The notes under the pieces: generated by a model
The model's input: the letters and a program-made list of their open reading frames with translations, nothing else
The model's database searches: none
Told to the model about the DNA's origin: nothing
DNA from: an uncultured Candidatus Saccharibacteria bacterium
GTDB lineage: Bacteria; Patescibacteriota; Saccharimonadia; Saccharimonadales; JAGQMS01
Length of the DNA stretch: 64,000 bases
Direction: 5' to 3'
NCBI GenBank assembly: GCA_964554485.1
Contig: CAZKOX010000002.1
Location: 21,146-85,145, forward strand
In this document: piece after piece, positions 1 through 64,000 of the stretch
Layout: each line of letters opens with the position of its first letter
How positions within the stretch are numbered: position 1 is the first letter of the stretch
Translations under genes and position numbers: made by a program

Positions 1-2211
1 TATAAGCGCTACCGATTCTTGGCCACTAACAACATTTAGTGGCAAGATTGAACGACTAACCTCTTCGCCGCTATTAAACCCTGCAACCGTTGCCATAACT
101 TCACCAACCGCCGAATCATAAATAAAATCTGTATTCGGACTTGCCGTTGACTCGTCCCACAAACCATCGCCATCAAAGTCCCACTTATATTCGTCGAAAT
201 TATTTTTGCTCGTTGCGTCAAACAATATTGGTTCATGGCTTTTAATAGTCTTTGCTTTAAACGGATCGAGAGAATCAACTGACCCGGCAGTATCAAAATT
301 CTCAATTGCCGCGAGTGGTAGAACCATTGATCGATGATTTAATATCCGCCAATACATATCAGTATAGTTAGCCTTCGTGAAACTACTATATTGCAAGAAC
401 ACCCCGCCAGTACTGTCTGCTATGCGCTTTAGCGCGGTGGTTATCATCGGTACCGTGTAAGTTATTCCGGTTGTTGAATCATAAAACTGCGCGATAGTGC
501 TTGGCACTACCACATCAACAATAACTCCCTTAGCCTGCGCCATTGCAATAGCATCGTCGACATTCCGCATTACGTTGTATGTATGATATGGATTTGTTAG
601 TTCAACTGAGCAGTTTGTTTTTGTCAGAACATCATACGTTTTTTTGCAGCGCTCGGGATGAAGTGTCGCAGGATCAGTTTCTAGTGTAGGGTTTGTATTG
701 CATTTATTTGGTGAAGTTATTCCAAAGCCAATTCGCACGTCGCTGCTACAAATATTGTATGTGTAGTCCTTGCTTGGCATTCTATTAGAAATAATAACTA
801 CGTGCTTTTCAGCGTCTTTACGCCATGCAGTCGACATAACGGCGCGTTCAATCCCCAGTTGATGTGGATCAGGCTTATCAAGTCCTCCGCCGCTCAACGT
901 TCCTGATGAGAGCTGACGAGTCATCTTGCTTATTAAGCTATCGATATTTGCTGTAAGACTTTGATGAATTGCAACTTTTGGTATTCGTCTATTTGGTAAA
1001 TCACCATTTTCAGAATATTCGCCGATACCATAAAGAACGTTACTGTAAAAATATGAAAGTGGCGGCAACACAGTGTTTGTGTTTATGCGCATCTGCCCAA
1101 GCACATCATCGACCCCGGCACTGGTGTTTAGCATCATCATCACGTCAATCGGCTTGTCGTTCGGACTAATAGGTGCAACCTGCGAAGGCGAACCATCGGG
1201 ATTCTTCCCACCTCGATTTTTATCAAGCAGACTAATGCTTGGTGCCAGTCTTTGAACAATTTCATCAGCAGCCTGTGGTGCGCCAAAAGTTGCATAGCGC
1301 ATATGGCCGTTTGAATAATCAGCATATGTTGGCGTCGAACCATTCTGGAAACTTGAAACTACGGTTTGAAAAATTCCCGACCCACCAGAACAAACAAAAT
1401 CATCATTAAAGCACCAGCTTAGTGTTTTATATTTTAGGTCGGTTGGGACATATGGAATACGTGCGTCGGCTAAACCACGGTCGCTTAAGCCAGCACTACC
1501 GCGCTTCCACGGTTTAGCTTTTGGTCGCGTAAAAATAGTCGATAGCGAATCAAACCAATTGAGCATGCTTGAGGAGTTGCTAATATCGCTGCCGACATAT
1601 TTTGGATCACCAAACAAAGCTAGCGCAGAAACATGCTCACGCTCCTCTGCGCTCAGCATAAAAACCGACTCTCCCATGACTTGCGCGCCTTGCGAATAGC
1701 CTCCCAAAACTAAACGCTGATCCGGACATAAAGCAATTTGATCTTTAATATATCCAACCGTTTCTTCTTTGCCATCACCAACACTTTTGTTGTATTCGCC
1801 AAAAGGAAACCACGAAAATTCTGCCTGCACTGCATTAAAAAATGTTTGAGCGCTAAAGATACCAACTGCCTTATATCCTTTGGGACTGTAGAGGTTAGGG
1901 AAGTTATGAACCGACACTGCCTTATATGTAACTAGCGGATACTCCCCATCCATCTTCGTTTGAAAAGCTTGAAAAAACGCCCCTGGCACCTTCTCCAAAT
2001 CGGAAAATCTGTCATCAAAGGGGTCGTTAATGAAGTTACCTTCCGGATTATCGCTCGAACCTCTCGTAAATATAATTAATACATCAGCGCACTGCGAACT
2101 CGAATTTGACACCTTGCCAGCTACTACTAATTGGCAAAACATGAGGAATGAAAAAATGCATATTAACGTAAATAAAACGATGCTACGGTTACGGCGTATT
2201 GACTGATACAT
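1..2211 (-). CDS. Secreted multidomain protein, C-terminus cut by the window edge: signal peptide, cutinase-like serine hydrolase domain, vWA-like region, PKD-like repeat
   Basis: Absent from the ORF track because no stop codon lies inside the window. Manual reverse translation from ATG at 2211 gives MYQSIRRNRSIVLFTLICIFSFLMFCQLVVAG (signal-like), then ..RLVLGGYSQGAQVMGE.. (GYSQG nucleophile elbow as in cutinases), ..WCFNDDFVCSGG.. and ..NGHMRY. Further on come IDVMMMLNTSAG (degenerate MIDAS-like) and YKWDFDGDGLWD (PKD-like). The segments I translated by hand are stop-free, and the track lists no ORF ending in this frame, so the frame appears open down to base 1. Confidence 0.7.
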   Translation of the reverse strand, partial: MYQSIRRNRSIVLFTLICIFSFLMFCQLVVAGKVSNSSSQCADVLIIFTRGSSDNPEGNFINDPFDDRFSDLEKVPGAFFQAFQTKMDGEYPLVTYKAVSVHNFPNLYSPKGYKAVGIFSAQTFFNAVQAEFSWFPFGEYNKSVGDGKEETVGYIKDQIALCPDQRLVLGGYSQGAQVMGESVFMLSAEEREHVSALALFGDPKYVGSDISNSSSMLNWFDSLSTIFTRPKAKPWKRGSAGLSDRGLADARIPYVPTDLKYKTLSWCFNDDFVCSGGSGIFQTVVSSFQNGSTPTYADYSNGHMRYATFGAPQAADEIVQRLAPSISLLDKNRGGKNPDGSPSQVAPISPNDKPIDVMMMLNTSAGVDDVLGQMRINTNTVLPPLSYFYSNVLYGIGEYSENGDLPNRRIPKVAIHQSLTANIDSLISKMTRQLSSGTLSGGGLDKPDPHQLGIERAVMSTAWRKDAEKHVVIISNRMPSKDYTYNICSSDVRIGFGITSPNKCNTNPTLETDPATLHPERCKKTYDVLTKTNCSVELTNPYHTYNVMRNVDDAIAMAQAKGVIVDVVVPSTIAQFYDSTTGITYTVPMITTALKRIADSTGGVFLQYSSFTKANYTDMYWRILNHRSMVLPLAAIENFDTAGSVDSLDPFKAKTIKSHEPILFDATSKNNFDEYKWDFDGDGLWDESTASPNTDFIYDSAVGEVMATVAGFNSGEEVSRSILPLNVVSGQESVALI

Positions 2212-2647
2212 ATACTTGACTATTACTTATATCTAGGTCACTTCCGATATCAAGTCCCTCGATAGAACATTCAAGTGTAAATTTAGAGTTTGGTGAGTCA
2301 ATATAAGAATTGTCTTCTACTCCAACCGCCGGACATCCTGAACTCATAAGAACAAGTTTTAGGTGTTCTACACCCACCCCGAATGGTGTAGAAAAAGTTT
2401 TGCTCTTATGGAAACAGGCAGTACCAGGCTCAATCGGGCAGGCACGGCCGGCAATACCACTATTTTCAGAAGATGATGTCTCTACCCAGTCGGCAGGAAT
2501 TTCGATTTTATTAAAAACCCTTTCAACATCTGCAAAATTCGGCTGCGAGCTTTTGAATGGATATACAAAAAGGTTAATAATACTAAGAACAATAAGAACC
2601 GCCACAACTATAGCTGCAATAACCAACCGCTTACCCGCTTTGTTCAT
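2189..2647 (-). CDS. Hypothetical membrane-anchored protein (one N-terminal TM helix)
   Basis: 152-aa ORF. N-terminus is MNKAGKRLVIAAIVVAVLIVLSIINLFVY. It overlaps the downstream gene start by 23 nt. No recognisable family. Confidence 0.5.
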   Translation of the reverse strand: MNKAGKRLVIAAIVVAVLIVLSIINLFVYPFKSSQPNFADVERVFNKIEIPADWVETSSSENSGIAGRACPIEPGTACFHKSKTFSTPFGVGVEHLKLVLMSSGCPAVGVEDNSYIDSPNSKFTLECSIEGLDIGSDLDISNSQVYVSVNTP

Positions 2648-2754
2648 AAACCCCCTCTAGCTTTATCTTGGATTATCCTCCTACGCCAACCTCATATCAA
2701 CAGACAACCACTAGCCTTATCCACACTTCACTCACTTTAGAATTATATGTTCAG

Positions 2755-3306
2755 TTAGGATATTTTTGGTTTGAGCTTTTTGGAAATCTTTTTTGCAGAT
2801 TCTTTGGTAGATTTTTCATCTTCTTGAGTCTCAACTTCTTCGGAAAGATCTTTGGTCGATGGGGCTTTGATAATCACGTGTCGGTCATACCTATCGCCCA
2901 CCGACTCGGTGGATAGTCCGCTGTCGCCTGCTACCTTGTGAACGATCCGCCGGAAGGCAGGGTTCATTGGTCGAAGCTCCATGTCTTTGCCGCTGGCTTT
3001 AACTTCTGCCACCCAGTGTTCGACTTGTTCGGCAAGACGATCATTCTGAGCTTTTTTATAGTCCGCTACGTCGACATTGACTCGATGATATTCAAACTTC
3101 TTGTTTAGCAGCGCGCTCATAACCATGTACTGCAGCGCCCGCACAGTATCACCGCGTTGACCTATCAAAAAACCATTCAAATGAGTTGAAGGAATGTTAA
3201 GTTCGATAACATCCTCGTCGTGAGTGGCGTGGACGTCGACATTTAGGCCAAAGAACGAAAGCAGATCTTCTAGATATTTTTTAGCAAACGTAATTGCTTC
3301 TTCCAT
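2755..3306 (-). CDS. jag: Jag/KhpB-type RNA-binding protein (KH plus R3H domains)
   Basis: 183 aa. Contains LIGQRGDTVRALQYM (KH-like) and RPMNPAFRRIVHKVAGDSGLSTESVG..RHVII (R3H). Sits in the conserved position downstream of yidC. Confidence 0.8.
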   Translation of the reverse strand: MEEAITFAKKYLEDLLSFFGLNVDVHATHDEDVIELNIPSTHLNGFLIGQRGDTVRALQYMVMSALLNKKFEYHRVNVDVADYKKAQNDRLAEQVEHWVAEVKASGKDMELRPMNPAFRRIVHKVAGDSGLSTESVGDRYDRHVIIKAPSTKDLSEEVETQEDEKSTKESAKKISKKLKPKIS

Positions 3307-3313
3307 CTCTCAA

Positions 3314-4234
3314 CTACCTCCGTTTCTTTTTATGTGCTGAACCCCCTTTTTTGCTGCTTTTTGATTTTTTGGTTTTTGTTTTTTCGATTACCGTTGCTTT
3401 GACTTTTGTGCCATCAACAACCGCTTCTAATTCAACCTCATCTTCACGTAGCGTACGCTTCTGCTGGTAGTAAGTAACGATTCCGCCAACTAACCAATAC
3501 AATGAAATAGCAGCTGCTAGACCAATTGATATAAAGAAGATCATCCCAGGAATAATAAAACGCATCATGCCGCTAACTGCTGCACTCACCTCGGCCTGGT
3601 CGGCCTGTTGACCTGTAGATCCGGCTTCTTTTAGCAACTGTTTGAGCGACTTAGCGTCTTTGTCGGTAACGGCGAGCTGTTTGCTGGTGAAGTATTGAGT
3701 AACGCTTGATGCGATAACGATCAGAAAAGCCGGCCAGTAAAAATTATCCCCGATAGCTTTGCGGGTTAGATCGATTACACCAAAAAGGGAATTGTCGAAT
3801 AGGGAGACATCATTTGCAATATGCTCCATCCACGACAAACCCTGCACCCATGAGTATGAAAAACTATAGACTGTGCTTGGGTCGTGAACAATTTTATTAA
3901 TGCCTGCGAACAAGGCAAAGAGAATTGGAAGCTGCACGAACATTAGGCCGATTGGCGAAAATGGATTAATGCTGCGCTCTTTGTATAACGCCATTGTAAG
4001 CATGCCTTCGCGTTGCTTGTCGCCTTTTGTTTCTTGCTTGATGCGCTTAACTTCTGGTTGAAGTTCACGCATCGCCTTAGTGTGGTGTAGTTGTTTGCGG
4101 GCAATAGGCCACACAACAAATCGCATAATAATCGTAAAAATGATTAGGGCTAGACCAAAGTCGTGGCCAGGAATAATCGCATAGATTAGCGTAAGGATAT
4201 TAAATATTGGTCGGACTAAAATAGTTTCAAACAT
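3314..4234 (-). CDS. yidC: Membrane protein insertase YidC/Oxa1 family
   Basis: 306 aa, multi-TM, basic C-terminal tail (KKSKSSKKGGSAHKKKRR). Part of the rpmH-rnpA-yidC-jag synteny. Confidence 0.85.
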   Translation of the reverse strand: MFETILVRPIFNILTLIYAIIPGHDFGLALIIFTIIMRFVVWPIARKQLHHTKAMRELQPEVKRIKQETKGDKQREGMLTMALYKERSINPFSPIGLMFVQLPILFALFAGINKIVHDPSTVYSFSYSWVQGLSWMEHIANDVSLFDNSLFGVIDLTRKAIGDNFYWPAFLIVIASSVTQYFTSKQLAVTDKDAKSLKQLLKEAGSTGQQADQAEVSAAVSGMMRFIIPGMIFFISIGLAAAISLYWLVGGIVTYYQQKRTLREDEVELEAVVDGTKVKATVIEKTKTKKSKSSKKGGSAHKKKRR

Positions 4235-4282
4235 TGCTATTACTATACCACGCCAGGGGCGATGAAAGAGATATCTAACTCC

Positions 4283-4624
4283 CTAAACTTCAAGTTCTCT
4301 TGTGGCGCTTAAGAAAACTTTTCTTAATTCTGATGCGGATATTTTTGCAACCGACTCATCAAATACTGAAATAACTAAATCAAGGTTTGATAGTTTATCT
4401 CCAAGCTCGACACGAACTAATTCATATAACCGACGCCTGATTTGATTGCGCGTTGGCGCACTCTTACTAACCTTTTTACTAACAACAACGGCGACCCTAT
4501 ATGTATCGCGTCTAGAGTTTGGTGCATATTTAATAGAAAAATATTTGGTACGCAAAGTCTTGCCCTGCCTATAGACATAGTTAAGGCTGTTGGTGCCATG
4601 AAAACGATTAGCCGAGGAGACCAT
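4283..4624 (-). CDS. rnpA: Ribonuclease P protein component
   Basis: 113 aa, basic, with an RNQIRRRLYELVR motif. Lies immediately downstream of rpmH. Confidence 0.85.
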   Translation of the reverse strand: MVSSANRFHGTNSLNYVYRQGKTLRTKYFSIKYAPNSRRDTYRVAVVVSKKVSKSAPTRNQIRRRLYELVRVELGDKLSNLDLVISVFDESVAKISASELRKVFLSATRELEV

Positions 4625-4660
4625 AGTAATTATTATGCGCCTTTTTTAGGGGCGAGTTAA

Positions 4661-4798
4661 TTATTTACTAAGGCGTTTTCGAAGCTTTAGTCGTCGGCTC
4701 TTTAAAACTTTACGTCCAGCTTTGCTAGCCATTCGCTTCATAAAGCCATGCTCTCGCTTAGCTTTGCGTTTCTTTGGTTGGTAGGTTCTTTTTGGCAT
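4661..4798 (-). CDS. rpmH: 50S ribosomal protein L34
   Basis: Below the ORF-track size cutoff. Manual translation gives [45 protein letters not shown], 45 aa, the canonical L34 sequence pattern. Confidence 0.9.
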
Positions 4799-5075
4799 AT
4801 CTTTTTCCTTGTTCTTACAAATTGTTTAATGATTGTAAAAAGTACAAAATTTACCAACAGATTCTAACCTATTTTCCACACCTTTTCTAGTGTTATGCAC
4901 GACTTCTTATCTGTTTGGTTTTATTGTGCATAAGTCTATCTCTGTTTGGGCGAGTTTTGTTGTGAAATTATAAAACATGCATAATCCTGTGGAAAAGTCT
5001 GGTAATCTTTTTGTATAGTATTTTTGTAAAGAAATATTCAGGTAGCTTTGGCATAAAAAGGAGTGTTTTAGGGTA
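4799..5075. promoter_or_regulatory. oriC candidate, left part: DnaA-box cluster in the rpmH-dnaA intergenic region (includes the dnaA promoter)
   Basis: TTTTCCACA at 4872-4880 and its inverted copy TGTGGAAAA at 4988-4996. TTATGCACG at 4893-4901. TGTGCATAA (TTATGCACA on the other strand) at 4925-4933. Each has 1-2 mismatches to TTATCCACA. Gene orientation flips here. Confidence 0.6.
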
Positions 5076-6431
5076 ATGCACGAAGAAGCCTTATGGCAAA
5101 CAGTTCTAGGTGAAATAGAGGTCTCCGTATCAAGGGGCAGCTTTGTCACCTGGTTTAAGAACACTCGATTATTAAAATATAGCAACGAGTCAATTGTGAT
5201 TGGTGTGCCGAACATCTTCGCCAAACAACAACTTGAAGTTAAGTATCACAAATTAATATCTGAAACCCTTGGACGCAACGGCGCGACACCAGAAAAATTA
5301 GAGTTCAAGATTCATTCTTCTGTCGCTCCAAAACGCGACGACGACGAAACAATGATTCTAAATCAAGTTTCAACTCCTGTCGTAAAACGCGCACCATCAA
5401 TTGGCCACGCCTATCGTCAAGGTCTTAACGAACGCTACACTTTTGATAACTTTATTGTTGGATCTGGTAGTGAATTTGCCTATGCCGCTTGCCAAGGCAT
5501 TGCCCAAAATCCTGGAAACAAGTACAACCCGTTATTTATTTACGGAGGCGTAGGAATTGGTAAGACTCATCTCATTCAAGCGGTCGGTAATGCGATTCTC
5601 GCCAACAACCCGTCAGCTAAAGTTGTGTATATTTCTAGCGAACAGTTCGTGCAGGAATTCTTAGACGCTATACGATTTAAAAAAATAACCGACTTTGCTG
5701 GTCACTATCGAAGCGCCGACGTGTTGATTATTGATGATATGCAGTTTATTGCTGGTAAGGAAAAAACTCAGGAAGAATTCTTCCATACTTTCAATGCGCT
5801 ACATCAAGCAAATAAACAAATTATTATTAGTAGCGATAAGCCACCTCACGCTATACCAACTCTTGAAGAGCGATTGCGAAGTCGTTTTGCGATGGGAATG
5901 ACTGTTGATATGCACGCTCCGGACTTTGAAACCCGCTGCGCAATTCTTCAGACTAAATCAACCGACAGAGGTCTTACTCTGCAACCCGATGTGATTGATT
6001 ATCTAGCTAACCATATTCAAACCAACGTTCGTGAACTTGAGGGCGCCCTAAATCATCTGATCGCTTTTTGTGAAATGCGTGGACTTCAGCCAGACTTGTC
6101 TATCGCCTCGAGTTTATTTGCCGGCAGTAAGACTAGGCCAAAGCATATAAGCGCCCGGGTGATTATCGAAAAGACGGCGAAGCATTTTCAATTGAATGTC
6201 GACGAGATCACTGGTCCAAAACGCGACAAAGAAATCGTAGTGCCAAGGCAAGTGGCGATGTATCTACTGCGCAGCGAGCTCCACATGAGCTTTCCAAAGG
6301 TTGCCCACGAGCTTGGAAAAAAAGACCATACCACCGCCATTCATTCTATCGACAAAATCGAACGTGAACTTCAAATTGACGTTATTTTGCGCCAGCATAT
6401 TGAAGAGATTAGGGAGCTTTTGAATGTTTAG
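5076..6431 (+). CDS. dnaA: Chromosomal replication initiator protein DnaA
   Basis: 451 aa. Walker A GGVGIGKTHL, box VII and the C-terminal DNA-binding helix (HTTAIHSIDKI). Confidence 0.95.
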   Translation: MHEEALWQTVLGEIEVSVSRGSFVTWFKNTRLLKYSNESIVIGVPNIFAKQQLEVKYHKLISETLGRNGATPEKLEFKIHSSVAPKRDDDETMILNQVSTPVVKRAPSIGHAYRQGLNERYTFDNFIVGSGSEFAYAACQGIAQNPGNKYNPLFIYGGVGIGKTHLIQAVGNAILANNPSAKVVYISSEQFVQEFLDAIRFKKITDFAGHYRSADVLIIDDMQFIAGKEKTQEEFFHTFNALHQANKQIIISSDKPPHAIPTLEERLRSRFAMGMTVDMHAPDFETRCAILQTKSTDRGLTLQPDVIDYLANHIQTNVRELEGALNHLIAFCEMRGLQPDLSIASSLFAGSKTRPKHISARVIIEKTAKHFQLNVDEITGPKRDKEIVVPRQVAMYLLRSELHMSFPKVAHELGKKDHTTAIHSIDKIERELQIDVILRQHIEEIRELLNV

Positions 6432-6669
6432 GTTGTGGATAGACCGTTTACAAGTTTGTGGTTTATTTTTGTACAACTATGCTTGGTTATACCCAGTGTC
6501 CACAGTTTTATGGTTCACAAAAGCTTTGACTGATAGTTTGTACAAATTATCTACTCAGAGTTTACCCAGCATAATCCACTATGATTTTTCAAATTTAACA
6601 GGGGTTTTTGGTGTTTTATACCCACAATCCACAGAGCCTATAACTACTACTACACTTATATAAAGGAGA
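6432..6669. promoter_or_regulatory. oriC candidate, right part: DnaA-box cluster in the dnaA-dnaN intergenic region
   Basis: TGTGGATAG (CTATCCACA) at 6434-6442. GTGTCCACA at 6496-6504. TAATCCACT at 6572-6580. CAATCCACA at 6625-6633. AT-rich stretch at 6450-6480. Only a weak 79-aa ORF is present. Confidence 0.55.
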
Positions 6670-7773
6670 ATGACTATGAAGCTTCAATTAACACAAGAAA
6701 ACCTAAACAAGGCTTTGGCAAATGTTGCTAGGGTAGCTATATCGTCACGAAATCCTCTACCGATTCTGAATAATATTTTATTAAAAACCGTCGACAATCG
6801 CCTAACCGTTTCAGCTACCAACCTTGAGATTGCAATCACCGAACACGTTGGTGCAAAAGTTAGTGTTGAAGGATCAGTAACCGTTCCAGCAAGACTATTT
6901 CAGGAATATATTGCTAGTCTCCCTGCCGGCAATATTGATTTGAGCGTTAAAGATAATAAGGTTCATATTTCGACGGGTTCATATAAATCAACTATCAACG
7001 GAATGGCAGCAGATGAGTTTCCGGTTGTTCCAAACCTTGAGCGAACCGGCGGCTGGACGATTGGTGCAAAAGAATTAAAACGTGGTTTACAGCAAGTTAT
7101 CTTTGCTGCCGCTAATGACGAGACCCGTCCTTTGCTTACTGGAGTGTTTCTACATACCTACGAAGGTTTTTTATATGCTGTTGCGACAGATAGTTATCGA
7201 CTTGCTGAAAAGCGACTCATACCGCTTAAAAAGGATATTAGTTTGGTTGTGCCTTCAACCGCCTTGCAGGACTTAATGAGAATAATCGGCGACAACACAG
7301 AAACTGAAGTAAAAATTTATGAAGACGGCCAACAAGTTTTGTTTGCTGTTGGCGAGAGTGAATTAATCTCAAGACTAGTCGACGGCAACTACCCAGACTA
7401 CCGAAAACTAATACCATCTTCTTTTTCTATAACAGCCGAGTTTGAACGTAGCGAACTAACCAATGTTACGAAAGTTGCTAGTTTATTCGCTAGGGAGAGC
7501 GCCGGTAGTATTGTTATTAACTTTAACGAAGCTGAAAAGAAAGTATCGATTTCGTCGGTTGCTTCTCAACTTGGAGAAAATACCTCTACTATTTCAACGC
7601 AAGTAACCGGTACTGGTGAAGTATCTCTAAACTCTAGATATTTGATAGATGCTCTTGGTGCTTTTCATGGCGAAAACACAAGTTTTTCATGCAACGGACG
7701 CGTAGAAGCTTGTATCTTAAGATCTCCAGACGAAGACGACTATCTACATATTATAATGCCGCTAAAGAGCTAG
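6670..7773 (+). CDS. dnaN: DNA polymerase III beta sliding clamp
   Basis: 367 aa, three-domain clamp pattern, GGAGA RBS, dnaA-dnaN-recF synteny. Confidence 0.9.
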   Translation: MTMKLQLTQENLNKALANVARVAISSRNPLPILNNILLKTVDNRLTVSATNLEIAITEHVGAKVSVEGSVTVPARLFQEYIASLPAGNIDLSVKDNKVHISTGSYKSTINGMAADEFPVVPNLERTGGWTIGAKELKRGLQQVIFAAANDETRPLLTGVFLHTYEGFLYAVATDSYRLAEKRLIPLKKDISLVVPSTALQDLMRIIGDNTETEVKIYEDGQQVLFAVGESELISRLVDGNYPDYRKLIPSSFSITAEFERSELTNVTKVASLFARESAGSIVINFNEAEKKVSISSVASQLGENTSTISTQVTGTGEVSLNSRYLIDALGAFHGENTSFSCNGRVEACILRSPDEDDYLHIIMPLKS

Positions 7774-7801
7774 TAGACCGGTTATAGTCTAGAATAAACA
7801 C

Positions 7802-8872
7802 ATGAGCCTTCAGAGTATTACTCTATATAATTTTCGGTCCTATAAAGAGGAATCTTTTGAGTTCTCTGATGGTGTAAACATTATTATTGGACCAAATGCA
7901 GCCGGAAAAACTAACCTTCTTGAAGCGGTCTATGTAAGTTTCTTAGGCAAAGGTTTTCGCTCCAAGCAAGATAGCGACTTAATAAACGATGGACAGGCTT
8001 GGGCGAAAATAGATTCAATTCTAGACGAACAAGAGCGTACGGTGATACTAGAAAAGCCGTCACCCGAGGTGCGTTTAAAAAAGAAATTTATATTTGGAGG
8101 TAATGAGAAACTACGACTAGGTTTTGACGACATTAAGCCGCTTGTTTTGTTTCAGCCAGATGACCTTAGGTTGATTGGTAGTAGTCCAGGACGTAGACGT
8201 GATTATATTGATGATTTTTTATCACAACTTATTCCTACATATCGCCAAGACCTGTCCGCCTATAACCGTGCCTTACTCCAGCGCAACAGCTATCTAAAAA
8301 ACCTTCGCAGCAACGCAAACGACCAAATGTTCGTTTGGAATATGCAGCTTGCCGAGCGCGGCGGAAGAATAATACAAAGACGACTAAAATTACTCAACAT
8401 GTTAAGTAATAAGATTAGCGATGTTTATAGTCGGGTAGCTGGCAACCCACACAAACTGACGATTAAATACGAAAGTGATATAAACCTAGACAACTATTCA
8501 AACTCACTACTTCAAGCTCTTGAAAAGTCTACAGCTCAAGATAGGTCGCGAGGTTTTACGAGCGTTGGTGTGCATCGTGACAATATTGCAATTTCGATAG
8601 ACGGCAAGCCCTTCAAGAACGTGGCGTCACGCGGCGAAAACCGAACCTTAATTTTGGCATTAAAGATTATTGAACTCGAAGAACTTGAAGAAGCCCGGCA
8701 GACTCCCCCGCTGCTGCTGCTCGACGACGTTTTTAGTGAACTAGACGGCTCGCGGCGCAGTTTGCTGACGAAGTACCTTAAGAACCATCAGACGCTCATT
8801 ACGACGACGGACGCAGACATTACCCAAAAGCGCTTCTCGAGCGCCGCCAATACCATTAGTATTGCGTCTTAA
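7802..8872 (+). CDS. recF: DNA replication and repair protein RecF
   Basis: 356 aa. N-terminal Walker A GPNAAGKTNLLEA and C-terminal LLLLDDVFSELD Walker B/signature region. Confidence 0.9.
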   Translation: MSLQSITLYNFRSYKEESFEFSDGVNIIIGPNAAGKTNLLEAVYVSFLGKGFRSKQDSDLINDGQAWAKIDSILDEQERTVILEKPSPEVRLKKKFIFGGNEKLRLGFDDIKPLVLFQPDDLRLIGSSPGRRRDYIDDFLSQLIPTYRQDLSAYNRALLQRNSYLKNLRSNANDQMFVWNMQLAERGGRIIQRRLKLLNMLSNKISDVYSRVAGNPHKLTIKYESDINLDNYSNSLLQALEKSTAQDRSRGFTSVGVHRDNIAISIDGKPFKNVASRGENRTLILALKIIELEELEEARQTPPLLLLDDVFSELDGSRRSLLTKYLKNHQTLITTTDADITQKRFSSAANTISIAS

Positions 8873-9634
8873 TCAATCTTCGTCGGAGTAGTCTGGGTCG
8901 TAATAGAACAGTGGCGATATATAACTTTGTTTATACTCGGTTTGGCCACTTTCTGTGTTGATAGCCGGGTAAAATACTTCAATATATTTATCAACAATAT
9001 TCTCATCACCAACCACTTTTCTTATATAATCAAGAGCTTCTGCCTTAAGCTCTTCGGTGAAAAAGTCTAGCCTGACTACAACTTTTAGCGATCTGTCTGA
9101 ATAGGAGATGCTATAATTTTCTGAATCATAAGGAAGAATACCGATAAGTTGGTTCAGCTTATTATTAGACGGGAGCTCAGAGTCGATATTGCGCCCTGTT
9201 TTTATGTCAGTAATTGATATTTTAATTCTGAAATTGCTTAGCAGTTTAATCGATATTTTAATTTCATCCGAACTAGACCCATACTTACCTTCAAGGGAAA
9301 TATCTGAACCGTTTTTTGTCACAGACTTTTTAGATATAGCAAATCCTATCGCCTTCGTTGAGTTAGTTATGTACGGCTGATAGGTCTTTTTTCCGAAAGT
9401 GTATATATCTTTTCTAACTCTATCGTATGCGTCGATGCTACCAACGGCATTCAATAGATCCTCAGAGTCTACTAAGGAAGCACTATCGGAGTAGTCCAAT
9501 ACTATTCCATCGCCGTCTGGAGGCGTATCGATATTATCCTTTGTGAAGATAGCTATAAAACCAACAACCGTAATAAGCACCAAAGATGCGATTATTAATT
9601 TTTTATTGAACATCCGTTTAATTGGTATATGCAT
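8873..9634 (-). CDS. Membrane-anchored protein, last gene of the T4SS-like operon (possible VirB8/PrgL-like component; speculative)
   Basis: 253 aa. Single N-terminal TM (LIIASLVLITVVGFIAIF) followed by a soluble domain. Only a 2-nt gap to the upstream gene. No motif recognised. Confidence 0.4.
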   Translation of the reverse strand: MHIPIKRMFNKKLIIASLVLITVVGFIAIFTKDNIDTPPDGDGIVLDYSDSASLVDSEDLLNAVGSIDAYDRVRKDIYTFGKKTYQPYITNSTKAIGFAISKKSVTKNGSDISLEGKYGSSSDEIKISIKLLSNFRIKISITDIKTGRNIDSELPSNNKLNQLIGILPYDSENYSISYSDRSLKVVVRLDFFTEELKAEALDYIRKVVGDENIVDKYIEVFYPAINTESGQTEYKQSYISPLFYYDPDYSDED

Positions 9635-9636
9635 AA

Positions 9637-10989
9637 CTATAATCTTCCATATATTTCAGATAATAAAGGAATGAAAGCGGGGTCTCGACACTCATCCCTG
9701 CCTCCAGTTTGTGGAACGCCATTTATGGTGCAGCCACGATCGATATGAAGATGCGCTGCTCCTGATGAGCCATCACAGTTATGCTCTGGCGTCCATTCAG
9801 CTATTTCGCCCATAGCTTGGCCAGCTCTTACGTTATCTCCTCTTTTAACCACTACATTATTTAAGTGACCATACCAATAATAAAAGCCGTCAGCGGCTTT
9901 AAGTTGTATGTTATAGCACCAACCTGGTTCATCCTCCCCAACGCCAGCAACTTCACCGTCATCGAAGGCGTAGATATCATCGCCACCTTTTCTGCCGTTC
10001 AAACCAAATAAGTCAAACGCCGGTCCTTTGCCGCCGTGTCTTGAATAAAGTTGATTAATTGTTATTCCGCCGACCGCTCTTGTTTGCGGCTCGAGAGGGA
10101 ATGCGTATCCAGTGAGCGAGTCTACCTTACCGTCACCAGCTACTGCGCCACCTGTAGATTGGCTTTGTTCGCAATTCTCTGCTGGTCGTGTATAGGTAGT
10201 GCTCTGGTAGAGTTGTAACATCTTTGCGCCAAGTTCTTGCCTCGCCTTAATGACAACCTCTTTATCCTCAAGATGCTTATCATAGGTTTCGCCAGTTGCT
10301 GTTCCATTCGCGCTTGATAGGGGTTCATAAACAACTGTTGCTGGGGCGTCATAGTAGAGCAGGAATTCGTCCGAAGCCTCATTTAATGTTGTGTCTGGGC
10401 TTCTTAGTAGAGATAGTATGTCGATAAAGTCGTCACTCTCAAGCTCGGACCACATGTAGTCTAGCTGATACTCTAGGTCGCCGGTTGATCTAGCGATATT
10501 AAATGGTGATTCCGTCGTGCCGAAAGATTTGTGCAATAGTCCAAGCTGGCGAACTTTGCTCTTCCATTGGACTATTCCGTATCCATATAATCCATAGATT
10601 GCTGCTAGTGGTTTTACCTGATTTGTAGCGGAGTCTTTTTCTGTTGGGAGCTCTGACTCTTCAGGTTTTGACGTGCCGCCCTGCATTTTATGAGGGTTGA
10701 TCTCAGATATCGCCTCTAAGTTGCCCATTATACCGGCAGCGGCATTGGCAGAAAGATGCTTTCTGTTCGTAAGGTAATCCCACACGAAACGATGTCTATC
10801 GTCTACCGACATATCGCTAGAGGTAACGCTGCATACATCAGACGTCGGATCGTAAAATGGAGTGTCTCTGAAGATAGATTGCAGTTCGGCAGATGATTCT
10901 GCATATATAACAATAGGGCGTAAGCAAAAGACGGCAACCAGAACACTAATCAAAATAAAATATAATCCTCTATGGAATATTATTTTCAT
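9637..10989 (-). CDS. Secreted peptidoglycan hydrolase: phage-tail-lysozyme-like N-domain plus M23/LytM-like C-domain
   Basis: AAAGIMGNLEAISEINP motif (phage tail lysozyme-like). C-terminal ..YGHLNNVVVKRGDNVRAGQAMGEI.. and AAHLHIDRG (HxH of M23). N-terminal TM/signal. The ATG at 10989 overlaps the upstream TGA (ATGA coupling). The track ORF starts at 11001. Confidence 0.7.
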   Translation of the reverse strand: MKIIFHRGLYFILISVLVAVFCLRPIVIYAESSAELQSIFRDTPFYDPTSDVCSVTSSDMSVDDRHRFVWDYLTNRKHLSANAAAGIMGNLEAISEINPHKMQGGTSKPEESELPTEKDSATNQVKPLAAIYGLYGYGIVQWKSKVRQLGLLHKSFGTTESPFNIARSTGDLEYQLDYMWSELESDDFIDILSLLRSPDTTLNEASDEFLLYYDAPATVVYEPLSSANGTATGETYDKHLEDKEVVIKARQELGAKMLQLYQSTTYTRPAENCEQSQSTGGAVAGDGKVDSLTGYAFPLEPQTRAVGGITINQLYSRHGGKGPAFDLFGLNGRKGGDDIYAFDDGEVAGVGEDEPGWCYNIQLKAADGFYYWYGHLNNVVVKRGDNVRAGQAMGEIAEWTPEHNCDGSSGAAHLHIDRGCTINGVPQTGGRDECRDPAFIPLLSEIYGRL

Positions 10990-13900
10990 AATAACGGGCA
11001 AATCTCCTGGTTTATGTGCTGAGTATCATCTTTTGGTGTTGCGGCGCCAGTGAAGTAGGCTGTCTTACGAAGCGCGCCGTCCCAGTTAACTTGGAAGTGT
11101 ATATGACTCCAATGGTCTTGAATTGGGGCGCAAGAATAACCCTTACTTTTACTCCATTGTAATCGCCAATATTTGACATATTCTATACCGAAAATATCAG
11201 CATTGGTAATAAGCCACCCCATGGCATTATTACCTTTACTCAGTTCCTCGGGTTTACGGGAGTTAAAGTATGAATCTATCGCTCGGCCTGTAGGATGTGC
11301 ATCCGGTTTTGTCCCTCGATCTCTACAGCGCCACGATGGACCTAGCCCACCTTGTCCATACTTAGTGTTAATAAGTACCTGTAGTTCTCTTGCTCCGAGC
11401 TGTGCCTTGCCTTTGTCTGTTATTGCTTCAGGTGGCTGCGTTCCATCCCAAATACAACCAGGGAAGATCATATTATAGGGTGCATGCACTTTGCCCGTTA
11501 CGGGTACGCTTGGAGTGTTGTCTGTGGTGGCGGTCGAGCTAGACGCTTCGCCGCCAATTCCGCCGTCGTCACTGTAGCCATAGGCATAACCTATGCCGCC
11601 CATTACGCTGCGGTCTAGAAGTACGCAATTGTACACCGCTGCAGCTTGGGCTTCTTTTTGGCTGGCATCGCCGGGCAGGTTGGCATAAACTGCATCCCAA
11701 AAAATACTAGAGTCTCCGAGTGTAGCCATATCTCTCGTTACACCGGCTGGTGCATTAGTCGCGTTTTCAAAGTAGTTTGGTTTGAGAGGATCGAGGTCAA
11801 AGCATTCTTTAGGAAAATCATAAGTATCGAGCCCGCTCCACTCGGCCACCGAAGACGGTGTCGTAGTGTCCTCGGCAAGTGCCTTGCCACTTAAGACATT
11901 CGCGTAATTGTCTAGGCCGTTTATGGGGTTTGCTATAGAATTTATCGCCGCACCTGGTGTCGAAGTGTTTAGCTTCATAAGCATCGATGAGGCTAACGAC
12001 TTAGGGTTCGAAAGTGAAGCATAGCGATCCCAATTACTAGTATTCGAATCTTTTTCTTTTTGCCAGTCGGTAGCCATTTTGTTGGAATAATCTCGGAGAT
12101 AGGCATATGAAGATGTTGCCGCTGCGCCATTATTGCGCGCCGATGCTTCAGCGGTGGCTGCTCCGCCCATCATCATGTAGTTCATTTGGCCGGCAATGGT
12201 TGGGTCGTATTTTACTCCTGCTCCTGCATACTCCATAGCTTTAACAACTCCGGTTGTAACAATATCTTCTATGGCGCCACCAGCGCCAGTAGTTTCAAGT
12301 ACCCAGTTAAGAATCGGGCCGACAACTTTGTCGACAATGCCGTCGGCGACACCACTAAACCAGTTAAAGACCGTACCGAAAACTGAATCATCAACAGCCT
12401 TTACGGCATCAGCGATTGGTCCTAGAAGCTTGCCGATAGAATTGTTATAGGCCTTCGACATCTCTTCGGCATTATTGCCGTTTAAGCCGTCGTCGTAGCA
12501 CTGATAATAAATTGGCTGTAACTTCTTTTCGGCATCGGTCATGTCGCAGTAGGCATTTCTACCTTGGTCTTCGCCTTCGGCGCTAGCTTTAGTTATCGCA
12601 TCAGCCTTACCGCCACCAAATATCATCCAAGCCTCACTCCGTTCAGCATTATCAAAGTACCTCATATATTCATTAACCTCACTATTGCGCAACGCTACGG
12701 TTGTGGAAACTGTTTCTGCGAAGCTACTAAAACCGTTTGCTTGTTCGTCGGTAATAGCAGGAAGACCTTCAGTACCAGCGATATCGCCGCTCTTCATTTG
12801 GCTGACTGCGATGGCCATTGACGCATAAGCAGCCATATATTGAGCTCTTCTTCCCTGCACAACTAACTTACCTAATGCATTAGAAGACAGCACACCATCC
12901 AACTTAGCTAGCTTTTTTAAATACGACCAAATTTTGGTATAGGGGTTGCCCAGGTATTTCCCAATCAAGTCTCTAATTTGTTTGCCTAGTTCCTTTTTTG
13001 CGGCGCCTTCGGTGACTTCACCTGCGGCATTGGTTGCTGCAGCAGTTGCGGCATCTGTTATCTCGTTTGCGGCAGAACTGGGTGTAAGATCGGTGGCTGT
13101 TTCGTATGTGCCATCAGGATTTGCAACTTGATCGGGGTTAACTGCTTCGGTTGGACTATCGTCAGCTGCTATGTGCGAGGCGTCTCCAAGAGTATTGGCG
13201 TTACGGCTATCGCTTGACGCAGGATCAGTAGCGCTCGGACAGTCGCCGGCACCAAACAAGCAGGCCACGAACTTGCCCATACGGTTCTCTGGGAGTACAT
13301 TAACCATTATTTTGTCGAATAAGTTCTTCTTCTTAGCGTCTAATCTATCTCGGGTAGTCTCGAAGAGCCGCCACTTACTAACACCAGTCATATTGGCGAG
13401 ACCCTTTCTTATCTTTCGTCGTTGAAAGACTTGCCAACTTTTTGTTCTACTATTTACGATTGTCTTAATACGCGCTCGAGATTGCTTATTACTCCCGTCA
13501 AGATCGTCGAAGAAGTCGTCTATTTTTCCATCAAACTTTCCGCTATTGATATATTCTGTTATTTTGCCGTCTCGCACATCTTTGGGCGAAATACCCGACA
13601 AGACATCCTTGTCGTCGATTCGTAAAACTACTAACTTAGATATTGTCCCGTCGTCGGTAGTGCGGCTCTCGAAAACTATTCCATCCTTGGCGAGATCAGC
13701 TTCAAATTTACTTGTTCTCATAGTGGTATACCAGTCACGGATTGGGTTGTTGGTGTCTACACGATTAGCGCGGAAAACAGCATTATCCGTCTTTATATCG
13801 CCACCATATTCAGCCAATCGGAGTTTAATGTAGGCTTTCATCCATTTATCGGAACGATTATCAAATGCTGCATTTAGTCGTAAGAATGTCGAGGCATTAG

Positions 13901-14282
13901 TATTTTCGAAAAAGTTTTCTAGTTTGAAAAGCCCCAAAAGTCCCGGTAGGAATGCAAGACCAGCAAGCAGCGACGGAATTCCGACTGCGGCAGCTGCAAA
14001 ACCAAGTTTTCTGCTCAGGCTGCCCTTGCTGAACATCTTCCCCTTGGACTTAGTATTACCATCGTCCTCAGAGTAATAATCTTTTAGCCTCTGGCTTACT
14101 GCCTTGTCCTCATCTAACTCTGCGTTCGCTTTATCTGCAAAGGGTTGAGATTTTTCATGAATTTTTGTGCCGTCGATGGCGTTATTTTCCATTTCGGCGA
14201 TTTCGTCCGGTGAAAAGCCACGCTCGGTTAATTCATCGAACTTTTCATCAATTTTTGACTGATCTTCCTCAGTGTCTAACAC
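10986..14282 (-). CDS. Giant membrane-anchored protein with a C-terminal LAS/M15-type zinc peptidase fold (cell-wall hydrolase-like)
   Basis: 1098 aa. Acidic cytoplasmic N-terminus and one TM (LGFAAAAVGIPSLLAGLAFLPGLLGLF). C-terminus has HPTGRAID (H-x6-D) and HWSHIHF (HxH) zinc-ligand motifs. Confidence 0.6.
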   Translation of the reverse strand: MLDTEEDQSKIDEKFDELTERGFSPDEIAEMENNAIDGTKIHEKSQPFADKANAELDEDKAVSQRLKDYYSEDDGNTKSKGKMFSKGSLSRKLGFAAAAVGIPSLLAGLAFLPGLLGLFKLENFFENTNASTFLRLNAAFDNRSDKWMKAYIKLRLAEYGGDIKTDNAVFRANRVDTNNPIRDWYTTMRTSKFEADLAKDGIVFESRTTDDGTISKLVVLRIDDKDVLSGISPKDVRDGKITEYINSGKFDGKIDDFFDDLDGSNKQSRARIKTIVNSRTKSWQVFQRRKIRKGLANMTGVSKWRLFETTRDRLDAKKKNLFDKIMVNVLPENRMGKFVACLFGAGDCPSATDPASSDSRNANTLGDASHIAADDSPTEAVNPDQVANPDGTYETATDLTPSSAANEITDAATAAATNAAGEVTEGAAKKELGKQIRDLIGKYLGNPYTKIWSYLKKLAKLDGVLSSNALGKLVVQGRRAQYMAAYASMAIAVSQMKSGDIAGTEGLPAITDEQANGFSSFAETVSTTVALRNSEVNEYMRYFDNAERSEAWMIFGGGKADAITKASAEGEDQGRNAYCDMTDAEKKLQPIYYQCYDDGLNGNNAEEMSKAYNNSIGKLLGPIADAVKAVDDSVFGTVFNWFSGVADGIVDKVVGPILNWVLETTGAGGAIEDIVTTGVVKAMEYAGAGVKYDPTIAGQMNYMMMGGAATAEASARNNGAAATSSYAYLRDYSNKMATDWQKEKDSNTSNWDRYASLSNPKSLASSMLMKLNTSTPGAAINSIANPINGLDNYANVLSGKALAEDTTTPSSVAEWSGLDTYDFPKECFDLDPLKPNYFENATNAPAGVTRDMATLGDSSIFWDAVYANLPGDASQKEAQAAAVYNCVLLDRSVMGGIGYAYGYSDDGGIGGEASSSTATTDNTPSVPVTGKVHAPYNMIFPGCIWDGTQPPEAITDKGKAQLGARELQVLINTKYGQGGLGPSWRCRDRGTKPDAHPTGRAIDSYFNSRKPEELSKGNNAMGWLITNADIFGIEYVKYWRLQWSKSKGYSCAPIQDHWSHIHFQVNWDGALRKTAYFTGAATPKDDTQHINQEICPLL

Positions 14283-14331
14283 TTGATTAGCTACCCTCTC
14301 GTTTCAAGATGTATTATAGCAAGTTCCGGCC

Positions 14332-16239
14332 TCAAGCTTGTAGATCGACTACACCCTGCTGCTGGTTAAACTCACCGGTCTGTTCTGGTGTGGTTTGTAC
14401 GGCGCCAGGGGTTGTCGAGATTAACGATGTTTCAGACGGGCTCGGCAGAATTTGAATATGAACGTGGTTTTGACCGGCAAAGAATAGCCCCTGTCCAATC
14501 GGGAACTGCGTTAAACGTTTCTTTTCTTCACTTGTTAACTTAAAGACATCAGCAAGAACATCAACCGCCGACGGAGATTGTTTAAGGAGCAGCTGCATGC
14601 TGGAGTTGGCGACTATTGCTCGACCCATTCGTGAGCCCATAAAATCTTCAACATCCTGAGAAATTGTAGTTAGGCCAAGATTATACTTTCGACATCGTTT
14701 CGCAATACTAAAGATGAAGTTGGCCGAGTCTTCATATTTCATGAGCTGCCAGGCTTCGTCAACAATTAATAGTCTTCGTTTTTGGTCGGATTTGGTTTTA
14801 TTCCAGATGTAATTAAGCACTATATACATCGCCACTGGTCGAAGCTCGTCTTCAAGATCACGAACGTTAAATACAACGAGCGGATTATTGATATCGATAT
14901 TGCTCGGTTGGCTAAAAATTCCAGCAAAAGTACCGGTTGTGTATTTTCTGAGCCGCTGCGCCAGCTGTGGTCCAGTGCCGCCCATGTGTAGTAGGGTGTC
15001 GTAAAGGTCGGCGATTGTTGGCGGGTTGGCATTGTGCGTTAAAGGATCGTTGGTTATACCTGCCTTAGCGTAGGTTTCGATTAGGGCGCTGTCTAGATCT
15101 GATTCTTCGATCGGAGTTAGACCAACAACTGATGTCACCCCACCTCCAGCTTGAACTGCCTGAGCAGCGGCACCGCCCATCATTAACCTGAGTAGGCCAT
15201 GAAGTGTTATTAAATTACTGCGCAGAGCGCTGTCAGCCTCTTCGCTATCGACAACTTTTGGAATATCAAAGGGGTTTAGGCGAGTTGGAGAGTTAAGTGA
15301 CAACTTGATATATGCTCCGCCAACGGCATCGCACATTTTTTGGTATTCGTTTTCTGGGTCAATAATAAATATTTCTGTACCCAGCATTAAGCTGCGCAGA
15401 GCCTCGAGTTTTACGGCAAAGCTTTTACCCGCTCCAGCCTTAGCAAAGACCACTGAGGTACCATTTTCGAGCGAGAATCTATCAAAGATAACCAACCCAG
15501 AGTTATGCATATTAACACCGTATAAAATGCCATGGTCGTCGGTAAGGTCGGCGCTAGTAAACGGAAAGGCCGTCGACAACGCCCCGGTATTCATATTGCG
15601 AGTAATGTGTAGTTGGTCAAGAAATTGCGGGACAGTGCTATTAAAGCCTTGTTCCATTTGGGTAGTTGCCGGTTTTGAATAAACAAGCTGTTGGCCAAGC
15701 ATCGACTCGACACTGTGGGTTACGAATTCTAGCTCATCGAGCGACGAAGCATAGATTGTAAAGTAAAGCCCGAACCTAAAGAAGCGCTCCTCGCCAACCT
15801 GCAACTTATCACGCATTTCTTCAGCATCTTGAATAGCGGCTTGTTTGCCGGGGTCGCGGACTTTGCCTTTTTCGGCCTCAATCTGGATGCCAGCTTCAAG
15901 TTGACCTACTTTTTTGCGCAAGTTTTCAAGCACCACTTGGCTTTCTACCGGGTAGATGTACATAGACATGTCCATCACCTCATCGAGGTTAATCATTGGG
16001 CCTAGCCATCCGGTATATATTTCACGCGGATAGCCATAAACGTAGAAGGTTCGCGCAAAACGAGTTCCGAGCTGGAAGTAGCCGGCTTGGTAGTCGAGAG
16101 AACTTGGCGCAATAAAATCTCGCAGTGCTGTTACGCCTTTTCGAAAAGCTTCGTTAACCTCTTGTTGTTCACGGAGTCGTTGCTGTTCGGCTAGGTTAAT
16201 CGGGTCGATCGAAGTGGTGGGTTTTTTCTTTCCAAACAT
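14332..16239 (-). CDS. virB4: VirB4/TrbE-family T4SS ATPase
   Basis: 635 aa. Walker A VVFAKAGAGKSFAVK, Walker B RRLLIVDEAWQLM. The N-terminal DFIAPSSLDY..FARTFYVYGYP region is typical of Gram-positive VirB4 homologs. Confidence 0.85.
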   Translation of the reverse strand: MFGKKKPTTSIDPINLAEQQRLREQQEVNEAFRKGVTALRDFIAPSSLDYQAGYFQLGTRFARTFYVYGYPREIYTGWLGPMINLDEVMDMSMYIYPVESQVVLENLRKKVGQLEAGIQIEAEKGKVRDPGKQAAIQDAEEMRDKLQVGEERFFRFGLYFTIYASSLDELEFVTHSVESMLGQQLVYSKPATTQMEQGFNSTVPQFLDQLHITRNMNTGALSTAFPFTSADLTDDHGILYGVNMHNSGLVIFDRFSLENGTSVVFAKAGAGKSFAVKLEALRSLMLGTEIFIIDPENEYQKMCDAVGGAYIKLSLNSPTRLNPFDIPKVVDSEEADSALRSNLITLHGLLRLMMGGAAAQAVQAGGGVTSVVGLTPIEESDLDSALIETYAKAGITNDPLTHNANPPTIADLYDTLLHMGGTGPQLAQRLRKYTTGTFAGIFSQPSNIDINNPLVVFNVRDLEDELRPVAMYIVLNYIWNKTKSDQKRRLLIVDEAWQLMKYEDSANFIFSIAKRCRKYNLGLTTISQDVEDFMGSRMGRAIVANSSMQLLLKQSPSAVDVLADVFKLTSEEKKRLTQFPIGQGLFFAGQNHVHIQILPSPSETSLISTTPGAVQTTPEQTGEFNQQQGVVDLQA

Positions 16240-17126
16240 TACATCGTCCCCTTTTCTAGATTTGGCTGAGGAGCCTGTCCGACGCCTTTAGTAATTACCG
16301 GTGCTGTTAAATCATCAAAATTCTTTAATTGCTGCCGCGTAGAAGTGTCGGGGTTGTAGGCATCATAATAAACTTCGATTAACTCCTGAGTATCAAGCGG
16401 CACTGCTCGGACTCCTGCTTGGGCAAGTCCAGAAACTACGGCCTGAGTATAATTGCGTAGTTCGGCTTTTGCTTTCTCGAGATCGCTCTCATTGATGGTG
16501 ACATGGTCGTTTTTCGCACCAAAAATATTACTAATAAAATTTCGACCGGCTTTTGCTACGGCTCCGGCGTTAGCGACAGGAAAATATGGAATAACCACAT
16601 AAAAACGCTTGTCCATAATATTCGCCTGCTCGGCGGTCTCGCTAATAAAGGCAATGTAATCTTCCATTAGTAGAGCAAGTAGCATGTTCTCGTGTTCAGA
16701 GCGGATTTTGTCGAGTTTTTCAATGTATGGCCGTAGATCTACGCGTTGCGATCGAATAAATATTTGAACTGGAAAATAAAGCATGTTCAAGAACCCTTGA
16801 AAAGCCAGCTCGACGCCGTCGCGCTCCTGGGGGCTCATGAGGTCAAAGTTAATACTCTTACACATCACCACAGCTCTAAAAGAACCATCGTTCATAATCA
16901 CAATTCCGTCACGAATTTCACTTATATTAAGGGTATTTTGGGTACTATTCGGATTACTTTTCGATTTGGTTGGAATTGGTGCATTTGCTGCCGGGGAAAC
17001 CGCCAATGGGTTAACGGCAGTGCCTACCGGAACTCCGGCCTGGCCTACATTTGGCTGTATTGGTGGTTGTGTATTTGGATCCATAATTTTTTCTGTTGGT
17101 TTTTGCCCTATTTCAGGGTGCCCCAC
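16239..17126 (-). CDS. T4SS-associated protein resembling the extreme N-terminal region of Gram-positive VirB4 (possible split VirB4)
   Basis: 295 aa. P/A/Q-rich N-terminus, then ISEIRDGIVIMNDGSFRAVVMCKSINFDLMSPQERDGVELAFQGFLNMLYFPVQIFIRSQ. Its stop overlaps the virB4 start (TAATG at 16237-16241). Confidence 0.45.
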   Translation of the reverse strand: MGHPEIGQKPTEKIMDPNTQPPIQPNVGQAGVPVGTAVNPLAVSPAANAPIPTKSKSNPNSTQNTLNISEIRDGIVIMNDGSFRAVVMCKSINFDLMSPQERDGVELAFQGFLNMLYFPVQIFIRSQRVDLRPYIEKLDKIRSEHENMLLALLMEDYIAFISETAEQANIMDKRFYVVIPYFPVANAGAVAKAGRNFISNIFGAKNDHVTINESDLEKAKAELRNYTQAVVSGLAQAGVRAVPLDTQELIEVYYDAYNPDTSTRQQLKNFDDLTAPVITKGVGQAPQPNLEKGTM

Positions 17127-17142
17127 CCCTTCTTAGAAGACT

Positions 17143-18231
17143 CTAGTGTAGTGAAATTACGTCATCCTGCTTCATTGCTGCCTCGCCTTCAGCATGTTTG
17201 GCGAGACTTTCGAGGCTTGATACATTCAATTCACTGCCACTTTGGCCCAACTTTTCTAGTATATCATCGGGGGCTCTACCTGCGGAGGGATTTAGGCTGG
17301 AAGCTTCTTGGGTTTGGCTGGTTGGAACGGCGCTAACAGGCTCGACTGTTTTGCCGTGTCCGTTGTTAGCCAAGTGCTTATTAAGTTCTTTGGTGGCGTG
17401 AATGTGACTCAAAAAATCAACTTCGTCGGCAGTTTGTGCAGAGGGCTGCTGTAGGAAACTGTCGGTTGGTTGTTTCTTGCCTGCTGGAGCGACGACCTGA
17501 GCGCCAAAAGTTGTATATCCGGGGTCTACGGGCGGCGCAGTAATAAACGAATAGTCTGCTTCTTCCGTGGGTGTCGGTGCTCTTCCGCTAGCTATATCTC
17601 TTAGTTTTGAGATATGTTCGGCGCGCTGTTCTTTAATAGCAGTATCAAACCGTTTTGCAACCATATTACTAACCGGGTCTAAAATGTCGTCGTCGTCACG
17701 TACATCTACATCAGGAACTTGCGCTACGGTCTCAATATCAAATAAACGGTCGGACGACGGAGCTACCCCGCCAAAACCAGCAGATGCAACATTTGGATTA
17801 AAGCTAATATTCTTAACTGCCCAGCCACGACTATCCATAGTGGCGCTAAGAGCTTTTAGTCGACTACTGACCTGAGTTTGATTTAGGCCCTTGGTTCGGA
17901 TAGCTTCAGCTTTTTTTGGTGCGGTAATAGTTACAAGCTCTGTCATGCCCGATTGATCCCAGTGGCGCTTTCTCGGTTTAATTAAAAATCGGATTCGCGC
18001 AGCAAGCCAAACGTCGTTTGGTTGGTCGCGACCAATTGGTGATGCCATAAACCCAAAAAACAAAATCGGTATCAGCCACGGCACCGCCAGGATGATGTTG
18101 ATTTTTCCGAACATAAAGGCGATGAATATAAAAACCAAAGTAACAATCGCAAAAATAAACTGCTTTAAGGTCAGCGGCCCAAGCAGCTTATCTTCGGCTT
18201 CGATGTCTTGAAGTACTTTATATGTTCCCAT
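17143..18231 (-). CDS. PrgI-family (VirB3-like) T4SS membrane protein with a long C-terminal extension
   Basis: 362 aa. N-terminus YKVLQDIEAEDKLLGPLTLKQFIFAIVTLVFIFIAF plus a second TM helix matches the PrgI/VirB3 pattern. Lies directly upstream of the VirB4 genes. Confidence 0.65.
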   Translation of the reverse strand: MGTYKVLQDIEAEDKLLGPLTLKQFIFAIVTLVFIFIAFMFGKINIILAVPWLIPILFFGFMASPIGRDQPNDVWLAARIRFLIKPRKRHWDQSGMTELVTITAPKKAEAIRTKGLNQTQVSSRLKALSATMDSRGWAVKNISFNPNVASAGFGGVAPSSDRLFDIETVAQVPDVDVRDDDDILDPVSNMVAKRFDTAIKEQRAEHISKLRDIASGRAPTPTEEADYSFITAPPVDPGYTTFGAQVVAPAGKKQPTDSFLQQPSAQTADEVDFLSHIHATKELNKHLANNGHGKTVEPVSAVPTSQTQEASSLNPSAGRAPDDILEKLGQSGSELNVSSLESLAKHAEGEAAMKQDDVISLH

Positions 18232-18249
18232 CGCTCATTATCCTTACCC

Positions 18250-21183
18250 CTAAGGCACTCTAGGGTCCTTCCATCCCCCAGAGCCCGCTCCAGCATGTGC
18301 TGCTTGAAGTATGTCTCTGGCATTACCTGAGAGCTGTGCGTTTCTATCTTCAAATATTTTTCTAGCTAATGCAGCGTCCGTGGTTAGTAGCGCCTTAACA
18401 TCTGAGTCCATAAAATCTGCAGTACCTGACACGGGATCGTACTTGGTCTTAATATTCGAAAAGTCTGCACCACTCATTGTGACTAGTTTTTCGCGAACAG
18501 CCTCTAGCGGTGTTAGTTGGCGTTTGCCACCAGGTGCGGCAGGGTCATCAACAACCTTTCGACCAACTTTTCTAGTTGCCGGATCATACTGAAGTGTACC
18601 AGCGCTTAGGTTGCCGGCTTTTCCAGATGCAGAAGCCGCTGCGCCAATTATTACATTTGCATTCGTTGGGTCGTTTTTGAATGCTTCAGCAACTGCGTCA
18701 AAGTGCGCCGACCCAGCTTGACCGCTGCCTGCGAGCCTTAATAAGGCAGCAGCTTGCGAGTTCCTGTCGCCGAGATGTGATTTTGCAAGAGACTCGGCTC
18801 TCGAAACTACCTGTTCTGTTTTAGCCGAGTCAAACGCCTTACCACTCGCCAAGGCAGCGGCCCTTTCCTGAGTTCTATATGCATTTGCCCCACCCGCTGC
18901 AATAACTTTCAAGACATCACTGTCTCCCCCGACCGTTGATTCGAGCTCTTTATCCGCGGTAGCTCTTGCCGCTGAGCTGGCTGTACTGAACAAAGCACTT
19001 CTGCTCTTTCCGCTAAAGCCCCCCGCCCGAAGTCGTCGATATGAACCGAGTCGACCGCCAGCTAGTCCAGCTGCAAAATCCTGTGTGCGCCTTTGAGTTC
19101 TAATAGTATCCCTCTGTTTTTTAGCAAGCTCCTTACTGCTAAGGGCTTTTCTTTTGTCTAAGCCACCACGAGCTTTGTCGAAAAGACCCTTGCCCTTATT
19201 GTTGACCATGCCTGTCAGGTTGCTAAATACCCCGCCGGCGGCTTTGAAGAGTGCCGGCAAGAAGAAATATGGTGCGACGTATGCGATAAGCGATATAGAA
19301 AATGCTAAGAAGTGATCAATAGTACTTTCTTCGCCCGCCGCTGACTGAGAAGTAATATATGCAAATATTTTTCCGGCTGCAAGTAGCCCCATTATCATTG
19401 GGTACATCAACAGTAATTTATTTAATGTACCAGACCATAGCTTCCACATTTTCTGGGTGTTCGGAAGAATCCACATTGCAAATCCAAGAGGAGCCATAAT
19501 AACTAAGAAAACAATAACTGCTTGGCGAAGGGCGAGGACAAATATAGCCACCAAAAAGGCAAACAACGCCGTGAGGCCTACGCCAAGTAACCCAAATACT
19601 CCTCCACCTAAAATTTCAGCAGTCGCAAGTCCTAAGAATATTGTTCCTGAAGTTCCGCCGTCTCCCGAGCCACCAGATGCAATACCTGCCATATTTTGTA
19701 GGCTAAAGTCTTTCGCCGCTTGAAACGGTGTTAGCATTATTCCTGCAATTCCTTTTCCAAGATCGTTCATAATGTCTATGTAGGTAGTAACTAAGGCCCA
19801 AGACAGCCAAATTCCTATAGCTCCGATTACAAGCCGCGGCAAGACTTTCTTAAGAGCGTACGGGCTTATTAGGTCGGACCCAAGAGCGGTTGATATAACC
19901 ATTACTAACGCAACGGCCACCAATATACCAGACGAAAACCTGGCAACTACTCGCCATGCTTCTTGAAGGCTGTCGCGTGTTTCTTGAGTCCCGAGATCAA
20001 CGGTTAGTTGATTAGAGATTGCGCGTTCTGCCCATTCTATAAAATTATCGATTATTCCAAGAACTGGACATAAGATCCAAGCTAAGGAATTTCTGAGCCC
20101 AGAGTAACAGTCATCTTTAACATCAGACTTCTCTAGTGCTCCCGGAGGGGGCGTCAAGTCCGTATCTTCACTACTTCCAGGCGTGACGGTATGTCTTTCG
20201 GGATGAGCCAATATTAGTCGATCGCCTTTATACTCGATAATATCCTCGCTACTATCTGGTTTTCGCTTTATGCCGGTATCTGGATATAAACACTTCGGGA
20301 CCTCAGTGTCGTTGGTGGCAATTGCATAAGTGCTGGTGGTGCCAGTCCCTCGGAATATGCTTGCGTTCACCATAGTGGCGTAATCATAATCACCCGGAGT
20401 GATTACTAGGTATGCGGTGGCTTCGGTGCCACTAAAACAGGCATCAGTCGTAAAGAATTCATATGGCTTATTCCCGGTTGAATTCAAAGATTTACCTAAA
20501 TTTTGCCAACTGTCCTGGATACCTTTTAGAACCTCGTCGGTTGGTTTAAATAAAGCCGTGTTAGTTCTGTACGAAACAAGGGTGTCGCTATTCTTCCACT
20601 GATATGGAGCATTTAGCTTTTCTAAGTTTTTTCCACTTATGTCCTCCGGTACGTCTAAAATATAATGCTGCGAATCATCCGGCGAATCACCGCTGCCCTC
20701 AATGTCGGTTGCACCTGCGACAACACATGATCCTCCGGACGGGCTATCAAGGGGCTGCACTAGCTTAACGTTCATGTCTGTCGAATCATCATTAAGATAA
20801 ATTACTATAATTCCGACGCACTTGTTGTTTGGGTCACGTTCTAAATAATTTCCGCCTGCGGCATCTACGGGTCGATAGTAGAAATGGTTGCCGTTGCCGT
20901 TCCAAAGAAAGGTATAGTCTTCATTCTTTTTGGTTATAACATCGGTGGTTTGATATAGAGTGCCGGCAGTATTGTCTTTGATGGTGTATGGATCAACAAA
21001 AGTGAATCGCCCAGCCCAACTCGTTGATTTAATATTGTTTTCTGCACCATTGACGCTGCGCCAGACAGTAATGTCGTTTTTCTCTTTTGCGGCTTCTGCA
21101 GCTTGCGGAACTAATACCGCCAAACCAGCTAATGCATTTAGTATGACAACGACCGCGAATAGTAAAGATCTCACCCTTTTCAT
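18250..21183 (-). CDS. VirB6/TrbL-like polytopic T4SS channel protein with a large N-terminal ectodomain and an Ala/Gly-rich C-terminal tail
   Basis: 977 aa. Signal peptide (LLFAVVVILNALAGLAVLVPQAAEA), a soluble region of about 350 aa, at least 6 hydrophobic helices between residues about 385 and 650, then a tail of about 330 aa. First gene of the operon. Confidence 0.6.
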   Translation of the reverse strand: MKRVRSLLFAVVVILNALAGLAVLVPQAAEAAKEKNDITVWRSVNGAENNIKSTSWAGRFTFVDPYTIKDNTAGTLYQTTDVITKKNEDYTFLWNGNGNHFYYRPVDAAGGNYLERDPNNKCVGIIVIYLNDDSTDMNVKLVQPLDSPSGGSCVVAGATDIEGSGDSPDDSQHYILDVPEDISGKNLEKLNAPYQWKNSDTLVSYRTNTALFKPTDEVLKGIQDSWQNLGKSLNSTGNKPYEFFTTDACFSGTEATAYLVITPGDYDYATMVNASIFRGTGTTSTYAIATNDTEVPKCLYPDTGIKRKPDSSEDIIEYKGDRLILAHPERHTVTPGSSEDTDLTPPPGALEKSDVKDDCYSGLRNSLAWILCPVLGIIDNFIEWAERAISNQLTVDLGTQETRDSLQEAWRVVARFSSGILVAVALVMVISTALGSDLISPYALKKVLPRLVIGAIGIWLSWALVTTYIDIMNDLGKGIAGIMLTPFQAAKDFSLQNMAGIASGGSGDGGTSGTIFLGLATAEILGGGVFGLLGVGLTALFAFLVAIFVLALRQAVIVFLVIMAPLGFAMWILPNTQKMWKLWSGTLNKLLLMYPMIMGLLAAGKIFAYITSQSAAGEESTIDHFLAFSISLIAYVAPYFFLPALFKAAGGVFSNLTGMVNNKGKGLFDKARGGLDKRKALSSKELAKKQRDTIRTQRRTQDFAAGLAGGRLGSYRRLRAGGFSGKSRSALFSTASSAARATADKELESTVGGDSDVLKVIAAGGANAYRTQERAAALASGKAFDSAKTEQVVSRAESLAKSHLGDRNSQAAALLRLAGSGQAGSAHFDAVAEAFKNDPTNANVIIGAAASASGKAGNLSAGTLQYDPATRKVGRKVVDDPAAPGGKRQLTPLEAVREKLVTMSGADFSNIKTKYDPVSGTADFMDSDVKALLTTDAALARKIFEDRNAQLSGNARDILQAAHAGAGSGGWKDPRVP

Positions 21184-21197
21184 ATATTAAGTAGGAT

Positions 21198-21237
21198 TAT
21201 ACAGGAGTACTACCGCGCGTGGTAGTACTCCTGTATA
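21198..21237. promoter_or_regulatory. 17-bp perfect inverted repeat (6-nt spacer) in the divergent promoter region between the T4SS operon and the pilin array
   Basis: TATACAGGAGTACTACC gcgcgt GGTAGTACTCCTGTATA. The left arm reads TATAAT on the minus strand (21195-21200) and the right arm contains TATACT on the plus strand (21233-21238). A -10-like hexamer for each direction therefore sits in or abutting an arm. Confidence 0.6.
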
Positions 21238-21254
21238 CTGGCTTGCAGATAATA

Positions 21255-21635
21255 ATGAACAAAAAAGTATTTTCACTAATATTGTCAGGGTTCTTTGTAG
21301 CACAAATATTTTGTGGTTTTTGCCTACCTTCAGTCAGCGCCCAAAACGAAAATGGCAGCAGTACTGGCGGAACTGTAGTTTTTGAAACCGATGAAGATGG
21401 AAAGAAGGTGCAGGAGTATTTGCAGAGCGGCATTAACTTGCTAACCGGCCTGGCCGGGTTGGCAATAACTGCTTCAGTAATTATTGGCGGTATTCAATAT
21501 TCAACATCTGGCGGCAACCCTCAAGCAGCGTCGGCCGCCAAAAAACGTATTAGTAATGCTTTTTTAGCGCTTCTGGCTTTGGTTTTCTTATATACTTTCT
21601 TGCAATGGATAGTTCCAGGTGGAGTATTTGGTTAA
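21255..21635 (+). CDS. VirB2/TrbC-like T4SS pilin paralog 1
   Basis: Probable start is MNKKVFSLILSGFFVA (the track ORF starts at a GTG at 21219 inside the palindrome). Signal peptide, then two hydrophobic helices flanking IGGIQYSTSGGNPQAASAAKKRI. Confidence 0.7.
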   Translation: MNKKVFSLILSGFFVAQIFCGFCLPSVSAQNENGSSTGGTVVFETDEDGKKVQEYLQSGINLLTGLAGLAITASVIIGGIQYSTSGGNPQAASAAKKRISNAFLALLALVFLYTFLQWIVPGGVFG

Positions 21636-21639
21636 ATAT

Positions 21640-22128
21640 ATGAAGAAGATAATATTTACTTTAATGTTAGTAGTATCAGTTGCTGGGATATTTAATTTCC
21701 AGACTGCCAGTGCATCCCATGGCGTACCACCGACAGGTAATTGCAAAAAATCTTTTCTTGGTCTCCCGGCCTGGTACGAGTACCTCGAAGTAGATCCAGT
21801 CACCTGTAGTGTCAATGGGCCTCATGAAACCGTAGTTGACGACAAGAGTACGGCTGATACATCTGACGATACAAGCCACGATAGATTAGTAGTGTCGGCC
21901 ATAGTCACTCGAGTTGCGCTCGCAGTTATCGACATACTGATGCGGGTTGGCGGTATGGTGGCCTTTGGTTTTCTTGTCTATAGCGGTTTTAAATTTACCT
22001 TATCTCAGGGCAACTCTGATCAAGAAAAATCTGCCCGAGAAACAGCTATTAATGCCGTAATCGGCATGGTGATTACTATCTTTGCAATCGGCATCGTAAC
22101 CTTTATAGGAAATAGGATTTCATCGTGA
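21640..22128 (+). CDS. VirB2/TrbC-like T4SS pilin paralog 2 (divergent, longest variable region)
   Basis: Start MKKIIFTLMLVVSVAG (track start 21619). Cys pair (GNC..VTC). C-terminal two-helix core around YSGFKFTLSQGNSDQEKSARETAI. Confidence 0.6.
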   Translation: MKKIIFTLMLVVSVAGIFNFQTASASHGVPPTGNCKKSFLGLPAWYEYLEVDPVTCSVNGPHETVVDDKSTADTSDDTSHDRLVVSAIVTRVALAVIDILMRVGGMVAFGFLVYSGFKFTLSQGNSDQEKSARETAINAVIGMVITIFAIGIVTFIGNRISS

Positions 22129-22406
22129 ATATATTTGCCCAAATAATATTTAAGTACGAAGGCCCAAAAGCGCTTGAAGAGAGCGGCAAAGGCAGTACTT
22201 TAATGGCGATTTTATCTATTGCTTTTGGGGTACTTGGAGGCATTAGCCTGCTGGTAATAGTTATTTCAGGTATGCGATTAACATTATCGCGCGGTAATCC
22301 TGATGCTCTTGCGAAATTACGGAGCACAATTATCTATGCCGCGGTCGGTCTTGCTGTCGCGCTCAGCGCAACGGCGATTATTCAATTTGTAGTAAACAGA
22401 GTTTAA
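22125..22406 (+). CDS. VirB2/TrbC-like pilin paralog 3 (short form, no obvious signal peptide)
   Basis: 93 aa. GTG start overlaps the previous stop (GTGA). Core ISGMRLTLSRGNPDALAKLRSTIIYAAVGLAVALSATAIIQFVVNRV. Confidence 0.55.
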   Translation: MNIFAQIIFKYEGPKALEESGKGSTLMAILSIAFGVLGGISLLVIVISGMRLTLSRGNPDALAKLRSTIIYAAVGLAVALSATAIIQFVVNRV

Positions 22407-22409
22407 GAA

Positions 22410-22784
22410 ATGAAGAGATTAATAATATTTTTAACCGCAATTTTTTCGCTCTGCTTCCCTGTTGGCGTTTTGGCGGCAACTCCGAATGAATCAATTGATT
22501 GTAGCGGAGCTTCAAATTCTGTGTTCTGCCAAGAACGAAACGTCAGCGGTAACCCGCTATTTGGACAGAGCGGAGTATTAACTAAAGCCACTCAGGTTAT
22601 TGTCGTAATCACGGGACTAATATCGGTGTTTATTATGATCATCGCGGGCCTACGTTTTATAACTTCAGGCGGTGACCCTGGCAAGGTAGAGTCTGCAAAA
22701 AACGCTATTTTATATTCCTCTATCGGAATTGCTGTGGCGCTTTCTGCGCAAGCGATTGTGAGCCTGGTACTAAATAACTTATAA
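22410..22784 (+). CDS. VirB2/TrbC-like T4SS pilin paralog 4
   Basis: 124 aa. Signal peptide, Cys pair (DCSGASNSVFC), core AGLRFITSGGDPGKVESAKNAILYSSIGIAVALSAQAIV. Confidence 0.75.
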   Translation: MKRLIIFLTAIFSLCFPVGVLAATPNESIDCSGASNSVFCQERNVSGNPLFGQSGVLTKATQVIVVITGLISVFIMIIAGLRFITSGGDPGKVESAKNAILYSSIGIAVALSAQAIVSLVLNNL

Positions 22785-22794
22785 TGAAGGATAT

Positions 22795-23181
22795 ATGAAA
22801 AGATTATTTATTATTCTTGCCGTCGCCATGTCCTTGTTCGGCTTTGTGTTAGCGCCGACAACTACTGTGCTGGCTGATTCAAAAAATGATGTTTGTGATG
22901 GAGTCGGCGCGGCTTCTGGTGGTAGTGGTTGTACTCCAACGGACGGTGTTACAGACCTAAACAAGGTTATTAAAACCGCTATTCGAATTTTTGAATCTGT
23001 GGTTGGTATTATTGCACTTATCATGATGGTTACTGCCGGACTTCGTTTTGTAACATCTAGCGGTGACTCCGGAAAGGTAACTTCTGCAAGGAACACGCTA
23101 CTATACGCAGCTATCGGTATTGTTGTCGTAGCGCTTTCAGAAATAATTATTCAGTTTGTGCTAAACCGCGCGACTACTTGA
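22795..23181 (+). CDS. VirB2/TrbC-like T4SS pilin paralog 5
   Basis: 128 aa. Signal peptide, Cys pair (VCDGVGAASGGSGC), core AGLRFVTSSGDSGKVTSARNTLLYAAIGIVVVALSEIIIQFVLNR. Confidence 0.75.
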   Translation: MKRLFIILAVAMSLFGFVLAPTTTVLADSKNDVCDGVGAASGGSGCTPTDGVTDLNKVIKTAIRIFESVVGIIALIMMVTAGLRFVTSSGDSGKVTSARNTLLYAAIGIVVVALSEIIIQFVLNRATT

Positions 23182-23236
23182 GCAAACACCTTAAGGTATG
23201 GTATAAAATCAATATAAGAATCTAAAAAGGAATAAA

Positions 23237-23659
23237 ATGAAAAAACTAAAACTATTTTTTGTAAGCATCCTGGCGCTATTTAGCCTAAGCCCTGCACTAA
23301 TGCCAGTTATGGCATCGGCTACTTCTAGCGCCGATAATCTTGCATGCGGCGTATCTGGTGACATTGCCGGTACGACCCAATGTGATGCAACAGACACAAA
23401 AGATGCCGATAATCGAGTTAATGGCATTATTGCTGCAGCTATTCGTATCTTTCAGGTAGTTGTTGGTCTGATCTCGGTCATTATGATCATTATGGGTGGT
23501 CTTAAGTACATCACTTCTGGTGGCGATGCCTCAAGTGTTGGTAGTGCTAAGAATACTATTCTCTACGCAATGGTTGGTATCGTAGTTGTGGCGCTTGCTG
23601 AGATAATCGTACAATTTGTGCTAAATCGTGCATCTAATGCCGGCACCGGCACCTTCTAG
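23237..23659 (+). CDS. VirB2/TrbC-like T4SS pilin paralog 6
   Basis: 140 aa. Signal peptide, Cys pair (ACGVSGDIAGTTQC), core GGLKYITSGGDASSVGSAKNTILYAMVGIVVVALAEIIVQFVLNR. Confidence 0.75.
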   Translation: MKKLKLFFVSILALFSLSPALMPVMASATSSADNLACGVSGDIAGTTQCDATDTKDADNRVNGIIAAAIRIFQVVVGLISVIMIIMGGLKYITSGGDASSVGSAKNTILYAMVGIVVVALAEIIVQFVLNRASNAGTGTF

Positions 23660-23690
23660 TCCACGAATCCTGCGCCGTCAATCTAAAAGT

Positions 23691-23712
23691 CCCAGCCAAG
23701 CTGGGCTTTTTT
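23691..23712 (+). terminator. Intrinsic terminator after the pilin array
   Basis: CCCAGC caa GCTGGG followed by CTTTTTT. Confidence 0.6.
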
Positions 23713-23716
23713 GATG

Positions 23717-23846
23717 CCTCTTGGCTATTTTCAGTCTATTCGGTCCAGTACTCTCCGCTGTACAGCGGATCTACGTACATTCGTACGTCTCGTTCCGTCC
23801 TTCCCGAATATGCCGAAACTACCTCAAGCGCAGAATCCGTGGGGTG
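23717..23846. repeat. Intergenic structured repeat, copy A (core module only, with an extra CCGCTGTACAGCGG hairpin)
   Basis: Shares CTTGG(C/T)(C/T)ATTTTCAG .. GTCCAGTACTC .. ACGTAC-n-GTACGTC .. TCCGT(G/C)CTTCC .. CCGAAACT(G/-)ACCT(A/C)AG(C/T)GCA with copies at 26664-26819 and 48103-48260, all in the same orientation. Confidence 0.7.
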
Positions 23847-23863
23847 AAGTTCTTAAAACAAAT

Positions 23864-23891
23864 AAAAACTCCCGCGTGTGCGGGAGTTTTT
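23864..23891. terminator. Bidirectional intrinsic terminator (serves hsp20 on the minus strand)
   Basis: AAAAA CTCCCGC gtgt GCGGGAG TTTTT, with an A-run and a T-run on either side. Confidence 0.65.
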
Positions 23892-23906
23892 ATAATCAAG
23901 CTAGAT

Positions 23907-24401
23907 TTACTGAACTTGGATTTTTCGTACCGTGTCTTGCTTAACTTTAGTAAAGGTAATTGTAAGAACACCTTCTTTTAGTGAGGCGTCGATCTCATCT
24001 TCTTTAACTGGTACCGGCAAGGCTACGCTGCGGCTAAATTCACCCCAGTAGCATTCTTGCATGAAGTAATTCTGGACTGCTTCTTCTGTTCCGGCAGATA
24101 ATGTGCCGCGAATCGTTAGAGTGCCGTCTGAAAAGCTTACATCTAGGTCAGACTTGTTGACACCAGCAGTGCGTGCCTTCACAACCAACTTATCGGCTGT
24201 TTCATAAACATCTAAAGCTAGTTGTCCTGGTAGCTGCTGACCGTCGTCGTCCCAGTCGCTTTGGCTACTTGCAGCCGGAGCGTCGCCTGGTGATACAACT
24301 TCGTCCTCACCCAAAAATGCAGCACTAAGTTCTTCTTCTAGTAATAAATCATCGTTATCGTTGTCTCTTCGAGCCATAGTAGTTCCCCTCCACTTACTCA
24401 T
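23907..24401 (-). CDS. Hsp20/alpha-crystallin small heat-shock protein
   Basis: 164 aa. LALDVYETADKLVVKARTAGVNKSDLDVSFSDGTLTIRG and a C-terminal GVLTITFTK pattern. Confidence 0.85.
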   Translation of the reverse strand: MSKWRGTTMARRDNDNDDLLLEEELSAAFLGEDEVVSPGDAPAASSQSDWDDDGQQLPGQLALDVYETADKLVVKARTAGVNKSDLDVSFSDGTLTIRGTLSAGTEEAVQNYFMQECYWGEFSRSVALPVPVKEDEIDASLKEGVLTITFTKVKQDTVRKIQVQ

Positions 24402-24499
24402 TCAAATAAAATTTGATTTTTGTGTTAGCTGTATTATAGCTATGGTTGTACCCTGTTAGCAATCAAATCTATAGTTATTCACAACATAAGTTTTACAAC

Positions 24500-25165
24500 A
24501 TGCTATTACTTCATAAGATCATATCTGTTATTTCGCCAGAAACCTGTATTGTCTGCGACGACGAAGGTTGGCTATTATGTGACGCTTGCGCCTATTCAGA
24601 GGTACCTTTTGTCGCCTCAACTTGCTATTCTTGCGGCGAAATAACAAATAATTTTGCAACATGTAAGAAATGTCTGCGCAAATCTCCCCTTTCAAGCGTC
24701 TGGATAGTTACAAGATATGACGCTACTGCAAAGAAGCTTGTCGGAGAACTAAAATTTAATTCACGCCGCGGAGGTGCCGAGCCGATAGCAAGGCTATGCA
24801 ATAAAGTTTTGCCGCTACCAGACAATAGTCTTGTCACTCACCTTCCAACAAGTTCTTTTCATATTCGGCAGCGCGGTTTTGATCAATCAAAGTTAATAGC
24901 CAAAAAATTAGCTCATAGGAAGTACAATTATGCGCCGCTGCTGAGGCGAGTAAAAAAGATTCATCAAATCGGCGCTAACAAGAAGCAGCGTCAAGAACAG
25001 TTGGCCGGCGCTTTCGTAGCAGTGAACAAATATTTGATAAGAAATTCCAAGATATTGCTGGTTGATGACGTTGCTACCACTGGCGCGAGCCTAGAAGAAG
25101 CTGCGCGAACATTAAAAAAGGCTGGCGCTAAAGAAGTATCAGCGGTTGTCTTTGCCAGAACCTAG
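24500..25165 (+). CDS. comF: ComF-family protein (zinc-finger plus phosphoribosyltransferase domain)
   Basis: CIVCD..CDAC and CYSCG..CKKC cysteine pairs. C-terminal ILLVDDVATTGASL PRTase motif. The track ORF begins at a TTG at 24446; the ATG at 24500 is more plausible. Confidence 0.75.
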   Translation: MLLLHKIISVISPETCIVCDDEGWLLCDACAYSEVPFVASTCYSCGEITNNFATCKKCLRKSPLSSVWIVTRYDATAKKLVGELKFNSRRGGAEPIARLCNKVLPLPDNSLVTHLPTSSFHIRQRGFDQSKLIAKKLAHRKYNYAPLLRRVKKIHQIGANKKQRQEQLAGAFVAVNKYLIRNSKILLVDDVATTGASLEEAARTLKKAGAKEVSAVVFART

Positions 25166-25172
25166 AAGTAGT

Positions 25173-25340
25173 TGGCGGAAGAGGTGGGGTAATGCACATC
25201 AATCTGTGCGCCGAGCTTCTCGGGCAACAGACTGATGACCGAACCGCATTGGGTTCTAATCCCATTCTTTCAGTAGAAAGACTATGACCGATACCCTTTA
25301 GGTTCGGACATACTCTTCCTGGCGGAAGAGGTGGGGTTCG
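25173..25340 (-). repeat. Two tandem direct repeats of the tRNA-Ser(CGA) 3' end, bracketing a 147-nt tRNA-end-flanked segment
   Basis: TGGCGGAAGAGGTGGGGT at 25173-25190 (18 nt) and TGGCGGAAGAGGTGGGGTTCG at 25320-25340 (21 nt) are identical to tRNA positions 25491-25511. ACTCTTCC at 25312-25319 copies the tRNA 5' acceptor half. Confidence 0.7.
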
Positions 25341-25490
25341 CCTTTTTGACTTGAAGTCAAAAACCCCACGCTCCGCCGACCGGCGGATCTAGGGGCTTCG
25401 GGACCGGGGTTTGCTACAAGCAAACTCGTTCGAGCCCCTCATATTCATAATCCTCCATAGCTATGGTCTCAAGACCAAAGCTATGGAGGA

Positions 25491-25581
25491 TGGCGGAAGA
25501 GGTGGGGTTCGAACCCACGTTGGTTTTTACACCAAACACGATTTCGAATCGTGCGCCTTCAACCAGCTCAGCCACTCTTCC
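25491..25581 (-). tRNA. tRNA-Ser (anticodon CGA), class II, CCA encoded
   Basis: Manual fold: acceptor GGAAGAG/CTCTTCC, anticodon arm CACGA-TTCGAAA-TCGTG, long variable arm, T arm GTGGG-TTCGAAC-CCCAC, then GCCA. Confidence 0.85.
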
Positions 25582-25663
25582 TCGATTAAGCATTGTAACA
25601 GATTGAATAAAAAGTTGTCTCGTGGTACTATCACCCCTGTTCCTTTACGTACTATATTTTTAT

Positions 25664-25740
25664 GTACCCGTAGCTCAGCTGGATAGAGCGTTGGCTTGCG
25701 GAGCCAAAGGTCGTAGGTTCGAATCCTGTCGGGTACACCA
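25664..25740 (+). tRNA. tRNA-Arg (anticodon GCG by manual fold), CCA encoded
   Basis: Acceptor GTACCCG/CGGGTAC, D arm GCTC-AGCTGGATA-GAGC, anticodon arm TTGGC-TTGCGGA-GCCAA, T arm GTAGG-TTCGAAT-CCTGT (two G-U pairs), then ACCA. Confidence 0.8.
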
Positions 25741-25746
25741 TTATTT

Positions 25747-26073
25747 ATGACAATAAAATTTCATCGTAAATAAGTTCGGGATAATATCCCAGAGATTATT
25801 AGAGCGAATGGCGCAAAGCCGGATTTTCGTGTTATCACCGATAATTTCGAGTATCTCGAAGCACTTACAGCAAAGCTAGTCGAGGAAACACACGAAGTCG
25901 TTAAAGATCCTAGCCTCGAAGAACTAGCCGATGCATTCGAAGTTATTCGCGCTATTGCCATTGCTCTTGGATATACTCCTGAAGAACTTGAAGCGGCTCG
26001 AGCCCAAAAAGCCGAAGAGCGTGGTGGCTTCGAAGGCCGTGTATGCTTAATTTCTACCGAAGAGAGTCATTAG
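25747..26073 (+). pseudogene. MazG-like all-alpha NTP pyrophosphohydrolase gene interrupted by an in-frame TAA at codon 9
   Basis: Manual translation: MTIKFHRK*VRDNIPEIIRANGAKPDFRVITDNFEYLEALTAKLVEETHEVVKDPSLEELADAFEVIRAIAIALGYTPEELEAARAQKAEERGGFEGRVCLISTEESH. The TAA (25771-25773) sits where I expect a Leu codon (TTA), judging from a remembered K-L-V-R-D-x-I-P pattern in this family. There is no in-frame ATG/GTG/TTG downstream. Confidence 0.6.
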
Positions 26074-26627
26074 AAGTGGATGCGGTGGAGGAACTTGTCG
26101 ATAAGGCCTGGTTCGTGGTTTTCGAAAGGCACAAAAGCGCTAAGTGTATCAATAATTTTTTCGCCGTCATCTGGTGCAAAATAAACGCTCAGTGGTGGAG
26201 CCCAGCGTTTAGTTGGCAATAATATTATGCTTTCGATAGGTCCTTCACTAACAACCGCAAACGATCGAAACTCTTCATAAGGGGCATATCGTTCGCCGAC
26301 AGTAATCCCGGCACCACCAATACTATATTCTAGTACTCTAGGCTTTCGAGCAGCTCCAACACCAAAGATGAATGCTAAAATCGCGATTATAACGGTGGCG
26401 AATATGTCTCGGGTTAATAAATAAACCACAGCAGCAATTACTAAACCAGCACCAGCCAGACCTAAAAACCAGCCCGAAGTCTTTTGGTGATCAATAAATT
26501 CTGATGCTGTCCATCTTATTTCTACCGGTTCTTCCGCTGCTTGAAGTTCGGGCGTACGCTGCGTGCTGGAGTAGTCGGCCGTGGCATCAGGACGGTCGTA
26601 AAGTTGTTTTTCGCTGTCACTATCCAT
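26070..26627 (-). CDS. Hypothetical two-TM membrane protein
   Basis: The track ORF starts at a TTG at 26654; the ATG at 26627 (MDSDSEKQ) is more likely. TM pair is WFLGLAGAGLVIAAVVYLL and IFATVIIAILAFIFGVGA. No family recognised. Confidence 0.5.
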   Translation of the reverse strand: MDSDSEKQLYDRPDATADYSSTQRTPELQAAEEPVEIRWTASEFIDHQKTSGWFLGLAGAGLVIAAVVYLLTRDIFATVIIAILAFIFGVGAARKPRVLEYSIGGAGITVGERYAPYEEFRSFAVVSEGPIESIILLPTKRWAPPLSVYFAPDDGEKIIDTLSAFVPFENHEPGLIDKFLHRIHF

Positions 26628-26663
26628 AAGCCTTATTGTAGCATCACCACACAATTTGCATCA

Positions 26664-26819
26664 GCTAAGCCTGCTCTTTGGCGGAGCCAAAGACACCGCT
26701 TAGCTTCTTGGCCATTTTCAGTCCTTGAAGTCCAGTACTCGCATCAACGTACTATTTGTACGTCTTGCTCCGTGCTTCCTTCAAGTACCGAAACTGACCT
26801 AAGTGCAAAATGCGTGGGC
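26664..26819. repeat. Intergenic structured repeat, copy B (5' hairpin module plus core module)
   Basis: Outer stem GCTAAGC (26664-26670) / GCTTAGC (26698-26704). Inner hairpin CTTTGGC-GGA-GCCAAAG (26676-26692). The core is as in copies A and C. Confidence 0.7.
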
Positions 26820-26875
26820 TAAATAATAAAGACTTCATTTTTAAGAGGTCATGAGATAATATAGTCCGGAAGCAC

Positions 26876-26970
<95 letters not shown>

Positions 26971-26990
26971 TTGCTTTTAATTTATGTTCT

Positions 26991-27080
26991 GGAGAGGTGA
27001 CCGAGTGGTTTAAGGTACTTGTCTTGAAAACAAGCGTGCCTGCAAGGGTACCGTGAGTTCGAATCTCACCCTCTCCGCCA
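26991..27080 (+). tRNA. tRNA-Ser (anticodon TGA), class II, CCA encoded
   Basis: Acceptor GGAGAGG/CCTCTCC, anticodon arm CTTGT-CTTGAAA-ACAAG, long variable arm, T arm GTGAG-TTCGAAT-CTCAC. Confidence 0.85.
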
Positions 27081-27090
27081 GGAAGGAAAG

Positions 27091-27121
27091 GCTCACCATT
27101 TATGGTGGGCTTTTGCTTTTT
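27091..27121 (+). terminator. Intrinsic terminator after the tRNA-Ser pair
   Basis: GCTCACCA ttta TGGTGGGC followed by TTTTGCTTTTT. Confidence 0.6.
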
Positions 27122-27148
27122 CGTTCGAGAAAGTGGGTGATTCGGACA

Positions 27149-27198
27149 GTGGAGTTCGGTCTCGCCCCAGCGAGTGCACTTTCTCACCCTCTCCGCCA
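27149..27198 (+). repeat. Degenerate T-arm plus a 17-nt direct repeat of the tRNA-Ser(TGA) 3' end
   Basis: TCTCACCCTCTCCGCCA at 27182-27198 is identical to 27064-27080. GTGGAGTTCGGTCTCGCC at 27149-27166 resembles the T arm GTGAGTTCGAATCTCACC. Confidence 0.65.
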
Positions 27199-27202
27199 TT
27201 TA

Positions 27203-28309
27203 TTACTGAATTTTTGGAACTGGCTTCGACTCTTTTGGTTTTTCTTCAACTGGAGCTGGGTGCTCTGGTTCTTTATTTTCAATATCCTCAGCTTCCGGGT
27301 TCTTTTTCTTCTGGGTGATGTAAATCACAGCGAAGATTACAGATACAGCAATATATATCCCACCGAATATCATGTTCCATTTTCCGGTCGAAGAACTTAC
27401 TTCTCGAATAAGTGGGAATAGAATATTTTCGGCAAGACCGTTATCGCCACCACCTGCGGTGCGTTCAAGAATACTTTCCCTTAGCAAAATACTTGTCCCG
27501 CCGAAGAGCAATAATAAGCCTCCGACGATACCGAAGAACCAGCTCAAAATCTTAAATCCATTACGTTTTGGTCGACACAAGACAACAATAAGCGCTGAGT
27601 TTATAGCAACCAGAATTGCTAACAAAACAGGAGAACTTCTTAACCAACCGAATATCCTCGGTGCGTTTGAAAAAGCCTCATCAATCGGCTTGTTTTGGCC
27701 GCCAAAATCTAGTTTGACGTCTTCGTTACTTAGCGTGGTGTCGGGCAAGACATCCTGACTGCTAGCAATCTCAGACTTAAACTGTTCAATTTGAGCACTT
27801 GCGTCAGCTCCTGACGGCAAACAGGTTGCCGAGAACGGATCAAATTCTTCCATACTTTCGCCACTCTGACAGGCTGGCAAGCTGGCTACTCTGGCAAGTC
27901 CTTCGACGCCAAGGGCGTCAATAAAAGCCTGTTTTTCTTCATTAAAGTCTAGGTTAAAAACTAGAGTGTCGGTCTTCCCTTCTAACCAGTTGTAGGCACT
28001 GTCAAGAACTGTTTCAACATCTTCTTTTAGTGTTGTCGGTGGAAAGGCTTTTTTGGCAGCTCGAGTTAGGGCGTCGACGTCAAAACCGCCTTCCGGATTT
28101 TCGCCACCTCGGTTGGTTTGATCCTGCTTAACTAGGTTAGCTAGTTCAGTAACAAAATTGTCATAAACCTTACTTTCATTCAACCAGGTTTTTGTAACTT
28201 CACGATCGAGGATTGTCATTCGAGCTGTCCAAATTCCAGCGTTAAGAAATATTAGTCCGCCAAAACCAAGCACTAATAAGGATAAAAATATTTTTCTTAA
28301 GGTATTCAC
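27203..28309 (-). CDS. Hypothetical polytopic membrane protein
   Basis: 368 aa. N-terminal TM, a large extracytoplasmic segment, three to four C-terminal TM helices and a charged KPKESKP tail. Confidence 0.5.
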   Translation of the reverse strand: MNTLRKIFLSLLVLGFGGLIFLNAGIWTARMTILDREVTKTWLNESKVYDNFVTELANLVKQDQTNRGGENPEGGFDVDALTRAAKKAFPPTTLKEDVETVLDSAYNWLEGKTDTLVFNLDFNEEKQAFIDALGVEGLARVASLPACQSGESMEEFDPFSATCLPSGADASAQIEQFKSEIASSQDVLPDTTLSNEDVKLDFGGQNKPIDEAFSNAPRIFGWLRSSPVLLAILVAINSALIVVLCRPKRNGFKILSWFFGIVGGLLLLFGGTSILLRESILERTAGGGDNGLAENILFPLIREVSSSTGKWNMIFGGIYIAVSVIFAVIYITQKKKNPEAEDIENKEPEHPAPVEEKPKESKPVPKIQ

Positions 28310-28351
28310 TACCTTCTATTGTACTACTGCTTAACGAGTTACAATATACCT

Positions 28352-28756
28352 ATGGCCGATTCAATCTTTACAAGAATTATCAAAGGCGAAATTCCCTGCC
28401 ACAAAATCTATGAGGACGATCGGGTAATCGCCTTTCTAGATATCCATCAGATTCAACCCGGCCATGTGCTTGTAGTGCCTAAAACACAGATTGGTCGTGT
28501 GTGGGAGTTGTCGGAAGAAGATTATCATTACCTGATGAGTGTGGTTAAACATATCGCAAGCCACATGAAGAAAATTCTTAATTCTCAGAGAATTGGAATG
28601 TTCGTCGATGGCTACGAGACTGCGGACCATGCCCATATTCACCTTCTTCCATTAACTGAAGGCATTGAACGTGCCTTTGTAGAATATGCTAATAACGATC
28701 AAAAAGAGCCAAACCACGGAGCCTTAGCAGAGATCGCTAAAAAATTAGCTTTCTAA
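28352..28756 (+). CDS. HIT-family (histidine triad) nucleotide hydrolase
   Basis: MADSIFTRIIKGEIP.. and the HAHIHLLP histidine triad. The track ORF begins 33 nt upstream, at 28319. Confidence 0.85.
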   Translation: MADSIFTRIIKGEIPCHKIYEDDRVIAFLDIHQIQPGHVLVVPKTQIGRVWELSEEDYHYLMSVVKHIASHMKKILNSQRIGMFVDGYETADHAHIHLLPLTEGIERAFVEYANNDQKEPNHGALAEIAKKLAF

Positions 28757-28757
28757 A

Positions 28758-29483
28758 CTAGCTTGAAGTAACGATTGAGCCGTAAGTAGTATCTCCCGCA
28801 ATAACGCCAAGCACGCTTTCGACGTCAGGACGACAAACAGCCACTGTAATTTGATGTTCTCGAGCCAATGCTAATGCTGTCTTGTCCATAACTTTAATCT
28901 GTGGATTTCTTAGCGCTTCATCAAGTGTCAAGCGTGGTATTCTCTCGGCGCTAGTCGATAGTTTAGGGTCTGCAGTATATACACCATCCACATCAGTAGT
29001 TTTAACAACTAACCTGCAACCTAATTCGTATCCTACGGCAACCGTAGCGGTATCGGTAGAGAACCCAGCAGATCCCATTCCTCCTGTAACTATCACTACC
29101 CTTCCTGGTTTTCCTAATTCTGCTAACCCGCGTTTTACGCTGTAGGACTCAACAAAACTTCGTACATCAACTTTACCCAAGATCGTCGGGGTTACGCCGT
29201 TGTCTCTTTCCTGAAGTAGTTGGCCTAAGAAAAGCCCATTCTGTACCGTAGCTAGCATTCCAAGCTGGTCGGCGATAATGCCGTCTTTAAAACCATGCTT
29301 AACTAATTTTGGTCCACGAATAACATTACCTCCACCAACAACACAAGCTACTTGCTGACGATTTCTCACCAATGCTTCAATTACATTGCAAATCCTGCCC
29401 GCCTGTTCAACGTCAAAATTATATTCGTCAGAACCGAGCTGTTCGCCGGAGACTTTTAGCATTACTCTGTCAAAACCTGGCAT
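28758..29483 (-). CDS. pyrH: UMP kinase
   Basis: 241 aa. MLKVSGEQLG.., VVGGGNVIRG and TTDVDGVYTADP motifs of the amino-acid kinase fold. Confidence 0.85.
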   Translation of the reverse strand: MPGFDRVMLKVSGEQLGSDEYNFDVEQAGRICNVIEALVRNRQQVACVVGGGNVIRGPKLVKHGFKDGIIADQLGMLATVQNGLFLGQLLQERDNGVTPTILGKVDVRSFVESYSVKRGLAELGKPGRVVIVTGGMGSAGFSTDTATVAVGYELGCRLVVKTTDVDGVYTADPKLSTSAERIPRLTLDEALRNPQIKVMDKTALALAREHQITVAVCRPDVESVLGVIAGDTTYGSIVTSS

Positions 29484-29593
29484 ATCTACAAAATAGTATA
29501 TGGACTGAAGACAATGTATACAAAAGCGTTTTAAGCACGAAATAAATACAATTTTGAATAGAAAACTAGCCGGATAGTGCTAGAATTAGTTTA

Positions 29594-30445
29594 ATGAACG
29601 AGGTGGAACTCGGCCGTGCTATCCAAGCGGCCCGAAAAAAGATTGGTCTGACTCAGCAGGAGCTATGTCAGAAAACCGGCATTTCTTATTCGACATTGGC
29701 TAAAATTGAACGCGGTGCCATTAAAAGTCCCAGTGTTTTTACGGTTGTTAATATTGCCGCTGTTTGTGGACTGTCAGTCGAGGAATTGGCCGGTACAAGT
29801 ACTTCTCAAAATAAAGAAGTAACTAAGCGTGATCTTAAACGAGCAAAGAACGGAATTCAATTTATATTTTTCGATATTAACGGATGTATGGTGCGGTTTT
29901 TCCAGACTGCTTTTACGAGCATTGCAGCCGATTATGGCGTTTCGCCTGAGTTAATAGAAGGTGCTTTTTGGCATTATAACGACTCTGCTTGTCGTGGCGA
30001 GATGAGCATTGATGATTTCAGCAAACTTCTCGCCGAACGCGTAGGCCTAGAGTCGATCGATTGGGACAAATACTATCTCGACGCCGTTCAACCCATTCGT
30101 GAAGCTCAGGACGCGCTTGTATGGGCTAGTAAATCATTTAAGGTCGGCTTACTTACGAATATTATGTCTGGTCAAATTGATTCCCTACTCCAAAAAGGCC
30201 TGTTACCAAAAATTGACTATGACGTTATTGTTGATTCTTCCAAGATCGGAGCAATTAAGCCAGAGGCGCATATCTATGAGCTGGCAGCTAAGCTAGCTGG
30301 TGCAGATCCTGGGAGTATTTTGCTTGTCGACGACAGTCGGGCCAATCTAATGGCTGCCGAAAAAATGGGCTGGCACTCTCTTTGGTTTGATGACTTTCGG
30401 CCAACCGAATCAATCGACAAATTCAAAGAACTCCTCGAAGTCTAA
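29594..30445 (+). CDS. Fusion protein: XRE-type HTH domain plus HAD-superfamily hydrolase domain
   Basis: N-terminal LTQQELCQKTGISYSTLAKIERG. C-terminal FIFFDINGCM (DxD-like motif I variant) and LLVDDSRANL (motif IV-like). Confidence 0.6.
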   Translation: MNEVELGRAIQAARKKIGLTQQELCQKTGISYSTLAKIERGAIKSPSVFTVVNIAAVCGLSVEELAGTSTSQNKEVTKRDLKRAKNGIQFIFFDINGCMVRFFQTAFTSIAADYGVSPELIEGAFWHYNDSACRGEMSIDDFSKLLAERVGLESIDWDKYYLDAVQPIREAQDALVWASKSFKVGLLTNIMSGQIDSLLQKGLLPKIDYDVIVDSSKIGAIKPEAHIYELAAKLAGADPGSILLVDDSRANLMAAEKMGWHSLWFDDFRPTESIDKFKELLEV

Positions 30446-30532
30446 ATCTAACAACACAAGAGAAAACTAGTTTTTCTACTCTGTTGTTAGGAGGAGGGGC
30501 GAACCCCTCCCCCAATACAACTCTCTGTCGCC

Positions 30533-30961
30533 TCAGGCCACAAACCACGAACCTTGGGTTGCGGGGTTGGCGTTGTGGCGGATGAGCGCTTCGATTTCTG
30601 CGCAGTTGCAGGCGCTTACCTGCTCATCGCAGATGCCATTGCAGACGCCATCTTCCAGGTCATCTTCCGGAACATCGGCGAAGTACAGGTCGTCCTCGAG
30701 ACGATCGACTTCCGCTTCTTGTTCCCGCCTGGCCAACTGGTCTTGTTCGGCTTTCCAGGTGGCCCACACAGCTTCATCGTCAGCCTGTTCTTCTGCGCAG
30801 CAGGTGTCGAAGTAAGCGCTACTTGCAGCTTCTTCGTCTGCGACGAACCTGTCCCAGTCGGCGTTCAGGTCAGTGTTGATTTGACGCTGAAGTGCACGCT
30901 CGCGCTCGGCGTATCTCTTGAGTCCGAAGGCGCGGAGCGTCCTCATCATGAACATGTACAT
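30533..30961 (-). CDS. Hypothetical acidic Cys-containing protein encoded in a GC-rich islet
   Basis: 142 aa, rich in D/E, with GC3-rich codons (GAC, CTC, GCC, TTC). A GC-rich hairpin GGAGGGG cgaa CCCCTCC (30494-30511) lies downstream. Confidence 0.5.
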   Translation of the reverse strand: MYMFMMRTLRAFGLKRYAERERALQRQINTDLNADWDRFVADEEAASSAYFDTCCAEEQADDEAVWATWKAEQDQLARREQEAEVDRLEDDLYFADVPEDDLEDGVCNGICDEQVSACNCAEIEALIRHNANPATQGSWFVA

Positions 30962-31168
30962 TAGTGCCCCTTTGTTGAGTTGATCTGTTGATCTTAGCGA
31001 TTGGGGAAAAATTCACGAGTTTGCATGCATTTATTCCCAATCACCCACCTCTTTATAAGGAGCTACTTTACAGAGAGTTGATTGTAAAATTGCTCGAGAC
31101 AAGAAATCTTATCTCGAATAGACAGATTATAGCACTTATGTCTATTTTTGTCAATCTAAGCTACGTAA

Positions 31169-33739
31169 CTACTGGGCTAGGTTTTGGAAAATGGCGATTT
31201 CGGCTTTGATCTTTTCGAGTAGCACTTCTTCACTTTCCAGCTGTGCTTTGGTCTCGGCTACAACATTTTCAGGGGCGTTTTTTACATACAACTTATTGTC
31301 TAACCTGGCTTTTAGTCGGTCGATGGATGCAAGTTTTTCATCTTTCGCATCATCAAGCTTTCGAAGGTAGGTATGAGCCGATCGGTTATCGATATCGAGC
31401 CAGGCATCTAACGGCACGCTGGTAAGGTGCATTCCCCTGCCCGCTTCAACCTCCTGGACTTTTGCCAAACGACCCAATCGAGTAATCATCTCGGCGTTTT
31501 CTAAAAGGAACGGTGCGTTCTTAAAGTATAGGCTTGGTTTTGCAACCTGAAGGGCCGAGCATATAAAACGCACCTCGCTAACAACATCTTTTAATAGCTC
31601 AAACTGAGCCACCGCCTGCTTATCGATTTTTTGGTTAATCTCTGGCCAGCTAGCAGATACCAACAAATTATTTTCGTCGTTGCCGTGGATGGTTTGCCAG
31701 ATTGTTTCACTAACAAATGGCGCGAAAGGATGGCTGAGCTTCAGAACTGTTTCGAGTACAAACTTTAGCAATCCTGGATTAATAACAACCTTGCTTGCTT
31801 CGACATACCAATCGGCGATGTCATCCCAGACAAGGTGGTATAGCTCTTCGTAAGCCTCACCCAAACGGTAGTCATCAAGAGCCTTACTAATCACCTTTTC
31901 ACTATGTTGTAATTTACTCAACACCCAATGATCGGCGGTAGTTATTGGAGCGGAATCTTTGTCCTGGATTTCATCTAGTTTGTTTTCGACAAACCTAGCC
32001 ATATTCCAGAGTTTGTTTGCAAAATTGCGCCCGCTAACTAGTTTCGCGCCCCCAAATGGTTGATCTTTTCCAGCGCTTTGTCCGCTAACCAAACTTAGTC
32101 GAACAGCATCTGAGCCATATTCATCGAGTACCTTTATTACATCGACAACATTGCCGCGGCTCTTGCTCATTTTATGACCATGCTCATCTTGAATCATGCC
32201 ATGGAGGTAGACCGTTTTAAACGGTACCTCGCCCGTTACATACAGACCAAAAATCATCATACGGCAAACCCATTGATATAAAATCTCTCGCCCGCACTCC
32301 ATTAAGCCGTTCGGATAAAACTGCTTAAAGTCAGCACCATCAGGATAGTCTAGGGTAACGTAAGGCCATTGTCCGCTACTAAACCAAGTGTCAAAAACAT
32401 CGGGATCTCGTCGGTAGGTTTTACCTTTAACCTCAATCGTTTCGCTCGTTACATCTTCGTTAAATACCCAATTGTCGGGATCATCAATACTCTGGAAAGC
32501 CGGAATTGGTATACCCCAAGCTATTTGACGCGAGATGTTCCAGTCGCGTACGTTTTCAAGATATGCAATGGCGTCACGACCCTTTGAGGCTGGATAAAAT
32601 TTTACCTCCCCTTCCTTAATAGCTTTGACTGCTTTTGCAGCAAGTGGTTGCATGCTCACAAACCACTGATCACGGAGCAAAGGCTCGATAACGGTACCGC
32701 ATTTATAGCAAACAGCAACCTGATTAGTGTAGTCTTTTTCATCTGTTAACTGACCTGCTTTTTTCAAATCCTCGACCACTGCCGCGCGAGCTTCTAGCAC
32801 CGATTGACCAACATATTTTTCTGGGACGTTTTGGTTCATTTTGCCTTCGTGGTCGATAACCGTAATCATTGGTAGATTATGCCGCCGAGCGACGTCGTTG
32901 TCGTTGAAGTCGTGGGCCGGGGTGATCTTCACCACCCCTGTTCCGAAGTCTTCCTCCACAAAGTCGTCGGCGATAACTGGGATGTCACGCTCTGTAAGCG
33001 GTATTCGAACGGTTTTTCCAACCAACTCCTTGGCTCTCGGATGATCAGGATGAATAGCTACGGCAGTGTCGCCGAACATTGTTTCTGGGCGAGTTGTTGC
33101 GACTTCGACTTCCCCGCTCCCATCGCTTAATTTGTATGATATCTGCCATAACTTACCAGTTTGCTCTTTGCGTTCAACTTCAATATCAGAAAAGCTAGTG
33201 CCATGGTGTGTACAGAAATTTACGAGTCTCTCACCTCTGTAGATCGAGCCATCGTCCCACATTTTTTTGAAGGTTGAATAGACAGTTTTGACGACTTTTT
33301 CGTCAAGTGTGTAAGTAAACCTAGTCCAGTCTAATGAAAGTCCCAGGCGTCGAAATTGATCGAAAAAGGTCGATTTATTTTGTTCGACAAAGTCCCAAAC
33401 TTGGGAATATAACTCTTCCCTACTGTAGTCAAAGCGAGTTTGACCCTTGGAGCTTAGGTATTTTTCATACACTACCCAAGTTTCCAGTCCGGCGTGGTCG
33501 GCGCCTGGTAGATATAGCACCGACTTCCCTTTTAACCTCTGATACCTAGCTATTATATCGGCGTATGCAAAAGTGGCGTGACCGACGTGCAAACCAGCGT
33601 TGGCGTTTGGCGGTGGCATTACAAGAGAGAAACTGTCTTCCTGGCTGGCTTTAACAGGCTTAAATGCCCCACTCTTTTCCCATAGGGCGTAGATGTCGGA
33701 TTCGTATTTTGATGGTTCGTATACTTTTTGCAGTTTCAT
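31169..33739 (-). CDS. valS: Valyl-tRNA synthetase
   Basis: 856 aa. PPPNANAGLHVGHA (HIGH), KMSKSRGN (KMSKS), and a C-terminal coiled coil. Confidence 0.95.
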   Translation of the reverse strand: MKLQKVYEPSKYESDIYALWEKSGAFKPVKASQEDSFSLVMPPPNANAGLHVGHATFAYADIIARYQRLKGKSVLYLPGADHAGLETWVVYEKYLSSKGQTRFDYSREELYSQVWDFVEQNKSTFFDQFRRLGLSLDWTRFTYTLDEKVVKTVYSTFKKMWDDGSIYRGERLVNFCTHHGTSFSDIEVERKEQTGKLWQISYKLSDGSGEVEVATTRPETMFGDTAVAIHPDHPRAKELVGKTVRIPLTERDIPVIADDFVEEDFGTGVVKITPAHDFNDNDVARRHNLPMITVIDHEGKMNQNVPEKYVGQSVLEARAAVVEDLKKAGQLTDEKDYTNQVAVCYKCGTVIEPLLRDQWFVSMQPLAAKAVKAIKEGEVKFYPASKGRDAIAYLENVRDWNISRQIAWGIPIPAFQSIDDPDNWVFNEDVTSETIEVKGKTYRRDPDVFDTWFSSGQWPYVTLDYPDGADFKQFYPNGLMECGREILYQWVCRMMIFGLYVTGEVPFKTVYLHGMIQDEHGHKMSKSRGNVVDVIKVLDEYGSDAVRLSLVSGQSAGKDQPFGGAKLVSGRNFANKLWNMARFVENKLDEIQDKDSAPITTADHWVLSKLQHSEKVISKALDDYRLGEAYEELYHLVWDDIADWYVEASKVVINPGLLKFVLETVLKLSHPFAPFVSETIWQTIHGNDENNLLVSASWPEINQKIDKQAVAQFELLKDVVSEVRFICSALQVAKPSLYFKNAPFLLENAEMITRLGRLAKVQEVEAGRGMHLTSVPLDAWLDIDNRSAHTYLRKLDDAKDEKLASIDRLKARLDNKLYVKNAPENVVAETKAQLESEEVLLEKIKAEIAIFQNLAQ

Positions 33740-34031
33740 TGTTGGTTACAGATTACAGGTTACATTGCTACGTGTCTATAACCTCTAATCTATCGCCAGT
33801 CGTATAGCTAAAAACAAATTTTGACCTCTGTGTTCACGTGAAACATTTTTTGACAACTAACATCAAAGGGATTGCGTACTGCACCCTAAAATCGTAGCCC
33901 ACCAATATGTAATTTTGTTTCTAAAGATCAATCCGCATGGGTTTGCAGACATTCCCAAAACTTTTTGTTTTCAATCATTATTATACGCAAATTCACCACT
34001 GTTACAATAGGTTGACAACTAATGAATAATA

Positions 34032-35126
34032 TTATGATGCTAGCATCTTTAGGCTAGGTTGAATCTCTAGAGTGTATGGATCCGCCGTCTCTGTTTTTAA
34101 CAAAACTTTAAAGCAACCAAGGGTCGCAACCATGGCGGCGTTGTCGGTGCAAAGTTTTCGGTCTGTGTATTCGATACCAACTGGTAAACGAGAGGCTAGT
34201 TGATGTCTGAGTTCATCGCTAGCTGCCACGCCACCAGCGATAATAACAGAGGCGGGTAGGTATTGTTTGTATGCAAGAACGGTTTTGTCTACGATAGTCT
34301 CGATTGCTATACGCTGAAAACTAGCAGCTATATTAGCCTTCTGAGCCTCAGAAAGTAGCCCAGGAAGCTCGGTTGAGGACAATGTGTGGTTATGACCGGT
34401 TAGACCTTGCGCGGTGCGTAAGACGGCTGTTTTGAGCCCAGAGAACGAAAAATTAAAATCACCAGAGACCTGAGCTTTAGGGAAGTTGAAGGCGTAGGCG
34501 TCGCCAACCTTGGCTTTTTCGGCGACGGATGGGCCACCGGGGTAGGGCAGACCGATCATTTTAGCGACCTTGTCGAAAGCCTCACCTATGGCATCATCTT
34601 GAGTTTTGCCTAGGATTTGATAGTTAAAGTGGTCTTTAAAGAGGACTAGTTGGGTGTGTCCACCAGATACGATTAGTGTCAAAATTGGGAACTTTGGTGC
34701 TGAAGCAGGCAGTTTGAACTTAGAAGATAGGGAAGGGGAGGTTTCGGTGATGAAGTTGGCGTATACGTGCGCTTCAACATGATTGATTGCGTATAAGGGT
34801 TTATTTAAGGCGATGGCTAGAGATCGAGCCGTCATAACACCGACGAGCAGAGATCCGCCCAAACCGGCGCCGTAAGTTACGGCAATTGCATCTATATCAT
34901 CCTTGGTTTGCGAAGCTTCGCGTAGGGCTTCATCTATAACAGGGATAATGGCTTCGATATGGCTTCGAGCGGCAACTTCCGGAACTACGCCACCGTAGGC
35001 TTTATGGATATCAATCTGACTAACGACGGTATTGCTAAGTAGACGACAAACTTGCGTTTGCTCGTCTATTTCAACAACCGCTGCGGCTGTCTCGTCGCAA
35101 CTAGTTTCTATTCCTAAAACTTTCAT
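34032..35126 (-). CDS. tsaD: tRNA N6-adenosine threonylcarbamoyltransferase TsaD (Kae1/Gcp family)
   Basis: 364 aa. MKVLGIETSCDETAAAVV, HIEAII, VSGGHTQL motifs. Confidence 0.9.
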   Translation of the reverse strand: MKVLGIETSCDETAAAVVEIDEQTQVCRLLSNTVVSQIDIHKAYGGVVPEVAARSHIEAIIPVIDEALREASQTKDDIDAIAVTYGAGLGGSLLVGVMTARSLAIALNKPLYAINHVEAHVYANFITETSPSLSSKFKLPASAPKFPILTLIVSGGHTQLVLFKDHFNYQILGKTQDDAIGEAFDKVAKMIGLPYPGGPSVAEKAKVGDAYAFNFPKAQVSGDFNFSFSGLKTAVLRTAQGLTGHNHTLSSTELPGLLSEAQKANIAASFQRIAIETIVDKTVLAYKQYLPASVIIAGGVAASDELRHQLASRLPVGIEYTDRKLCTDNAAMVATLGCFKVLLKTETADPYTLEIQPSLKMLAS

Positions 35127-35206
35127 TACTTATGAGCATACCAAAACAGATGATAATAAGATAAATGTTATTGCTTTTTAATAGTGCTTATGGTATGATA
35201 TGAGTA

Positions 35207-35773
35207 ATGAACAAAAATAAACCTGAATTTGGTATTGAACCGAAAACCCCAACTCAGCGAGCAGAAACACTCCTTCAAAAAGCCGAACAGCAATTTGATC
35301 GACTAGCTGCTAGCTTGCCTGAAGAAGTTGTCGCTCAAGTCGACGAAGTAATCATTGGTTTTTATCTCATTTGCGGAACAGATCGCAACAAACCTAAAGC
35401 ACCAATTCTTGTAGATGAACACGATCTTGATGCCATCATTTCCCGTCATCCCAACAGTGATATGCAGTTGGTCTCTTTTCACAAAGATGCTTCGGGAACA
35501 TGTGATTTACTAGCTCAGCTAGACCCAATAAAAGCTGACTCATATGTAGACAGACTTAGGCGAAGAGATCATTCTGTATCAAGATCGGACGTTATTATTA
35601 GCTGTTCACCCGAAGGACCATTAATCTGTGGAGCTCCGGTTGAAGAGGTTGAAGATATGTATGATCCCAATTCTGGTGTCGAAAGTCCCTTGACGCGCCT
35701 TGAACAGGTTATTAGGGATGTTGAAGAAGCGACAATAGTTAGGTATCCAAAACCAGAACCAGTTTCTAGGTAG
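35207..35773 (+). CDS. Hypothetical protein
   Basis: 188-aa ORF with no recognisable motif. Confidence 0.4.
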   Translation: MNKNKPEFGIEPKTPTQRAETLLQKAEQQFDRLAASLPEEVVAQVDEVIIGFYLICGTDRNKPKAPILVDEHDLDAIISRHPNSDMQLVSFHKDASGTCDLLAQLDPIKADSYVDRLRRRDHSVSRSDVIISCSPEGPLICGAPVEEVEDMYDPNSGVESPLTRLEQVIRDVEEATIVRYPKPEPVSR

Positions 35774-35775
35774 CT

Positions 35776-36750
35776 CTATTTTCGGAGTTTTTTTATAGTC
35801 TTGGCGATTCGACGCCCAAAACGAATCGTAGCGTGTGACGTTTTATTTATTGGTAGTTCCCAGGTTCCAGAAAAGTTAACGTCGTGTCCACCAAAAGTGC
35901 GTTTAAATGCACTATAACCAGTGTAGGGGTGGTTCTTAACACCCTCTGGAATTACTCCGAAAAAGTCTAAGTGTTTTAGGCCCTTGGCTTTGGCTTCAAA
36001 TATCAAATAACAGAGTAGGGCAGAACCACAACTATGTTTTTTGGCTTCTTCTACCGAACCGGCATAAAGATAATATCGAGTCTTGTTTTCGACATCATCA
36101 GCATATAAAGCTCCGGCTAACCGCTTGCCGTTATGTAGGCAAAAAACAATGTCACTTTTTTCTTTTCCAAAAGTCTCAAGTAACGTAGCCATATATTCCG
36201 GGCTACGAGGGATTGTATGGGTGCGCTTACTGATAACTTGCATAAAGCCAGCAAAATCCTTCTGGCCTTTTGGGCTGCTATCGACCTCAAAGCTTAGACC
36301 AAACTCTTCGCGGCGCCGCCAAACTCGTCTATTCAGGCTAGTCATGCCCATCAGCAGCTCGTCTTCGCTCGGCGAAAGGTCTAGAACCCAAGTCATGTTT
36401 GGCTGTAGATCGCGCGGGTTCTTGTATAATCCCAGCTTTTTTAGTGTCGACTTTTCAAAATAAGGATATGGGTCGACTCGAACATAGCTTGCCTTCTGGC
36501 TGACGGCTAATTCTTGAAGTGACTTTAAGGCTTCAGTAAGTGCCTTAGGACTACTAGCAACTGGACCGTAGGGGACATAGAGACGAGTAGAGGATTTGCC
36601 TAGCACCGGCTCAGATTCTTCCAAAACGGCTCGATACGACCAGCCGTTGCCGTTACTAGCGAAAGTTTTTCGGCCTAAAGCTTCTTGAAAACGCATCCAG
36701 TCTTTGGTTTGTGTGAGGTGGTTGACGGCTGCAGTAGTAATTTCGGGCAT
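35776..36750 (-). CDS. FemAB-family peptidoglycan interpeptide-bridge aminoacyltransferase-like protein
   Basis: 324 aa. ..RYYLYAGSVEEAKKHSCGSALLCYLIFEAKAKGLKHLDFFGV..GYSAFKRTFGG fits the FemX/FemAB GNAT-like pattern. Confidence 0.65.
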   Translation of the reverse strand: MPEITTAAVNHLTQTKDWMRFQEALGRKTFASNGNGWSYRAVLEESEPVLGKSSTRLYVPYGPVASSPKALTEALKSLQELAVSQKASYVRVDPYPYFEKSTLKKLGLYKNPRDLQPNMTWVLDLSPSEDELLMGMTSLNRRVWRRREEFGLSFEVDSSPKGQKDFAGFMQVISKRTHTIPRSPEYMATLLETFGKEKSDIVFCLHNGKRLAGALYADDVENKTRYYLYAGSVEEAKKHSCGSALLCYLIFEAKAKGLKHLDFFGVIPEGVKNHPYTGYSAFKRTFGGHDVNFSGTWELPINKTSHATIRFGRRIAKTIKKLRK

Positions 36751-36787
36751 ATAACTACCATTTTACATTAAGTGGATTCTATTTTTG

Positions 36788-37738
36788 TTAACGGTAGATA
36801 TACCACTGGAATCTGGTGATTGGTACTGGGCCAGGGAAGCGAACGCGCCCAAAATATCCAGGTAAACCGTTCATGTCGGAATATTCCATCATTGTGCCAT
36901 CGGCGCTGACGCTTTCGACAACTGCAACGTGACCAAAATAGCTCATGGAGTCGGACTGTGCGATAGCTCCGGGCACTGGAGTTTTGCTGACGATCCAACC
37001 ACTTGCTCGGGCGTTATCGTCCCAAGAGTAGGCGTTACCCCAGTTCGAAGGGACCTTGATTCGTGAGGCGACGTACCAAGTACAGTTGCCGGGAGCGTAA
37101 CTATTACCGCCATAAACAGCATTGCTAAACAGAAGACTATTAGTAAACGACTGAACAACAGGCTTTTTACCGTCAGGAATAAAAACGTACGTTCCGACCT
37201 TCAGTCCGGATACTTCAGCGTCGTTGAATGAGATTATTTTTGCTTCTGAGGCGCTGTATTTAGACGCAAGACTCTTCGGGGTATCGCCGCTAACTACCTT
37301 ATGAACAATTCCAGTTCGGTTTCTTGGCGGCAGAATGAGTGTCTTGCCGATTGTTAGGCGGTCGCTAGAAAGATTGTTAGAATCGCGAATACTCTGCGAT
37401 GGGACATTATATTTTTGCGAAATACTAGACATCGTATCGCCGGACTGAACCACATACGTAATAATGTCGCTGGCTCCTAATGAGCTGTCTCCGGTAGCGA
37501 TAACTTGTGGCTTAATAACAGATGAGTCGTCGCTTGCTGCAAGTGATGAGATAGTAACAATAGAGTCGGCCTGGTTTGAGACGTTAACAGCAATTGGTGA
37601 TTGAGTCGCAATAGCCACATTGGCGGCAATGTCGGCGGCAGCGACGGTGTCAATTGGGGCGACAGTATCGCTTTTTTGGACACTTTGCTCGACGTTAGTA
37701 TTAAAATCTCTTGGCTTTGGACGGTCGTTAATAACCAA
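36788..37738 (-). CDS. Peptidoglycan hydrolase with two LysM repeats and a C-terminal CHAP domain (true start probably upstream)
   Basis: YVVQSGDTMSSISQKYNV and HKVVSGDTPKSLASKYSA (LysM). GNCTWYVASR and GHVAVVESV (CHAP Cys/His). The frame is open up to 38020 and encodes a TM helix (RYGLVAVNILVILTAGYLV) upstream of the TTG at 37738. Confidence 0.8.
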   Translation of the reverse strand: MVINDRPKPRDFNTNVEQSVQKSDTVAPIDTVAAADIAANVAIATQSPIAVNVSNQADSIVTISSLAASDDSSVIKPQVIATGDSSLGASDIITYVVQSGDTMSSISQKYNVPSQSIRDSNNLSSDRLTIGKTLILPPRNRTGIVHKVVSGDTPKSLASKYSASEAKIISFNDAEVSGLKVGTYVFIPDGKKPVVQSFTNSLLFSNAVYGGNSYAPGNCTWYVASRIKVPSNWGNAYSWDDNARASGWIVSKTPVPGAIAQSDSMSYFGHVAVVESVSADGTMMEYSDMNGLPGYFGRVRFPGPVPITRFQWYIYR

Positions 37739-38103
37739 ATAGCCAGCCGTTAGAATAACTAGAATATTAACCGCTACGAGTCCATAGCGGGTGATTAAGC
37801 GTCGGCTACTCTTGACGAGTGGGCGCTTTTTTAGAGTGCTCGGTTGTACGGCTGTCTTTAGTCCTTCAAGACCAAGACTGCGTCGCTTCGCAAAAATGCG
37901 TTTTCGGTCTTTGATACTAACTCCTGTTGTCCGAATTTTGAAATCTCTACCGAGATGGCGTTTTATTGCCCCTTTCGGACGTATCGGTAGGACGGAAATC
38001 TCGGATTGGCCGAGACGTGCCTAAAGTGTCGGCACTGAAACATTAGTATACCAAATTAGCTACTATTTTCAAACCGCCCGTATCTGTTGGTGGTAGTTTT
38101 TAT

Positions 38104-38139
38104 AAAAGAAAATGCCGCAGATGCGGTTAGCCTCTGCGG
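38104..38139 (-). terminator. Intrinsic terminator downstream of the GC-rich small ORF
   Basis: Minus strand: CCGCAGA ..loop.. TCTGCGG followed by CATTTTCTTTTATA. Confidence 0.55.
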
Positions 38140-38243
38140 CTGGTAGTCTTACGACTCGACAAAGCAGGTGCCTTGGAATCTGGAAGACTTTCCTGGAGAC
38201 GAGCGTGACTCTTGCGAGCCTCGCTCGTCTCCAGGGTTGTCCA

Positions 38244-38534
38244 CTACTTGGAGCTGCGGACGTACCGCGACTTCATGTTGTCCGAGAGGGTCATCGCCCA
38301 CAACTTTGCCTGGTTGTAGGCGGAAACCATCGTCTGTGCGACCACCGCTTCTTCGCCCTTCACCACGACGACGATCTTGTCGTCATCCAGGCTGACCTCT
38401 CCGACGATGGAGAGATACTCGCTGAGTGCCGCCAGACCTTCGGTCGAGAGACCATCGATCTTGACCACGAATGTGCTGTCGCCCTTTGCCCGTTCGAGCT
38501 TGATGCTCGAGTGGATTGCCGTGCTGGTTCCCAC
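38244..38534 (-). CDS. Hypothetical small protein encoded in a GC-rich islet
   Basis: 96 aa. GTG start preceded by GGAAAGGAG. Strongly GC3-biased codons (GTC, ATC, AAG, GGC, CTC), unlike neighbouring genes. Confidence 0.5.
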   Translation of the reverse strand: MGTSTAIHSSIKLERAKGDSTFVVKIDGLSTEGLAALSEYLSIVGEVSLDDDKIVVVVKGEEAVVAQTMVSAYNQAKLWAMTLSDNMKSRYVRSSK

Positions 38535-38642
38535 TTGGGAACTCCTTTCCTCCCGTTCTTAGGCGGGGTAGTTGGACTATTTGTTTATACAACACAATTT
38601 TAGTATAGTCAAATAGTATTTTTTGTTTTATAATATATACAA

Positions 38643-39278
38643 ATGTCAAATCCATATCTAAACCCTGAAGCTATCGGCAGACTAGGCCCTGAATTTAGTG
38701 AAGCTGAAAATAGGCAACATAAGACCGAAGCTATGCTTCTAAGAGCCGATGACCTACTGTCTGATGCTAATATGCACGATGCCTTACATTCGTGGAGTCG
38801 AAATATTGGAAGTAATAAAGTTGTTCCGAACTGCTCTGAATTACCATTTGGCTTTTCGCGCATGCGAATGATGCCGAACATTTCAGATAAACCAGAAATC
38901 GATGGAATGACTGAGCTTGTTGATAGAGATTACGTCAAACTTCCGAGTAACGTACTGTTTGGAGTCAAGGAACTGTATCTTTTCGTGCCAGAAGAGGCGA
39001 CCGATATATTTCGGGAACCAGATATTCGAACTCCGATAGCTGTAGCGATAGTAACCTTCGGAATTAACCGAAACAACAGAACCTTCCTGCTTACCGGCGA
39101 AGGGGTATTCGAATTTAGTCGTCTAGGTGAATTATCTAAAGCTATCGCTGAAGGGCTTGTCTCTGAAGGCGTGCTTGGTGTTCCAGTACCTGGGGAAGAT
39201 TTTGAAGAACTACATAGGATACTATTCGACTCAACGGTGGTTGATCAAGACGGCAGAGAACCACTAGCAGACGACTAG
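38643..39278 (+). CDS. Hypothetical protein
   Basis: 211-aa ORF with no recognisable motif. Confidence 0.4.
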   Translation: MSNPYLNPEAIGRLGPEFSEAENRQHKTEAMLLRADDLLSDANMHDALHSWSRNIGSNKVVPNCSELPFGFSRMRMMPNISDKPEIDGMTELVDRDYVKLPSNVLFGVKELYLFVPEEATDIFREPDIRTPIAVAIVTFGINRNNRTFLLTGEGVFEFSRLGELSKAIAEGLVSEGVLGVPVPGEDFEELHRILFDSTVVDQDGREPLADD

Positions 39279-39284
39279 CTAGGC

Positions 39285-39314
39285 TTGACACGATTTTTAT
39301 TAATTAGTTAAAAT
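39285..39314 (+). promoter_or_regulatory. Putative sigma-70 promoter of groES-groEL
   Basis: TTGACA at 39285-39290, an 18-nt spacer, then TAAAAT at 39309-39314. Confidence 0.5.
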
Positions 39315-39325
39315 TACATAACAAA

Positions 39326-39352
39326 CTAGCACTCGAATGGTCTAAGTGCTAA
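39326..39352 (+). promoter_or_regulatory. CIRCE operator (HrcA-binding inverted repeat)
   Basis: CTAGCACTC-N9-AAGTGCTAA matches TTAGCACTC-N9-GAGTGCTAA at 16 of 18 positions. Lies between the promoter and the groES RBS. Confidence 0.8.
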
Positions 39353-39380
39353 AATTAGGTTAAGTCAAAGGGAGAAAAAT

Positions 39381-39650
39381 ATGAGCGTACCAATTCAACC
39401 ACTTGCTGATTATGTAGTCGCCAAGGGCGAGGAAGCAGCCAGTAAAACCGCTAGTGGACTTTATCTGCCAGACGCCGCTACAGAAAAGCCAAAAACAGCA
39501 AAAGTGTTAGCACTCGGTGAAGATGTTAGTCGAGTAAAAATCGGCGACAAGATTATCTATAAGAGCTTTAGTACTACCGATGTTAAAGTCGGAGCCGACG
39601 AATATATCTTAGTAAAAGAAGAAGACATTATTGCAACTGTAATTCGCTAG
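39381..39650 (+). CDS. groES: Co-chaperonin GroES
   Basis: 89 aa. PLADYVVAK..SGLYLPD.. pattern. Immediately upstream of groEL. Confidence 0.95.
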   Translation: MSVPIQPLADYVVAKGEEAASKTASGLYLPDAATEKPKTAKVLALGEDVSRVKIGDKIIYKSFSTTDVKVGADEYILVKEEDIIATVIR

Positions 39651-39670
39651 TCAGCGAAAGGAGAATTTAT

Positions 39671-41311
39671 ATGGCTAAAAAAGTATTTTATGACGAAGAT
39701 GCAAGGCGCCGCGTTCTTGCTGGTGCAAAAATTTTATATGAGGCAGTTAAGTCGACAATGGGTCCTAAGGGTCGCAATGTAATTATTAGTAAAAGCTATG
39801 GTGCGCCAACCGTAACTCACGACGGCGTAACAGTAGCAAAGGGGATTGATATTGCTGAAGCCGACGACGAAACACTTGGCTACAAGGTTGGCGCTGAGCT
39901 TATTAAACAAGCTGCTAGCAAGATGAACGACGTTGCTGGCGACGGTACAACAACCGTCACTGTTTTGACTTACCATATCTTGAACGAAGCAAACAAACTT
40001 ATTGCTGCGGGTCACAATCCGATGTTGCTTCGAAAAGGTCTTGAAGCGGCCGCTGAAGATGTTATTAAAAAGCTAAGTTCTCTAAAAGAAGACATTGCTG
40101 GCAAGAAAACCAGGGTTGCTGAGGTAGCCAGTATATCGGCGGGTGACGCTGGTATTGGTCAGTTAATTGCTGATGTTATGGCAAAAGTCGGTAAAGACGG
40201 AGTTGTTACAGTTGAGGAAGGTCAAGGGTTGCAGCTTGAAAGTGAAGTTGTTGAAGGGTTTACCTTCGACCGCGGTTTTGTTAGCCCCTACATGGTGACT
40301 GACACTGCTCGTATGGAAGCGGTTTATAGCAAACCAGCAGTTCTAGTAACCGACAAAAAGATATCCAATATTCAAGAATTCCTGCCAATACTTGAAAAGC
40401 TAGCCAATGCCGGCAAAAAAGATCTAGTGATTATTGCCGAGGACGTTGATGGTGAGGCGCTTGGTACGTTGATTCTTAATCGCCTCAAAGGTGTGTTTAA
40501 TACCGTTGCAGTTAAGGCGCCATCTTTTGGTGATCGTCGAGCTGATGTGCTTGAGGACATTGCGATTTTGACAGGAGGAACGGTTATATCAGAGGACCGT
40601 GGAGTTACATTCGAAAATGCTGAAGTTGATATGATCGGCTCAGCTCGCAAAGTTATCGTCACAAAAGACGAAACCACTATTATTGAAGGCGCCGGATCGC
40701 CAAGTGCTCTTAAGTCGCGAATTGCCCAAATTCATGCTCAGGAAGAATCCGCCAAGAGTGAATACGACAAAGAAAACTACCAAAAACGAGCTGCAGCGCT
40801 AAATGGTAAAGTCGCAGTCATCAAGGTTGGTGGTGCTACGGAAACCGAAATTGAAGAGAAGAAGTTCCGCGTCGATGATGCCGTGCACGCTGTAAAAGCG
40901 GCCATGGAAGAGGGTGTTGTAGCCGGTGGAGGCGTAACATTCATTAACCTTGCGGCGAGCATAAAAACCGTCAATACCGACGAGGCAACCGTTGCGTCGG
41001 GTCGATTGCTACTAAAGAGCGCACTTGACCAGCCGTTTAGAATTTTGATGGAAAATGCCGGCGTTAACCCTGACGAATGGTTACCAAAAGTCAAAGCTGG
41101 AAAGGCCGGACAAGGCATTAATGTAAATGATCCTAGCAAACTAGTTGACTTAAAAACCGCCGGAATCGTTGACCCAGCCAGGGTTAGTCGCGAAGCTGTT
41201 CAAAACGCCGTTTCAATTGCTGGCACAAGCATCACCATGGGTGCACTTGTTGTCGACATCCCTGAAAAGGCTGCTCCTGCTATGCCTCAGGGCGGCGGTA
41301 TGGACTACTAA
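39671..41311 (+). CDS. groL: Chaperonin GroEL
   Basis: 546 aa. AGDGTTTVTVL, and a C-terminal PQGGGMDY tail. Confidence 0.97.
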   Translation: MAKKVFYDEDARRRVLAGAKILYEAVKSTMGPKGRNVIISKSYGAPTVTHDGVTVAKGIDIAEADDETLGYKVGAELIKQAASKMNDVAGDGTTTVTVLTYHILNEANKLIAAGHNPMLLRKGLEAAAEDVIKKLSSLKEDIAGKKTRVAEVASISAGDAGIGQLIADVMAKVGKDGVVTVEEGQGLQLESEVVEGFTFDRGFVSPYMVTDTARMEAVYSKPAVLVTDKKISNIQEFLPILEKLANAGKKDLVIIAEDVDGEALGTLILNRLKGVFNTVAVKAPSFGDRRADVLEDIAILTGGTVISEDRGVTFENAEVDMIGSARKVIVTKDETTIIEGAGSPSALKSRIAQIHAQEESAKSEYDKENYQKRAAALNGKVAVIKVGGATETEIEEKKFRVDDAVHAVKAAMEEGVVAGGGVTFINLAASIKTVNTDEATVASGRLLLKSALDQPFRILMENAGVNPDEWLPKVKAGKAGQGINVNDPSKLVDLKTAGIVDPARVSREAVQNAVSIAGTSITMGALVVDIPEKAAPAMPQGGGMDY

Positions 41312-41358
41312 TCTACGCTTGAACAAAATTAGTCCTCGACTAACGTATAATTAGTTTC

Positions 41359-42744
41359 ATGAAGAAACTAGTTAAAAGACTTGTTCCTACTCCTGTATTT
41401 AAAAAGATTGAACCCTATGGACACCTAGCCGAGGCTGTTTTGCATCAGTCAAAAGCTGGTTTTCCGGGTCGTTCATTGAAGGTTATTGGCGTTACTGGTA
41501 CCGACGGCAAGACCAGTACTTGCACTCTAATTACCCAAATGCTTCGAAATGCTGGCAAAAAGGTCGGCATGATTTCAACTATCTCGATAGATTACGGTGA
41601 TGGCCGTGGACCACAGGACAATCCATCGCGATTGACCGCTCTCGGCGCAAAGCGTCTCGCCAGTGCCTTAAAAAAGATGCAACGGGAGCAGGTAGAGTGG
41701 CTGGTTTTAGAGGTTACTTCGCATGGTATGGCTCAACATCGAACCTTTGGCGTGCCATATTACTTTGCGGTAATGACAAATGTCGGGCACGAGCATTTGG
41801 ACTATCACGGAACATTCGAAAATTATCGCGATGCCAAGCGACGATTGTTCAAAGCGGCAAACAGAAATAGATCCGGCAGAAGGGTAGGGATTATTAATGC
41901 CGAAGACCCATCGGCCAAGCTATTTGCTAGTGATGTCTCCAAGCCTATTACCTACGGTACAAAAGAAGCTGATATTAAAGCCGAGAACATCAACCTAACA
42001 CCAAACGGTTCGAAGTACCGAGTAAAAATTAACAACACGATTTTTCCTCAGGTTGATGACTCAGAGTTGAATATCGAGTGCCATTTGCCGGGGAGCTTTA
42101 ATGTTTATAATTCGCTGGCAGCAGTTACTGCTGGTTTGGTTGCTGGTCTGACAAAAAAAGAGATCGCCGAGGGAATAGCTAGTTTGCGCGAAGTCGAAGG
42201 CCGAATGACCAGAGTTGATTGCGGTCAGGACTTTGCAGTAATTGTTGACTATGCCCATACACCAGAAAGTTTTGAAAAAATATTGTCAGAAGTTCGACCT
42301 CTCACAAACAAGAAGTTAATTTGTGTTTTTGGAAGCGCTGGCCGTCGAGATGAAGCTAAGCGAGCCGCCCAGGGCGCCATTGCCGGAAAGTTATGCGACA
42401 CGGTCATAATTTCTGAAGAAGATGACCGTGACATTGATGGTGAAGAGATAATGAAACAAATATTGTCTGGGGCAGAGAAAACCGGAAAAGTTTTAGATAA
42501 AGACGTATTTATGGTTCACGACCGAGAGGAAGCAATCCAAAAGGCCGTCAATATTGCTAAGGCTGGGGACATTGTTATGTTACTCGGTAAGGGACATGAA
42601 AAATCAATCTTGAGCAACGGCCCGCAAGCCGCCGAATTGCGCCACTTGCCTCAAAACGACGACGACGCCAGACGCGTCGTAAAGCGTAAATACGACGAAG
42701 TTACAGCCGCAAAACTTGCCATTGCAAATCGTATTAATCAATAG
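41359..42744 (+). CDS. Mur ligase family protein, MurE-like
   Basis: 461 aa. GVTGTDGKTST P-loop, VMTNVGHEHLDYHG, DYAHTPES motifs. Confidence 0.75.
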   Translation: MKKLVKRLVPTPVFKKIEPYGHLAEAVLHQSKAGFPGRSLKVIGVTGTDGKTSTCTLITQMLRNAGKKVGMISTISIDYGDGRGPQDNPSRLTALGAKRLASALKKMQREQVEWLVLEVTSHGMAQHRTFGVPYYFAVMTNVGHEHLDYHGTFENYRDAKRRLFKAANRNRSGRRVGIINAEDPSAKLFASDVSKPITYGTKEADIKAENINLTPNGSKYRVKINNTIFPQVDDSELNIECHLPGSFNVYNSLAAVTAGLVAGLTKKEIAEGIASLREVEGRMTRVDCGQDFAVIVDYAHTPESFEKILSEVRPLTNKKLICVFGSAGRRDEAKRAAQGAIAGKLCDTVIISEEDDRDIDGEEIMKQILSGAEKTGKVLDKDVFMVHDREEAIQKAVNIAKAGDIVMLLGKGHEKSILSNGPQAAELRHLPQNDDDARRVVKRKYDEVTAAKLAIANRINQ

Positions 42745-43597
42745 TTAGGCTTGTACAACGGATAAAGCCGCCGCCTTTAAGTAATTCCGTTACTTCTGGC
42801 GCATAAATTTTGAGACCACGATTTTCCAGAGCGCTTTTTAATTCAGGAGCATGGCTGCTCATAATTACTGATTCGCCAGTAGACACAAGGTTGCAGGCAA
42901 AACCATTCATCGCTTCGTCTAGGCTTACCTCTATCTTTTCAAGATCATCTAATGCTCTAATCCTAGCCTGACTCTCAGGCATAAAAGCTTCCGGACACCA
43001 AGCAATTAAACTCGGCGAAATTACGGCCAAAGCAAGGTCGAGATCATAAAAAAAGCTGTCCGGCCAACCGGTAACTTGGTTGATGATTGGATTTTGGTTG
43101 GCGTCGAGTTGGGGAATGGTTTGTAGACCTATAACTTTTAATCCAAGTTCTTTTTCAAGAAGTTGATGCGCCGCAAGGCTAGTTCTATATCCTGTGCCGA
43201 CAAATAGATATTTACCACAGGGCAGGGCATCGCCTTGGCCGCTAAAGTTAACCTCCCTTGGTAATTTGACCGTCCTTAGTCCGAGAGATTTTAAGGTATC
43301 TTCAGCATAAGTTTCCTCACCCTGGCGCTTGTTCGGCAGATTCGACATAACGGCTATATTGCCGTTAATTAGCGCCCAGTTAGCAGCGTACACACCATCT
43401 TGGCAGCCGGCCGGGGCGTCAACTTTTATAACTTCAATGCCAGCTTGCTTGAAACAATCGGCTATCGCAGCATGCTCGGCAATAGCTTTATGCAAGTCTA
43501 CCGGTATACGATCGTCCATGTAGGCATTAATGGCAAAGCCATCATCAAAATATTCTGCCCCCGACATTAAAACCCTAGTATTTATTTTCTGCATCAC
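42734..43597 (-). CDS. Guanidino-group-modifying enzyme superfamily protein (amidinotransferase/DDAH/arginine-deiminase-like)
   Basis: 287 aa. The C-terminal LKGGGFIRCTSL motif contains the catalytic-type Cys. Confidence 0.6.
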   Translation of the reverse strand: MMQKINTRVLMSGAEYFDDGFAINAYMDDRIPVDLHKAIAEHAAIADCFKQAGIEVIKVDAPAGCQDGVYAANWALINGNIAVMSNLPNKRQGEETYAEDTLKSLGLRTVKLPREVNFSGQGDALPCGKYLFVGTGYRTSLAAHQLLEKELGLKVIGLQTIPQLDANQNPIINQVTGWPDSFFYDLDLALAVISPSLIAWCPEAFMPESQARIRALDDLEKIEVSLDEAMNGFACNLVSTGESVIMSSHAPELKSALENRGLKIYAPEVTELLKGGGFIRCTSLTID

Positions 43598-43616
43598 TGT
43601 CTATATTACAGCTTAA

Positions 43617-43652
43617 TAAAAAAACCTTCGTGTAAAAACGGAGGGTTTTTTG
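43617..43652. terminator. Bidirectional intrinsic terminator
   Basis: AAAAAAA CCTTCG tgtaaaaa CGGAGG GTTTTTT. Confidence 0.5.
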
Positions 43653-43664
43653 GTCGTATATTAA

Positions 43665-43931
43665 CTAACGTCTACCGTTAGTGTATGGACCGCTAGGGTT
43701 GCCATTACTTGCATCTGCAATCGCTTCATCTTTCTTTACGACTGTACCGTCAGGCTGGACTACTAGTTCTGGTAGTGTAGCTTCACCAATTTCTTTGAAG
43801 TGCTCAGCGCGGGCATTATCTTGTTCCGCCTGCCAGCTATCAAGTACTTCCTGGTCGGCAGGAGATGTTACTTCTGCTTTTAGGTCGTCTATTGCAGTTT
43901 GCACTTTTGGTTTTTCTATTAAATCGCCCAT
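43665..43931 (-). CDS. Hypothetical small protein
   Basis: 88-aa ORF, acidic, no motif. Confidence 0.4.
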   Translation of the reverse strand: MGDLIEKPKVQTAIDDLKAEVTSPADQEVLDSWQAEQDNARAEHFKEIGEATLPELVVQPDGTVVKKDEAIADASNGNPSGPYTNGRR

Positions 43932-44008
43932 TTTTATCCTTTTTATTTTTTGTTGATAAAACTATAGTAGCAAATTATATCGATTTTGTCAAGGTAGGAG
44001 TTGTTTCT

Positions 44009-44284
44009 TTAGATGCTACTTGTAGTGTCGACTTCTACGCCTGCACTACTAACGACCAATTTTGAGAAAGATGCCAGTACCTCCTGAATACCTTTGATAC
44101 GACCGGCCATTTCGTTTATCTCCGGGTCTCTCTCTGACCTAGGTATTTGAGATAGAGCCCTAAATTCTTCCTGACTTCTTTCAAACGTCAAAGACTGCTG
44201 TCTATACCACTCAAGAAGTGTTGATACAGCAATAACACTTGGTCTTTGTTCGATAGGGGTTGTTTCACCAGGAGGTGTACTCAT
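44009..44284 (-). CDS. Hypothetical small protein
   Basis: 91-aa ORF, no motif. Confidence 0.4.
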   Translation of the reverse strand: MSTPPGETTPIEQRPSVIAVSTLLEWYRQQSLTFERSQEEFRALSQIPRSERDPEINEMAGRIKGIQEVLASFSKLVVSSAGVEVDTTSSI

Positions 44285-44340
44285 ATATTACAATAATACA
44301 ACATTTAATATGAAAAATCAACTATCCTAGAGGTAGGTGT

Positions 44341-44769
44341 CTATTTTTCTTTGGCGGTGAAGAAGTTGATTTCGTTAATGATGTCTAGAAGTGCTTGGGC
44401 GCGAGCCTTGTCGTCCTCGATGGCCTTAGCGGCGTCGTGGGCGTCACGAAGTAAGGACTGGTTGTCTGTAGCCTGAACCATCATCATTGTTGTCTTAAAC
44501 TTGTCTTCGTTACTTAGGTCTAGTTTGCCTAGGATTGGCGCTAGCTCATTAATTGCCTGTTTTTGAAGATCGGCCAAATCACCGTCAGGCTCAACTGCGC
44601 GGTTGTCGTCAGTAACTGGTTCTGGTTCCGTAACTACGACAGGGGTAGGGTCGTTTGTTGGTACGGGGGCAGGTGCGGGCATTGTGCTATCACTTGCAGG
44701 TTCGGTTACTGGTTCTGGAACTACCACGCCGTCGTCAACAGGTTTTTGATTATCATCTAAACTAAACAT
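44341..44769 (-). CDS. Hypothetical protein with a Pro/Thr/Val-rich N-terminal half
   Basis: 142-aa ORF containing a PEPVTEP..PAPAPVPTNDPTPVVVTEPEPVT low-complexity segment. Confidence 0.45.
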   Translation of the reverse strand: MFSLDDNQKPVDDGVVVPEPVTEPASDSTMPAPAPVPTNDPTPVVVTEPEPVTDDNRAVEPDGDLADLQKQAINELAPILGKLDLSNEDKFKTTMMMVQATDNQSLLRDAHDAAKAIEDDKARAQALLDIINEINFFTAKEK

Positions 44770-44828
44770 TTTGCCACCCCCTTAAAACTTAATAAATAGG
44801 TTACAATAATTGTAACATAAGGGGCATT

Positions 44829-45863
44829 ATGATTGACGATCTAAAGTTTATTCACGAAAAAGACAAATCTGACGCCTTGGGTCTTGCTGCCAAGGAATGG
44901 CAACAATTACTTGCTGAATACAAAATTGAACCAGCGCTAAAGCCTGACCATGTTTACAACGTAGTATTCGCCGGCATGGGCGGCTCGGCACTAGCAGCAC
45001 TGCTGTCTAAAACTTGGCCGACGGTTAAAGAACCATTTGAGGTTGTACGGGGTTACGATATTCCGACGTATGTTGATGGCGACACGCTGTTTATTGCCTC
45101 CAGCTATTCTGGCAATACCGAAGAAGAGCTGGCTTGTCTAAACCGAGCTGCCAAGCGTGGAGCGACGATTGTCGTAATTAGTTCAGGGGGACAGCTAGTA
45201 GATATTGCCAGAGAAAAGGGCTATTCGCTGGTATTGATTCCTACGCATATGCAGCCTAGGTACGCGACTCTATATTCTTTCTCGGCACTTACTAGAATCC
45301 TAGAAGCTGTCGGTCTGGTAGACGAAGGTACGGCTGACAAAGAATTGTCAAAAGCCGCTAAGTTTTTAGAAGAGTCAGTCAAATCATGGTTACCAGAAGT
45401 GCACACCAAAGAAAATCCAGCTAAAGAACTAGCCAAAGACTTGGTTGGAACTAGTATTGTTGTTTATTCTGGTCCGCTATTAGCGCCAGCGGCTTATAAA
45501 TGGAAGATTAGCCTTAACGAAAACGCCAAAAACTTGGCTTGGTGGGGAACATATCCCGAGTTTAATCACAACGAATTTATTGGCTGGACTGGTCAGCCGC
45601 ATGACAAACCATATTCGGTGGTTGAGTTAAGAAGTAGCTTTGAACACCCACGAGTATTGAAGCGATTTGAAGTGTCGGCGCGGCTACTTTCTGGTCGTCG
45701 ACCGGCGCCGCAAGTTGTCGAAGCTCAGGGCGAAACACTGCTTGAACAACTACTTTGGACGGTTATCTTTGGCGACTTCGTCTCGATCTATCTTGCACTA
45801 TTAAATGGTATTGACCCAACCCCCGTCGACCTAATTGAAAAGTTCAAATCCGAAATAGCCTAG
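44829..45863 (+). CDS. Bifunctional phosphoglucose/phosphomannose isomerase family (SIS domains)
   Basis: 344 aa. FAGMGGSALAA and ASSYSGNTEE SIS motifs. Confidence 0.75.
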   Translation: MIDDLKFIHEKDKSDALGLAAKEWQQLLAEYKIEPALKPDHVYNVVFAGMGGSALAALLSKTWPTVKEPFEVVRGYDIPTYVDGDTLFIASSYSGNTEEELACLNRAAKRGATIVVISSGGQLVDIAREKGYSLVLIPTHMQPRYATLYSFSALTRILEAVGLVDEGTADKELSKAAKFLEESVKSWLPEVHTKENPAKELAKDLVGTSIVVYSGPLLAPAAYKWKISLNENAKNLAWWGTYPEFNHNEFIGWTGQPHDKPYSVVELRSSFEHPRVLKRFEVSARLLSGRRPAPQVVEAQGETLLEQLLWTVIFGDFVSIYLALLNGIDPTPVDLIEKFKSEIA

Positions 45864-46030
45864 GCGCCGGAAATCGAATAACGGAAACCGGAGTCGAAAA
45901 TAAAATGAACAGCCGTTCATTTTATTCCACTATTAGAATTCCTATCTGGATTATAGTTCCTCGATATCCGATATCTTAGTTGTGTTATTGGTCGTCGTGA
46001 ATAGTCGTATTAGTTACGAAGTAATAGAAA

Positions 46031-46753
46031 TTAGATATTAATTATCGGTAGTTTGGTACCTGCGATCCATTCTCGTGGCTCGGCATTTTGTTCAAATAAG
46101 GTCGCAGCACTTACACCGCCCAGTGTAGTTTCATTATCTTCGATACTTATCCATGAAGCTTCTGGTAGACCTATAACCGGGCATGCATTCTCTTGATGGT
46201 ACTCCTTGATGCGTTGTTCTCTGGTCTCGCCCTGATGATTCTTAATAAGTGATCCGGGTACGAAGTGGGGATTAATCTGGAAATCTATTAAATTTAGTGC
46301 ACCCAACCCTTGTGTTTCGACTATCGGCATGTCGTTCGTGGTCATGATCGTAGGACAAGCAACGTTGCTACCTGCACTTGTACCCATATAGCCAGCACCA
46401 TTCTTTATCTTATTACGTATTGGACCAAGCAAATTATTATTCTGCAACGCCTTGAGAAGTCGAAATGTGTTACCTCCGGCGATAAAAATAGCCTTTACAT
46501 CATAAGCCTCTACGGCTTCTTTAGGATTACGTGATTTATGTAAAGAAATAAGAGAGCTACCAATATCTGGGTCGAGTTTGGTAAAGAAATCCCTAGCTCG
46601 ATCGGCATAATAATCTAAGTCATTGCCTGCGTAGGGTACGAATAATACATGACCTGGAGGACATATGCTTAGAAAATGTTTGATCTGGGTTTGGCAGTGT
46701 TCTAGATAGCCTCCATCACCAAGGTAGGAGCTACTAATTAATAACAATTTCAT
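46031..46753 (-). CDS. Peptidase S51 (dipeptidase E-like)
   Basis: MKLLLISSSYLGDGGYLEH.., GGNTFRLL, GTSAGSNV (nucleophile Ser). The track ORF extends 96 nt further upstream, to a GTG at 46849. Confidence 0.75.
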   Translation of the reverse strand: MKLLLISSSYLGDGGYLEHCQTQIKHFLSICPPGHVLFVPYAGNDLDYYADRARDFFTKLDPDIGSSLISLHKSRNPKEAVEAYDVKAIFIAGGNTFRLLKALQNNNLLGPIRNKIKNGAGYMGTSAGSNVACPTIMTTNDMPIVETQGLGALNLIDFQINPHFVPGSLIKNHQGETREQRIKEYHQENACPVIGLPEASWISIEDNETTLGGVSAATLFEQNAEPREWIAGTKLPIINI

Positions 46754-46852
46754 TCCGTAATTATAACTTAGACGTTGTAATTTACTCAAAGTCATTAGTA
46801 GTCGCAGGCTCTCACTCTGGCGTCTGTTGATTTTTTTGCCGACAAACACTTA

Positions 46853-48082
46853 TTAATCGTGTCGCAGGGCCTCTATCGGATCTCGCCGGGCAGCCTTCAT
46901 TGCTGGCATAATCCCGAAGATAACTCCAACGGCGGTTGATACACCGAGGGCTATTAAGATTATTCCTGGCGTAAAGGCAGGCGTGAGGGTGGTGAAGAAT
47001 GAAATTAACACACCACCAACTACGGCAAGCGCGACACCTATGAATCCACCAAGCAGGCTAAGTACAATAGCCTCGACTAAGAACTGTCCTAGAATTTGTC
47101 GATTTGTAGCACCAAGGGCTTTGCGGACACCGATTTCGCGGGTACGTTCGGTAACGCTGACAAGCATTATGTTCATTACTCCAATACCGCCAACAAACAA
47201 AGAAATACCCGCTATGGCAGCCACAAGGGTGGTTAACTTACTAAACACTTGAGATGCAATCGCCAAAAATTCCTCTTGTTTAAAGATCGTAAAATCTTCT
47301 TGGTTGGCGTGGTTGTTGAGTAGGGCTTTCTTTACGTTATTACTAGTTTGATTTAGGAGATCTTCATTATCGACCTTTACTTCGACATCACGGATTTCTA
47401 GGAGACCGCCAGATATTTGCTTGGCGACATTAATAGGAATAAAAATGGCATCGTTAAAGCTTGGAGCAAGCTCTAAGCCAGATGAATTAAACTCACTCAT
47501 AACCCCGCGGATAATGAAATTTATCCCCCGAAAGCTTACAGTTTGCCCAATCGGTGATTCGTCATGAAAAAGATTACTTGCAACTTCGCTACCAATTACG
47601 GCTACGCGACGATTTTGCTCACTCTCACTAATGAAACTACCAAATCGAACCTTTTTATCTAATATTTTTGGGAGCTCATGAGTTGTCGCCACGACATATG
47701 CCGAGGCGTAATGGTCGTTGTTGAGAGTGGTAGGGGAGCCGGAAAGCATGGCGATTGGAGCAACCGACTCAACATTATTGATCTTTGCTATATCATCTAT
47801 ATCTTTTTCGGTAAGGTTGCTTGCTCCCAACATTGATGCGATGTTGATGCCGGTAATATTGCCGTCACTATCGCGCTGAATAGGGCGTCCTGAGCGTACG
47901 GTTAATAAATTACTGCCAAGAGACTTAACCTCGCCAATAACGTCTTTTTTGACCCCTTCGCTTATCGAGACAATGGTTACGACACTTGCAACTCCGATAA
48001 CGATACCTATAACCGTAAGAAACGACCGAAGCTTGGAGCCTTTGATGCTGGTTGTGGCCATCTTGATATGGGCTTTAATCAT
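46853..48082 (-). CDS. ABC transporter permease, MacB/FtsX type
   Basis: 409 aa. N-terminal TM, a large periplasmic domain, and a C-terminal FtsX-like 3-TM bundle (TERTREIGVRKALGA). Confidence 0.85.
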   Translation of the reverse strand: MIKAHIKMATTSIKGSKLRSFLTVIGIVIGVASVVTIVSISEGVKKDVIGEVKSLGSNLLTVRSGRPIQRDSDGNITGINIASMLGASNLTEKDIDDIAKINNVESVAPIAMLSGSPTTLNNDHYASAYVVATTHELPKILDKKVRFGSFISESEQNRRVAVIGSEVASNLFHDESPIGQTVSFRGINFIIRGVMSEFNSSGLELAPSFNDAIFIPINVAKQISGGLLEIRDVEVKVDNEDLLNQTSNNVKKALLNNHANQEDFTIFKQEEFLAIASQVFSKLTTLVAAIAGISLFVGGIGVMNIMLVSVTERTREIGVRKALGATNRQILGQFLVEAIVLSLLGGFIGVALAVVGGVLISFFTTLTPAFTPGIILIALGVSTAVGVIFGIMPAMKAARRDPIEALRHD

Positions 48083-48102
48083 TTCTCCACACCTCCCGCG
48101 CC

Positions 48103-48260
48103 GGCTAGCCTGCTCTTTAGCGGAGCTAAAGACACCGCTAGCCTCTTGGTCATTTTCAGCTTAAAAAGTCCAGTACTCACTTCAACGTACTCCTTGTACG
48201 TCCTCGTTCCGTGCTTCCTTTTTGCGCCGAAACTGACCTAAGCGCAGAAGGCGTGGAAGC
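48103..48260. repeat. Intergenic structured repeat, copy C (5' hairpin module plus core); overlaps the 3' end of the ABC ATPase ORF
   Basis: Outer stem GGCTAGC (48103-48109) / GCTAGCC (48137-48143). Inner hairpin CTTTAGC-GGA-GCTAAAG (48115-48131). Closing helix CTTGGTCATTTTC (48145-48157) / GAAACTGACCTAAG (48229-48242). Central hairpin ACGTAC-tcctt-GTACGT (48185-48201). Confidence 0.7.
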
Positions 48261-49064
48261 TTTGGTTTTAGTTTTCTTTTTTTCGAGACGGTCTTTGGCT
48301 CTGGTTTCTTTTATATCCTGATCAACTTTAGTGTCATATTCTTCCGCGGCTTTAATCTTTTTAAGATTCACTACCTCACCATGAGCAAGTTCCTGATCGT
48401 GTTGTATCTGTCCGTCTCGTAAATATATAACCCGACTAGCATAAGCCGTCAGTTCGGCGTTGTGGGTGACCATAATTATTGTGTTACCTCCGCGGTTAAT
48501 GTCCCGCAGCAATTCCATAATTTGCTTACTAGAGGCTGAATCAAGATTTCCGGTTGGTTCGTCGGCGATGACGATGCTAGGTTTATTAATAAGTGCGCGT
48601 GCTATTGCCACTCTTTGAGCTTGTCCGCCGCTAAGCTGCCTCGGGAAGTAGTATTCTCGCTTTTTTAGGCCTACTTTTTCGAGCATCGCACTGGAGCGTT
48701 TCAGCCGCCTGATCGTGCCGCCGCCTTTGTAGGCTAGGGGTAGGGCGACATTATCAAGAACCGTCATTCGTGGTAGAAGATTAAAAGATTGAAAAATAAA
48801 ACCGATGTGGTCTCGGCGAGCCTTGGCGCGTTGATTACTTCTAAGCCGCGAAACAACTCGTGTATCGAGCTGATAAACACCGTGCGAAGGTCGATCAAGC
48901 ATACCGATTATATTAAGCAGAGTGCTTTTTCCGGAACCACTTGGGCCCATGATGGCTACAAACTCACCCTTATCAACATGCAGGTTGATATCATCAAGGG
49001 CTACAGTGGTGGCATCGCCGAATCCAAAGATTTTGGTGACATTAATAAGGCTTATGGCTGACAT
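48177..49064 (-). CDS. ABC transporter ATP-binding protein (MacB/LolD-like) with an atypical Lys-rich C-terminal tail
   Basis: 295 aa. GPSGSGKST Walker A, LSGGQAQR signature, IVIADEPTGNLD Walker B. The last 27-28 residues (about 81 coding nt) are encoded by repeat copy C. Confidence 0.9.
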   Translation of the reverse strand: MSAISLINVTKIFGFGDATTVALDDINLHVDKGEFVAIMGPSGSGKSTLLNIIGMLDRPSHGVYQLDTRVVSRLRSNQRAKARRDHIGFIFQSFNLLPRMTVLDNVALPLAYKGGGTIRRLKRSSAMLEKVGLKKREYYFPRQLSGGQAQRVAIARALINKPSIVIADEPTGNLDSASSKQIMELLRDINRGGNTIIMVTHNAELTAYASRVIYLRDGQIQHDQELAHGEVVNLKKIKAAEEYDTKVDQDIKETRAKDRLEKKKTKTKASTPSALRSVSAQKGSTERGRTRSTLK

Positions 49065-49132
49065 GCATCAATATTAATCTGTAATTTTAGTTTCAACAAG
49101 TAAACCGCTCAAAGTATAATGGCGAAGGCCGA

Positions 49133-49222
49133 GGAGAGATGTCCGAGTGGTTTAAGGAGCACGCTTGGAAAGTGTGTGTATCCGCAAGGGTACCGCGGGT
49201 TCGAATCCCGCTCTCTCCGCCA
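49133..49222 (+). tRNA. tRNA-Ser (anticodon GGA), class II, CCA encoded
   Basis: Acceptor GGAGAGA/TCTCTCC, anticodon arm CACGC-TTGGAAA-GTGTG, long variable arm, T arm GCGGG-TTCGAAT-CCCGC. Confidence 0.85.
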
Positions 49223-49242
49223 ATAACCGGTACAATATATGT

Positions 49243-49923
49243 ATGAAGCGGTTGAATGAGCTGATACTACGTCGATTACTTGCGATTTTATTATTTTTTA
49301 GCTCTGTCGCCGTATTAATGCTTGCCAGTCGATTATTTGTGACCGGGTCTACCAGACTAGGATTCTTAATCTGGAACATGATGTTGGCATGGATACCTCT
49401 AGCTGCCGCCCTTTGGTTTGTGCCGACTGGCCGTTCTCGGCGTCCGTTTATCTCGGCTGTTCTGCTTATTATCTGGTTGTTATTCTTGCCAAATACATTT
49501 TATATCCTGAGCGATTTTATCCATTTACGAGCTTTGGGTGACATAAATATATTGTTCGATGTTGTTATGTTATTTCTTTACAGCTGTATTGGTTTTGGTA
49601 TTGGAATAATGAGTCTAGGGATCATTCATTCATGGTTGAGGCGAGCGCTTAGTAATTTTTTATCAACATCTCTAATCTACGTCTCTATTTTACTTTGTAG
49701 TTTTGCGATTTATCTTGGACGTTTCTTGCGTTGGAATTCTTGGGATATTGTAGTTAACCCACTTGGTCTACTGGTGGATATTTCCGACCGAGTCGTAGCG
49801 CCGCTTGATCACCCAAAAACATTGTCTACGACCTTTGTTTTCTTTATTTTTATTAGTTTGGTTTATAGCGCTGCGTGGTGGCTAAAACATAATTTTAGTT
49901 CTCTGCTGAATAGGGAAGTATAA
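49243..49923 (+). CDS. Integral membrane protein (DUF1361-like topology)
   Basis: Start MKRLNELILRR. The track ORF start at 49165 overlaps the tRNA and is unlikely. Six to seven hydrophobic helices. Confidence 0.55.
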   Translation: MKRLNELILRRLLAILLFFSSVAVLMLASRLFVTGSTRLGFLIWNMMLAWIPLAAALWFVPTGRSRRPFISAVLLIIWLLFLPNTFYILSDFIHLRALGDINILFDVVMLFLYSCIGFGIGIMSLGIIHSWLRRALSNFLSTSLIYVSILLCSFAIYLGRFLRWNSWDIVVNPLGLLVDISDRVVAPLDHPKTLSTTFVFFIFISLVYSAAWWLKHNFSSLLNREV

Positions 49924-49935
49924 TAGCTTAAGAAG

Positions 49936-51609
49936 ATGAAAGAGGCGCTCGAAAGACAGATTAGTAATATTGTTCAGAAGTTATTTAACTCTGATCCAAA
50001 AATTGTATTAACACGACCTGAAGCAAAGTTTGGCGACTTTAGCACGAATGTTGCAATGCAACTTGGCGGCAAGCCGACCGAAAACGCTAGCAAAATAATT
50101 GAGGAATTAGAAAAACTTAATGAAGTATCTAGTGCTGTAATTGCCGGTCCTGGATTTATCAACATTATTCTTAATGACGACATCCTCCAATCTGTTATTC
50201 CAGAAGTTTTGGCCAAAGGAGAAGCTTACGGCAAGAACAATATGTATGCCGGTAAGACGGTTGTAGCTGAATACTCTGACCCAAACCCGTTCAAAGTTTT
50301 ACATGCCGGTCATCTATACACCACCCTGATCGGTGATGTTATTGCTAATCTTTTAGAATCTGCCGGAGCTCAAGTAAAGCGCGTCAACTTTGGCGGAGAT
50401 GTTGGTCTGCACGTCGGGACGACCATGTGGGCAATCATTCAAGAACTTGGTGGTGAAAGCCCTGAAAAACTGGCAGAAATAAAAGTTGATGAACGAATGC
50501 GTTGGGTTAGTGCACAATACGTTAAAGGTAGCCAGGCTCTTGCCGATGACGAAGCAGCTCAAGCCGAAATCAGAGACATAAACAAGCGTGTTTATGCTCT
50601 GCATGAAACTAATGATCACGAATCTCCGTTTGCTCAAATTTATTGGACCTGTCGGCAGTGGAGTTATGATGGTTTTAATGATCTATATAAGTTATTGCAG
50701 GTTGCTCCGTTTGATAAATATTATCCAGAGAGCGAGACAACCGAACTTGGCCTTAAATCTGTTAATGAGGGCTTAAAGAGTGGTGTTTTTGAAAAATCCG
50801 ATGGCGCGGTAGTTCTAAAGGGTGAGTCTAAAGGTCTGCACACCAGAGTATTCCTAACCTCTGAAGGACTTCCTACGTATGAGGCCAAAGATCTTGGCTT
50901 GGCTCTAACCAAGTGGCGGGATTATCACTTTGACCAAAGCATAATGATTACCGGTAATGACATTGTTGAATATATGAAAGTTGTTCAGTTGGCGCTTTAT
51001 GCTTTCCAGCCGGAAATATGCGAAAGGTCCAAGCACCTGACACATGGCATGCTAAAGCTGGCGGGTGGTCAAAAAATGAGCAGTCGAAAAGGCAATGTTT
51101 TGCTTGCGAGTGAGGTTCTTGAATCGGCTGAAGCAGCTAATAAAACTCATTCTGGAAAAGACCAACACGAAACAGTCCTTGCGGCCATTAAATACGCCTT
51201 CTTAAAACAGCGTATCGGTGGTGATATTATTTATAACCCCGAAGAATCAGTAAGTATTTTAGGCAATTCCGGGCCATATTTGCAGTACGCTCACGCCAGA
51301 GCCATGTCGATTTTAAAAAAGAGCCCAAACGGGGCAGACGCCTATAAACTTGATGCCACAGAGCGCCAATTGGTGCGAAAAATTGGCGAATTTACAGAGG
51401 TAGTTGAAGCAGCAGTCAATGAACTGTCGCCGCACCTAGTTTGTACATATTTGTATGAATTAGCGCAGGAATTTAATAGTTTTTATGAAGCAAATCGTGT
51501 GATTGGCGACGACCGAGAAGGTATGCGCCTAAGCCTTGTAGGTGCCTATGTACGTGTTTTAAAAAACGGCCTCAAAATTCTGGGCGTAACTGCTCCAGAT
51601 AGTATGTAG
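49936..51609 (+). CDS. argS: Arginyl-tRNA synthetase
   Basis: 557 aa. SDPNPFKVLHAGH (HIGH region), an MSSRKG variant of KMSK, and a C-terminal DALR anticodon-binding pattern. Confidence 0.9.
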   Translation: MKEALERQISNIVQKLFNSDPKIVLTRPEAKFGDFSTNVAMQLGGKPTENASKIIEELEKLNEVSSAVIAGPGFINIILNDDILQSVIPEVLAKGEAYGKNNMYAGKTVVAEYSDPNPFKVLHAGHLYTTLIGDVIANLLESAGAQVKRVNFGGDVGLHVGTTMWAIIQELGGESPEKLAEIKVDERMRWVSAQYVKGSQALADDEAAQAEIRDINKRVYALHETNDHESPFAQIYWTCRQWSYDGFNDLYKLLQVAPFDKYYPESETTELGLKSVNEGLKSGVFEKSDGAVVLKGESKGLHTRVFLTSEGLPTYEAKDLGLALTKWRDYHFDQSIMITGNDIVEYMKVVQLALYAFQPEICERSKHLTHGMLKLAGGQKMSSRKGNVLLASEVLESAEAANKTHSGKDQHETVLAAIKYAFLKQRIGGDIIYNPEESVSILGNSGPYLQYAHARAMSILKKSPNGADAYKLDATERQLVRKIGEFTEVVEAAVNELSPHLVCTYLYELAQEFNSFYEANRVIGDDREGMRLSLVGAYVRVLKNGLKILGVTAPDSM

Positions 51610-51668
51610 GCAAGTTGGTGTGCTTTCTACCCTAGGCTTTTTTTAGCTAGGCGGAGTAAAATGAAGCT

Positions 51669-52055
51669 ATGAAGTTTATCACCACAGCAAAAGAACTAAC
51701 CATTGTTCTAGACCGTAAGGAGCAAATTGCCGCTTTGAAGGCCAAGATCGTGATAAAAAGATCAGAACTTAAAGAACTTCGGTGGTGTGACATTTTCTCG
51801 GACTGGAATCGTTGGGAAGTTCGCTTACCTGGAGCTGCAATTCCAGGACGATTAATTGCTGGATCGTATTGGACAGAAAAGGGTTGGGATTTTCTATATT
51901 TACGTCGACCGGTAGGCTTTCGGAAGCCCAAAGTAGCCGACGTTATTATTATTGAGCTAAAAGGACACGGTCGCTACGAAAGAGTTATTTTTAGTGCGTC
52001 AAAGAAGGACTTTGAACATCTCAGTAAATGGCAAAAAGGATCTTTAAAAAAATGA
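51669..52055 (+). CDS. Hypothetical protein
   Basis: 128-aa ORF, no motif recognised. Confidence 0.4.
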   Translation: MKFITTAKELTIVLDRKEQIAALKAKIVIKRSELKELRWCDIFSDWNRWEVRLPGAAIPGRLIAGSYWTEKGWDFLYLRRPVGFRKPKVADVIIIELKGHGRYERVIFSASKKDFEHLSKWQKGSLKK

Positions 52056-52639
52056 ATAACTTTCCGACTAGGTTATTTTGGATAGACCTTGAGATGACTG
52101 GTTTGAGGCCGGCCAAGGATAAGATCACCGAAGTAGCAGTAATTATTACTGACTTCGACCTTAACGAATTAGCAACCTACGAAGCGTCCGTTAAACATCC
52201 CGAAGCAGTTCTTAGAAAATTAACAAGCGAAAGTGTTTGGCATACGACCCAGCCAGAATATACCGAAAAAATAATTCAGGACAGCTTGAAAGGCAAGTCG
52301 GAAGATATCGTGCAGCAAGAACTTATTCAATTGGTTCAAAAACACATTGGCTTATCAAAAAAACCAGCTGACTACCCACATTTTCCTGGAAGTCTTGAAG
52401 CAAAAGGCGAGGTCTTTTTAGCTGGCAATTCGATAGCTACCGACCAGGCATTTATTGATCTGCAGTGGCCAGATTTTGCAAGAATACTGCATTATCGAAC
52501 ATTAGATGTCAGTAGCTTTAAGCTTTGGTTGTTAGGCTCAAAACACCTAGCTAAATTTGAAAAACGCATGTCACATCGAGCGCTGGACGACATCCGCGAA
52601 TCAATTGCCGAGATGAAATACTATACCGAGAATATGTAA
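52052..52639 (+). CDS. orn: Oligoribonuclease (DEDDh 3'-5' exonuclease)
   Basis: MNNFPTRLFWIDLEMTGL.. aligns with the Orn N-terminus. HRALDDIRESI is the C-terminal motif. The track ORF starts 24 nt upstream. Confidence 0.85.
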   Translation: MNNFPTRLFWIDLEMTGLRPAKDKITEVAVIITDFDLNELATYEASVKHPEAVLRKLTSESVWHTTQPEYTEKIIQDSLKGKSEDIVQQELIQLVQKHIGLSKKPADYPHFPGSLEAKGEVFLAGNSIATDQAFIDLQWPDFARILHYRTLDVSSFKLWLLGSKHLAKFEKRMSHRALDDIRESIAEMKYYTENM

Positions 52640-52989
52640 TGGAACCACTTAATCATAAAACGGTCGAAGATTACGTTTTGAGCTTTCCGAACTCTCGTAG
52701 GGATTTTCCTTTTGGCGATGAGGTTGCGGTATACAAAACAAAAATTGGCGACGAAGAAAAAATGTATGCATTGATTCAAGAAGAGAAGTTACCGGTTCGA
52801 ATTAGCCTAAAATGCGATCCTCAGCTGTCAGAGCTATTGCGTGAAAAATATGAAACTGTCATGCCTGGATATCATCTGAACAAAAAGCATTGGAATACGA
52901 TTGTGCTAACCGGACAAATGCCCTGGGAAGAAGTAAAGAGTCTAATACTACTAAGCTACAATCTTGTTACTGAGCGGACGAATAATTAA
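52639..52989 (+). CDS. MmcQ/YjbR-family protein
   Basis: 116 aa, with a ..PGYHLNKKHWNTI.. motif. Confidence 0.6.
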   Translation: MEPLNHKTVEDYVLSFPNSRRDFPFGDEVAVYKTKIGDEEKMYALIQEEKLPVRISLKCDPQLSELLREKYETVMPGYHLNKKHWNTIVLTGQMPWEEVKSLILLSYNLVTERTNN

Positions 52990-53581
52990 AGGGTAGAAGC
53001 TCAGCATGAGCATTAAATACCCTGATTGTGTTCTTTATTTTTGTGTTGCTTTGGGCCATAAAAACATCTGCTAGCCTTTCTTCGTAGCTTACTAATTTAT
53101 CGTCGAATAAACTACTATAAACCGAATCAAAGTCGTTTGCCGTTCTAGCTTCTTCAAGTTTTGCGTCATTGCTCTCGGTCTTATATTTTGAGAGATCCGT
53201 TTCAACCAGCTTCACATCGAGGCTGCTAATCATTTTTTTGGTCTTTATAAGGTCGCTTAGGATTGTTAAATAGCTGGTTTGAGCAGATCCACGAACATTG
53301 GTGTTAACGCTATTTTTTACGCCAATTTCGGCCACTCTAACAAGTTCTGTTTGATAAGCCGCAAGGTCGATAAGCTCGGCAGATCCACGCCGATTTTTTG
53401 CTTGAATAACAGACATAAAAACGAAAATCAGAACAATCAATACTATTCCCGCAATAATAATAGTTAGTGTGCGTTGGGCCTTAGAATTGCTAGTTCTAAA
53501 ACGTCTTGGTTTGGGAGGAGTTGACTGCAAAATAAAATCTAGATCTGGTGGAGTGGTAGAGGTTGGCTGTTGCGGCTGCAT
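52967..53581 (-). CDS. Hypothetical membrane-anchored protein
   Basis: 204 aa. Pro/Thr-rich N-terminus and a single TM (LTIIIAGIVLIVLIFVFMSVI). Confidence 0.45.
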   Translation of the reverse strand: MQPQQPTSTTPPDLDFILQSTPPKPRRFRTSNSKAQRTLTIIIAGIVLIVLIFVFMSVIQAKNRRGSAELIDLAAYQTELVRVAEIGVKNSVNTNVRGSAQTSYLTILSDLIKTKKMISSLDVKLVETDLSKYKTESNDAKLEEARTANDFDSVYSSLFDDKLVSYEERLADVFMAQSNTKIKNTIRVFNAHAELLPFNYSSAQ

Positions 53582-53635
53582 TGTTTAAGCATAACTGATT
53601 AGTCTGGGCGGTGCAAAATATGGCTATAAAAGAAA

Positions 53636-54335
53636 GTCCCCCGTGCGCCTATGAGGGCGCACGGGGGTGAGCTGACGGAGCAAGGCAAGTATCACTCATC
53701 AACGCAGTTTCAGCTGCGGAGACTGGTCGTTAGCGGCGACCAGTCACGTCAGGTTATTTTTGGCTCAATCCGCTTATTAGCAGAGAGCAGTGAAGGTATT
53801 GATCTCGTAGTGAGTCTTCGAGAACATCTCGACGATTTGGTCGAAATGTTTTGTCCGCTTAAGCGGACGGCTCGAAGGTCTACTACGAGATTGACCCCGG
53901 GTCTCTATCGAGACTCTGGCGGCGTCCATTCAAGGACCCGGGGTCTTGACCGGCAGCCAGCAGTAGGGCATTACTGCGGCGCCAGTGATTTTAAGGGGAG
54001 CAAGTTAATGCTCAACCTTTATTGAAAGACCATGGAGGTCCGGCGGGTTGCCCCGCCGAACCTCCTCTTAGGGCGTAGGAGTTCGAAGTAGGTTGCCCTA
54101 CATCGCTTGCTTCGCCTTCGCTGGACCGACGCACACTGGCTTGGGTTTAAAGCCCATGGGCGCGGGTATCTATTCCGCACCATTCCCAGCTGTCGGTGTC
54201 TCTGTGTTTTCGCCTTGCGGCGAGGCAGGGAGTCCGCATGGGTCTCCCACTGGCTCCGCTCGTCAGTTCCAGCCCAGGCGAACCCGGGGTTGACGGTAGA
54301 CGAACGGAGTATGTTTGCTACTTTGTAGCGATATC
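53636..54335. ncRNA. Candidate large structured non-coding element (GC-rich, hairpin-dense, class unknown); strand uncertain, with a terminator-like end on the minus strand
   Basis: About 57% GC against AT-rich flanks, and only implausible Arg-rich ORFs. Many perfect local stems, for example GACCCCGGGTC/GACCCGGGGTC (53893-53946), GACTGGTCG/CGACCAGTC (53721-53745), GGAGGTCCGGCGGG ttgc CCCGCCGAACCTCC (54035-54066), and CCCCCGTGCGCC/GGCGCACGGGGG (53638-53667) followed on the minus strand by ACTTTCTTTTAT. Confidence 0.35.
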
Positions 54336-54509
54336 GAACCTCTGGGGTTAATCCAAAAATACCATAACGCTACAAAGAAGACCGCCTTTTTTAAAAAAAT
54401 ACCTTCACTTGTAAAATAACACCTACAAAAAAGTAGGTAAGTAATGTTATACCAGATTACGTGTTAGAATGTCAACATAAATAGTTAATGTTTTACAGAG
54501 GTAGCAATT

Positions 54510-56252
54510 TTGGACGCGGTTGAGGACATAAAAGCAAAGTTATCGATTGAGGAAGTGATTGGTGATTACCTCGAGCTTAAGCGTGCCGGGCGAAATTTAA
54601 AAGCCAATAGTCCCTTCAGCAACGAAAAAACACCTAGTTTCATGGTTAGCCCAGAAAAACAGATCTGGCACGACTTTTCTAGCAACCGCGGTGGCAACAT
54701 GTTTAGCTTTGTAATGGAGATGGAAGGGGTCGATTTTCGTGGAGCTTTGGAACTTCTTGCCCGTAAGGCCGGAATCGATCTAAGCCAATACAACCGTGGG
54801 CCAGATAACAGTCAGCGAAAAGCTAGATTATCTGAAGCATTAGAGCTTGCCACAAAGTACTTTCAACAAGCCTTGGTTAAATCGCCGTCGGCTCAAGACT
54901 ATTTGCTTAAAAAGCGTGGTTTTACAAAAAACACTCTAACAACCTTTCGACTTGGTTATTCACCGGACAGCACTGACGGCTTAGTATGGGCACTTAAAAA
55001 ACGCGGTTTTACAGAAGAAGAAATAAAAGCCGCCGGCCTAGGCACGCAGCGTTACAGCGGATTTTCAGATATGTTTCGGGGTCGAATTATGGTGCCGCTC
55101 AAAGATCCGCAAGGCGCGGTTATTGGGTTTACAGCTCGTATATTAATTGACGACCCTAATGCTCCAAAATATTTTAATACTCCACAAACACTTTTATACG
55201 ACAAAGGCCGACATATTTTTGGACTGTCGGAGGCTAAGCAGGCGATTCGCTCTAGCGGCTATGTAGTAATGGTTGAAGGTAATCTTGATGTAATTTCGAG
55301 CCATCAGGCCGGCGTGAAGCAGGTAATTGCCACGGCCGGCACGGCGCTGACTGACTATCATCTAAAAACTTTGTCGCGTTTTTCAGAAGATATTCGAATT
55401 GCATTTGACCAAGACGAAGCCGGTCTTCGGGCTACAGAACGAGCGATTGGAATGGCCGCCGCTGCCGGTATTCGATTGAGTGTTATCGACATCGAAGACG
55501 GCAAAGACCCCGACGAACTAGCCAGTAAAAATCCAAAGGCTTGGGCGGCAGCCGTTGATAAGCCAGTTTATGCCATGGACTGGTTGCGCCATAGGTACAT
55601 GAAGTTAAACGATATAACTTCTGCGTCAGGCAAGAAAAACTACACTTCACTAATGCTAAAAGTTATCTCAACCCTCCAAGATCCGGTTGAGCAAGAACAT
55701 TATCTTGATGCTCTAGCTAAAGATATTGATGCTAGTCGCTCGGCAATTCGTAGTAAGTACAGCCAATTTAAAGAAGGGGCAGAGAGGCGCTACAAACGAC
55801 CAAGAGTCGAACCGGTTCAATCTGGTCCCGATCCACACGTTTATCAAGACCATCTCCTTGCACTGTTAATCGGTTATCCGATAACTCGTCGGGTGCTTGA
55901 AACTATCGACAATGAGCCGGTTTTTGCCAGTCCTGAGCGTCAATTTGTATTTGAATATATTGCCCTGCATCCCCACGACAGTATTACCGACGTCCCAGAG
56001 GATTTGCAAAATACCACCGACTATGTGAAAATCCTCTTATTACTTGCAGAAGAGCTATATGCGACGTTTGACGCCAATGAGCGTCTCAGAGAGGCACACG
56101 ACCTCGTTCGTCACCTGCAGAAGGATTATAAAAAGTCAGAGATAAACAAACTTAGTGCTGCTGTTCGCGACGCCGAAGAACGTGGCGACGAAAAAGAAGT
56201 AGCGAAGCTGTTGGGCAGTTTTAACAACCTCTTAAAACAAGACAAGGAGTAA
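54510..56252 (+). CDS. dnaG: DNA primase
   Basis: 580 aa. Zinc-ribbon region ([24 protein letters not shown]) and a TOPRIM domain ([17 protein letters not shown]). Confidence 0.9.
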
Positions 56253-56254
56253 TT

Positions 56255-57370
56255 TTGGGAAAAAAAGACGATATTAGTGATGTAATGCAAAAAACCAAAC
56301 AAGATCTACTTGCTAAGGCTAAGGCTGAAGGCAAAATTGAACAGAAAGATATTTTTTCAGCCATTCCCGACACTGCCGAAAACCTCGATGTTCTCGACAG
56401 TCTCTATACTGACTTGGCCGAAGCTAACATCGCAATCACTGCCGGCGATGAACCAGCCGATGTCGAAACTGCAGACGAATGGGCGGTTGAAGACGGTGAA
56501 GAAGAAATCGTACTCGAAGAAAAAGTTTATCTAGATGATATCGCCGATGACTCAGTGCGACTCTACCTTCGAGAAATCGGTAAAATACCACTTCTAACCT
56601 CTGAAGAAGAGTTGGCTTTGGCGCATCGTGTAGTTGCAGGCGAAAAACGCGCTAAAGACAAGATGGCCGAAGCTAACATGCGTCTTGTGGTGTCGATAGC
56701 CAAACGCTATGTTGGCCGTGGACTCGACCTACTAGACCTTATTCAAGAGGGAAATACCGGTTTACTACGAGCAGTTGAAAAGTTCGACCCCGACAAGGGC
56801 TTTAAATTTTCGACTTATGCAACTTGGTGGATTCGACAGGCTATCACGCGAGCCATAGCCGATCAGGCTCGAACAATTCGTATTCCAGTACACATGGTTG
56901 AAACAATCAATAAATTGCTTCGCACTCAAAGGCGACTCACTCAAGAGCTAAACCGCGAGCCAACCAACGAAGAAATCGCCAAAGAGATGGAAATCGAAGT
57001 CGAAAAAGTCGAACACATCATGAAGATTAAGCAGGAGATTCATTCGCTTGACCAAAGTGTCCGCGACGATGACGAAGATACGACTCTTGCAGATTTTGTG
57101 CCTGACGAAGATTCTAAACTTCCGGAAGAAATGGCCGGCGAACAGCTTTTGAAGACTCAAGTTAAAGATATGCTCAGCATGTTGACCGACCGCGAACAAA
57201 AAATTCTTAAACTACGATTTGGTCTTGAAGATGGCAAGAGCCACACACTTGAAGAAGTAGGTCAAGAATTCTCGGTTACTCGTGAACGTATTCGCCAAAT
57301 TGAGGCCAAAGCACTCGCTAAACTTCGAAAACACAAAGACGCTAAGCGACTACTCGACTATATTCGCTAG
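56255..57370 (+). CDS. rpoD: RNA polymerase sigma-70 factor RpoD
   Basis: 371 aa. Region 2 ([28 protein letters not shown]) and region 4 ([20 protein letters not shown]). Confidence 0.95.
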
Positions 57371-57999
57371 TCAACAATAGCTGGCATCACTCTTTCTCGT
57401 AAAGCCTCGGCAATCAGTGCTCGGGCGGCTTCGGGGTTAGTTGTTTCGTTAATGTTGTTAGCTATCGTAAAGTCGGCTAGGGCAATGGCTGGACCCTTGT
57501 GAAGATTGTAGATTTCGGCCTCATCGCGCTGCCGGAGTTCTTCTTCTGATAGTGGGCGTTCTGCACGATTTGCACCGCGTCTTACTCGAACGTTCCAGTC
57601 GGCAGCAAGAGCCACCACAATCAGAGAATCCTGACCGAAGGCTTCTTTTAAAACTGTTCGCTCCTCATCGCTATAAAGATTATCGACGATTACTAGCTTT
57701 CCTGAATCCACCTGTTGTTTCATGGTCGGAAGCATCTTCTCGGCCATAACTCCCATTCCAGATTCAGCGCGCCATCGTTCGCGGATAAGTTGTTCCTTTT
57801 TGGCTTGAGTAAGGACTGCTTCTTCCTCGGTCCAGTCATTTTCGGCATCTCTCCTGGCAACTTCTTCGGTACTTCCGAGATGCACGAAGGCTTGAGGTAT
57901 TTTTGCGTCATCAAGCAGTTTTTGCATTATCCCGCGGGCCGTGGACTTTCCGGTCATCGGCAGGCCGGTAAAGGCTATAACTTTAATTTTCATATACAT
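57367..57999 (-). CDS. P-loop NTPase/kinase-like protein
   Basis: 210 aa. An N-terminal [12 protein letters not shown]-loop is the only motif recognised. Confidence 0.45.
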
Positions 58000-58094
58000 C
58001 TATATTAGCAAAATATATATTTTTAATGTTTGAATAATTCTTTTATAGTAGTTGCGTGTTACAGTAGAAACAGTCTCCCCAAGATTTATAAAAC

Positions 58095-58949
58095 ATGAAC
58101 AAACGAGTTGAGAGAAACATCTTAAAAAAAGGCGATATCGCTTATTATTCGAGTCGCCGATTTTTTCCTAATGGGACACGCGACGACATCGCAAAACTAT
58201 ATAGTTTTGTTCGAGTTGTTAGCGATTATGTCTATGCTAACCCAGCCGATATAGAATCGTTCAAATATATTGTTCGACGTTGGCAGGCAATAAAAAAAGC
58301 CAAAGATTTCGGACATTTCCAACCAGCCGACAAGTCTTTAAATGAAAGGGTGCTTGGTAATATCTGCTACATCATTCATCGATTTGATTGTGATTCGTCA
58401 TGGATTGATAGCTTTCTAAGGTCAATGACTATGGATATTCGAGCAAAATCGTACGGTAATATCCGCGACACCGTCGATTATATGCACGGTTCGTCTGAAG
58501 TAATTGCCCAAATGATGGCAAAAATTATGCGTCTGCCAAATGCAAGTATCCACTTCGCCAAAATGCAGGGCAGGGCCTTTGAAATAATAAACTTCCTTCG
58601 CGACTTGAGTATTGATACTTCTGCTGGCCGAAATTATTTTCCGCAAAACGAGATCAAAAAGTTTGGCCTAGACAAGCTCGACGAAACCAATGCTTTAAAA
58701 CACCCCGAGGAATTCAAGAAGTTTATTCGTTTTCAGATCAAACGTTACAAACTTTGGCAGAAAGATGCCGATAAGGGTCTTCAATTTGTACCACGACGAA
58801 TGAAGATTGCGCTTCGTACGGCCATTGATATGTATGCTTGGATGGCCAAGAAAATCGACAAAGACCCTTATATTGTGTTTGAAAAGAGAATTAAGCCACG
58901 GCGCAGCAAAGTTGCTCGTGCGGCCACGAGACGTCTCATTCGCCCGTAG
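58095..58949 (+). CDS. Squalene/phytoene synthase-family protein
   Basis: 284 aa. YYSSRRFFP..IAKLYSFVRVVSDYV and ..INFLRDLSIDTSAGRNYFP resemble the two Asp-rich-region contexts of trans-isoprenyl diphosphate synthases (head-to-head). Confidence 0.6.
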   Translation: MNKRVERNILKKGDIAYYSSRRFFPNGTRDDIAKLYSFVRVVSDYVYANPADIESFKYIVRRWQAIKKAKDFGHFQPADKSLNERVLGNICYIIHRFDCDSSWIDSFLRSMTMDIRAKSYGNIRDTVDYMHGSSEVIAQMMAKIMRLPNASIHFAKMQGRAFEIINFLRDLSIDTSAGRNYFPQNEIKKFGLDKLDETNALKHPEEFKKFIRFQIKRYKLWQKDADKGLQFVPRRMKIALRTAIDMYAWMAKKIDKDPYIVFEKRIKPRRSKVARAATRRLIRP

Positions 58950-59012
58950 GTCGCATTGACATTTCAAGCTGCTTATGCTATACTCTAACTAGTAATAAGG
59001 AAACAAAAATAT

Positions 59013-59573
59013 ATGAGCCACGAAACACCAACCACTAGCCTAGAAGCCGATAACGGCGCAGCTATCTTAACTCCTTCACAAGTAGATGACATTCTTATGA
59101 CTGGCGCAGAGCTCGATACAGTAGAGCCATTGAAAGTTATGCTTACAGAAGATGAAAAAGCAGAAGGGGTGACGGATGTAGAATGTGCCGGGGTTTCACC
59201 CTATGCACTAAATAGTCGGCCTGAAGAAAGAAGTAAGCTAAGTGTTGATTTTAAAGGCGCGGTCGTAAGACTTCAGCATCGTCCTGATGGCGACAGATCA
59301 AGACTTGAGGTTACGACTCAGACAAGTAATACAAATCTTGACGGAAAGCATATCAGCGAAGACCACCAAGAAGTTTATGAATTTGACGAAGCTGGACGAC
59401 CCGTTAAAGGTTTTCATAGAGTTCTAAAAGTTTATGCAACCTTTAAAGATCACCCAAAAGGCGACCGAGCTACAGAAGTTGTTGATGGTGACCCAATTGT
59501 CGGCGAAGAGCTAGTTGCCAAAGCTACTGCACGCGTTAAAGACGTTCAGACTTGCGTTAATGCAGGCATCTAA
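59013..59573 (+). CDS. Hypothetical protein
   Basis: 186-aa ORF, no motif. Confidence 0.4.
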   Translation: MSHETPTTSLEADNGAAILTPSQVDDILMTGAELDTVEPLKVMLTEDEKAEGVTDVECAGVSPYALNSRPEERSKLSVDFKGAVVRLQHRPDGDRSRLEVTTQTSNTNLDGKHISEDHQEVYEFDEAGRPVKGFHRVLKVYATFKDHPKGDRATEVVDGDPIVGEELVAKATARVKDVQTCVNAGI

Positions 59574-59653
59574 GAATTTTAAATTTAACTAGTTTCGATA
59601 TTCTTCGGTTCTAAAGTTTATAGATAGGTTATTATTGAAGAAGTTAATTTTTC

Positions 59654-60370
59654 ATGAATAATATTAAACCTATTGATCGGACAGATTTTTCGCTCGAGCG
59701 TAAGCTAATTTTTCAACAAGATTTAGCTACGGAACTCGAGAGCTATGTTTTATCAAAACATCCGGAATTTGTTGGTGAATTTGAAAAATCTTTTCCGAAA
59801 TCGTCTGAATCTAATGAATCTTTGGGCGAAAGGTTAGCAATTCGTTTTTGTCTTCCAGTTACAATGCATAGATATTTGCAGGCTGCAGGATTATTGGTCG
59901 ATGTGTCGCCGCTAGAATATATAGATAAAGTTTGGGCTGCTTTTGAGACTACAACAAACAGACATTGGTCACGACCGAAGCTTTCTAGGCTTACGAGAAA
60001 AGAATACGGGATAGAAGTTATCTCTGCGGGCATCAAGTGGCTAAATGAACCGGTGACGAGTGACTCTAGAAAAAGAATGATTGAATCTGGATACTGTGAT
60101 AATAACGAACAGATTGAAAAGTATATAAAATACCTTCACGGGAAAACAGTTGAAGAGATCGTAACCGTACGACCTGCTGTTATTACGCTGCAAAGTCCAG
60201 TAGGAGCCGGTCTTGCTCATTCGGTGATTGGCTGGGATATAAAAGACGGTAATTTAATTTATTCAAATGTGGATGAGCGAGATGGCGGCCGAATCGCTTT
60301 AACTAAGGCGCCGCTAACTTGTCTTGCGACAGACGTGGCTAAAAATGGCGCCGTCACTATCCTTGTATAA
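59654..60370 (+). CDS. Hypothetical protein
   Basis: 238-aa ORF, no motif. Confidence 0.4.
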   Translation: MNNIKPIDRTDFSLERKLIFQQDLATELESYVLSKHPEFVGEFEKSFPKSSESNESLGERLAIRFCLPVTMHRYLQAAGLLVDVSPLEYIDKVWAAFETTTNRHWSRPKLSRLTRKEYGIEVISAGIKWLNEPVTSDSRKRMIESGYCDNNEQIEKYIKYLHGKTVEEIVTVRPAVITLQSPVGAGLAHSVIGWDIKDGNLIYSNVDERDGGRIALTKAPLTCLATDVAKNGAVTILV

Positions 60371-61160
60371 ATGCTTTGAGCCTTCGGACGGTACGAAAGT
60401 CACGAGGAACTTGAAGTTTAGTTGTATCTACGGCACCTTCATTAAAAGGTACTCTTTCGATTAATACTCCTCCAATTTCAGATGGGTTTTTTCTTCCAGA
60501 GTGGGCTAATTCAACAAACCCGTCACCCAAAGAACAAACTATTGCTACGTGTGACCTATAACCCTCCCTTGAAACTAAATCAATAAGGTCTCCAACTTGC
60601 ATTGATTTGATAGGTACGGCGACAGAAGTGAAATCGCTAATTAAGCCTGCTACTCGACATAGGTTTACGGGTTTTCGTTTAAACTTTTCAACCACCCAGC
60701 TTACCGGTACGTCTTCAGGCAGGTTGGCTGCTTCTTCTTTGGTAAGAGTATAGGCCGCCTTCCAATCTTCAAAATTAAAAGCACCATTTAATACATCATC
60801 TTTTGGCACAGATAAATCATCCATTATTTCTTTACCTAAAACCTTTTCATAAACTGTATTCATAACGTAATAAACAAATCCGGAGCAGTCTATACCTTTA
60901 TAATTAAATTCCTTTTCAGGCAAAGACCCGTCAACCAATTTTTGTTTTATCTCCTCGGCAGTGGCGTTTGGAAAAAGACCAACAATATAATCTACAGATT
61001 TTTTTATCTCTTCCGGGGAAGCTTTACCTAAGCCTCTTGGAACGTTCGGATCTTCAGTATTGTTAAAGTTAATAAGATATGGTGCCCAAAATTCTATTCC
61101 ACTTTGTGTAGTTATTTTAAATTTGTTTACGGCGTCTAGAAGTACCTTCTCGATATTCAT
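60357..61160 (-). CDS. NlpC/P60 (C40) cysteine peptidase-like protein, no signal peptide
   Basis: 267 aa. GIDCSGFVYYV (catalytic Cys context), GDLIDL..RSHVAIV (His), LAHSG. Confidence 0.6.
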   Translation of the reverse strand: MNIEKVLLDAVNKFKITTQSGIEFWAPYLINFNNTEDPNVPRGLGKASPEEIKKSVDYIVGLFPNATAEEIKQKLVDGSLPEKEFNYKGIDCSGFVYYVMNTVYEKVLGKEIMDDLSVPKDDVLNGAFNFEDWKAAYTLTKEEAANLPEDVPVSWVVEKFKRKPVNLCRVAGLISDFTSVAVPIKSMQVGDLIDLVSREGYRSHVAIVCSLGDGFVELAHSGRKNPSEIGGVLIERVPFNEGAVDTTKLQVPRDFRTVRRLKAFIQG

Positions 61161-61183
61161 TTATACAATAATACTTCATTAAG

Positions 61184-62020
61184 GTGGGTGTAGAATATCC
61201 CTTAATGGTTAGAGAGAGTTTTGTTAATCTGAAAATGCAAAATGGGAAAACCTGGAAGCACCAGGTTGTTGAGATAGGTGATAACGAACCAGTCCGTTAC
61301 TCAATTATCATGATAAGTGGTATCCCGAGAGGTGGCGAAAACAAAAAGGATTACGACCCCATAAATGTAGCGCCCCTTTGGCTTGATAGTCCTAGCGTTA
61401 CAACATTTCGTTCTTCGCCTACCGGGTTGGGAAAATCAGAAGGCGATACCTTTCAATCGACGTTACTAGATAGGATTAACCTTACGGTACAAGTTTCTTT
61501 GTTGGCAAAAAGTAGGCATCCCGATTCTAAGCTCGTAATCGTAGGTAGTAGTATGGGCGGGCACGTAGCTATTCGGGCAGCCGCTGAGCTGGCGAAGCAA
61601 AAAATTAACATTGAGGCAGTACTGCTTTCTAGTCCGTGTTTTTATCCTGATCAATCTGAGACTGCTTTGATAGGTGACGATTTTAGATCTAAAGCAAACA
61701 TTCATAAATGCAGCCAAAATCTAGCCGATTTTCGTGCCATGAAAGAACTAATAGCAAGCTCCAGGGCGGTTTTTGCTTTTTATCAAGAATACGATGGCGA
61801 TCTAGAGCGCCACGGCGTACCAGATATAGAGCTGGTTAAAAAAGAAGTTGAAAGAGCCTTAACGCATAGGAATAATAATAAAGACGACTATTTTGTTGTT
61901 GTAGGCGGAGAGCATTCATTTTCCTTAGATGGAATAATGCCCGACGAAGCTGTGCATTCGGGTACAATTAATAAGCGAGAAACTAGCAGTAGGGCGCTGA
62001 AATTTTTGCAGAAACTTTAA
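61184..62020 (+). CDS. Alpha/beta hydrolase
   Basis: 278 aa. VIVGSSMGGHVAI nucleophile elbow (GxSxG). Confidence 0.6.
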   Translation: MGVEYPLMVRESFVNLKMQNGKTWKHQVVEIGDNEPVRYSIIMISGIPRGGENKKDYDPINVAPLWLDSPSVTTFRSSPTGLGKSEGDTFQSTLLDRINLTVQVSLLAKSRHPDSKLVIVGSSMGGHVAIRAAAELAKQKINIEAVLLSSPCFYPDQSETALIGDDFRSKANIHKCSQNLADFRAMKELIASSRAVFAFYQEYDGDLERHGVPDIELVKKEVERALTHRNNNKDDYFVVVGGEHSFSLDGIMPDEAVHSGTINKRETSSRALKFLQKL

Positions 62021-62031
62021 AGGAGATTGAA

Positions 62032-62997
62032 ATGGGAATAAAAGAGATTCAAGAAGCGGCAGAGAGAATAGATGACTTTATTATTCATACTCCACTTATA
62101 ACTTCGGATGTTATCGACGAACGAGCTGGCGCAGAGCTAGTGTTTAAGCCTGAAGGTCTACAGCACGGAGGTTCGTTTAAGCTGCGCGGTGCAGCTAACG
62201 CTATACAACAAATTTCTAAACCCGAGGGTGGGGTTGTGGCGTATTCTTCAGGCAATCACGGCAAAGCCTTAGCCTATATGGGGCACAAGTTAAATATTCC
62301 CGTAACTTTGGTTCTTTCAAATCAAGTTGAGGCGGCAAAGCTCGAAGCGGTTATACATTATGGTGCAGAAGTTGTTCAGTACGATCCAGCTACGCAAAGC
62401 CGAGTCGAAGTCGCTAATGAGATTGCTGATAGAACTGGAGCAGAGTTAATACCTCCATATGACGACGAGAGAGTTATAGCCGGCCAGGGAACTGTAGCAT
62501 TAGAGCTGCTAGAACAAGATCCAAGCTTAGACATGATAGTTGTACCGGTCGGGGGCGGTGGTCTAATAGCAGGCTGTGCGATTGCCGCAAAAGAAGTGAA
62601 AACAGAAAAGGCAGTAGAGGTTATTGGGGTTGAGCCAGTAACTGCAGACGATGTCAAAAAATCGCTAGAAACTGGCGAAATTGTACGTATTGAAGATGAG
62701 GATATTAATACCATTTGTGCTGGTTTACGTACAAACTCACCCGGAGAGATACCTTTTGAATACATAAAAAAATATGTAGATAGGGTAGAAGTAGCAGGCG
62801 ACGATAGAGTAAGAGAGGCGATGAGACTTATCTGGGATGAACTTAAGCTAGTTGTTGAGCCTGCTGGAGCTTTAGCTTTAGCATGCGTACTCGAACATCC
62901 AGACATTTTCCGTGGCAAAAGAATCGGATTAATTATTTGCGGTAGCAATATTTCTATCGAGGACTACATGGCTGCCTTATCTGATAGTCACCGGTGA
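62032..62997 (+). CDS. PLP-dependent serine/threonine dehydratase family enzyme
   Basis: 321 aa. GGSFKLRGA (PLP lysine), SSGNHG, VPVGGGGLIAG motifs. Confidence 0.8.
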   Translation: MGIKEIQEAAERIDDFIIHTPLITSDVIDERAGAELVFKPEGLQHGGSFKLRGAANAIQQISKPEGGVVAYSSGNHGKALAYMGHKLNIPVTLVLSNQVEAAKLEAVIHYGAEVVQYDPATQSRVEVANEIADRTGAELIPPYDDERVIAGQGTVALELLEQDPSLDMIVVPVGGGGLIAGCAIAAKEVKTEKAVEVIGVEPVTADDVKKSLETGEIVRIEDEDINTICAGLRTNSPGEIPFEYIKKYVDRVEVAGDDRVREAMRLIWDELKLVVEPAGALALACVLEHPDIFRGKRIGLIICGSNISIEDYMAALSDSHR

Positions 62998-63012
62998 TAT
63001 ACTTATGGGAGT

Positions 63013-64000
63013 ATGGCAGAGGCAAAAAAGCGTCTAGTTATCATTGACGGAAAGTCGGTCTTCTATCGCGGCTATTATGCCATGCCAAATCTGAGTACAA
63101 AAGATGGTACGCCAACCGGCGGAGTCTATGGTTTTGCGGTGCTTTCACTTGAAGTAATCAAGCGCTTAAAGCCTGATTATGTTTGTGTGGCTTGGGACAA
63201 ACCCAAAACTAACATCCGAAAGCGCCTAGAGATTTATCCGGCCTATAAAGCTGGTCGAAAACCAGCGCCTCCGGATTTTTATATTCAGATTCCACTACTT
63301 CACGAATATCTAGAAGCCTGCAACTGGCCAATGTACGAACTTGATGATTATGAAGCCGACGATATCATGTGTGGTTTGGCTAAAAAAGCCGAGGTTAAGG
63401 GTATCGAGACAATCCTTATTTCGAGCGATCTTGATCTACTGCAGTGCGTTAGTCCACTGACGCACGTTTATTTGTTAAAAAAGGGGCTTAGCAATATTGA
63501 AGAGTTAACGCCAAAGAGCTTTGAAGATAAATATGGCATTGGACCAGAGCAATTTATTGACCTAAAAGCCCTAAAAGGTGATAGTTCTGACAATATTCCG
63601 GGCGTAGCTGGCATTGGTGAAAAAACGGCACTCGAACTTTTGAAGCAATACAAAACGCTCGACAATGTTTATGAAAATCTCGATAACATTAAAGAAACGG
63701 TGGCTAAAAAGTTAATTGCTGGCCGCGACATTGCGGTACTTTCAAAGCAACTAGTGACGCTATTTGACCACGCACCGATTGATCTTGATCTTGCTGAGAT
63801 GGATATCAAAAAACTGGATGCCCACAAGCTTCGAGATTTGATGCGCAAGTTCGAATTTAGGAGTTTGCTAAACCAACTTCCAGAATCGATGAAGGTCGAC
63901 GAAAACGACACGCGGTCGTTATTTGAAACCGACCACGGGCACATAACACCTGATAAAATTGTCGACTTTAGTGGCAAGCCAATAACTGGAGAAGTGATTA
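63013..64000 (+). CDS. polA: DNA polymerase I, N-terminal 5'-3' exonuclease region (3' end beyond the window)
   Basis: Not in the ORF track because no stop lies in the window. Manual translation: MAEAKKRLVIIDGKSVFYRGYYAMP..TGGVYGF..YKAGRK..EADD..LKGDSSDNIPGVAGIGEKTA. Confidence 0.85.
   Translation, partial: MAEAKKRLVIIDGKSVFYRGYYAMPNLSTKDGTPTGGVYGFAVLSLEVIKRLKPDYVCVAWDKPKTNIRKRLEIYPAYKAGRKPAPPDFYIQIPLLHEYLEACNWPMYELDDYEADDIMCGLAKKAEVKGIETILISSDLDLLQCVSPLTHVYLLKKGLSNIEELTPKSFEDKYGIGPEQFIDLKALKGDSSDNIPGVAGIGEKTALELLKQYKTLDNVYENLDNIKETVAKKLIAGRDIAVLSKQLVTLFDHAPIDLDLAEMDIKKLDAHKLRDLMRKFEFRSLLNQLPESMKVDENDTRSLFETDHGHITPDKIVDFSGKPITGEVI

Follow-up and report, generated by a model that had tools for sequence, protein, structure and literature searches.

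The 64,000 nucleotides analysed here (the window), from contig CAZKOX010000002.1 of an uncultured Candidatus Saccharibacteria bacterium, hold three copies of a structured repeat in the same orientation, and the question they raise is what kind of element this is, how it reached its sites, and in what form it is maintained. An initial annotation, made from the letters of the window, had described the copies as a family of 130-160 nt at 23717-23846, 26664-26819 and 48103-48260, and had offered a small RNA, a BOX- or MITE-like mobile repeat and a protein-binding DNA element as possible identities. The comparisons reported below indicate that the copies probably belong to a family of small, non-autonomous, structured insertion elements of the RPE/ERIC-like kind that is specific to Saccharibacteria (Saccharimonadales).

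Units and Boundaries of the Repeat

All three copies (A, B and C, in order of position) are present where they had been placed, and the blocks by which they had been recognised, CTTGGnnATTTTCAG, GTCCAGTACTC, ACGTAC..GTACGT, TCCGTnCTTCC and CCGAAACT, are all found in the repeat family. Their ends, however, had been drawn too far inward, with an outer helix (P0) overlooked. Alignment with empty sites in relatives gives units of 173-186 nt, all complete and all written here on the minus strand: copy A at 23660-23845 (186 nt), copy B at 26644-26820 (177 nt) and copy C at 48087-48259 (173 nt), with covariance-model scores of 139.9, 164 and 165.5 bits, respectively. Across the family, the unit is about 171-186 nt in length. 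Copies B and C are 79% identical to each other, while copy A, which represents a second subfamily, is 59-62% identical to these two and 71-72% identical to the copies at loci L001 and L006 outside the window. The 5' module named in the annotation is not missing from copy A, where it takes the form of a terminator-like hairpin (23691-23705).

Within the 64-kb window, no fourth copy was found by an HMM built from the three copies, and a covariance model run with filters off returned nothing beyond them. Searching the whole window against Rfam 15 at gathering scores gave five tRNA genes and no other family, and a permissive search (E up to 10) of 23650-26860 gave no meaningful overlap with the elements. 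No earlier description of the repeat family was found in the literature either, and its description as unclassified stands. The conclusion that the family is real and previously unlisted is well supported.

Fold, Covariation and Strand

The complete unit folds into a three-way junction composed of P0, which pairs the two ends of the element, a long rod (P1, P2, a core and P3) and a side hairpin (P4). P0 is a helix of 13-16 bp that pairs sequence lying outside both ends of the interval first annotated; on the minus strand of copy C, for example, CCACGCCUUCUGCGC pairs with GCGCGGGAGGUGUGG. On this strand, the 5' arm of P0 in copy C (CCACGCCUUCUGCGCU) lies at 48241-48256 and its partner, the 3' arm (GCGCGGGAGGUGUGG), at 48087-48102. 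Between them, the rod at 48148-48238 comprises P1, P2, the purine-rich core (GGAAGCACGGAAC / GUGAGUACUGGAC) and the apical P3 hairpin, and P4, with outer and inner stems and the loop UCC, occupies 48103-48143. The minimum free energies of the full units are -87.1 (C), -82.0 (B) and -77.9 kcal/mol (A), corresponding to z-scores of -8.6, -7.5 and -7.2 against shuffled sequences.

Several pairings proposed in the annotation reappear in this fold. The 13-bp closing helix is real and corresponds to P1, and the compensated differences between copies B and C are correct for both the inner hairpin (CTTTGGC/GCCAAAG versus CTTTAGC/GCTAAAG) and the outer stem (GCTAAGC/GCTTAGC versus GGCTAGC/GCTAGCC). In contrast, the proposed alternative pairing AGTAC..GTACT is not conserved, as other copies have GTGTAGG..CTAC in P3 but keep GAGTACTGG unchanged.

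The compensatory stem changes are borne out by a wider alignment of 18 distinct copies, for which RNAalifold gives 58 pairs, with compensatory (double) changes in 38. Standard pairs fill 94.0% of the cells, compared to 77.0% in shuffles and 33-40% when the partner is slid by one to three columns, and the double-changed cells number 188, compared to 60.5 in shuffles and 25-50 with the partner slid in the same way; none of 500 shuffles matched any observed value. Covariation is present in P0, P2, P3 and P4. In P0, 11 of 13 pairs are doubly changed across copies, such that the pairing is kept and the sequence is not. The four RNAalifold pairs within the core nearly never vary and are therefore uninformative for or against pairing. 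The stems of P4 vary freely among about 30 copies, which have only the tip GGC-UYY-GCC in common.

The least variable parts of the element are unpaired or irregular and belong to the core, namely AGGAAGCACGGAAC (5' strand) and GAGUACUGGAC (3' strand). Among copies that are 55-80% identical overall, the unpaired core (GGAAGCACGGA / GAGUACUGGAC) is nearly invariant, and in the divergent members L013b, L028 and L012b its apical half is kept best. Both core strands, read 5' to 3', carry GA-N5-GGA, and together they form three purine-rich internal loops around a short helix, with pseudo-twofold symmetry. GAGUAC/GGAAC in the core may also fit the consensus of the bulged-G (sarcin-ricin/loop E) motif, AGUA/GAA. 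The conservation of the core exceeds that expected of decaying selfish DNA and may reflect a host function or gene conversion.

The fold is also strand-specific. In 18 of 18 copies, one and the same strand gives a fold at least as stable as that of the other, with an advantage of up to 27 kcal/mol, including copies that are antisense to both of their neighbours (L001 and L004); for copy C, the minus strand reaches -87.1 kcal/mol and the plus strand -67.8 kcal/mol. In the 18-copy alignment, G-U cells outnumber A-C cells by 79 to 21, a count with some bias from the derivation of the consensus structure on the favoured strand, whereas the energy differences are independent of that choice. Both G-U pairs and fold energies point to the minus strand in the window, opposite to the plus-strand orientation of the annotation, which is the weaker-folding one.

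Insertion at Filled and Empty Sites

Orthologous loci were reached through homologues of the ABC ATPase and the Hsp20 protein encoded in the window. All three window copies have empty counterpart sites in close relatives, and the boundaries of insertion coincide with the foot of P0. The site of copy C is empty in L028, L029 and L030 (ATPase identities of 89% and 83% for these relatives), in which the ATPase stop codon overlaps the permease start (..AAGAAATGA..), and filled in L031 (95% identical); in the window and in L031, an insert of exactly 173 nt (CTTCCACGCC...GGAGGTGTGG) lies between ..CCAAAG and AGAAATGA.. instead. The site of copy B is empty in L032 and L036, which read ..CTTTATTATTT-GCAA-TGCTACAATAAAGCTTATGG.., and filled in L034, while in the window 177 nt separate TTATTATTT from TGCTACAAT.

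Copy A lies in the window between AAGAACTTC and the stop codon of a pilin-like gene. Its site is empty in L032 and L033, where the 63-nt spacer holds only the shared terminator and a small palindrome. Other relatives carry different arrangements in this spacer: starting at the same left junction, L034 has a copy cut short in its P4 loop, then a 34-nt fragment and a full copy; in L036, a degenerate copy shares the right junction; and in L035, the copy is inverted and lies elsewhere in the spacer. The comparison of orthologous spacers, which the annotation had recommended, thus reveals presence and absence of the insertion for every window copy and, together with the variants at other loci, strongly supports the option of a mobile repeat.

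The target-site duplications that were also to be sought are absent from all three window copies, whose flanks are ccaaag..agaaat (C), ttattt..tgctac (B) and aacttc..ctagaa (A), and the four defined junctions have no common flank motif on either strand. A TA target duplication is likewise rejected: stop codons often abut the ends of the element, yet the three defined junctions are without duplication. Another notion, suggested by L028, was that P0 is an inverted copy of the target flank; the clean empty sites of copies C and B rule this out. A 20-nt stretch after the permease stop codon (TAAGTGTTTGTCGGCA, at 46832-46852, with no strand assigned) matches the P0 3' arm of a divergent element found at the same place in L028. 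It is a possible, if weak, candidate for a relic of an element, though flanking sequence shared between the two loci could explain the match instead.

Distribution and Modularity in Relatives

Public collections were scanned for exact matches to two core blocks, which yielded copies from five Saccharibacteria/Patescibacteria MAGs and 14 metagenome contigs, and none from viral contigs. Loci examined later added eight copies, bringing the total to about 32 (about 30 beyond the window), and further copies outside the window, for which the annotation had proposed a covariance-model search, therefore do exist. Pattern matches at L008, L009, L010, L015, L017 and L019 lack the rod fold and were set aside as chance. 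Wherever a taxon is given, the copies are all on Saccharibacteria or Patescibacteria contigs. There are three copies in the 64 kb of the window and four on three small contigs of one MAG. The genes that neighbour the copies are unrelated and have no common function, tRNA genes are not consistently adjacent to the element at the other loci, and no consistent promoter precedes the copies examined.

The family is modular. A single genome can hold both P4 subfamilies, in one of which P4 is terminator-like, and there are mosaics, such as L005, which combines the rod of L002a with a P4 of the B/C type. Additional hairpins are found in P1 (L012a and L024) or P2 (L014), and in L026 only the rod is present, with a closing helix of its own and a terminator hairpin after it. 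Nested, tandem, truncated, degenerate and inverted copies are seen at other loci. In L002 and L014, the element occupies the same stop-to-stop spacer in opposite orientations, and the two rods are 97.5% identical, compared to 75-86% for the flanking genes. L002b was dropped as an empty-site pair owing to a scaffold gap with duplicated sequence on its flanks.

Copies within Genes

Copies in spacers are often flush with start or stop codons, and in relatives some copies lie inside genes, in frame, where they add about 55-57 residues. In glmS (L007/L021), a sense copy contributes 171 nt in frame, so that residues 57-118 stand in place of residues 58-67 of the E. coli protein. A gene for a TylF-like methyltransferase (L016/L027) likewise has a sense copy, with residues 72-137 corresponding to residues 98-106 of PDB 5i10. 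In tsaD (L032/L033), about 55 residues are added by an antisense copy, while the tsaD gene of the window is uninterrupted. A PilX-like gene appears to start within a copy, and several genes end inside one, among them that of the window ATPase and an ORF in L006, which is presumably a methionyl-tRNA synthetase, judged by its N-terminal sequence. The view that the element is not coding thus holds for the window copies as a whole and fails elsewhere, given in-frame read-through in real genes; even in the window, the ATPase ends inside copy C.

The sense frame used in glmS and the methyltransferase (..LELVSV..GSTEQ.V.KYG.ASTGL.KPKIAKK..) is open in several copies and interrupted by stop codons in most, among them the three window copies. 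No match to a profile of this peptide was found among 5.8 billion proteins; therefore, translated copies are rare or poorly sampled.

Predicted Effects on Neighbouring Genes in the Window

The window ORFs comprise housekeeping genes and a T4SS-like cluster, with a dnaA/dnaN region at about 5 kb. Effects of the three copies on these genes can be predicted from sequence. Copy C lies between the genes for the ATPase and the permease of an ABC transporter. In relatives without it, the ATPase ends in an ATGA overlap with the permease start, which is replaced by a 94-nt gap in the window, where the ATPase ORF (48177-49064, minus strand) crosses P0, P1, P2, the core and P3 to a TGA at 48177 and has its last 28 codons and stop codon within the element. 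Copy C would therefore have given the ATPase an element-encoded tail of 28 residues. In addition, its P0 3' arm contains GGAGG, 10 nt upstream of the permease ATG (48082), which is the likely Shine-Dalgarno sequence of the permease gene. With this probable ribosome-binding site paired within P0, translation of the permease may depend on ribosomes opening the element.

Copy B precedes the start codon of a 185-aa ORF (26070-26627) by 17 nt and lies directly downstream of a promoter-like -10 hexamer, TATTAT, at 26823-26828, detected as part of a -35/-10 pair in a promoter scan. On its other side is the native TGCTACAAT, itself possibly an extended -10. Depending on which of these is used, copy B would form the first 177 nt of the mRNA or sit just upstream of the promoter.

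Copy A lies between two convergent genes, a T4SS-pilin-like gene (stop codon at 23657-23659) and an Hsp20 gene with its terminator (23862-23893), and has an additional 16-nt hairpin beside P3 (23754-23769). The tip of its P4 (23691-23705) is positive in a terminator scan on both strands. On the plus strand, it has the canonical form of an intrinsic terminator (CCCAGCCAAGCTGGG CTTTTTTG), 32 nt past the stop codon of the pilin-like gene, and copy A may thus supply that gene with a new terminator hairpin.

Comparison with Known Repeat Families

By its size, end pairing, long stem-loop, dispersal and in-frame ORF fusions, the element fits the RPE/ERIC-type class, whose members are about 100-200 bp in length and fold as transcripts, with the 5' end paired to the 3' end and a long stem-loop (PMC2229807). 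The features of this class found here are the size and fold, dispersed copies in unrelated spacers, in-frame fusions and filled versus empty sites. RPEs (Ogata et al., 2000; reviewed in PMC2229807 and PMC10969869) are of about 100-190 bp with paired ends and a long stem-loop; as in the present family, many copies are dispersed in a small, reduced genome, fall into several families or subfamilies, and lie both in spacers and, in frame, in conserved housekeeping genes, to which they add a peptide segment. Neither system has a known mobilising enzyme. The host here is a saccharibacterium, from another phylum, and RPE-1 to RPE-10 were compared by description rather than by sequence; therefore, the likeness is one of class only. 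Moreover, RPEs form a simple hairpin, whereas the present element has a three-way junction with a side hairpin and a nearly invariant purine-rich core. Target-site duplication is absent at three sites here and listed as unknown for RPE, and intragenic copies seem rarer here (about four of about 32) than in some RPE families, in which they account for nearly half.

ERIC/IRU elements of enterobacteria are similarly imperfect palindromes, of 127 bp, that are co-transcribed with their neighbours, occur in either orientation, can fuse in frame to ORFs and have an orientation-dependent effect on mRNA stability (PMC2229807). Unlike the present family, however, they have TA termini and a target-site duplication, and no conserved internal-loop core or branched fold. 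Classical MITEs (Correia/NEMIS and RUP) are likewise small, dispersed and non-autonomous, and their terminal inverted repeats also fold as RNA, yet these repeats are conserved, match a parent IS and are bordered by TA duplications. Here, P0 covaries, no duplication is present, no conserved end sequence or parent IS is seen, and no longer element sharing the ends was found in the sequences examined; a classical MITE is accordingly rejected. BOX elements of Streptococcus pneumoniae share with the family a stable RNA fold in spacers and a modular make-up, seen here in the rod, P4, P0, mosaics and a rod-only form. They have no sequence similarity to it, their modules are linear (A-Bn-C), and no in-frame copies in enzyme genes are reported for them.

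REPINs with their RAYT enzymes and IS200/IS605-derived PATEs share the lack of target duplication, structure-defined ends and strand-specific hairpins. These, however, insert beside a fixed short target and need a Y1 transposase gene, neither of which was found here, and their ends do not pair with each other. A derivative of this type is rejected, as the four junctions have no fixed 4-5-nt target and the window has no Y1/RAYT gene.

Other candidates were rejected on individual grounds. Copies B and C precede start codons as a riboswitch or leader would, but this is contradicted by copy A, by the copies inside genes, by neighbours that are unrelated and by the polymorphism of insertion. The glmS copy could be mistaken for an intron; the frame, however, is open and in phase in glmS, tsaD and the methyltransferase, and the regions searched have no match to an Rfam intron or ribozyme. 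A hammerhead, suggested by CGAAAC, lacks the CUGANGA box. The 7-mer GGAAGCA, presumably a motif of SRP RNA, stands in the wrong context, with no Rfam match. Retrons and DGRs are rejected for the lack of a reverse transcriptase among the window ORFs scanned and of adenine-specific variation, and integron attC sites for the lack of an array and for the housekeeping genes on either side of the copies.

Mobilisation and the Selected Form

On the preferred reading, the family consists of RPE/ERIC-like insertion elements. Entry into new sites involves neither target duplication nor a common target sequence, and the helices diverge through compensated differences, with a core that hardly varies. The conserved core and strand-specific fold suggest a single-stranded intermediate and a protein partner. 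The selected form would then be single-stranded, most likely RNA, and the core would bind a putative protein, acting in trans and probably as a dimer, by which the element is mobilised or processed. RNA is weakly favoured over single-stranded DNA, since most intragenic and leader copies are oriented as in the mRNA, no Y1/HUH gene is seen in the window, and an origin at dnaA would make the folding strand the template of leading-strand synthesis. The 27 window ORFs scanned have no transposase, reverse transcriptase or recombinase domain, and no autonomous parent element is seen in the sequences examined. A more specific proposal, that the element is a mobile or domesticated RNA module whose core is the docking site of a putative dedicated Saccharibacteria protein, and which spreads through an RNA or single-strand intermediate without target duplication, is tentative and on balance not expected to hold.

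It is also possible, though we consider it unlikely, that the selected fold is that of single-stranded DNA, moved by a HUH/Y1 transposase in the manner of IS200/IS605 or REPIN/RAYT, or by a recombinase acting on folded single-stranded DNA, as for integron attC. Insertion without target-site duplication, ends conserved in structure rather than sequence, strand-specific pairing with G-T tolerated and the single orientation of the three window copies are all compatible with this. Against it, no conserved tetra- or pentanucleotide adjoins either end, no Y1 or HUH gene lies within the window, and the elements are not arrayed as cassettes. In addition, IS200/IS605 elements prefer the lagging-strand template, whereas the folding strand here is the leading-strand template if the origin is at dnaA/dnaN near 5 kb, an argument drawn from three copies only.

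In another reading, quite improbable, the family is primarily a host-functional structured RNA and its dispersal secondary; the RNA could be an sRNA encoded in multiple copies, act in cis as a leader or processing site, or sequester an RNA-binding protein as a sponge. The near-invariance of the unpaired core in otherwise diverged copies and the strand-specific fold in every copy are what such a function would leave, as is the better preservation of the rod than of the flanking genes at one orthologous site. The rod-only version at L026 with its terminator hairpin resembles an sRNA gene, and start codons follow directly after copies B and C. However, close relatives differ in whether they carry each window copy, in-frame copies lie in glmS, tsaD and the methyltransferase in both orientations, truncated, nested and degenerate copies occur, and the copies have neither neighbours of common function nor a consistent promoter before them.

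The initial annotation had further taken a 12-mer shared with tRNA-Arg(GCG), located at 25698-25709 rather than 25699-25710, as a hint of tRNA ancestry for the 5' module in its orientation, which is P4. Descent of P4 from a tRNA anticodon arm is very improbable. The window does have three matches with at most one mismatch, compared to 0.34 expected, but two of these three are element copies themselves, and the match is exact in copy B only, copy C having one mismatch. Furthermore, the P4 stems differ freely among copies, the better-folding strand bears the complement of the tRNA sequence, ARAGORN and Rfam detect nothing tRNA-like in the element, and the alignment of copies examined has no cloverleaf remnants; the match is treated as coincidence. 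Finally, a coding module selected for its peptide is close to refuted. One sense frame does run open through the whole element in several copies and is used in two genes, but that frame has stops in most copies, the tsaD copy is read in an antisense frame, the peptide profile is without protein matches, and the differences between copies keep base pairs, not codons.

Significance for Saccharibacteria

Saccharibacteria genomes are among the smallest and most streamlined of bacterial genomes, yet they tolerate an element of about 175 nt under strong structural constraint, which inserts at gene borders and even within essential enzyme genes. The family extends to Patescibacteria the phenomenon of "selfish DNA in protein-coding genes" known from Rickettsia. 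Its covariance model can aid the annotation of MAGs, where it bears on gene ends, split or extended ORFs and assembly breaks, and the elements can serve as strain-level insertion markers.

Several features make the family of interest, namely its ultra-small Patescibacteria hosts, in-frame copies in essential genes, duplication-free insertion and an invariant, pseudo-symmetric core. The combination of insertion without duplication, covarying ends and an invariant core is not explained by known transposition mechanisms, which points to a mobilising or binding factor yet to be named. If the core does prove to be a docking module for such a protein, ultra-small bacteria would harbour a mobile RNA element or regulatory system of a new, structure-dependent kind.

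Gene neighbourhood of the window copies

The region at 2189-8872 of the window looks, from its gene content, like a chromosomal origin. Judging by the N-terminal sequences of the ORFs, we take its minus strand to encode rnpA- and yidC-like genes and its plus strand to encode dnaA (5076-6431), dnaN and recF. A separate cluster resembling conjugation or type IV secretion (T4SS) genes lies at 9637-23659, and its members include a TrbL-like protein of 977 residues as well as PrgI-, TraC- and TraG-like genes. Six small tandem genes at 21219-23659 also form part of this cluster; most of their counterparts in relatives match the T4SS_pilin family, while the domain scan in the window covered the last of the six genes only.

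Five tRNA genes, four for tRNA-Ser (CGA, GCU, UGA and GGA) and one for tRNA-Arg(GCG), are located at 25491-27080 and 49133-49222. The tRNA-Ser(GCU) gene is separated from copy B of the element by 55 nt and lies on the opposite strand. Consistent adjacency of the element to tRNA genes was looked for at the other loci and was not found.

Composite, intragenic and possible relic copies

Comparison with loci of close relatives of the window revealed further element arrangements. At one of these, L034, a single spacer (2408-2751) holds a composite of three elements, one of which is interrupted in the loop of its side hairpin, P4, apparently through the insertion of another. A 34-nt fragment within this composite matches window copy A exactly in the 5' arm of P0, the outer helix formed by both ends. 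In a second relative, L032, tsaD contains an antisense-oriented copy (141-318) that is read through in frame, where the window tsaD (34032-35126) has just a 14-residue loop. In a third, L028, a divergent element at 3018-3193 occupies the spacer between the stop codons of a permease gene and a convergent PGI-like gene. This element is absent from the window, where 20 nt just past the permease stop (46832-46852) are shared with its P0 3' arm, representing either the relic of a lost copy or a shared flank.

L032 also encodes a GIY-YIG nuclease of 104 residues (5382-5696) between the genes for a HIT-family protein and a 369-residue membrane protein. The corresponding pair in the window is separated by 10 nt (about 28309-28319), and the nuclease gene, possibly mobile, therefore looks like another insertion polymorphism.

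Structural variants of the element

The invariant core of all copies includes the 6-bp DNA palindrome AGTACT (e.g., window 48171-48176), and ACGT/GTAC palindromes occur in P3 of the window copies. Copy A alone has a 16-nt extra hairpin, UCCGCUGUACAGCGGA, beside P3 (23754-23769). Some copies at other loci contain an additional hairpin of about 60 nt, located in the P1 3' strand in L012a (L012:8447-8688) and L024 (2491-2733), and in the P2 5' strand in L014 (2672-2855). The P1 position is identical in the first two, though the loci differ. These hairpins could reflect nesting, with another small palindromic element inserted into the copy, or they could mark their carriers as an expanded subfamily.

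A rod-only variant was found at another locus, L026 (2968-3092), with the same core as other copies and without the arrangement of P4 within P0. A helix of its own closes this rod (P1-P2-core-P3), and an intrinsic-terminator hairpin follows directly, a layout resembling a stand-alone sRNA gene. This variant could be an ancestral or master form of the element.

Follow-up and report, generated by a model that had tools for sequence, protein, structure and literature searches.

To our knowledge, very few large structured bacterial RNAs of unknown function have been described. Those with which the present locus can be compared are the ornate RNAs OLE, GOLLD, ROOL, raiA and HEARO. OLE RNA is located directly upstream of a membrane-protein gene on the same strand, and GOLLD and ROOL have been seen in a phage or tRNA-cluster context. 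The locus described here belongs to a bacterium of the Saccharimonadales (CPR). It is located in a stretch of 64,000 nucleotides, referred to as the window, between a hypothetical gene and the dnaG-rpoD operon, a position which has been confirmed. An earlier note, made from the sequence alone, had proposed two alternatives for the region: a large structured RNA or a decayed foreign insert.

The present analysis indicates that the region probably holds an independent RNA gene, encoded on the minus strand and directed away from dnaG. Its product would be large (about 810 nt), non-coding and highly structured. This RNA is most likely a previously undescribed one, belonging to a lineage of Saccharibacteria; the literature searches made here yielded no paper on an RNA of this kind from Saccharibacteria or other CPR bacteria. 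The genomes of Saccharibacteria and other CPR bacteria are tiny, and therefore the retention of about 0.8 kb of non-coding DNA behind a consensus-like promoter probably carries a cost.

Composition, stems and coding content

Positions 53636-54335 contain 56.7% G+C, in comparison to 44.3% for the whole window, and represent its G+C maximum; the count of 34 G+C in the 60 nucleotides at 54061-54120, made by hand in the earlier note, is correct. All of the stems listed there were found again in a repeat search (Table 1), including the 12-bp stem followed by ACTTTCTTTT on the minus strand, which is called terminator-like by the scan. Minimum free energy (MFE) calculations gave z-scores against dinucleotide shuffles of -13.8 for the minus strand and -8.8 for the plus strand, with none of the 20 shuffles as stable, and the MFE of the predicted transcript is -378 kcal/mol on the minus strand versus -367 on the plus strand. 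In four other independent samples the sequence is the same, and in a fifth it shows four differences; the contigs with this organism derive from SRR13225479, DRR784962, SRR33293569, ERZ4201044, and JGI 3300045389 and 3300048592. The unit delimited here extends slightly past the region first noted, to approximately 53626-54441, with the promoter reaching 54475.

The elevated G+C content and the presence of a 124-aa ORF on the plus strand would both be compatible with a protein-coding gene in decay or with a piece of high-G+C DNA of foreign origin. As reported earlier, the ORF list includes plus-strand ORFs of 124, 66 and 73 aa and no minus-strand ORF of at least 60 aa. A Pfam search with seven ORFs gave no match for those of the region, and a phmmer search with the 124-aa ORF against 1.84 billion proteins returned the ORF itself and one weak match of 26 residues (E=1.4e-4). 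No match was obtained by blastn against phages and plasmids or in three pattern scans of viral contigs. Moreover, the differences between close relatives preserve the hairpins, and among them are indels with lengths other than multiples of three. The foreign-insert alternative, with neither a protein remnant nor any phage, plasmid or viral similarity, is already largely refuted and deserves hardly any credence, while the structured-RNA alternative is backed by the comparative evidence presented below.

Table 1. Coordinates of the features described in the text (positions in the window)
Feature	Position	Strand	Basis or remarks
204-aa hypothetical membrane-protein gene	52967-53581	-	ORF list; neighbour downstream of terminator
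TATGCT, -10-like, 6 nt before ATG of 204-aa gene	53588-53593	-	neighbour's own promoter, outside the RNA
Predicted transcript, about 810 nt	53626-54441	-	promoter and terminator positions; predicted start near 54440, end at U-tract
Intrinsic terminator	53626-53667	-	12-bp G+C-rich stem (53638-53667) and U-tract (53626-53637)
12/12 bp stem	53638-53649 / 53656-53667		repeat search
3' tail hairpins	53678-53745	-	H2 53721-53745, H3 53703-53718, H4 53678-53697 (GAGU...GCUC)
Stem GACTGGTCG/CGACCAGTC	within 53714-53752		repeat search
3' domain start: conserved AUCUUCGC, H1, GGUGUGAC	53740-53803	-	paired 3' motif
Long-range helix, 3' strand AAUACCUUCACU	53789-53800	-	window MFE; comparison across species
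21-nt arms	53802-53822 / 53871-53891		repeat search
MITE-like insertion, 87 nt, imperfect terminal inverted repeats	53803-53889		5-bp direct repeat flanks
Hairpin GACCCCGGGUC/GACCCGGGGUC with inner hairpin	53893-53945	-	repeat search
11/11 bp stem GACCCCGGGTC/GACCCGGGGTC	53893-53903 / 53935-53945		repeat search
Module A, 124 nt, direct repeat CCATGG on both flanks	54030-54153	-	absent from L089
14-nt arms GGAGGTCCGGCGGG/CCCGCCGAACCTCC	54034-54065		repeat search
P3, 11-bp stem CUCCGUUCGUC/GACGAGCGGAG around UUCG-capped hairpin	54254-54309	-	read from sequences
P2, stem CUUUGUAGCG/CGCUACAAAG, conserved internal loops, variable apical hairpin	54321-54378	-	alignment
Long-range helix, 5' strand AGUGAAGGUAUU	54398-54409	-	pairs with 53789-53800 in window MFE
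P1, 5' hairpin UACCUAC-U6-GUAGGUG, then U-rich run	54420-54439	-	conserved pairing
Extended -10 TGG-TATAAC (TGGTATAAC), 18 nt after -35 hexamer	54446-54454	-	conserved in relatives
TAGAAT, probable dnaG -10, preceded by TGn	54465-54470	+	
-35 hexamer TTGACA of RNA promoter	54470-54475	-	conserved in relatives
dnaG	54510	+	neighbour; rpoD at 56255

Searches for known RNA families

Rfam 15 at the gathering score identified five tRNAs and nothing else in the window, and ARAGORN found five tRNAs and no tmRNA there. At E<=10 the best match within 53400-54600 was flg-Rhizobiales, with 29 bits versus a threshold of 55, and at E<=1 nothing relevant, riboswitches and T-boxes included, was obtained for eight homologous loci. 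No family has been assigned by the Rfam check, which extended to 6S RNA, group I introns and small ribozymes, and the rejection of RNase P RNA, tmRNA, SRP RNA and a group II intron stands. The conserved regions of RNase P RNA are missing; the plus-strand AAAGAAAGTCC that had pointed to it is composed of the U-tract and stem of the terminator, and shows no conservation in relatives. A hammerhead core, considered on account of CGAUGAGCGAAAGCUC in relatives, lacks the CUGANGA...GAAA arrangement and is negative in Rfam. Two further candidates were discarded: a CsrB-like protein sponge, the loops not being GGA-rich, and a replication origin, since the cumulative GC skew reaches its minimum in the window near 33.6 kb instead.

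Promoter, terminator and neighbouring genes

Judged from its signals, the region is best read as a single minus-strand transcription unit, with boundaries and strand established by computation (Table 1). RNA polymerase would start at a near-consensus promoter of the sigma-70 type, arranged back-to-back with the dnaG promoter, and transcription would stop at the intrinsic terminator. Throughout the 13 related sequences, the promoter hexamers either are invariant or follow the consensus. All of the 11 relatives examined carry TTGACA in the corresponding position, as do L107 and L108, and the -35 block is invariant in the genus alignment. ATCTGGTATAACA is invariant in seven sequences of the genus, and the -10 position is represented by TATAAT in L100, L102, L107 and L108 and by TATAGT in L001. 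For most members of the genus, the last base of the -10 hexamer is a non-canonical C (TATAAC), because of which the extended -10 was missing from the promoter scan list. The terminator has been found in every relative; the sequence of its stem differs per species, it is always paired and a U-run follows, and its pairs in RNAalifold include changes on both sides. The terminator-like element noted earlier on the minus strand can be identified with the 3' end of the predicted RNA. We infer the transcription start, the 3' end and the abundance of this RNA.

The dnaG -10 is conserved in relatives as TAnAAT with TGn, and outgroups possess TACAAT in the corresponding position. In the window, the dnaG -10 and the -35 hexamer of the RNA promoter have base 54470 in common. 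Because the two promoters overlap, synthesis of the RNA may compete with use of the dnaG-rpoD promoter.

The terminator is located on the strand of the 204-aa gene and ends about 45 nt ahead of it, and this arrangement is conserved in all relatives, as might also be expected if the region were a very long cis-regulatory leader of that gene, with a signal-dependent stop or read-through at the terminator. Such a leader seems rather improbable. The gene possesses the conserved TATGCT element, also in Saccharibacteria without the structured region, and GTTATGCTTAA is likewise conserved upstream of it, also in species that lack the RNA; the gene is separately promoted and apparently leaderless. The length of the family, from about 555 to 1019 nt, and its tolerance of mobile insertions do not agree with a leader either, and no alternative antiterminator pairing was noticed on reading the sequence. 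A riboswitch or attenuator leader was rejected on the grounds that no conserved aptamer-like core and no Rfam match for a riboswitch or T-box were found and that the downstream gene has its own -10-like element. The 204-aa protein occurs generally in Saccharibacteria, also where the RNA is lacking, and in Pfam it gave a sub-threshold match to DUF6377 only. No function of the RNA could be read from the neighbouring genes.

Fold of the predicted RNA

The transcript of the independent RNA gene would form a closed architecture, in which the 5' hairpin P1 is followed by the long-range helix. Within the closure would be placed the near-invariant P2, P3 and G+C-rich helices, many of them capped by GNRA or UUCG loops, and outside it the four-hairpin 3' tail and the terminator. 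P1, which is also listed as terminator-like on the minus strand, contains a U·G pair invariant in 10 of 10 sequences. The long-range helix, 12-20 bp in length, joins the 5' and 3' domains. The stem of P2 is nearly invariant, with UA to CG exchanges in L087 and L108, and its apical hairpins, compared by reading, differ in sequence and keep their pairing. CUCCR...YGGAG stems analogous to P3 are located after P2 in L104, L085 and L006. Module A holds a GCAA-capped 14-bp hairpin (54034-54065); the GCAA-capped hairpin recurs in five species with different stems, with counterparts in L006, L085, L104 and L108. In the hairpin at 53893-53945, the inner GUCUC/GAGAC is replaced in L081 by GCCU/AGGC, a compensatory change. 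H1 is formed by GCUC-U-CUGCU...AGCGG-AUU-GAGC, and the stems of the 3' tail are kept among species with differing sequences, the loop of H4 being GAAA in L081 and L089.

Computation on orthologous regions, the covariation check suggested earlier, revealed compensatory changes in the conserved parts, although the covariation, drawn from 7-10 related sequences, has modest power. P1 and P2 together are 95.5% paired, compared with 30-47% for slid partners, and their covariation score was reached by 1 of 500 shuffles, in a control that ignores relatedness. For the long-range helix in eight species the respective values are 88.4% and 43-55%, with AU to GC and UA to AU exchanges in both directions, and 7 of 500 shuffles reached its score under the same control, again with relatedness ignored. 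The 3' motif is 90.8% paired (21-44% when slid), and four of its pairs have changed on both sides; in RNAalifold such changes concern 13 of 32 pairs. When the pairs of the whole-molecule MFE structure were compared in three close relatives, L081 showed 24 changed pairs kept and 20 broken, which speaks for the structure only mildly.

Several features distinguish the two strands: (i) the minus-strand MFE is below the plus-strand MFE in seven of nine homologues; (ii) GNRA/UNCG tetraloops close 22 of the 153 hairpins predicted for the minus strand, compared with 3 of the 139 predicted for the plus strand (Fisher p=2e-4); (iii) unpaired minus-strand bases are 39.5% A and 11.6% G; (iv) the invariant U·G (G·U) pairs of P1 and the long-range helix would become C·A mismatches on the plus strand. 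Given the GNRA/UUCG tetraloops, the A-rich loops and the G·U pairs, only the minus strand fits.

Distribution and the fast-changing centre

Within a clade of Saccharimonadales, relatives whose DnaG is 66-99% identical possess a counterpart, of the length range given above, at the same place, in which P1, the long-range helix, P2 and the 3' hairpin tail are conserved. A covariance model of the 3' motif (R1) matched the window with 57 bits (E=1.8e-10), all genus members and L001, and found no match in 75 other Saccharibacteria loci. In most Saccharibacteria the gap at this place is only about 60-300 nt, and a metagenome scan with the alignment of the 204-aa protein yielded three loci only. On these searches the distribution of the predicted RNA is narrow. 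An H-type pseudoknot is conserved in L100, L102 and L103; it was sought in the genus of the window and not found. The two RNA types at the locus, that of this genus and that of L100, L102 and L103, may or may not be homologous.

The similarity is confined to parts of the region. An nhmmer search of 80 Saccharibacteria dnaG loci with the region returned short motifs only, even at 90% DnaG identity, and in blastn comparisons between species at about 90% DnaG identity the ends align and the centre does not. Module A is present in L081 and absent from L089, in which DnaG is 99% identical, and L081 carries a 240-nt module B. Modules A and B are presence/absence polymorphisms with short direct-repeat flanks, and computation shows a centre in rapid turnover, with whole hairpin modules gained or lost between near-identical strains. 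No second copy of any module is present elsewhere in the 64-kb window.

MITE-like element

The extended helix that the earlier note had reported at 53803-53889 is present in the sequence, but did not belong to the RNA originally, being absent at the same site in close relatives. It is, on its sequence features, a small mobile, MITE-like element that jumped into the predicted RNA gene. ATTGA is duplicated around it (53798-53802 and 53890-53894), the terminal 21-nt arms are 81% complementary, and the insertion site is uninterrupted in L081 and L089. In L081 (as a tandem pair), L108 and L109, related copies occupy another site, next to the -35 of the promoter, with GTTGAC flanks; GTTGAC is triplicated around the tandem copies of L081 and duplicated in L108, and this site is uninterrupted in the window, L089, L085, L006, L087 and L088.

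Like MITEs, the 87-nt element has no ORF and possesses imperfect terminal inverted repeats of about 19 nt and a 5-bp target duplication, with filled and empty sites among close relatives; its members share ends and differ in their interiors, with lengths of 45, 84, 87 and about 117 nt. Insertion has taken place at ATTGA and at GTTGAC, the second of which is the -35 of the promoter. Unlike MITEs, it has three known insertion sites only, all in this 1-kb locus, and no parent transposase was identified. One copy was found in the 64-kb window and none in the viral contigs scanned. An integron attC site was rejected for the element, as the core sites misfit and neither integrase nor cassettes were found.

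The MITE-like element with its target duplication and empty sites, the polymorphic modules A and B, the nearly complete absence of sequence conservation in the centre between species, the short gap in most Saccharibacteria and the overlap of the RNA -35 with the dnaG -10 would all suit a permissive spacer filled by selfish palindromic DNA (MITEs and G+C-rich hairpin modules). The divergent promoter and the terminator would then serve only to start and end an incidental transcript, or to tune dnaG-rpoD by promoter competition, and the body of the RNA would be functionless. This explanation fails to account for the strand-specific signatures, namely the GNRA/UUCG caps, the A-rich and G-poor loops and the one-strand G·U pairs, as well as the long-range helix, the near-invariant P2 and the conserved 3' tail. 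The lack of a second module copy in the window and the stability of the sequence across five samples speak against it, and we regard it as unlikely. If it were true, the locus would still provide a clear case of a CPR genome in which MITE insertion is specific to a target, here a -35 box.

Significance and comparison with known RNAs

The predicted RNA gene combines features generally expected of non-coding RNA genes, namely its own conserved promoter and terminator and helices kept by compensatory change. The RNA would be made, would be stable and would act as RNA; as a best guess, it would function in trans, as a stable scaffold or as the RNA of a ribonucleoprotein. More tentatively, the locus could represent a new class of ornate RNA of one Saccharimonadales lineage, with a fixed frame and an interior that keeps changing as GNRA-capped hairpin modules, and even MITEs, are captured and lost. 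Its promoter would be interlocked with that of dnaG-rpoD, and it would possibly serve as the scaffold of a ribonucleoprotein or as a regulator connected with the machinery of replication and transcription. If real, the RNA offers a new subject for work on structure and function and a natural example of a big RNA that tolerates, and perhaps grows by, the insertion of hairpin modules and a mobile element. The promoter overlap suggests a testable link to how primase and the main sigma factor are expressed.

In comparison to the housekeeping RNAs, the predicted RNA resembles RNase P RNA, tmRNA and 6S RNA in its strong promoter, its terminator, the helix closing the 5' and 3' regions and its high G+C content in an A+T-rich genome. 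Adjacency to rpoD would, as a speculation, suit a 6S-like role; its length and degree of branching, however, far exceed those of 6S RNA. Most Saccharibacteria lack it, and it therefore cannot be a universal housekeeping RNA.

There are major differences between the predicted RNA and OLE, GOLLD, ROOL, raiA and HEARO. It matches none of their Rfam models (for OLE, RF01071), its centre is far less conserved, and it tolerates MITE insertion. In contrast to OLE, the neighbouring membrane protein also occurs without the RNA and is not OapA, and in contrast to GOLLD and ROOL, the RNA of the window has no phage or tRNA-cluster context. The similarities relate to the overall construction. Like these ornate RNAs, it is several hundred nucleotides long and restricted to one lineage, it is G+C-rich relative to its genome, it would adopt a very stable fold of multiple helices, many of which are capped by GNRA loops, and it has a predicted promoter and terminator of its own. 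Like OLE, it is located directly upstream of a membrane-protein gene on the same strand.

Genomic context and composition

The region noted at 53636-54335 lies, as earlier placed, between a hypothetical gene, here a 204-aa membrane protein, and dnaG-rpoD, and the gene order around this gap (Table) is general in Saccharibacteria. By its DnaG homologues the window belongs to Candidatus Saccharimonadales (Saccharibacteria, CPR). The gap itself measures ~60-300 nt in most Saccharibacteria and is much longer in the relatives of the window. At the dnaG loci of related Saccharibacteria (L-numbers; DnaG identity to the window in parentheses) it amounts to 358 nt in L103 (69%), 528 nt in L100 (67%), 672 nt in L088 (91%), 726 nt in L089 (99%), 777 nt in L001 (66%), ~1000 nt in L006 (90%), 1135 nt in L085 (90%) and 1190 nt in L081 (96%), with 928 nt in the window.

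The earlier note had described a GC-rich region, packed with long stems and devoid of a credible ORF, and these features were reproduced. The G+C content is 56.7%, the maximum of the window, vs 44.3% for the whole window, with 34 G+C in the 60 nt at 54061-54120. The minus strand holds no ORF of at least 60 aa, and the plus-strand ORFs have 124, 66 and 73 aa. A repeat search recovered the arm pairs of 12 bp, 11 bp, 14 nt and 21 nt, as well as the stem GACTGGTCG/CGACCAGTC. The predicted fold is far more stable than dinucleotide shuffles (z-score -13.8 for the minus and -8.8 for the plus strand).

Two origins had been proposed, a large structured RNA or a decayed foreign insert. The ORFs have no Pfam match, and the 124-aa ORF has no relative except itself among 1.84 billion representative proteins. 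Differences between close relatives keep the hairpins, and indels include lengths not divisible by three; together with the protein-search negatives, this speaks strongly against a gene remnant. The phages, plasmids and viral contigs searched showed no similarity, which speaks against imported DNA. A decayed gene or foreign DNA is extremely improbable. The promoter, the terminator and the helices conserved in relatives make an RNA gene the best-supported reading: its product would be large and structured, its frame fixed and its interior tolerant of insertions.

Features of the region and its surroundings, RNA parts and promoter elements as predicted (L081 and L108 in coordinates of their own loci)
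Feature	Position	Strand	Remarks
RNase T-like exonuclease		+	first in local gene order
YjbR		+	second in local gene order
204-aa single-pass membrane protein	52967-53581	-	precedes the non-coding gap
Predicted transcript	~54441 to 53626	-	~810 nt
87-nt element	53803-53889		"extended helix"
Module A	54030-54153		124 nt, flanked by CCATGG repeats
GCAA-capped hairpin	54065-54034	-	12-14 bp; recurs in L006, L085, L104 and L108 with different stems
3' domain		-	conserved AUCUUCGC, H1 and GGUGUGAC, then H2, H3, H4 and terminator
P3	54309-54254	-	stem
P2	54378-54321	-	stem CUUUGUAGCG/CGCUACAAAG nearly invariant; internal loops conserved, apical hairpin variable
Long-range helix	54409-54398 with 53800-53789	-	AGUGAAGGUAUU with AAUACCUUCACU; joins 5' and 3' domains; present in window MFE
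P1 hairpin	54439-54420	-	first hairpin, at the 5' end
RNA promoter -10	54451-54446	-	-10-like hexamer
RNA promoter -35	54475-54470	-	TTGACA
Probable dnaG -10	54465-54470	+	TAGAAT; one base common to RNA promoter -35
dnaG	54510	+	after the non-coding gap
rpoD	56255	+	after dnaG
L081 MITE-like copies	2828-2910 and 2923-2954		GTCAAC-84 nt-GTCAAC-45 nt-GTCAAC
L108 MITE-like copy	591-701		GTTGAC-~117 nt-GTTGAC; L109 likewise arranged

Predicted transcription unit

In all 13 of 13 related sequences, TTGACA is located ~35 nt from the dnaG start, oriented so as to read away from this gene. After a further 17-18 nt comes a -10-like hexamer: TGGTATAAC in the genus (the close relatives of the window), with C as final base in most members, TATAAT in L100, L102, L107 and L108, and TATAGT in L001. 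Across the genus alignment ATCTGGTATAACA and GTCAAC do not change, unlike the sequence around them. At the 3' end, every relative possesses a minus-strand G+C-rich hairpin and a U-run, the stem sequence differing per species. Positions 53638-53667 hold the 12-bp stem, which in minus-strand reading precedes ACTTTCTTTT and scored as terminator-like, as had been claimed. The predicted counterpart of the transcript measures 621 nt in L001 and about 555-1019 nt in members of the genus.

The transcript could also be read as a long leader that attenuates the membrane-protein gene, which lies on the same strand. This gene is without a Shine-Dalgarno sequence, and TATGCT is found 6 nt before its ATG (53582-53593, minus strand), inside the motif GTTATGCTTAA, which is conserved across Saccharibacteria. 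Since the motif is kept also where the long gap is absent, the gene seems to be transcribed from a promoter of its own and its mRNA is probably leaderless; a leader function is very unlikely. A U-rich run, conserved in relatives as GGUGUUUUUUAAC, comes directly after P1, and this hairpin scored terminator-like; it may cause early attenuation or pausing, and the same A/T-rich DNA stretch could serve as a UP element of the dnaG promoter.

Returning to the proposed RNA gene, we infer that the RNA is made, is stable and acts as RNA. Most likely it would be a stable RNA acting in trans, as a scaffold or within a ribonucleoprotein. As the consensus-like promoter of the RNA and that of dnaG overlap, its synthesis may in addition hold down transcription of dnaG-rpoD.

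Strand assignment

The minus strand is favoured as the RNA strand by five independent signals: (i) the MFE is lower on this strand in 7 of 9 homologues; (ii) GNRA/UNCG tetraloops close 22 of 153 predicted minus-strand hairpins vs 3 of 139 plus-strand ones (Fisher p 2e-4; 4e-6 for 4-nt loops only); (iii) unpaired minus-strand positions are 39.5% A and 11.6% G, and an A-rich, G-poor composition is the usual bias of structured RNAs; (iv) a U·G pair of P1 (10/10 sequences) and U·G (7/8) and G·U (4/8) pairs of the long-range helix would become C·A mismatches on the plus strand; (v) promoter and terminator both read in the minus direction.

Conserved architecture

The covariation evidence comes from 7-10 related sequences. 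In the long-range helix 88.4% of cells are paired across 8 species, vs 43-55% in controls with shifted partners, and AU<->GC and UA<->AU exchanges occur. P1 and P2 jointly are 95.5% paired (controls 30-47%), their covariation score being reached by 1 of 500 shuffles in a control that ignores relatedness. For the 3' motif the values are 90.8% and 21-44%, and RNAalifold gave both-side changes in 13 of 32 pairs of the 3' domain. Over the whole-molecule MFE pairs, the count of compensatory changes is only mildly favourable. In L081, a JGI contig, 10 N within the GCAA/UCAC hairpin module (2403-2414; gap positions 595-604) make this hairpin not comparable. The covariance model of the 3' motif, R1, was run on 93 sources and has matches in L001 and every member of the genus, with none in the others; the distribution of the family is narrow.

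Variable centre and MITE-like element

Four other samples contain the window-type sequence without any change, and a fifth contains it with 4 differences. L089 lacks module A and the 87-nt element, and its 3' domain is only 74% identical to the window; L081 carries an additional 240-nt module. In species with ~90% identical DnaG, blastn similarity is limited to the ends. This rapid exchange of modules, a MITE-like insertion among them, is the unusual trait of the predicted RNA.

The arms of the "extended helix" claimed earlier are present (~19-21 nt, ATTGA direct repeat on both flanks); the helix itself is a MITE-like insertion, the site being uninterrupted in L081 and L089. The element has the properties of a MITE. 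Related copies with the same ends and different interiors occupy a second site beside the promoter -35, empty in the window and five other relatives; within its 64 kb the window has no copy besides this one. In minus-strand reading the family ends are GTAGTAGACYTTCG...CGAARRCTCACTAC, with variable interiors, target duplications of 5-6 bp at (A/G)TTGA(C) and identical orientation in all copies. In two species the insertion lies exactly at TTGACA, the -35 of the RNA promoter, and thereby inside the dnaG 5' UTR.

An accumulation of selfish hairpin DNA, transcribed only incidentally, would fit this turnover; the strand-specific signals, the long-range helix, P2 and the 3' domain argue for the RNA gene, and the selfish reading is judged unlikely.

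Other structured elements in the window

Two paralogous non-coding elements of ~130 nt (23705-23850 and 26700-26825; 80% column identity) flank a tRNA cluster. They are strongly structured (z between -4.5 and -7), have no match in Rfam and possibly form a second, new small RNA family. TGGCGGAAGAGGTGGGGT, which is reverse-complementary to tRNA-Ser(CGA) (25491-25581, minus) at its 3' end, occurs in three exact copies (25173-25190, 25320-25337 and 25491-25508; spacing 147 and 171 nt) in a G+C-rich structured gap; the copies resemble att-type scars in tandem, as left by elements that integrated at this tRNA gene.

Comparison with known RNAs

The lack of a known-RNA match was upheld: Rfam gave no hit that reached the gathering score, and none of relevance either for the region at E<=10 or for eight homologous loci at E<=1, and ARAGORN detected no tmRNA. 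L100, L102 and L103 (DnaG 67-70% identical) would encode a shorter RNA of 242-407 nt at the same locus. These share a conserved putative H-type pseudoknot (minus strand; 2646-2665, 25-44 and 1629-1648, respectively), ACGG-nAAGAn-AAGYUC-CCGU-loop-GARCUU, in which one U-A pair is replaced by C-G in a compensatory manner; a search for this motif in the genus of the window was negative. The "ornate" RNAs OLE, GOLLD, ROOL and raiA resemble the predicted RNA in size, stability, tetraloop-rich helices and lineage restriction. By Rfam it is unlike all of them, every membership test run being negative, so that it is best regarded as forming a new family within the large "ornate" RNA type.
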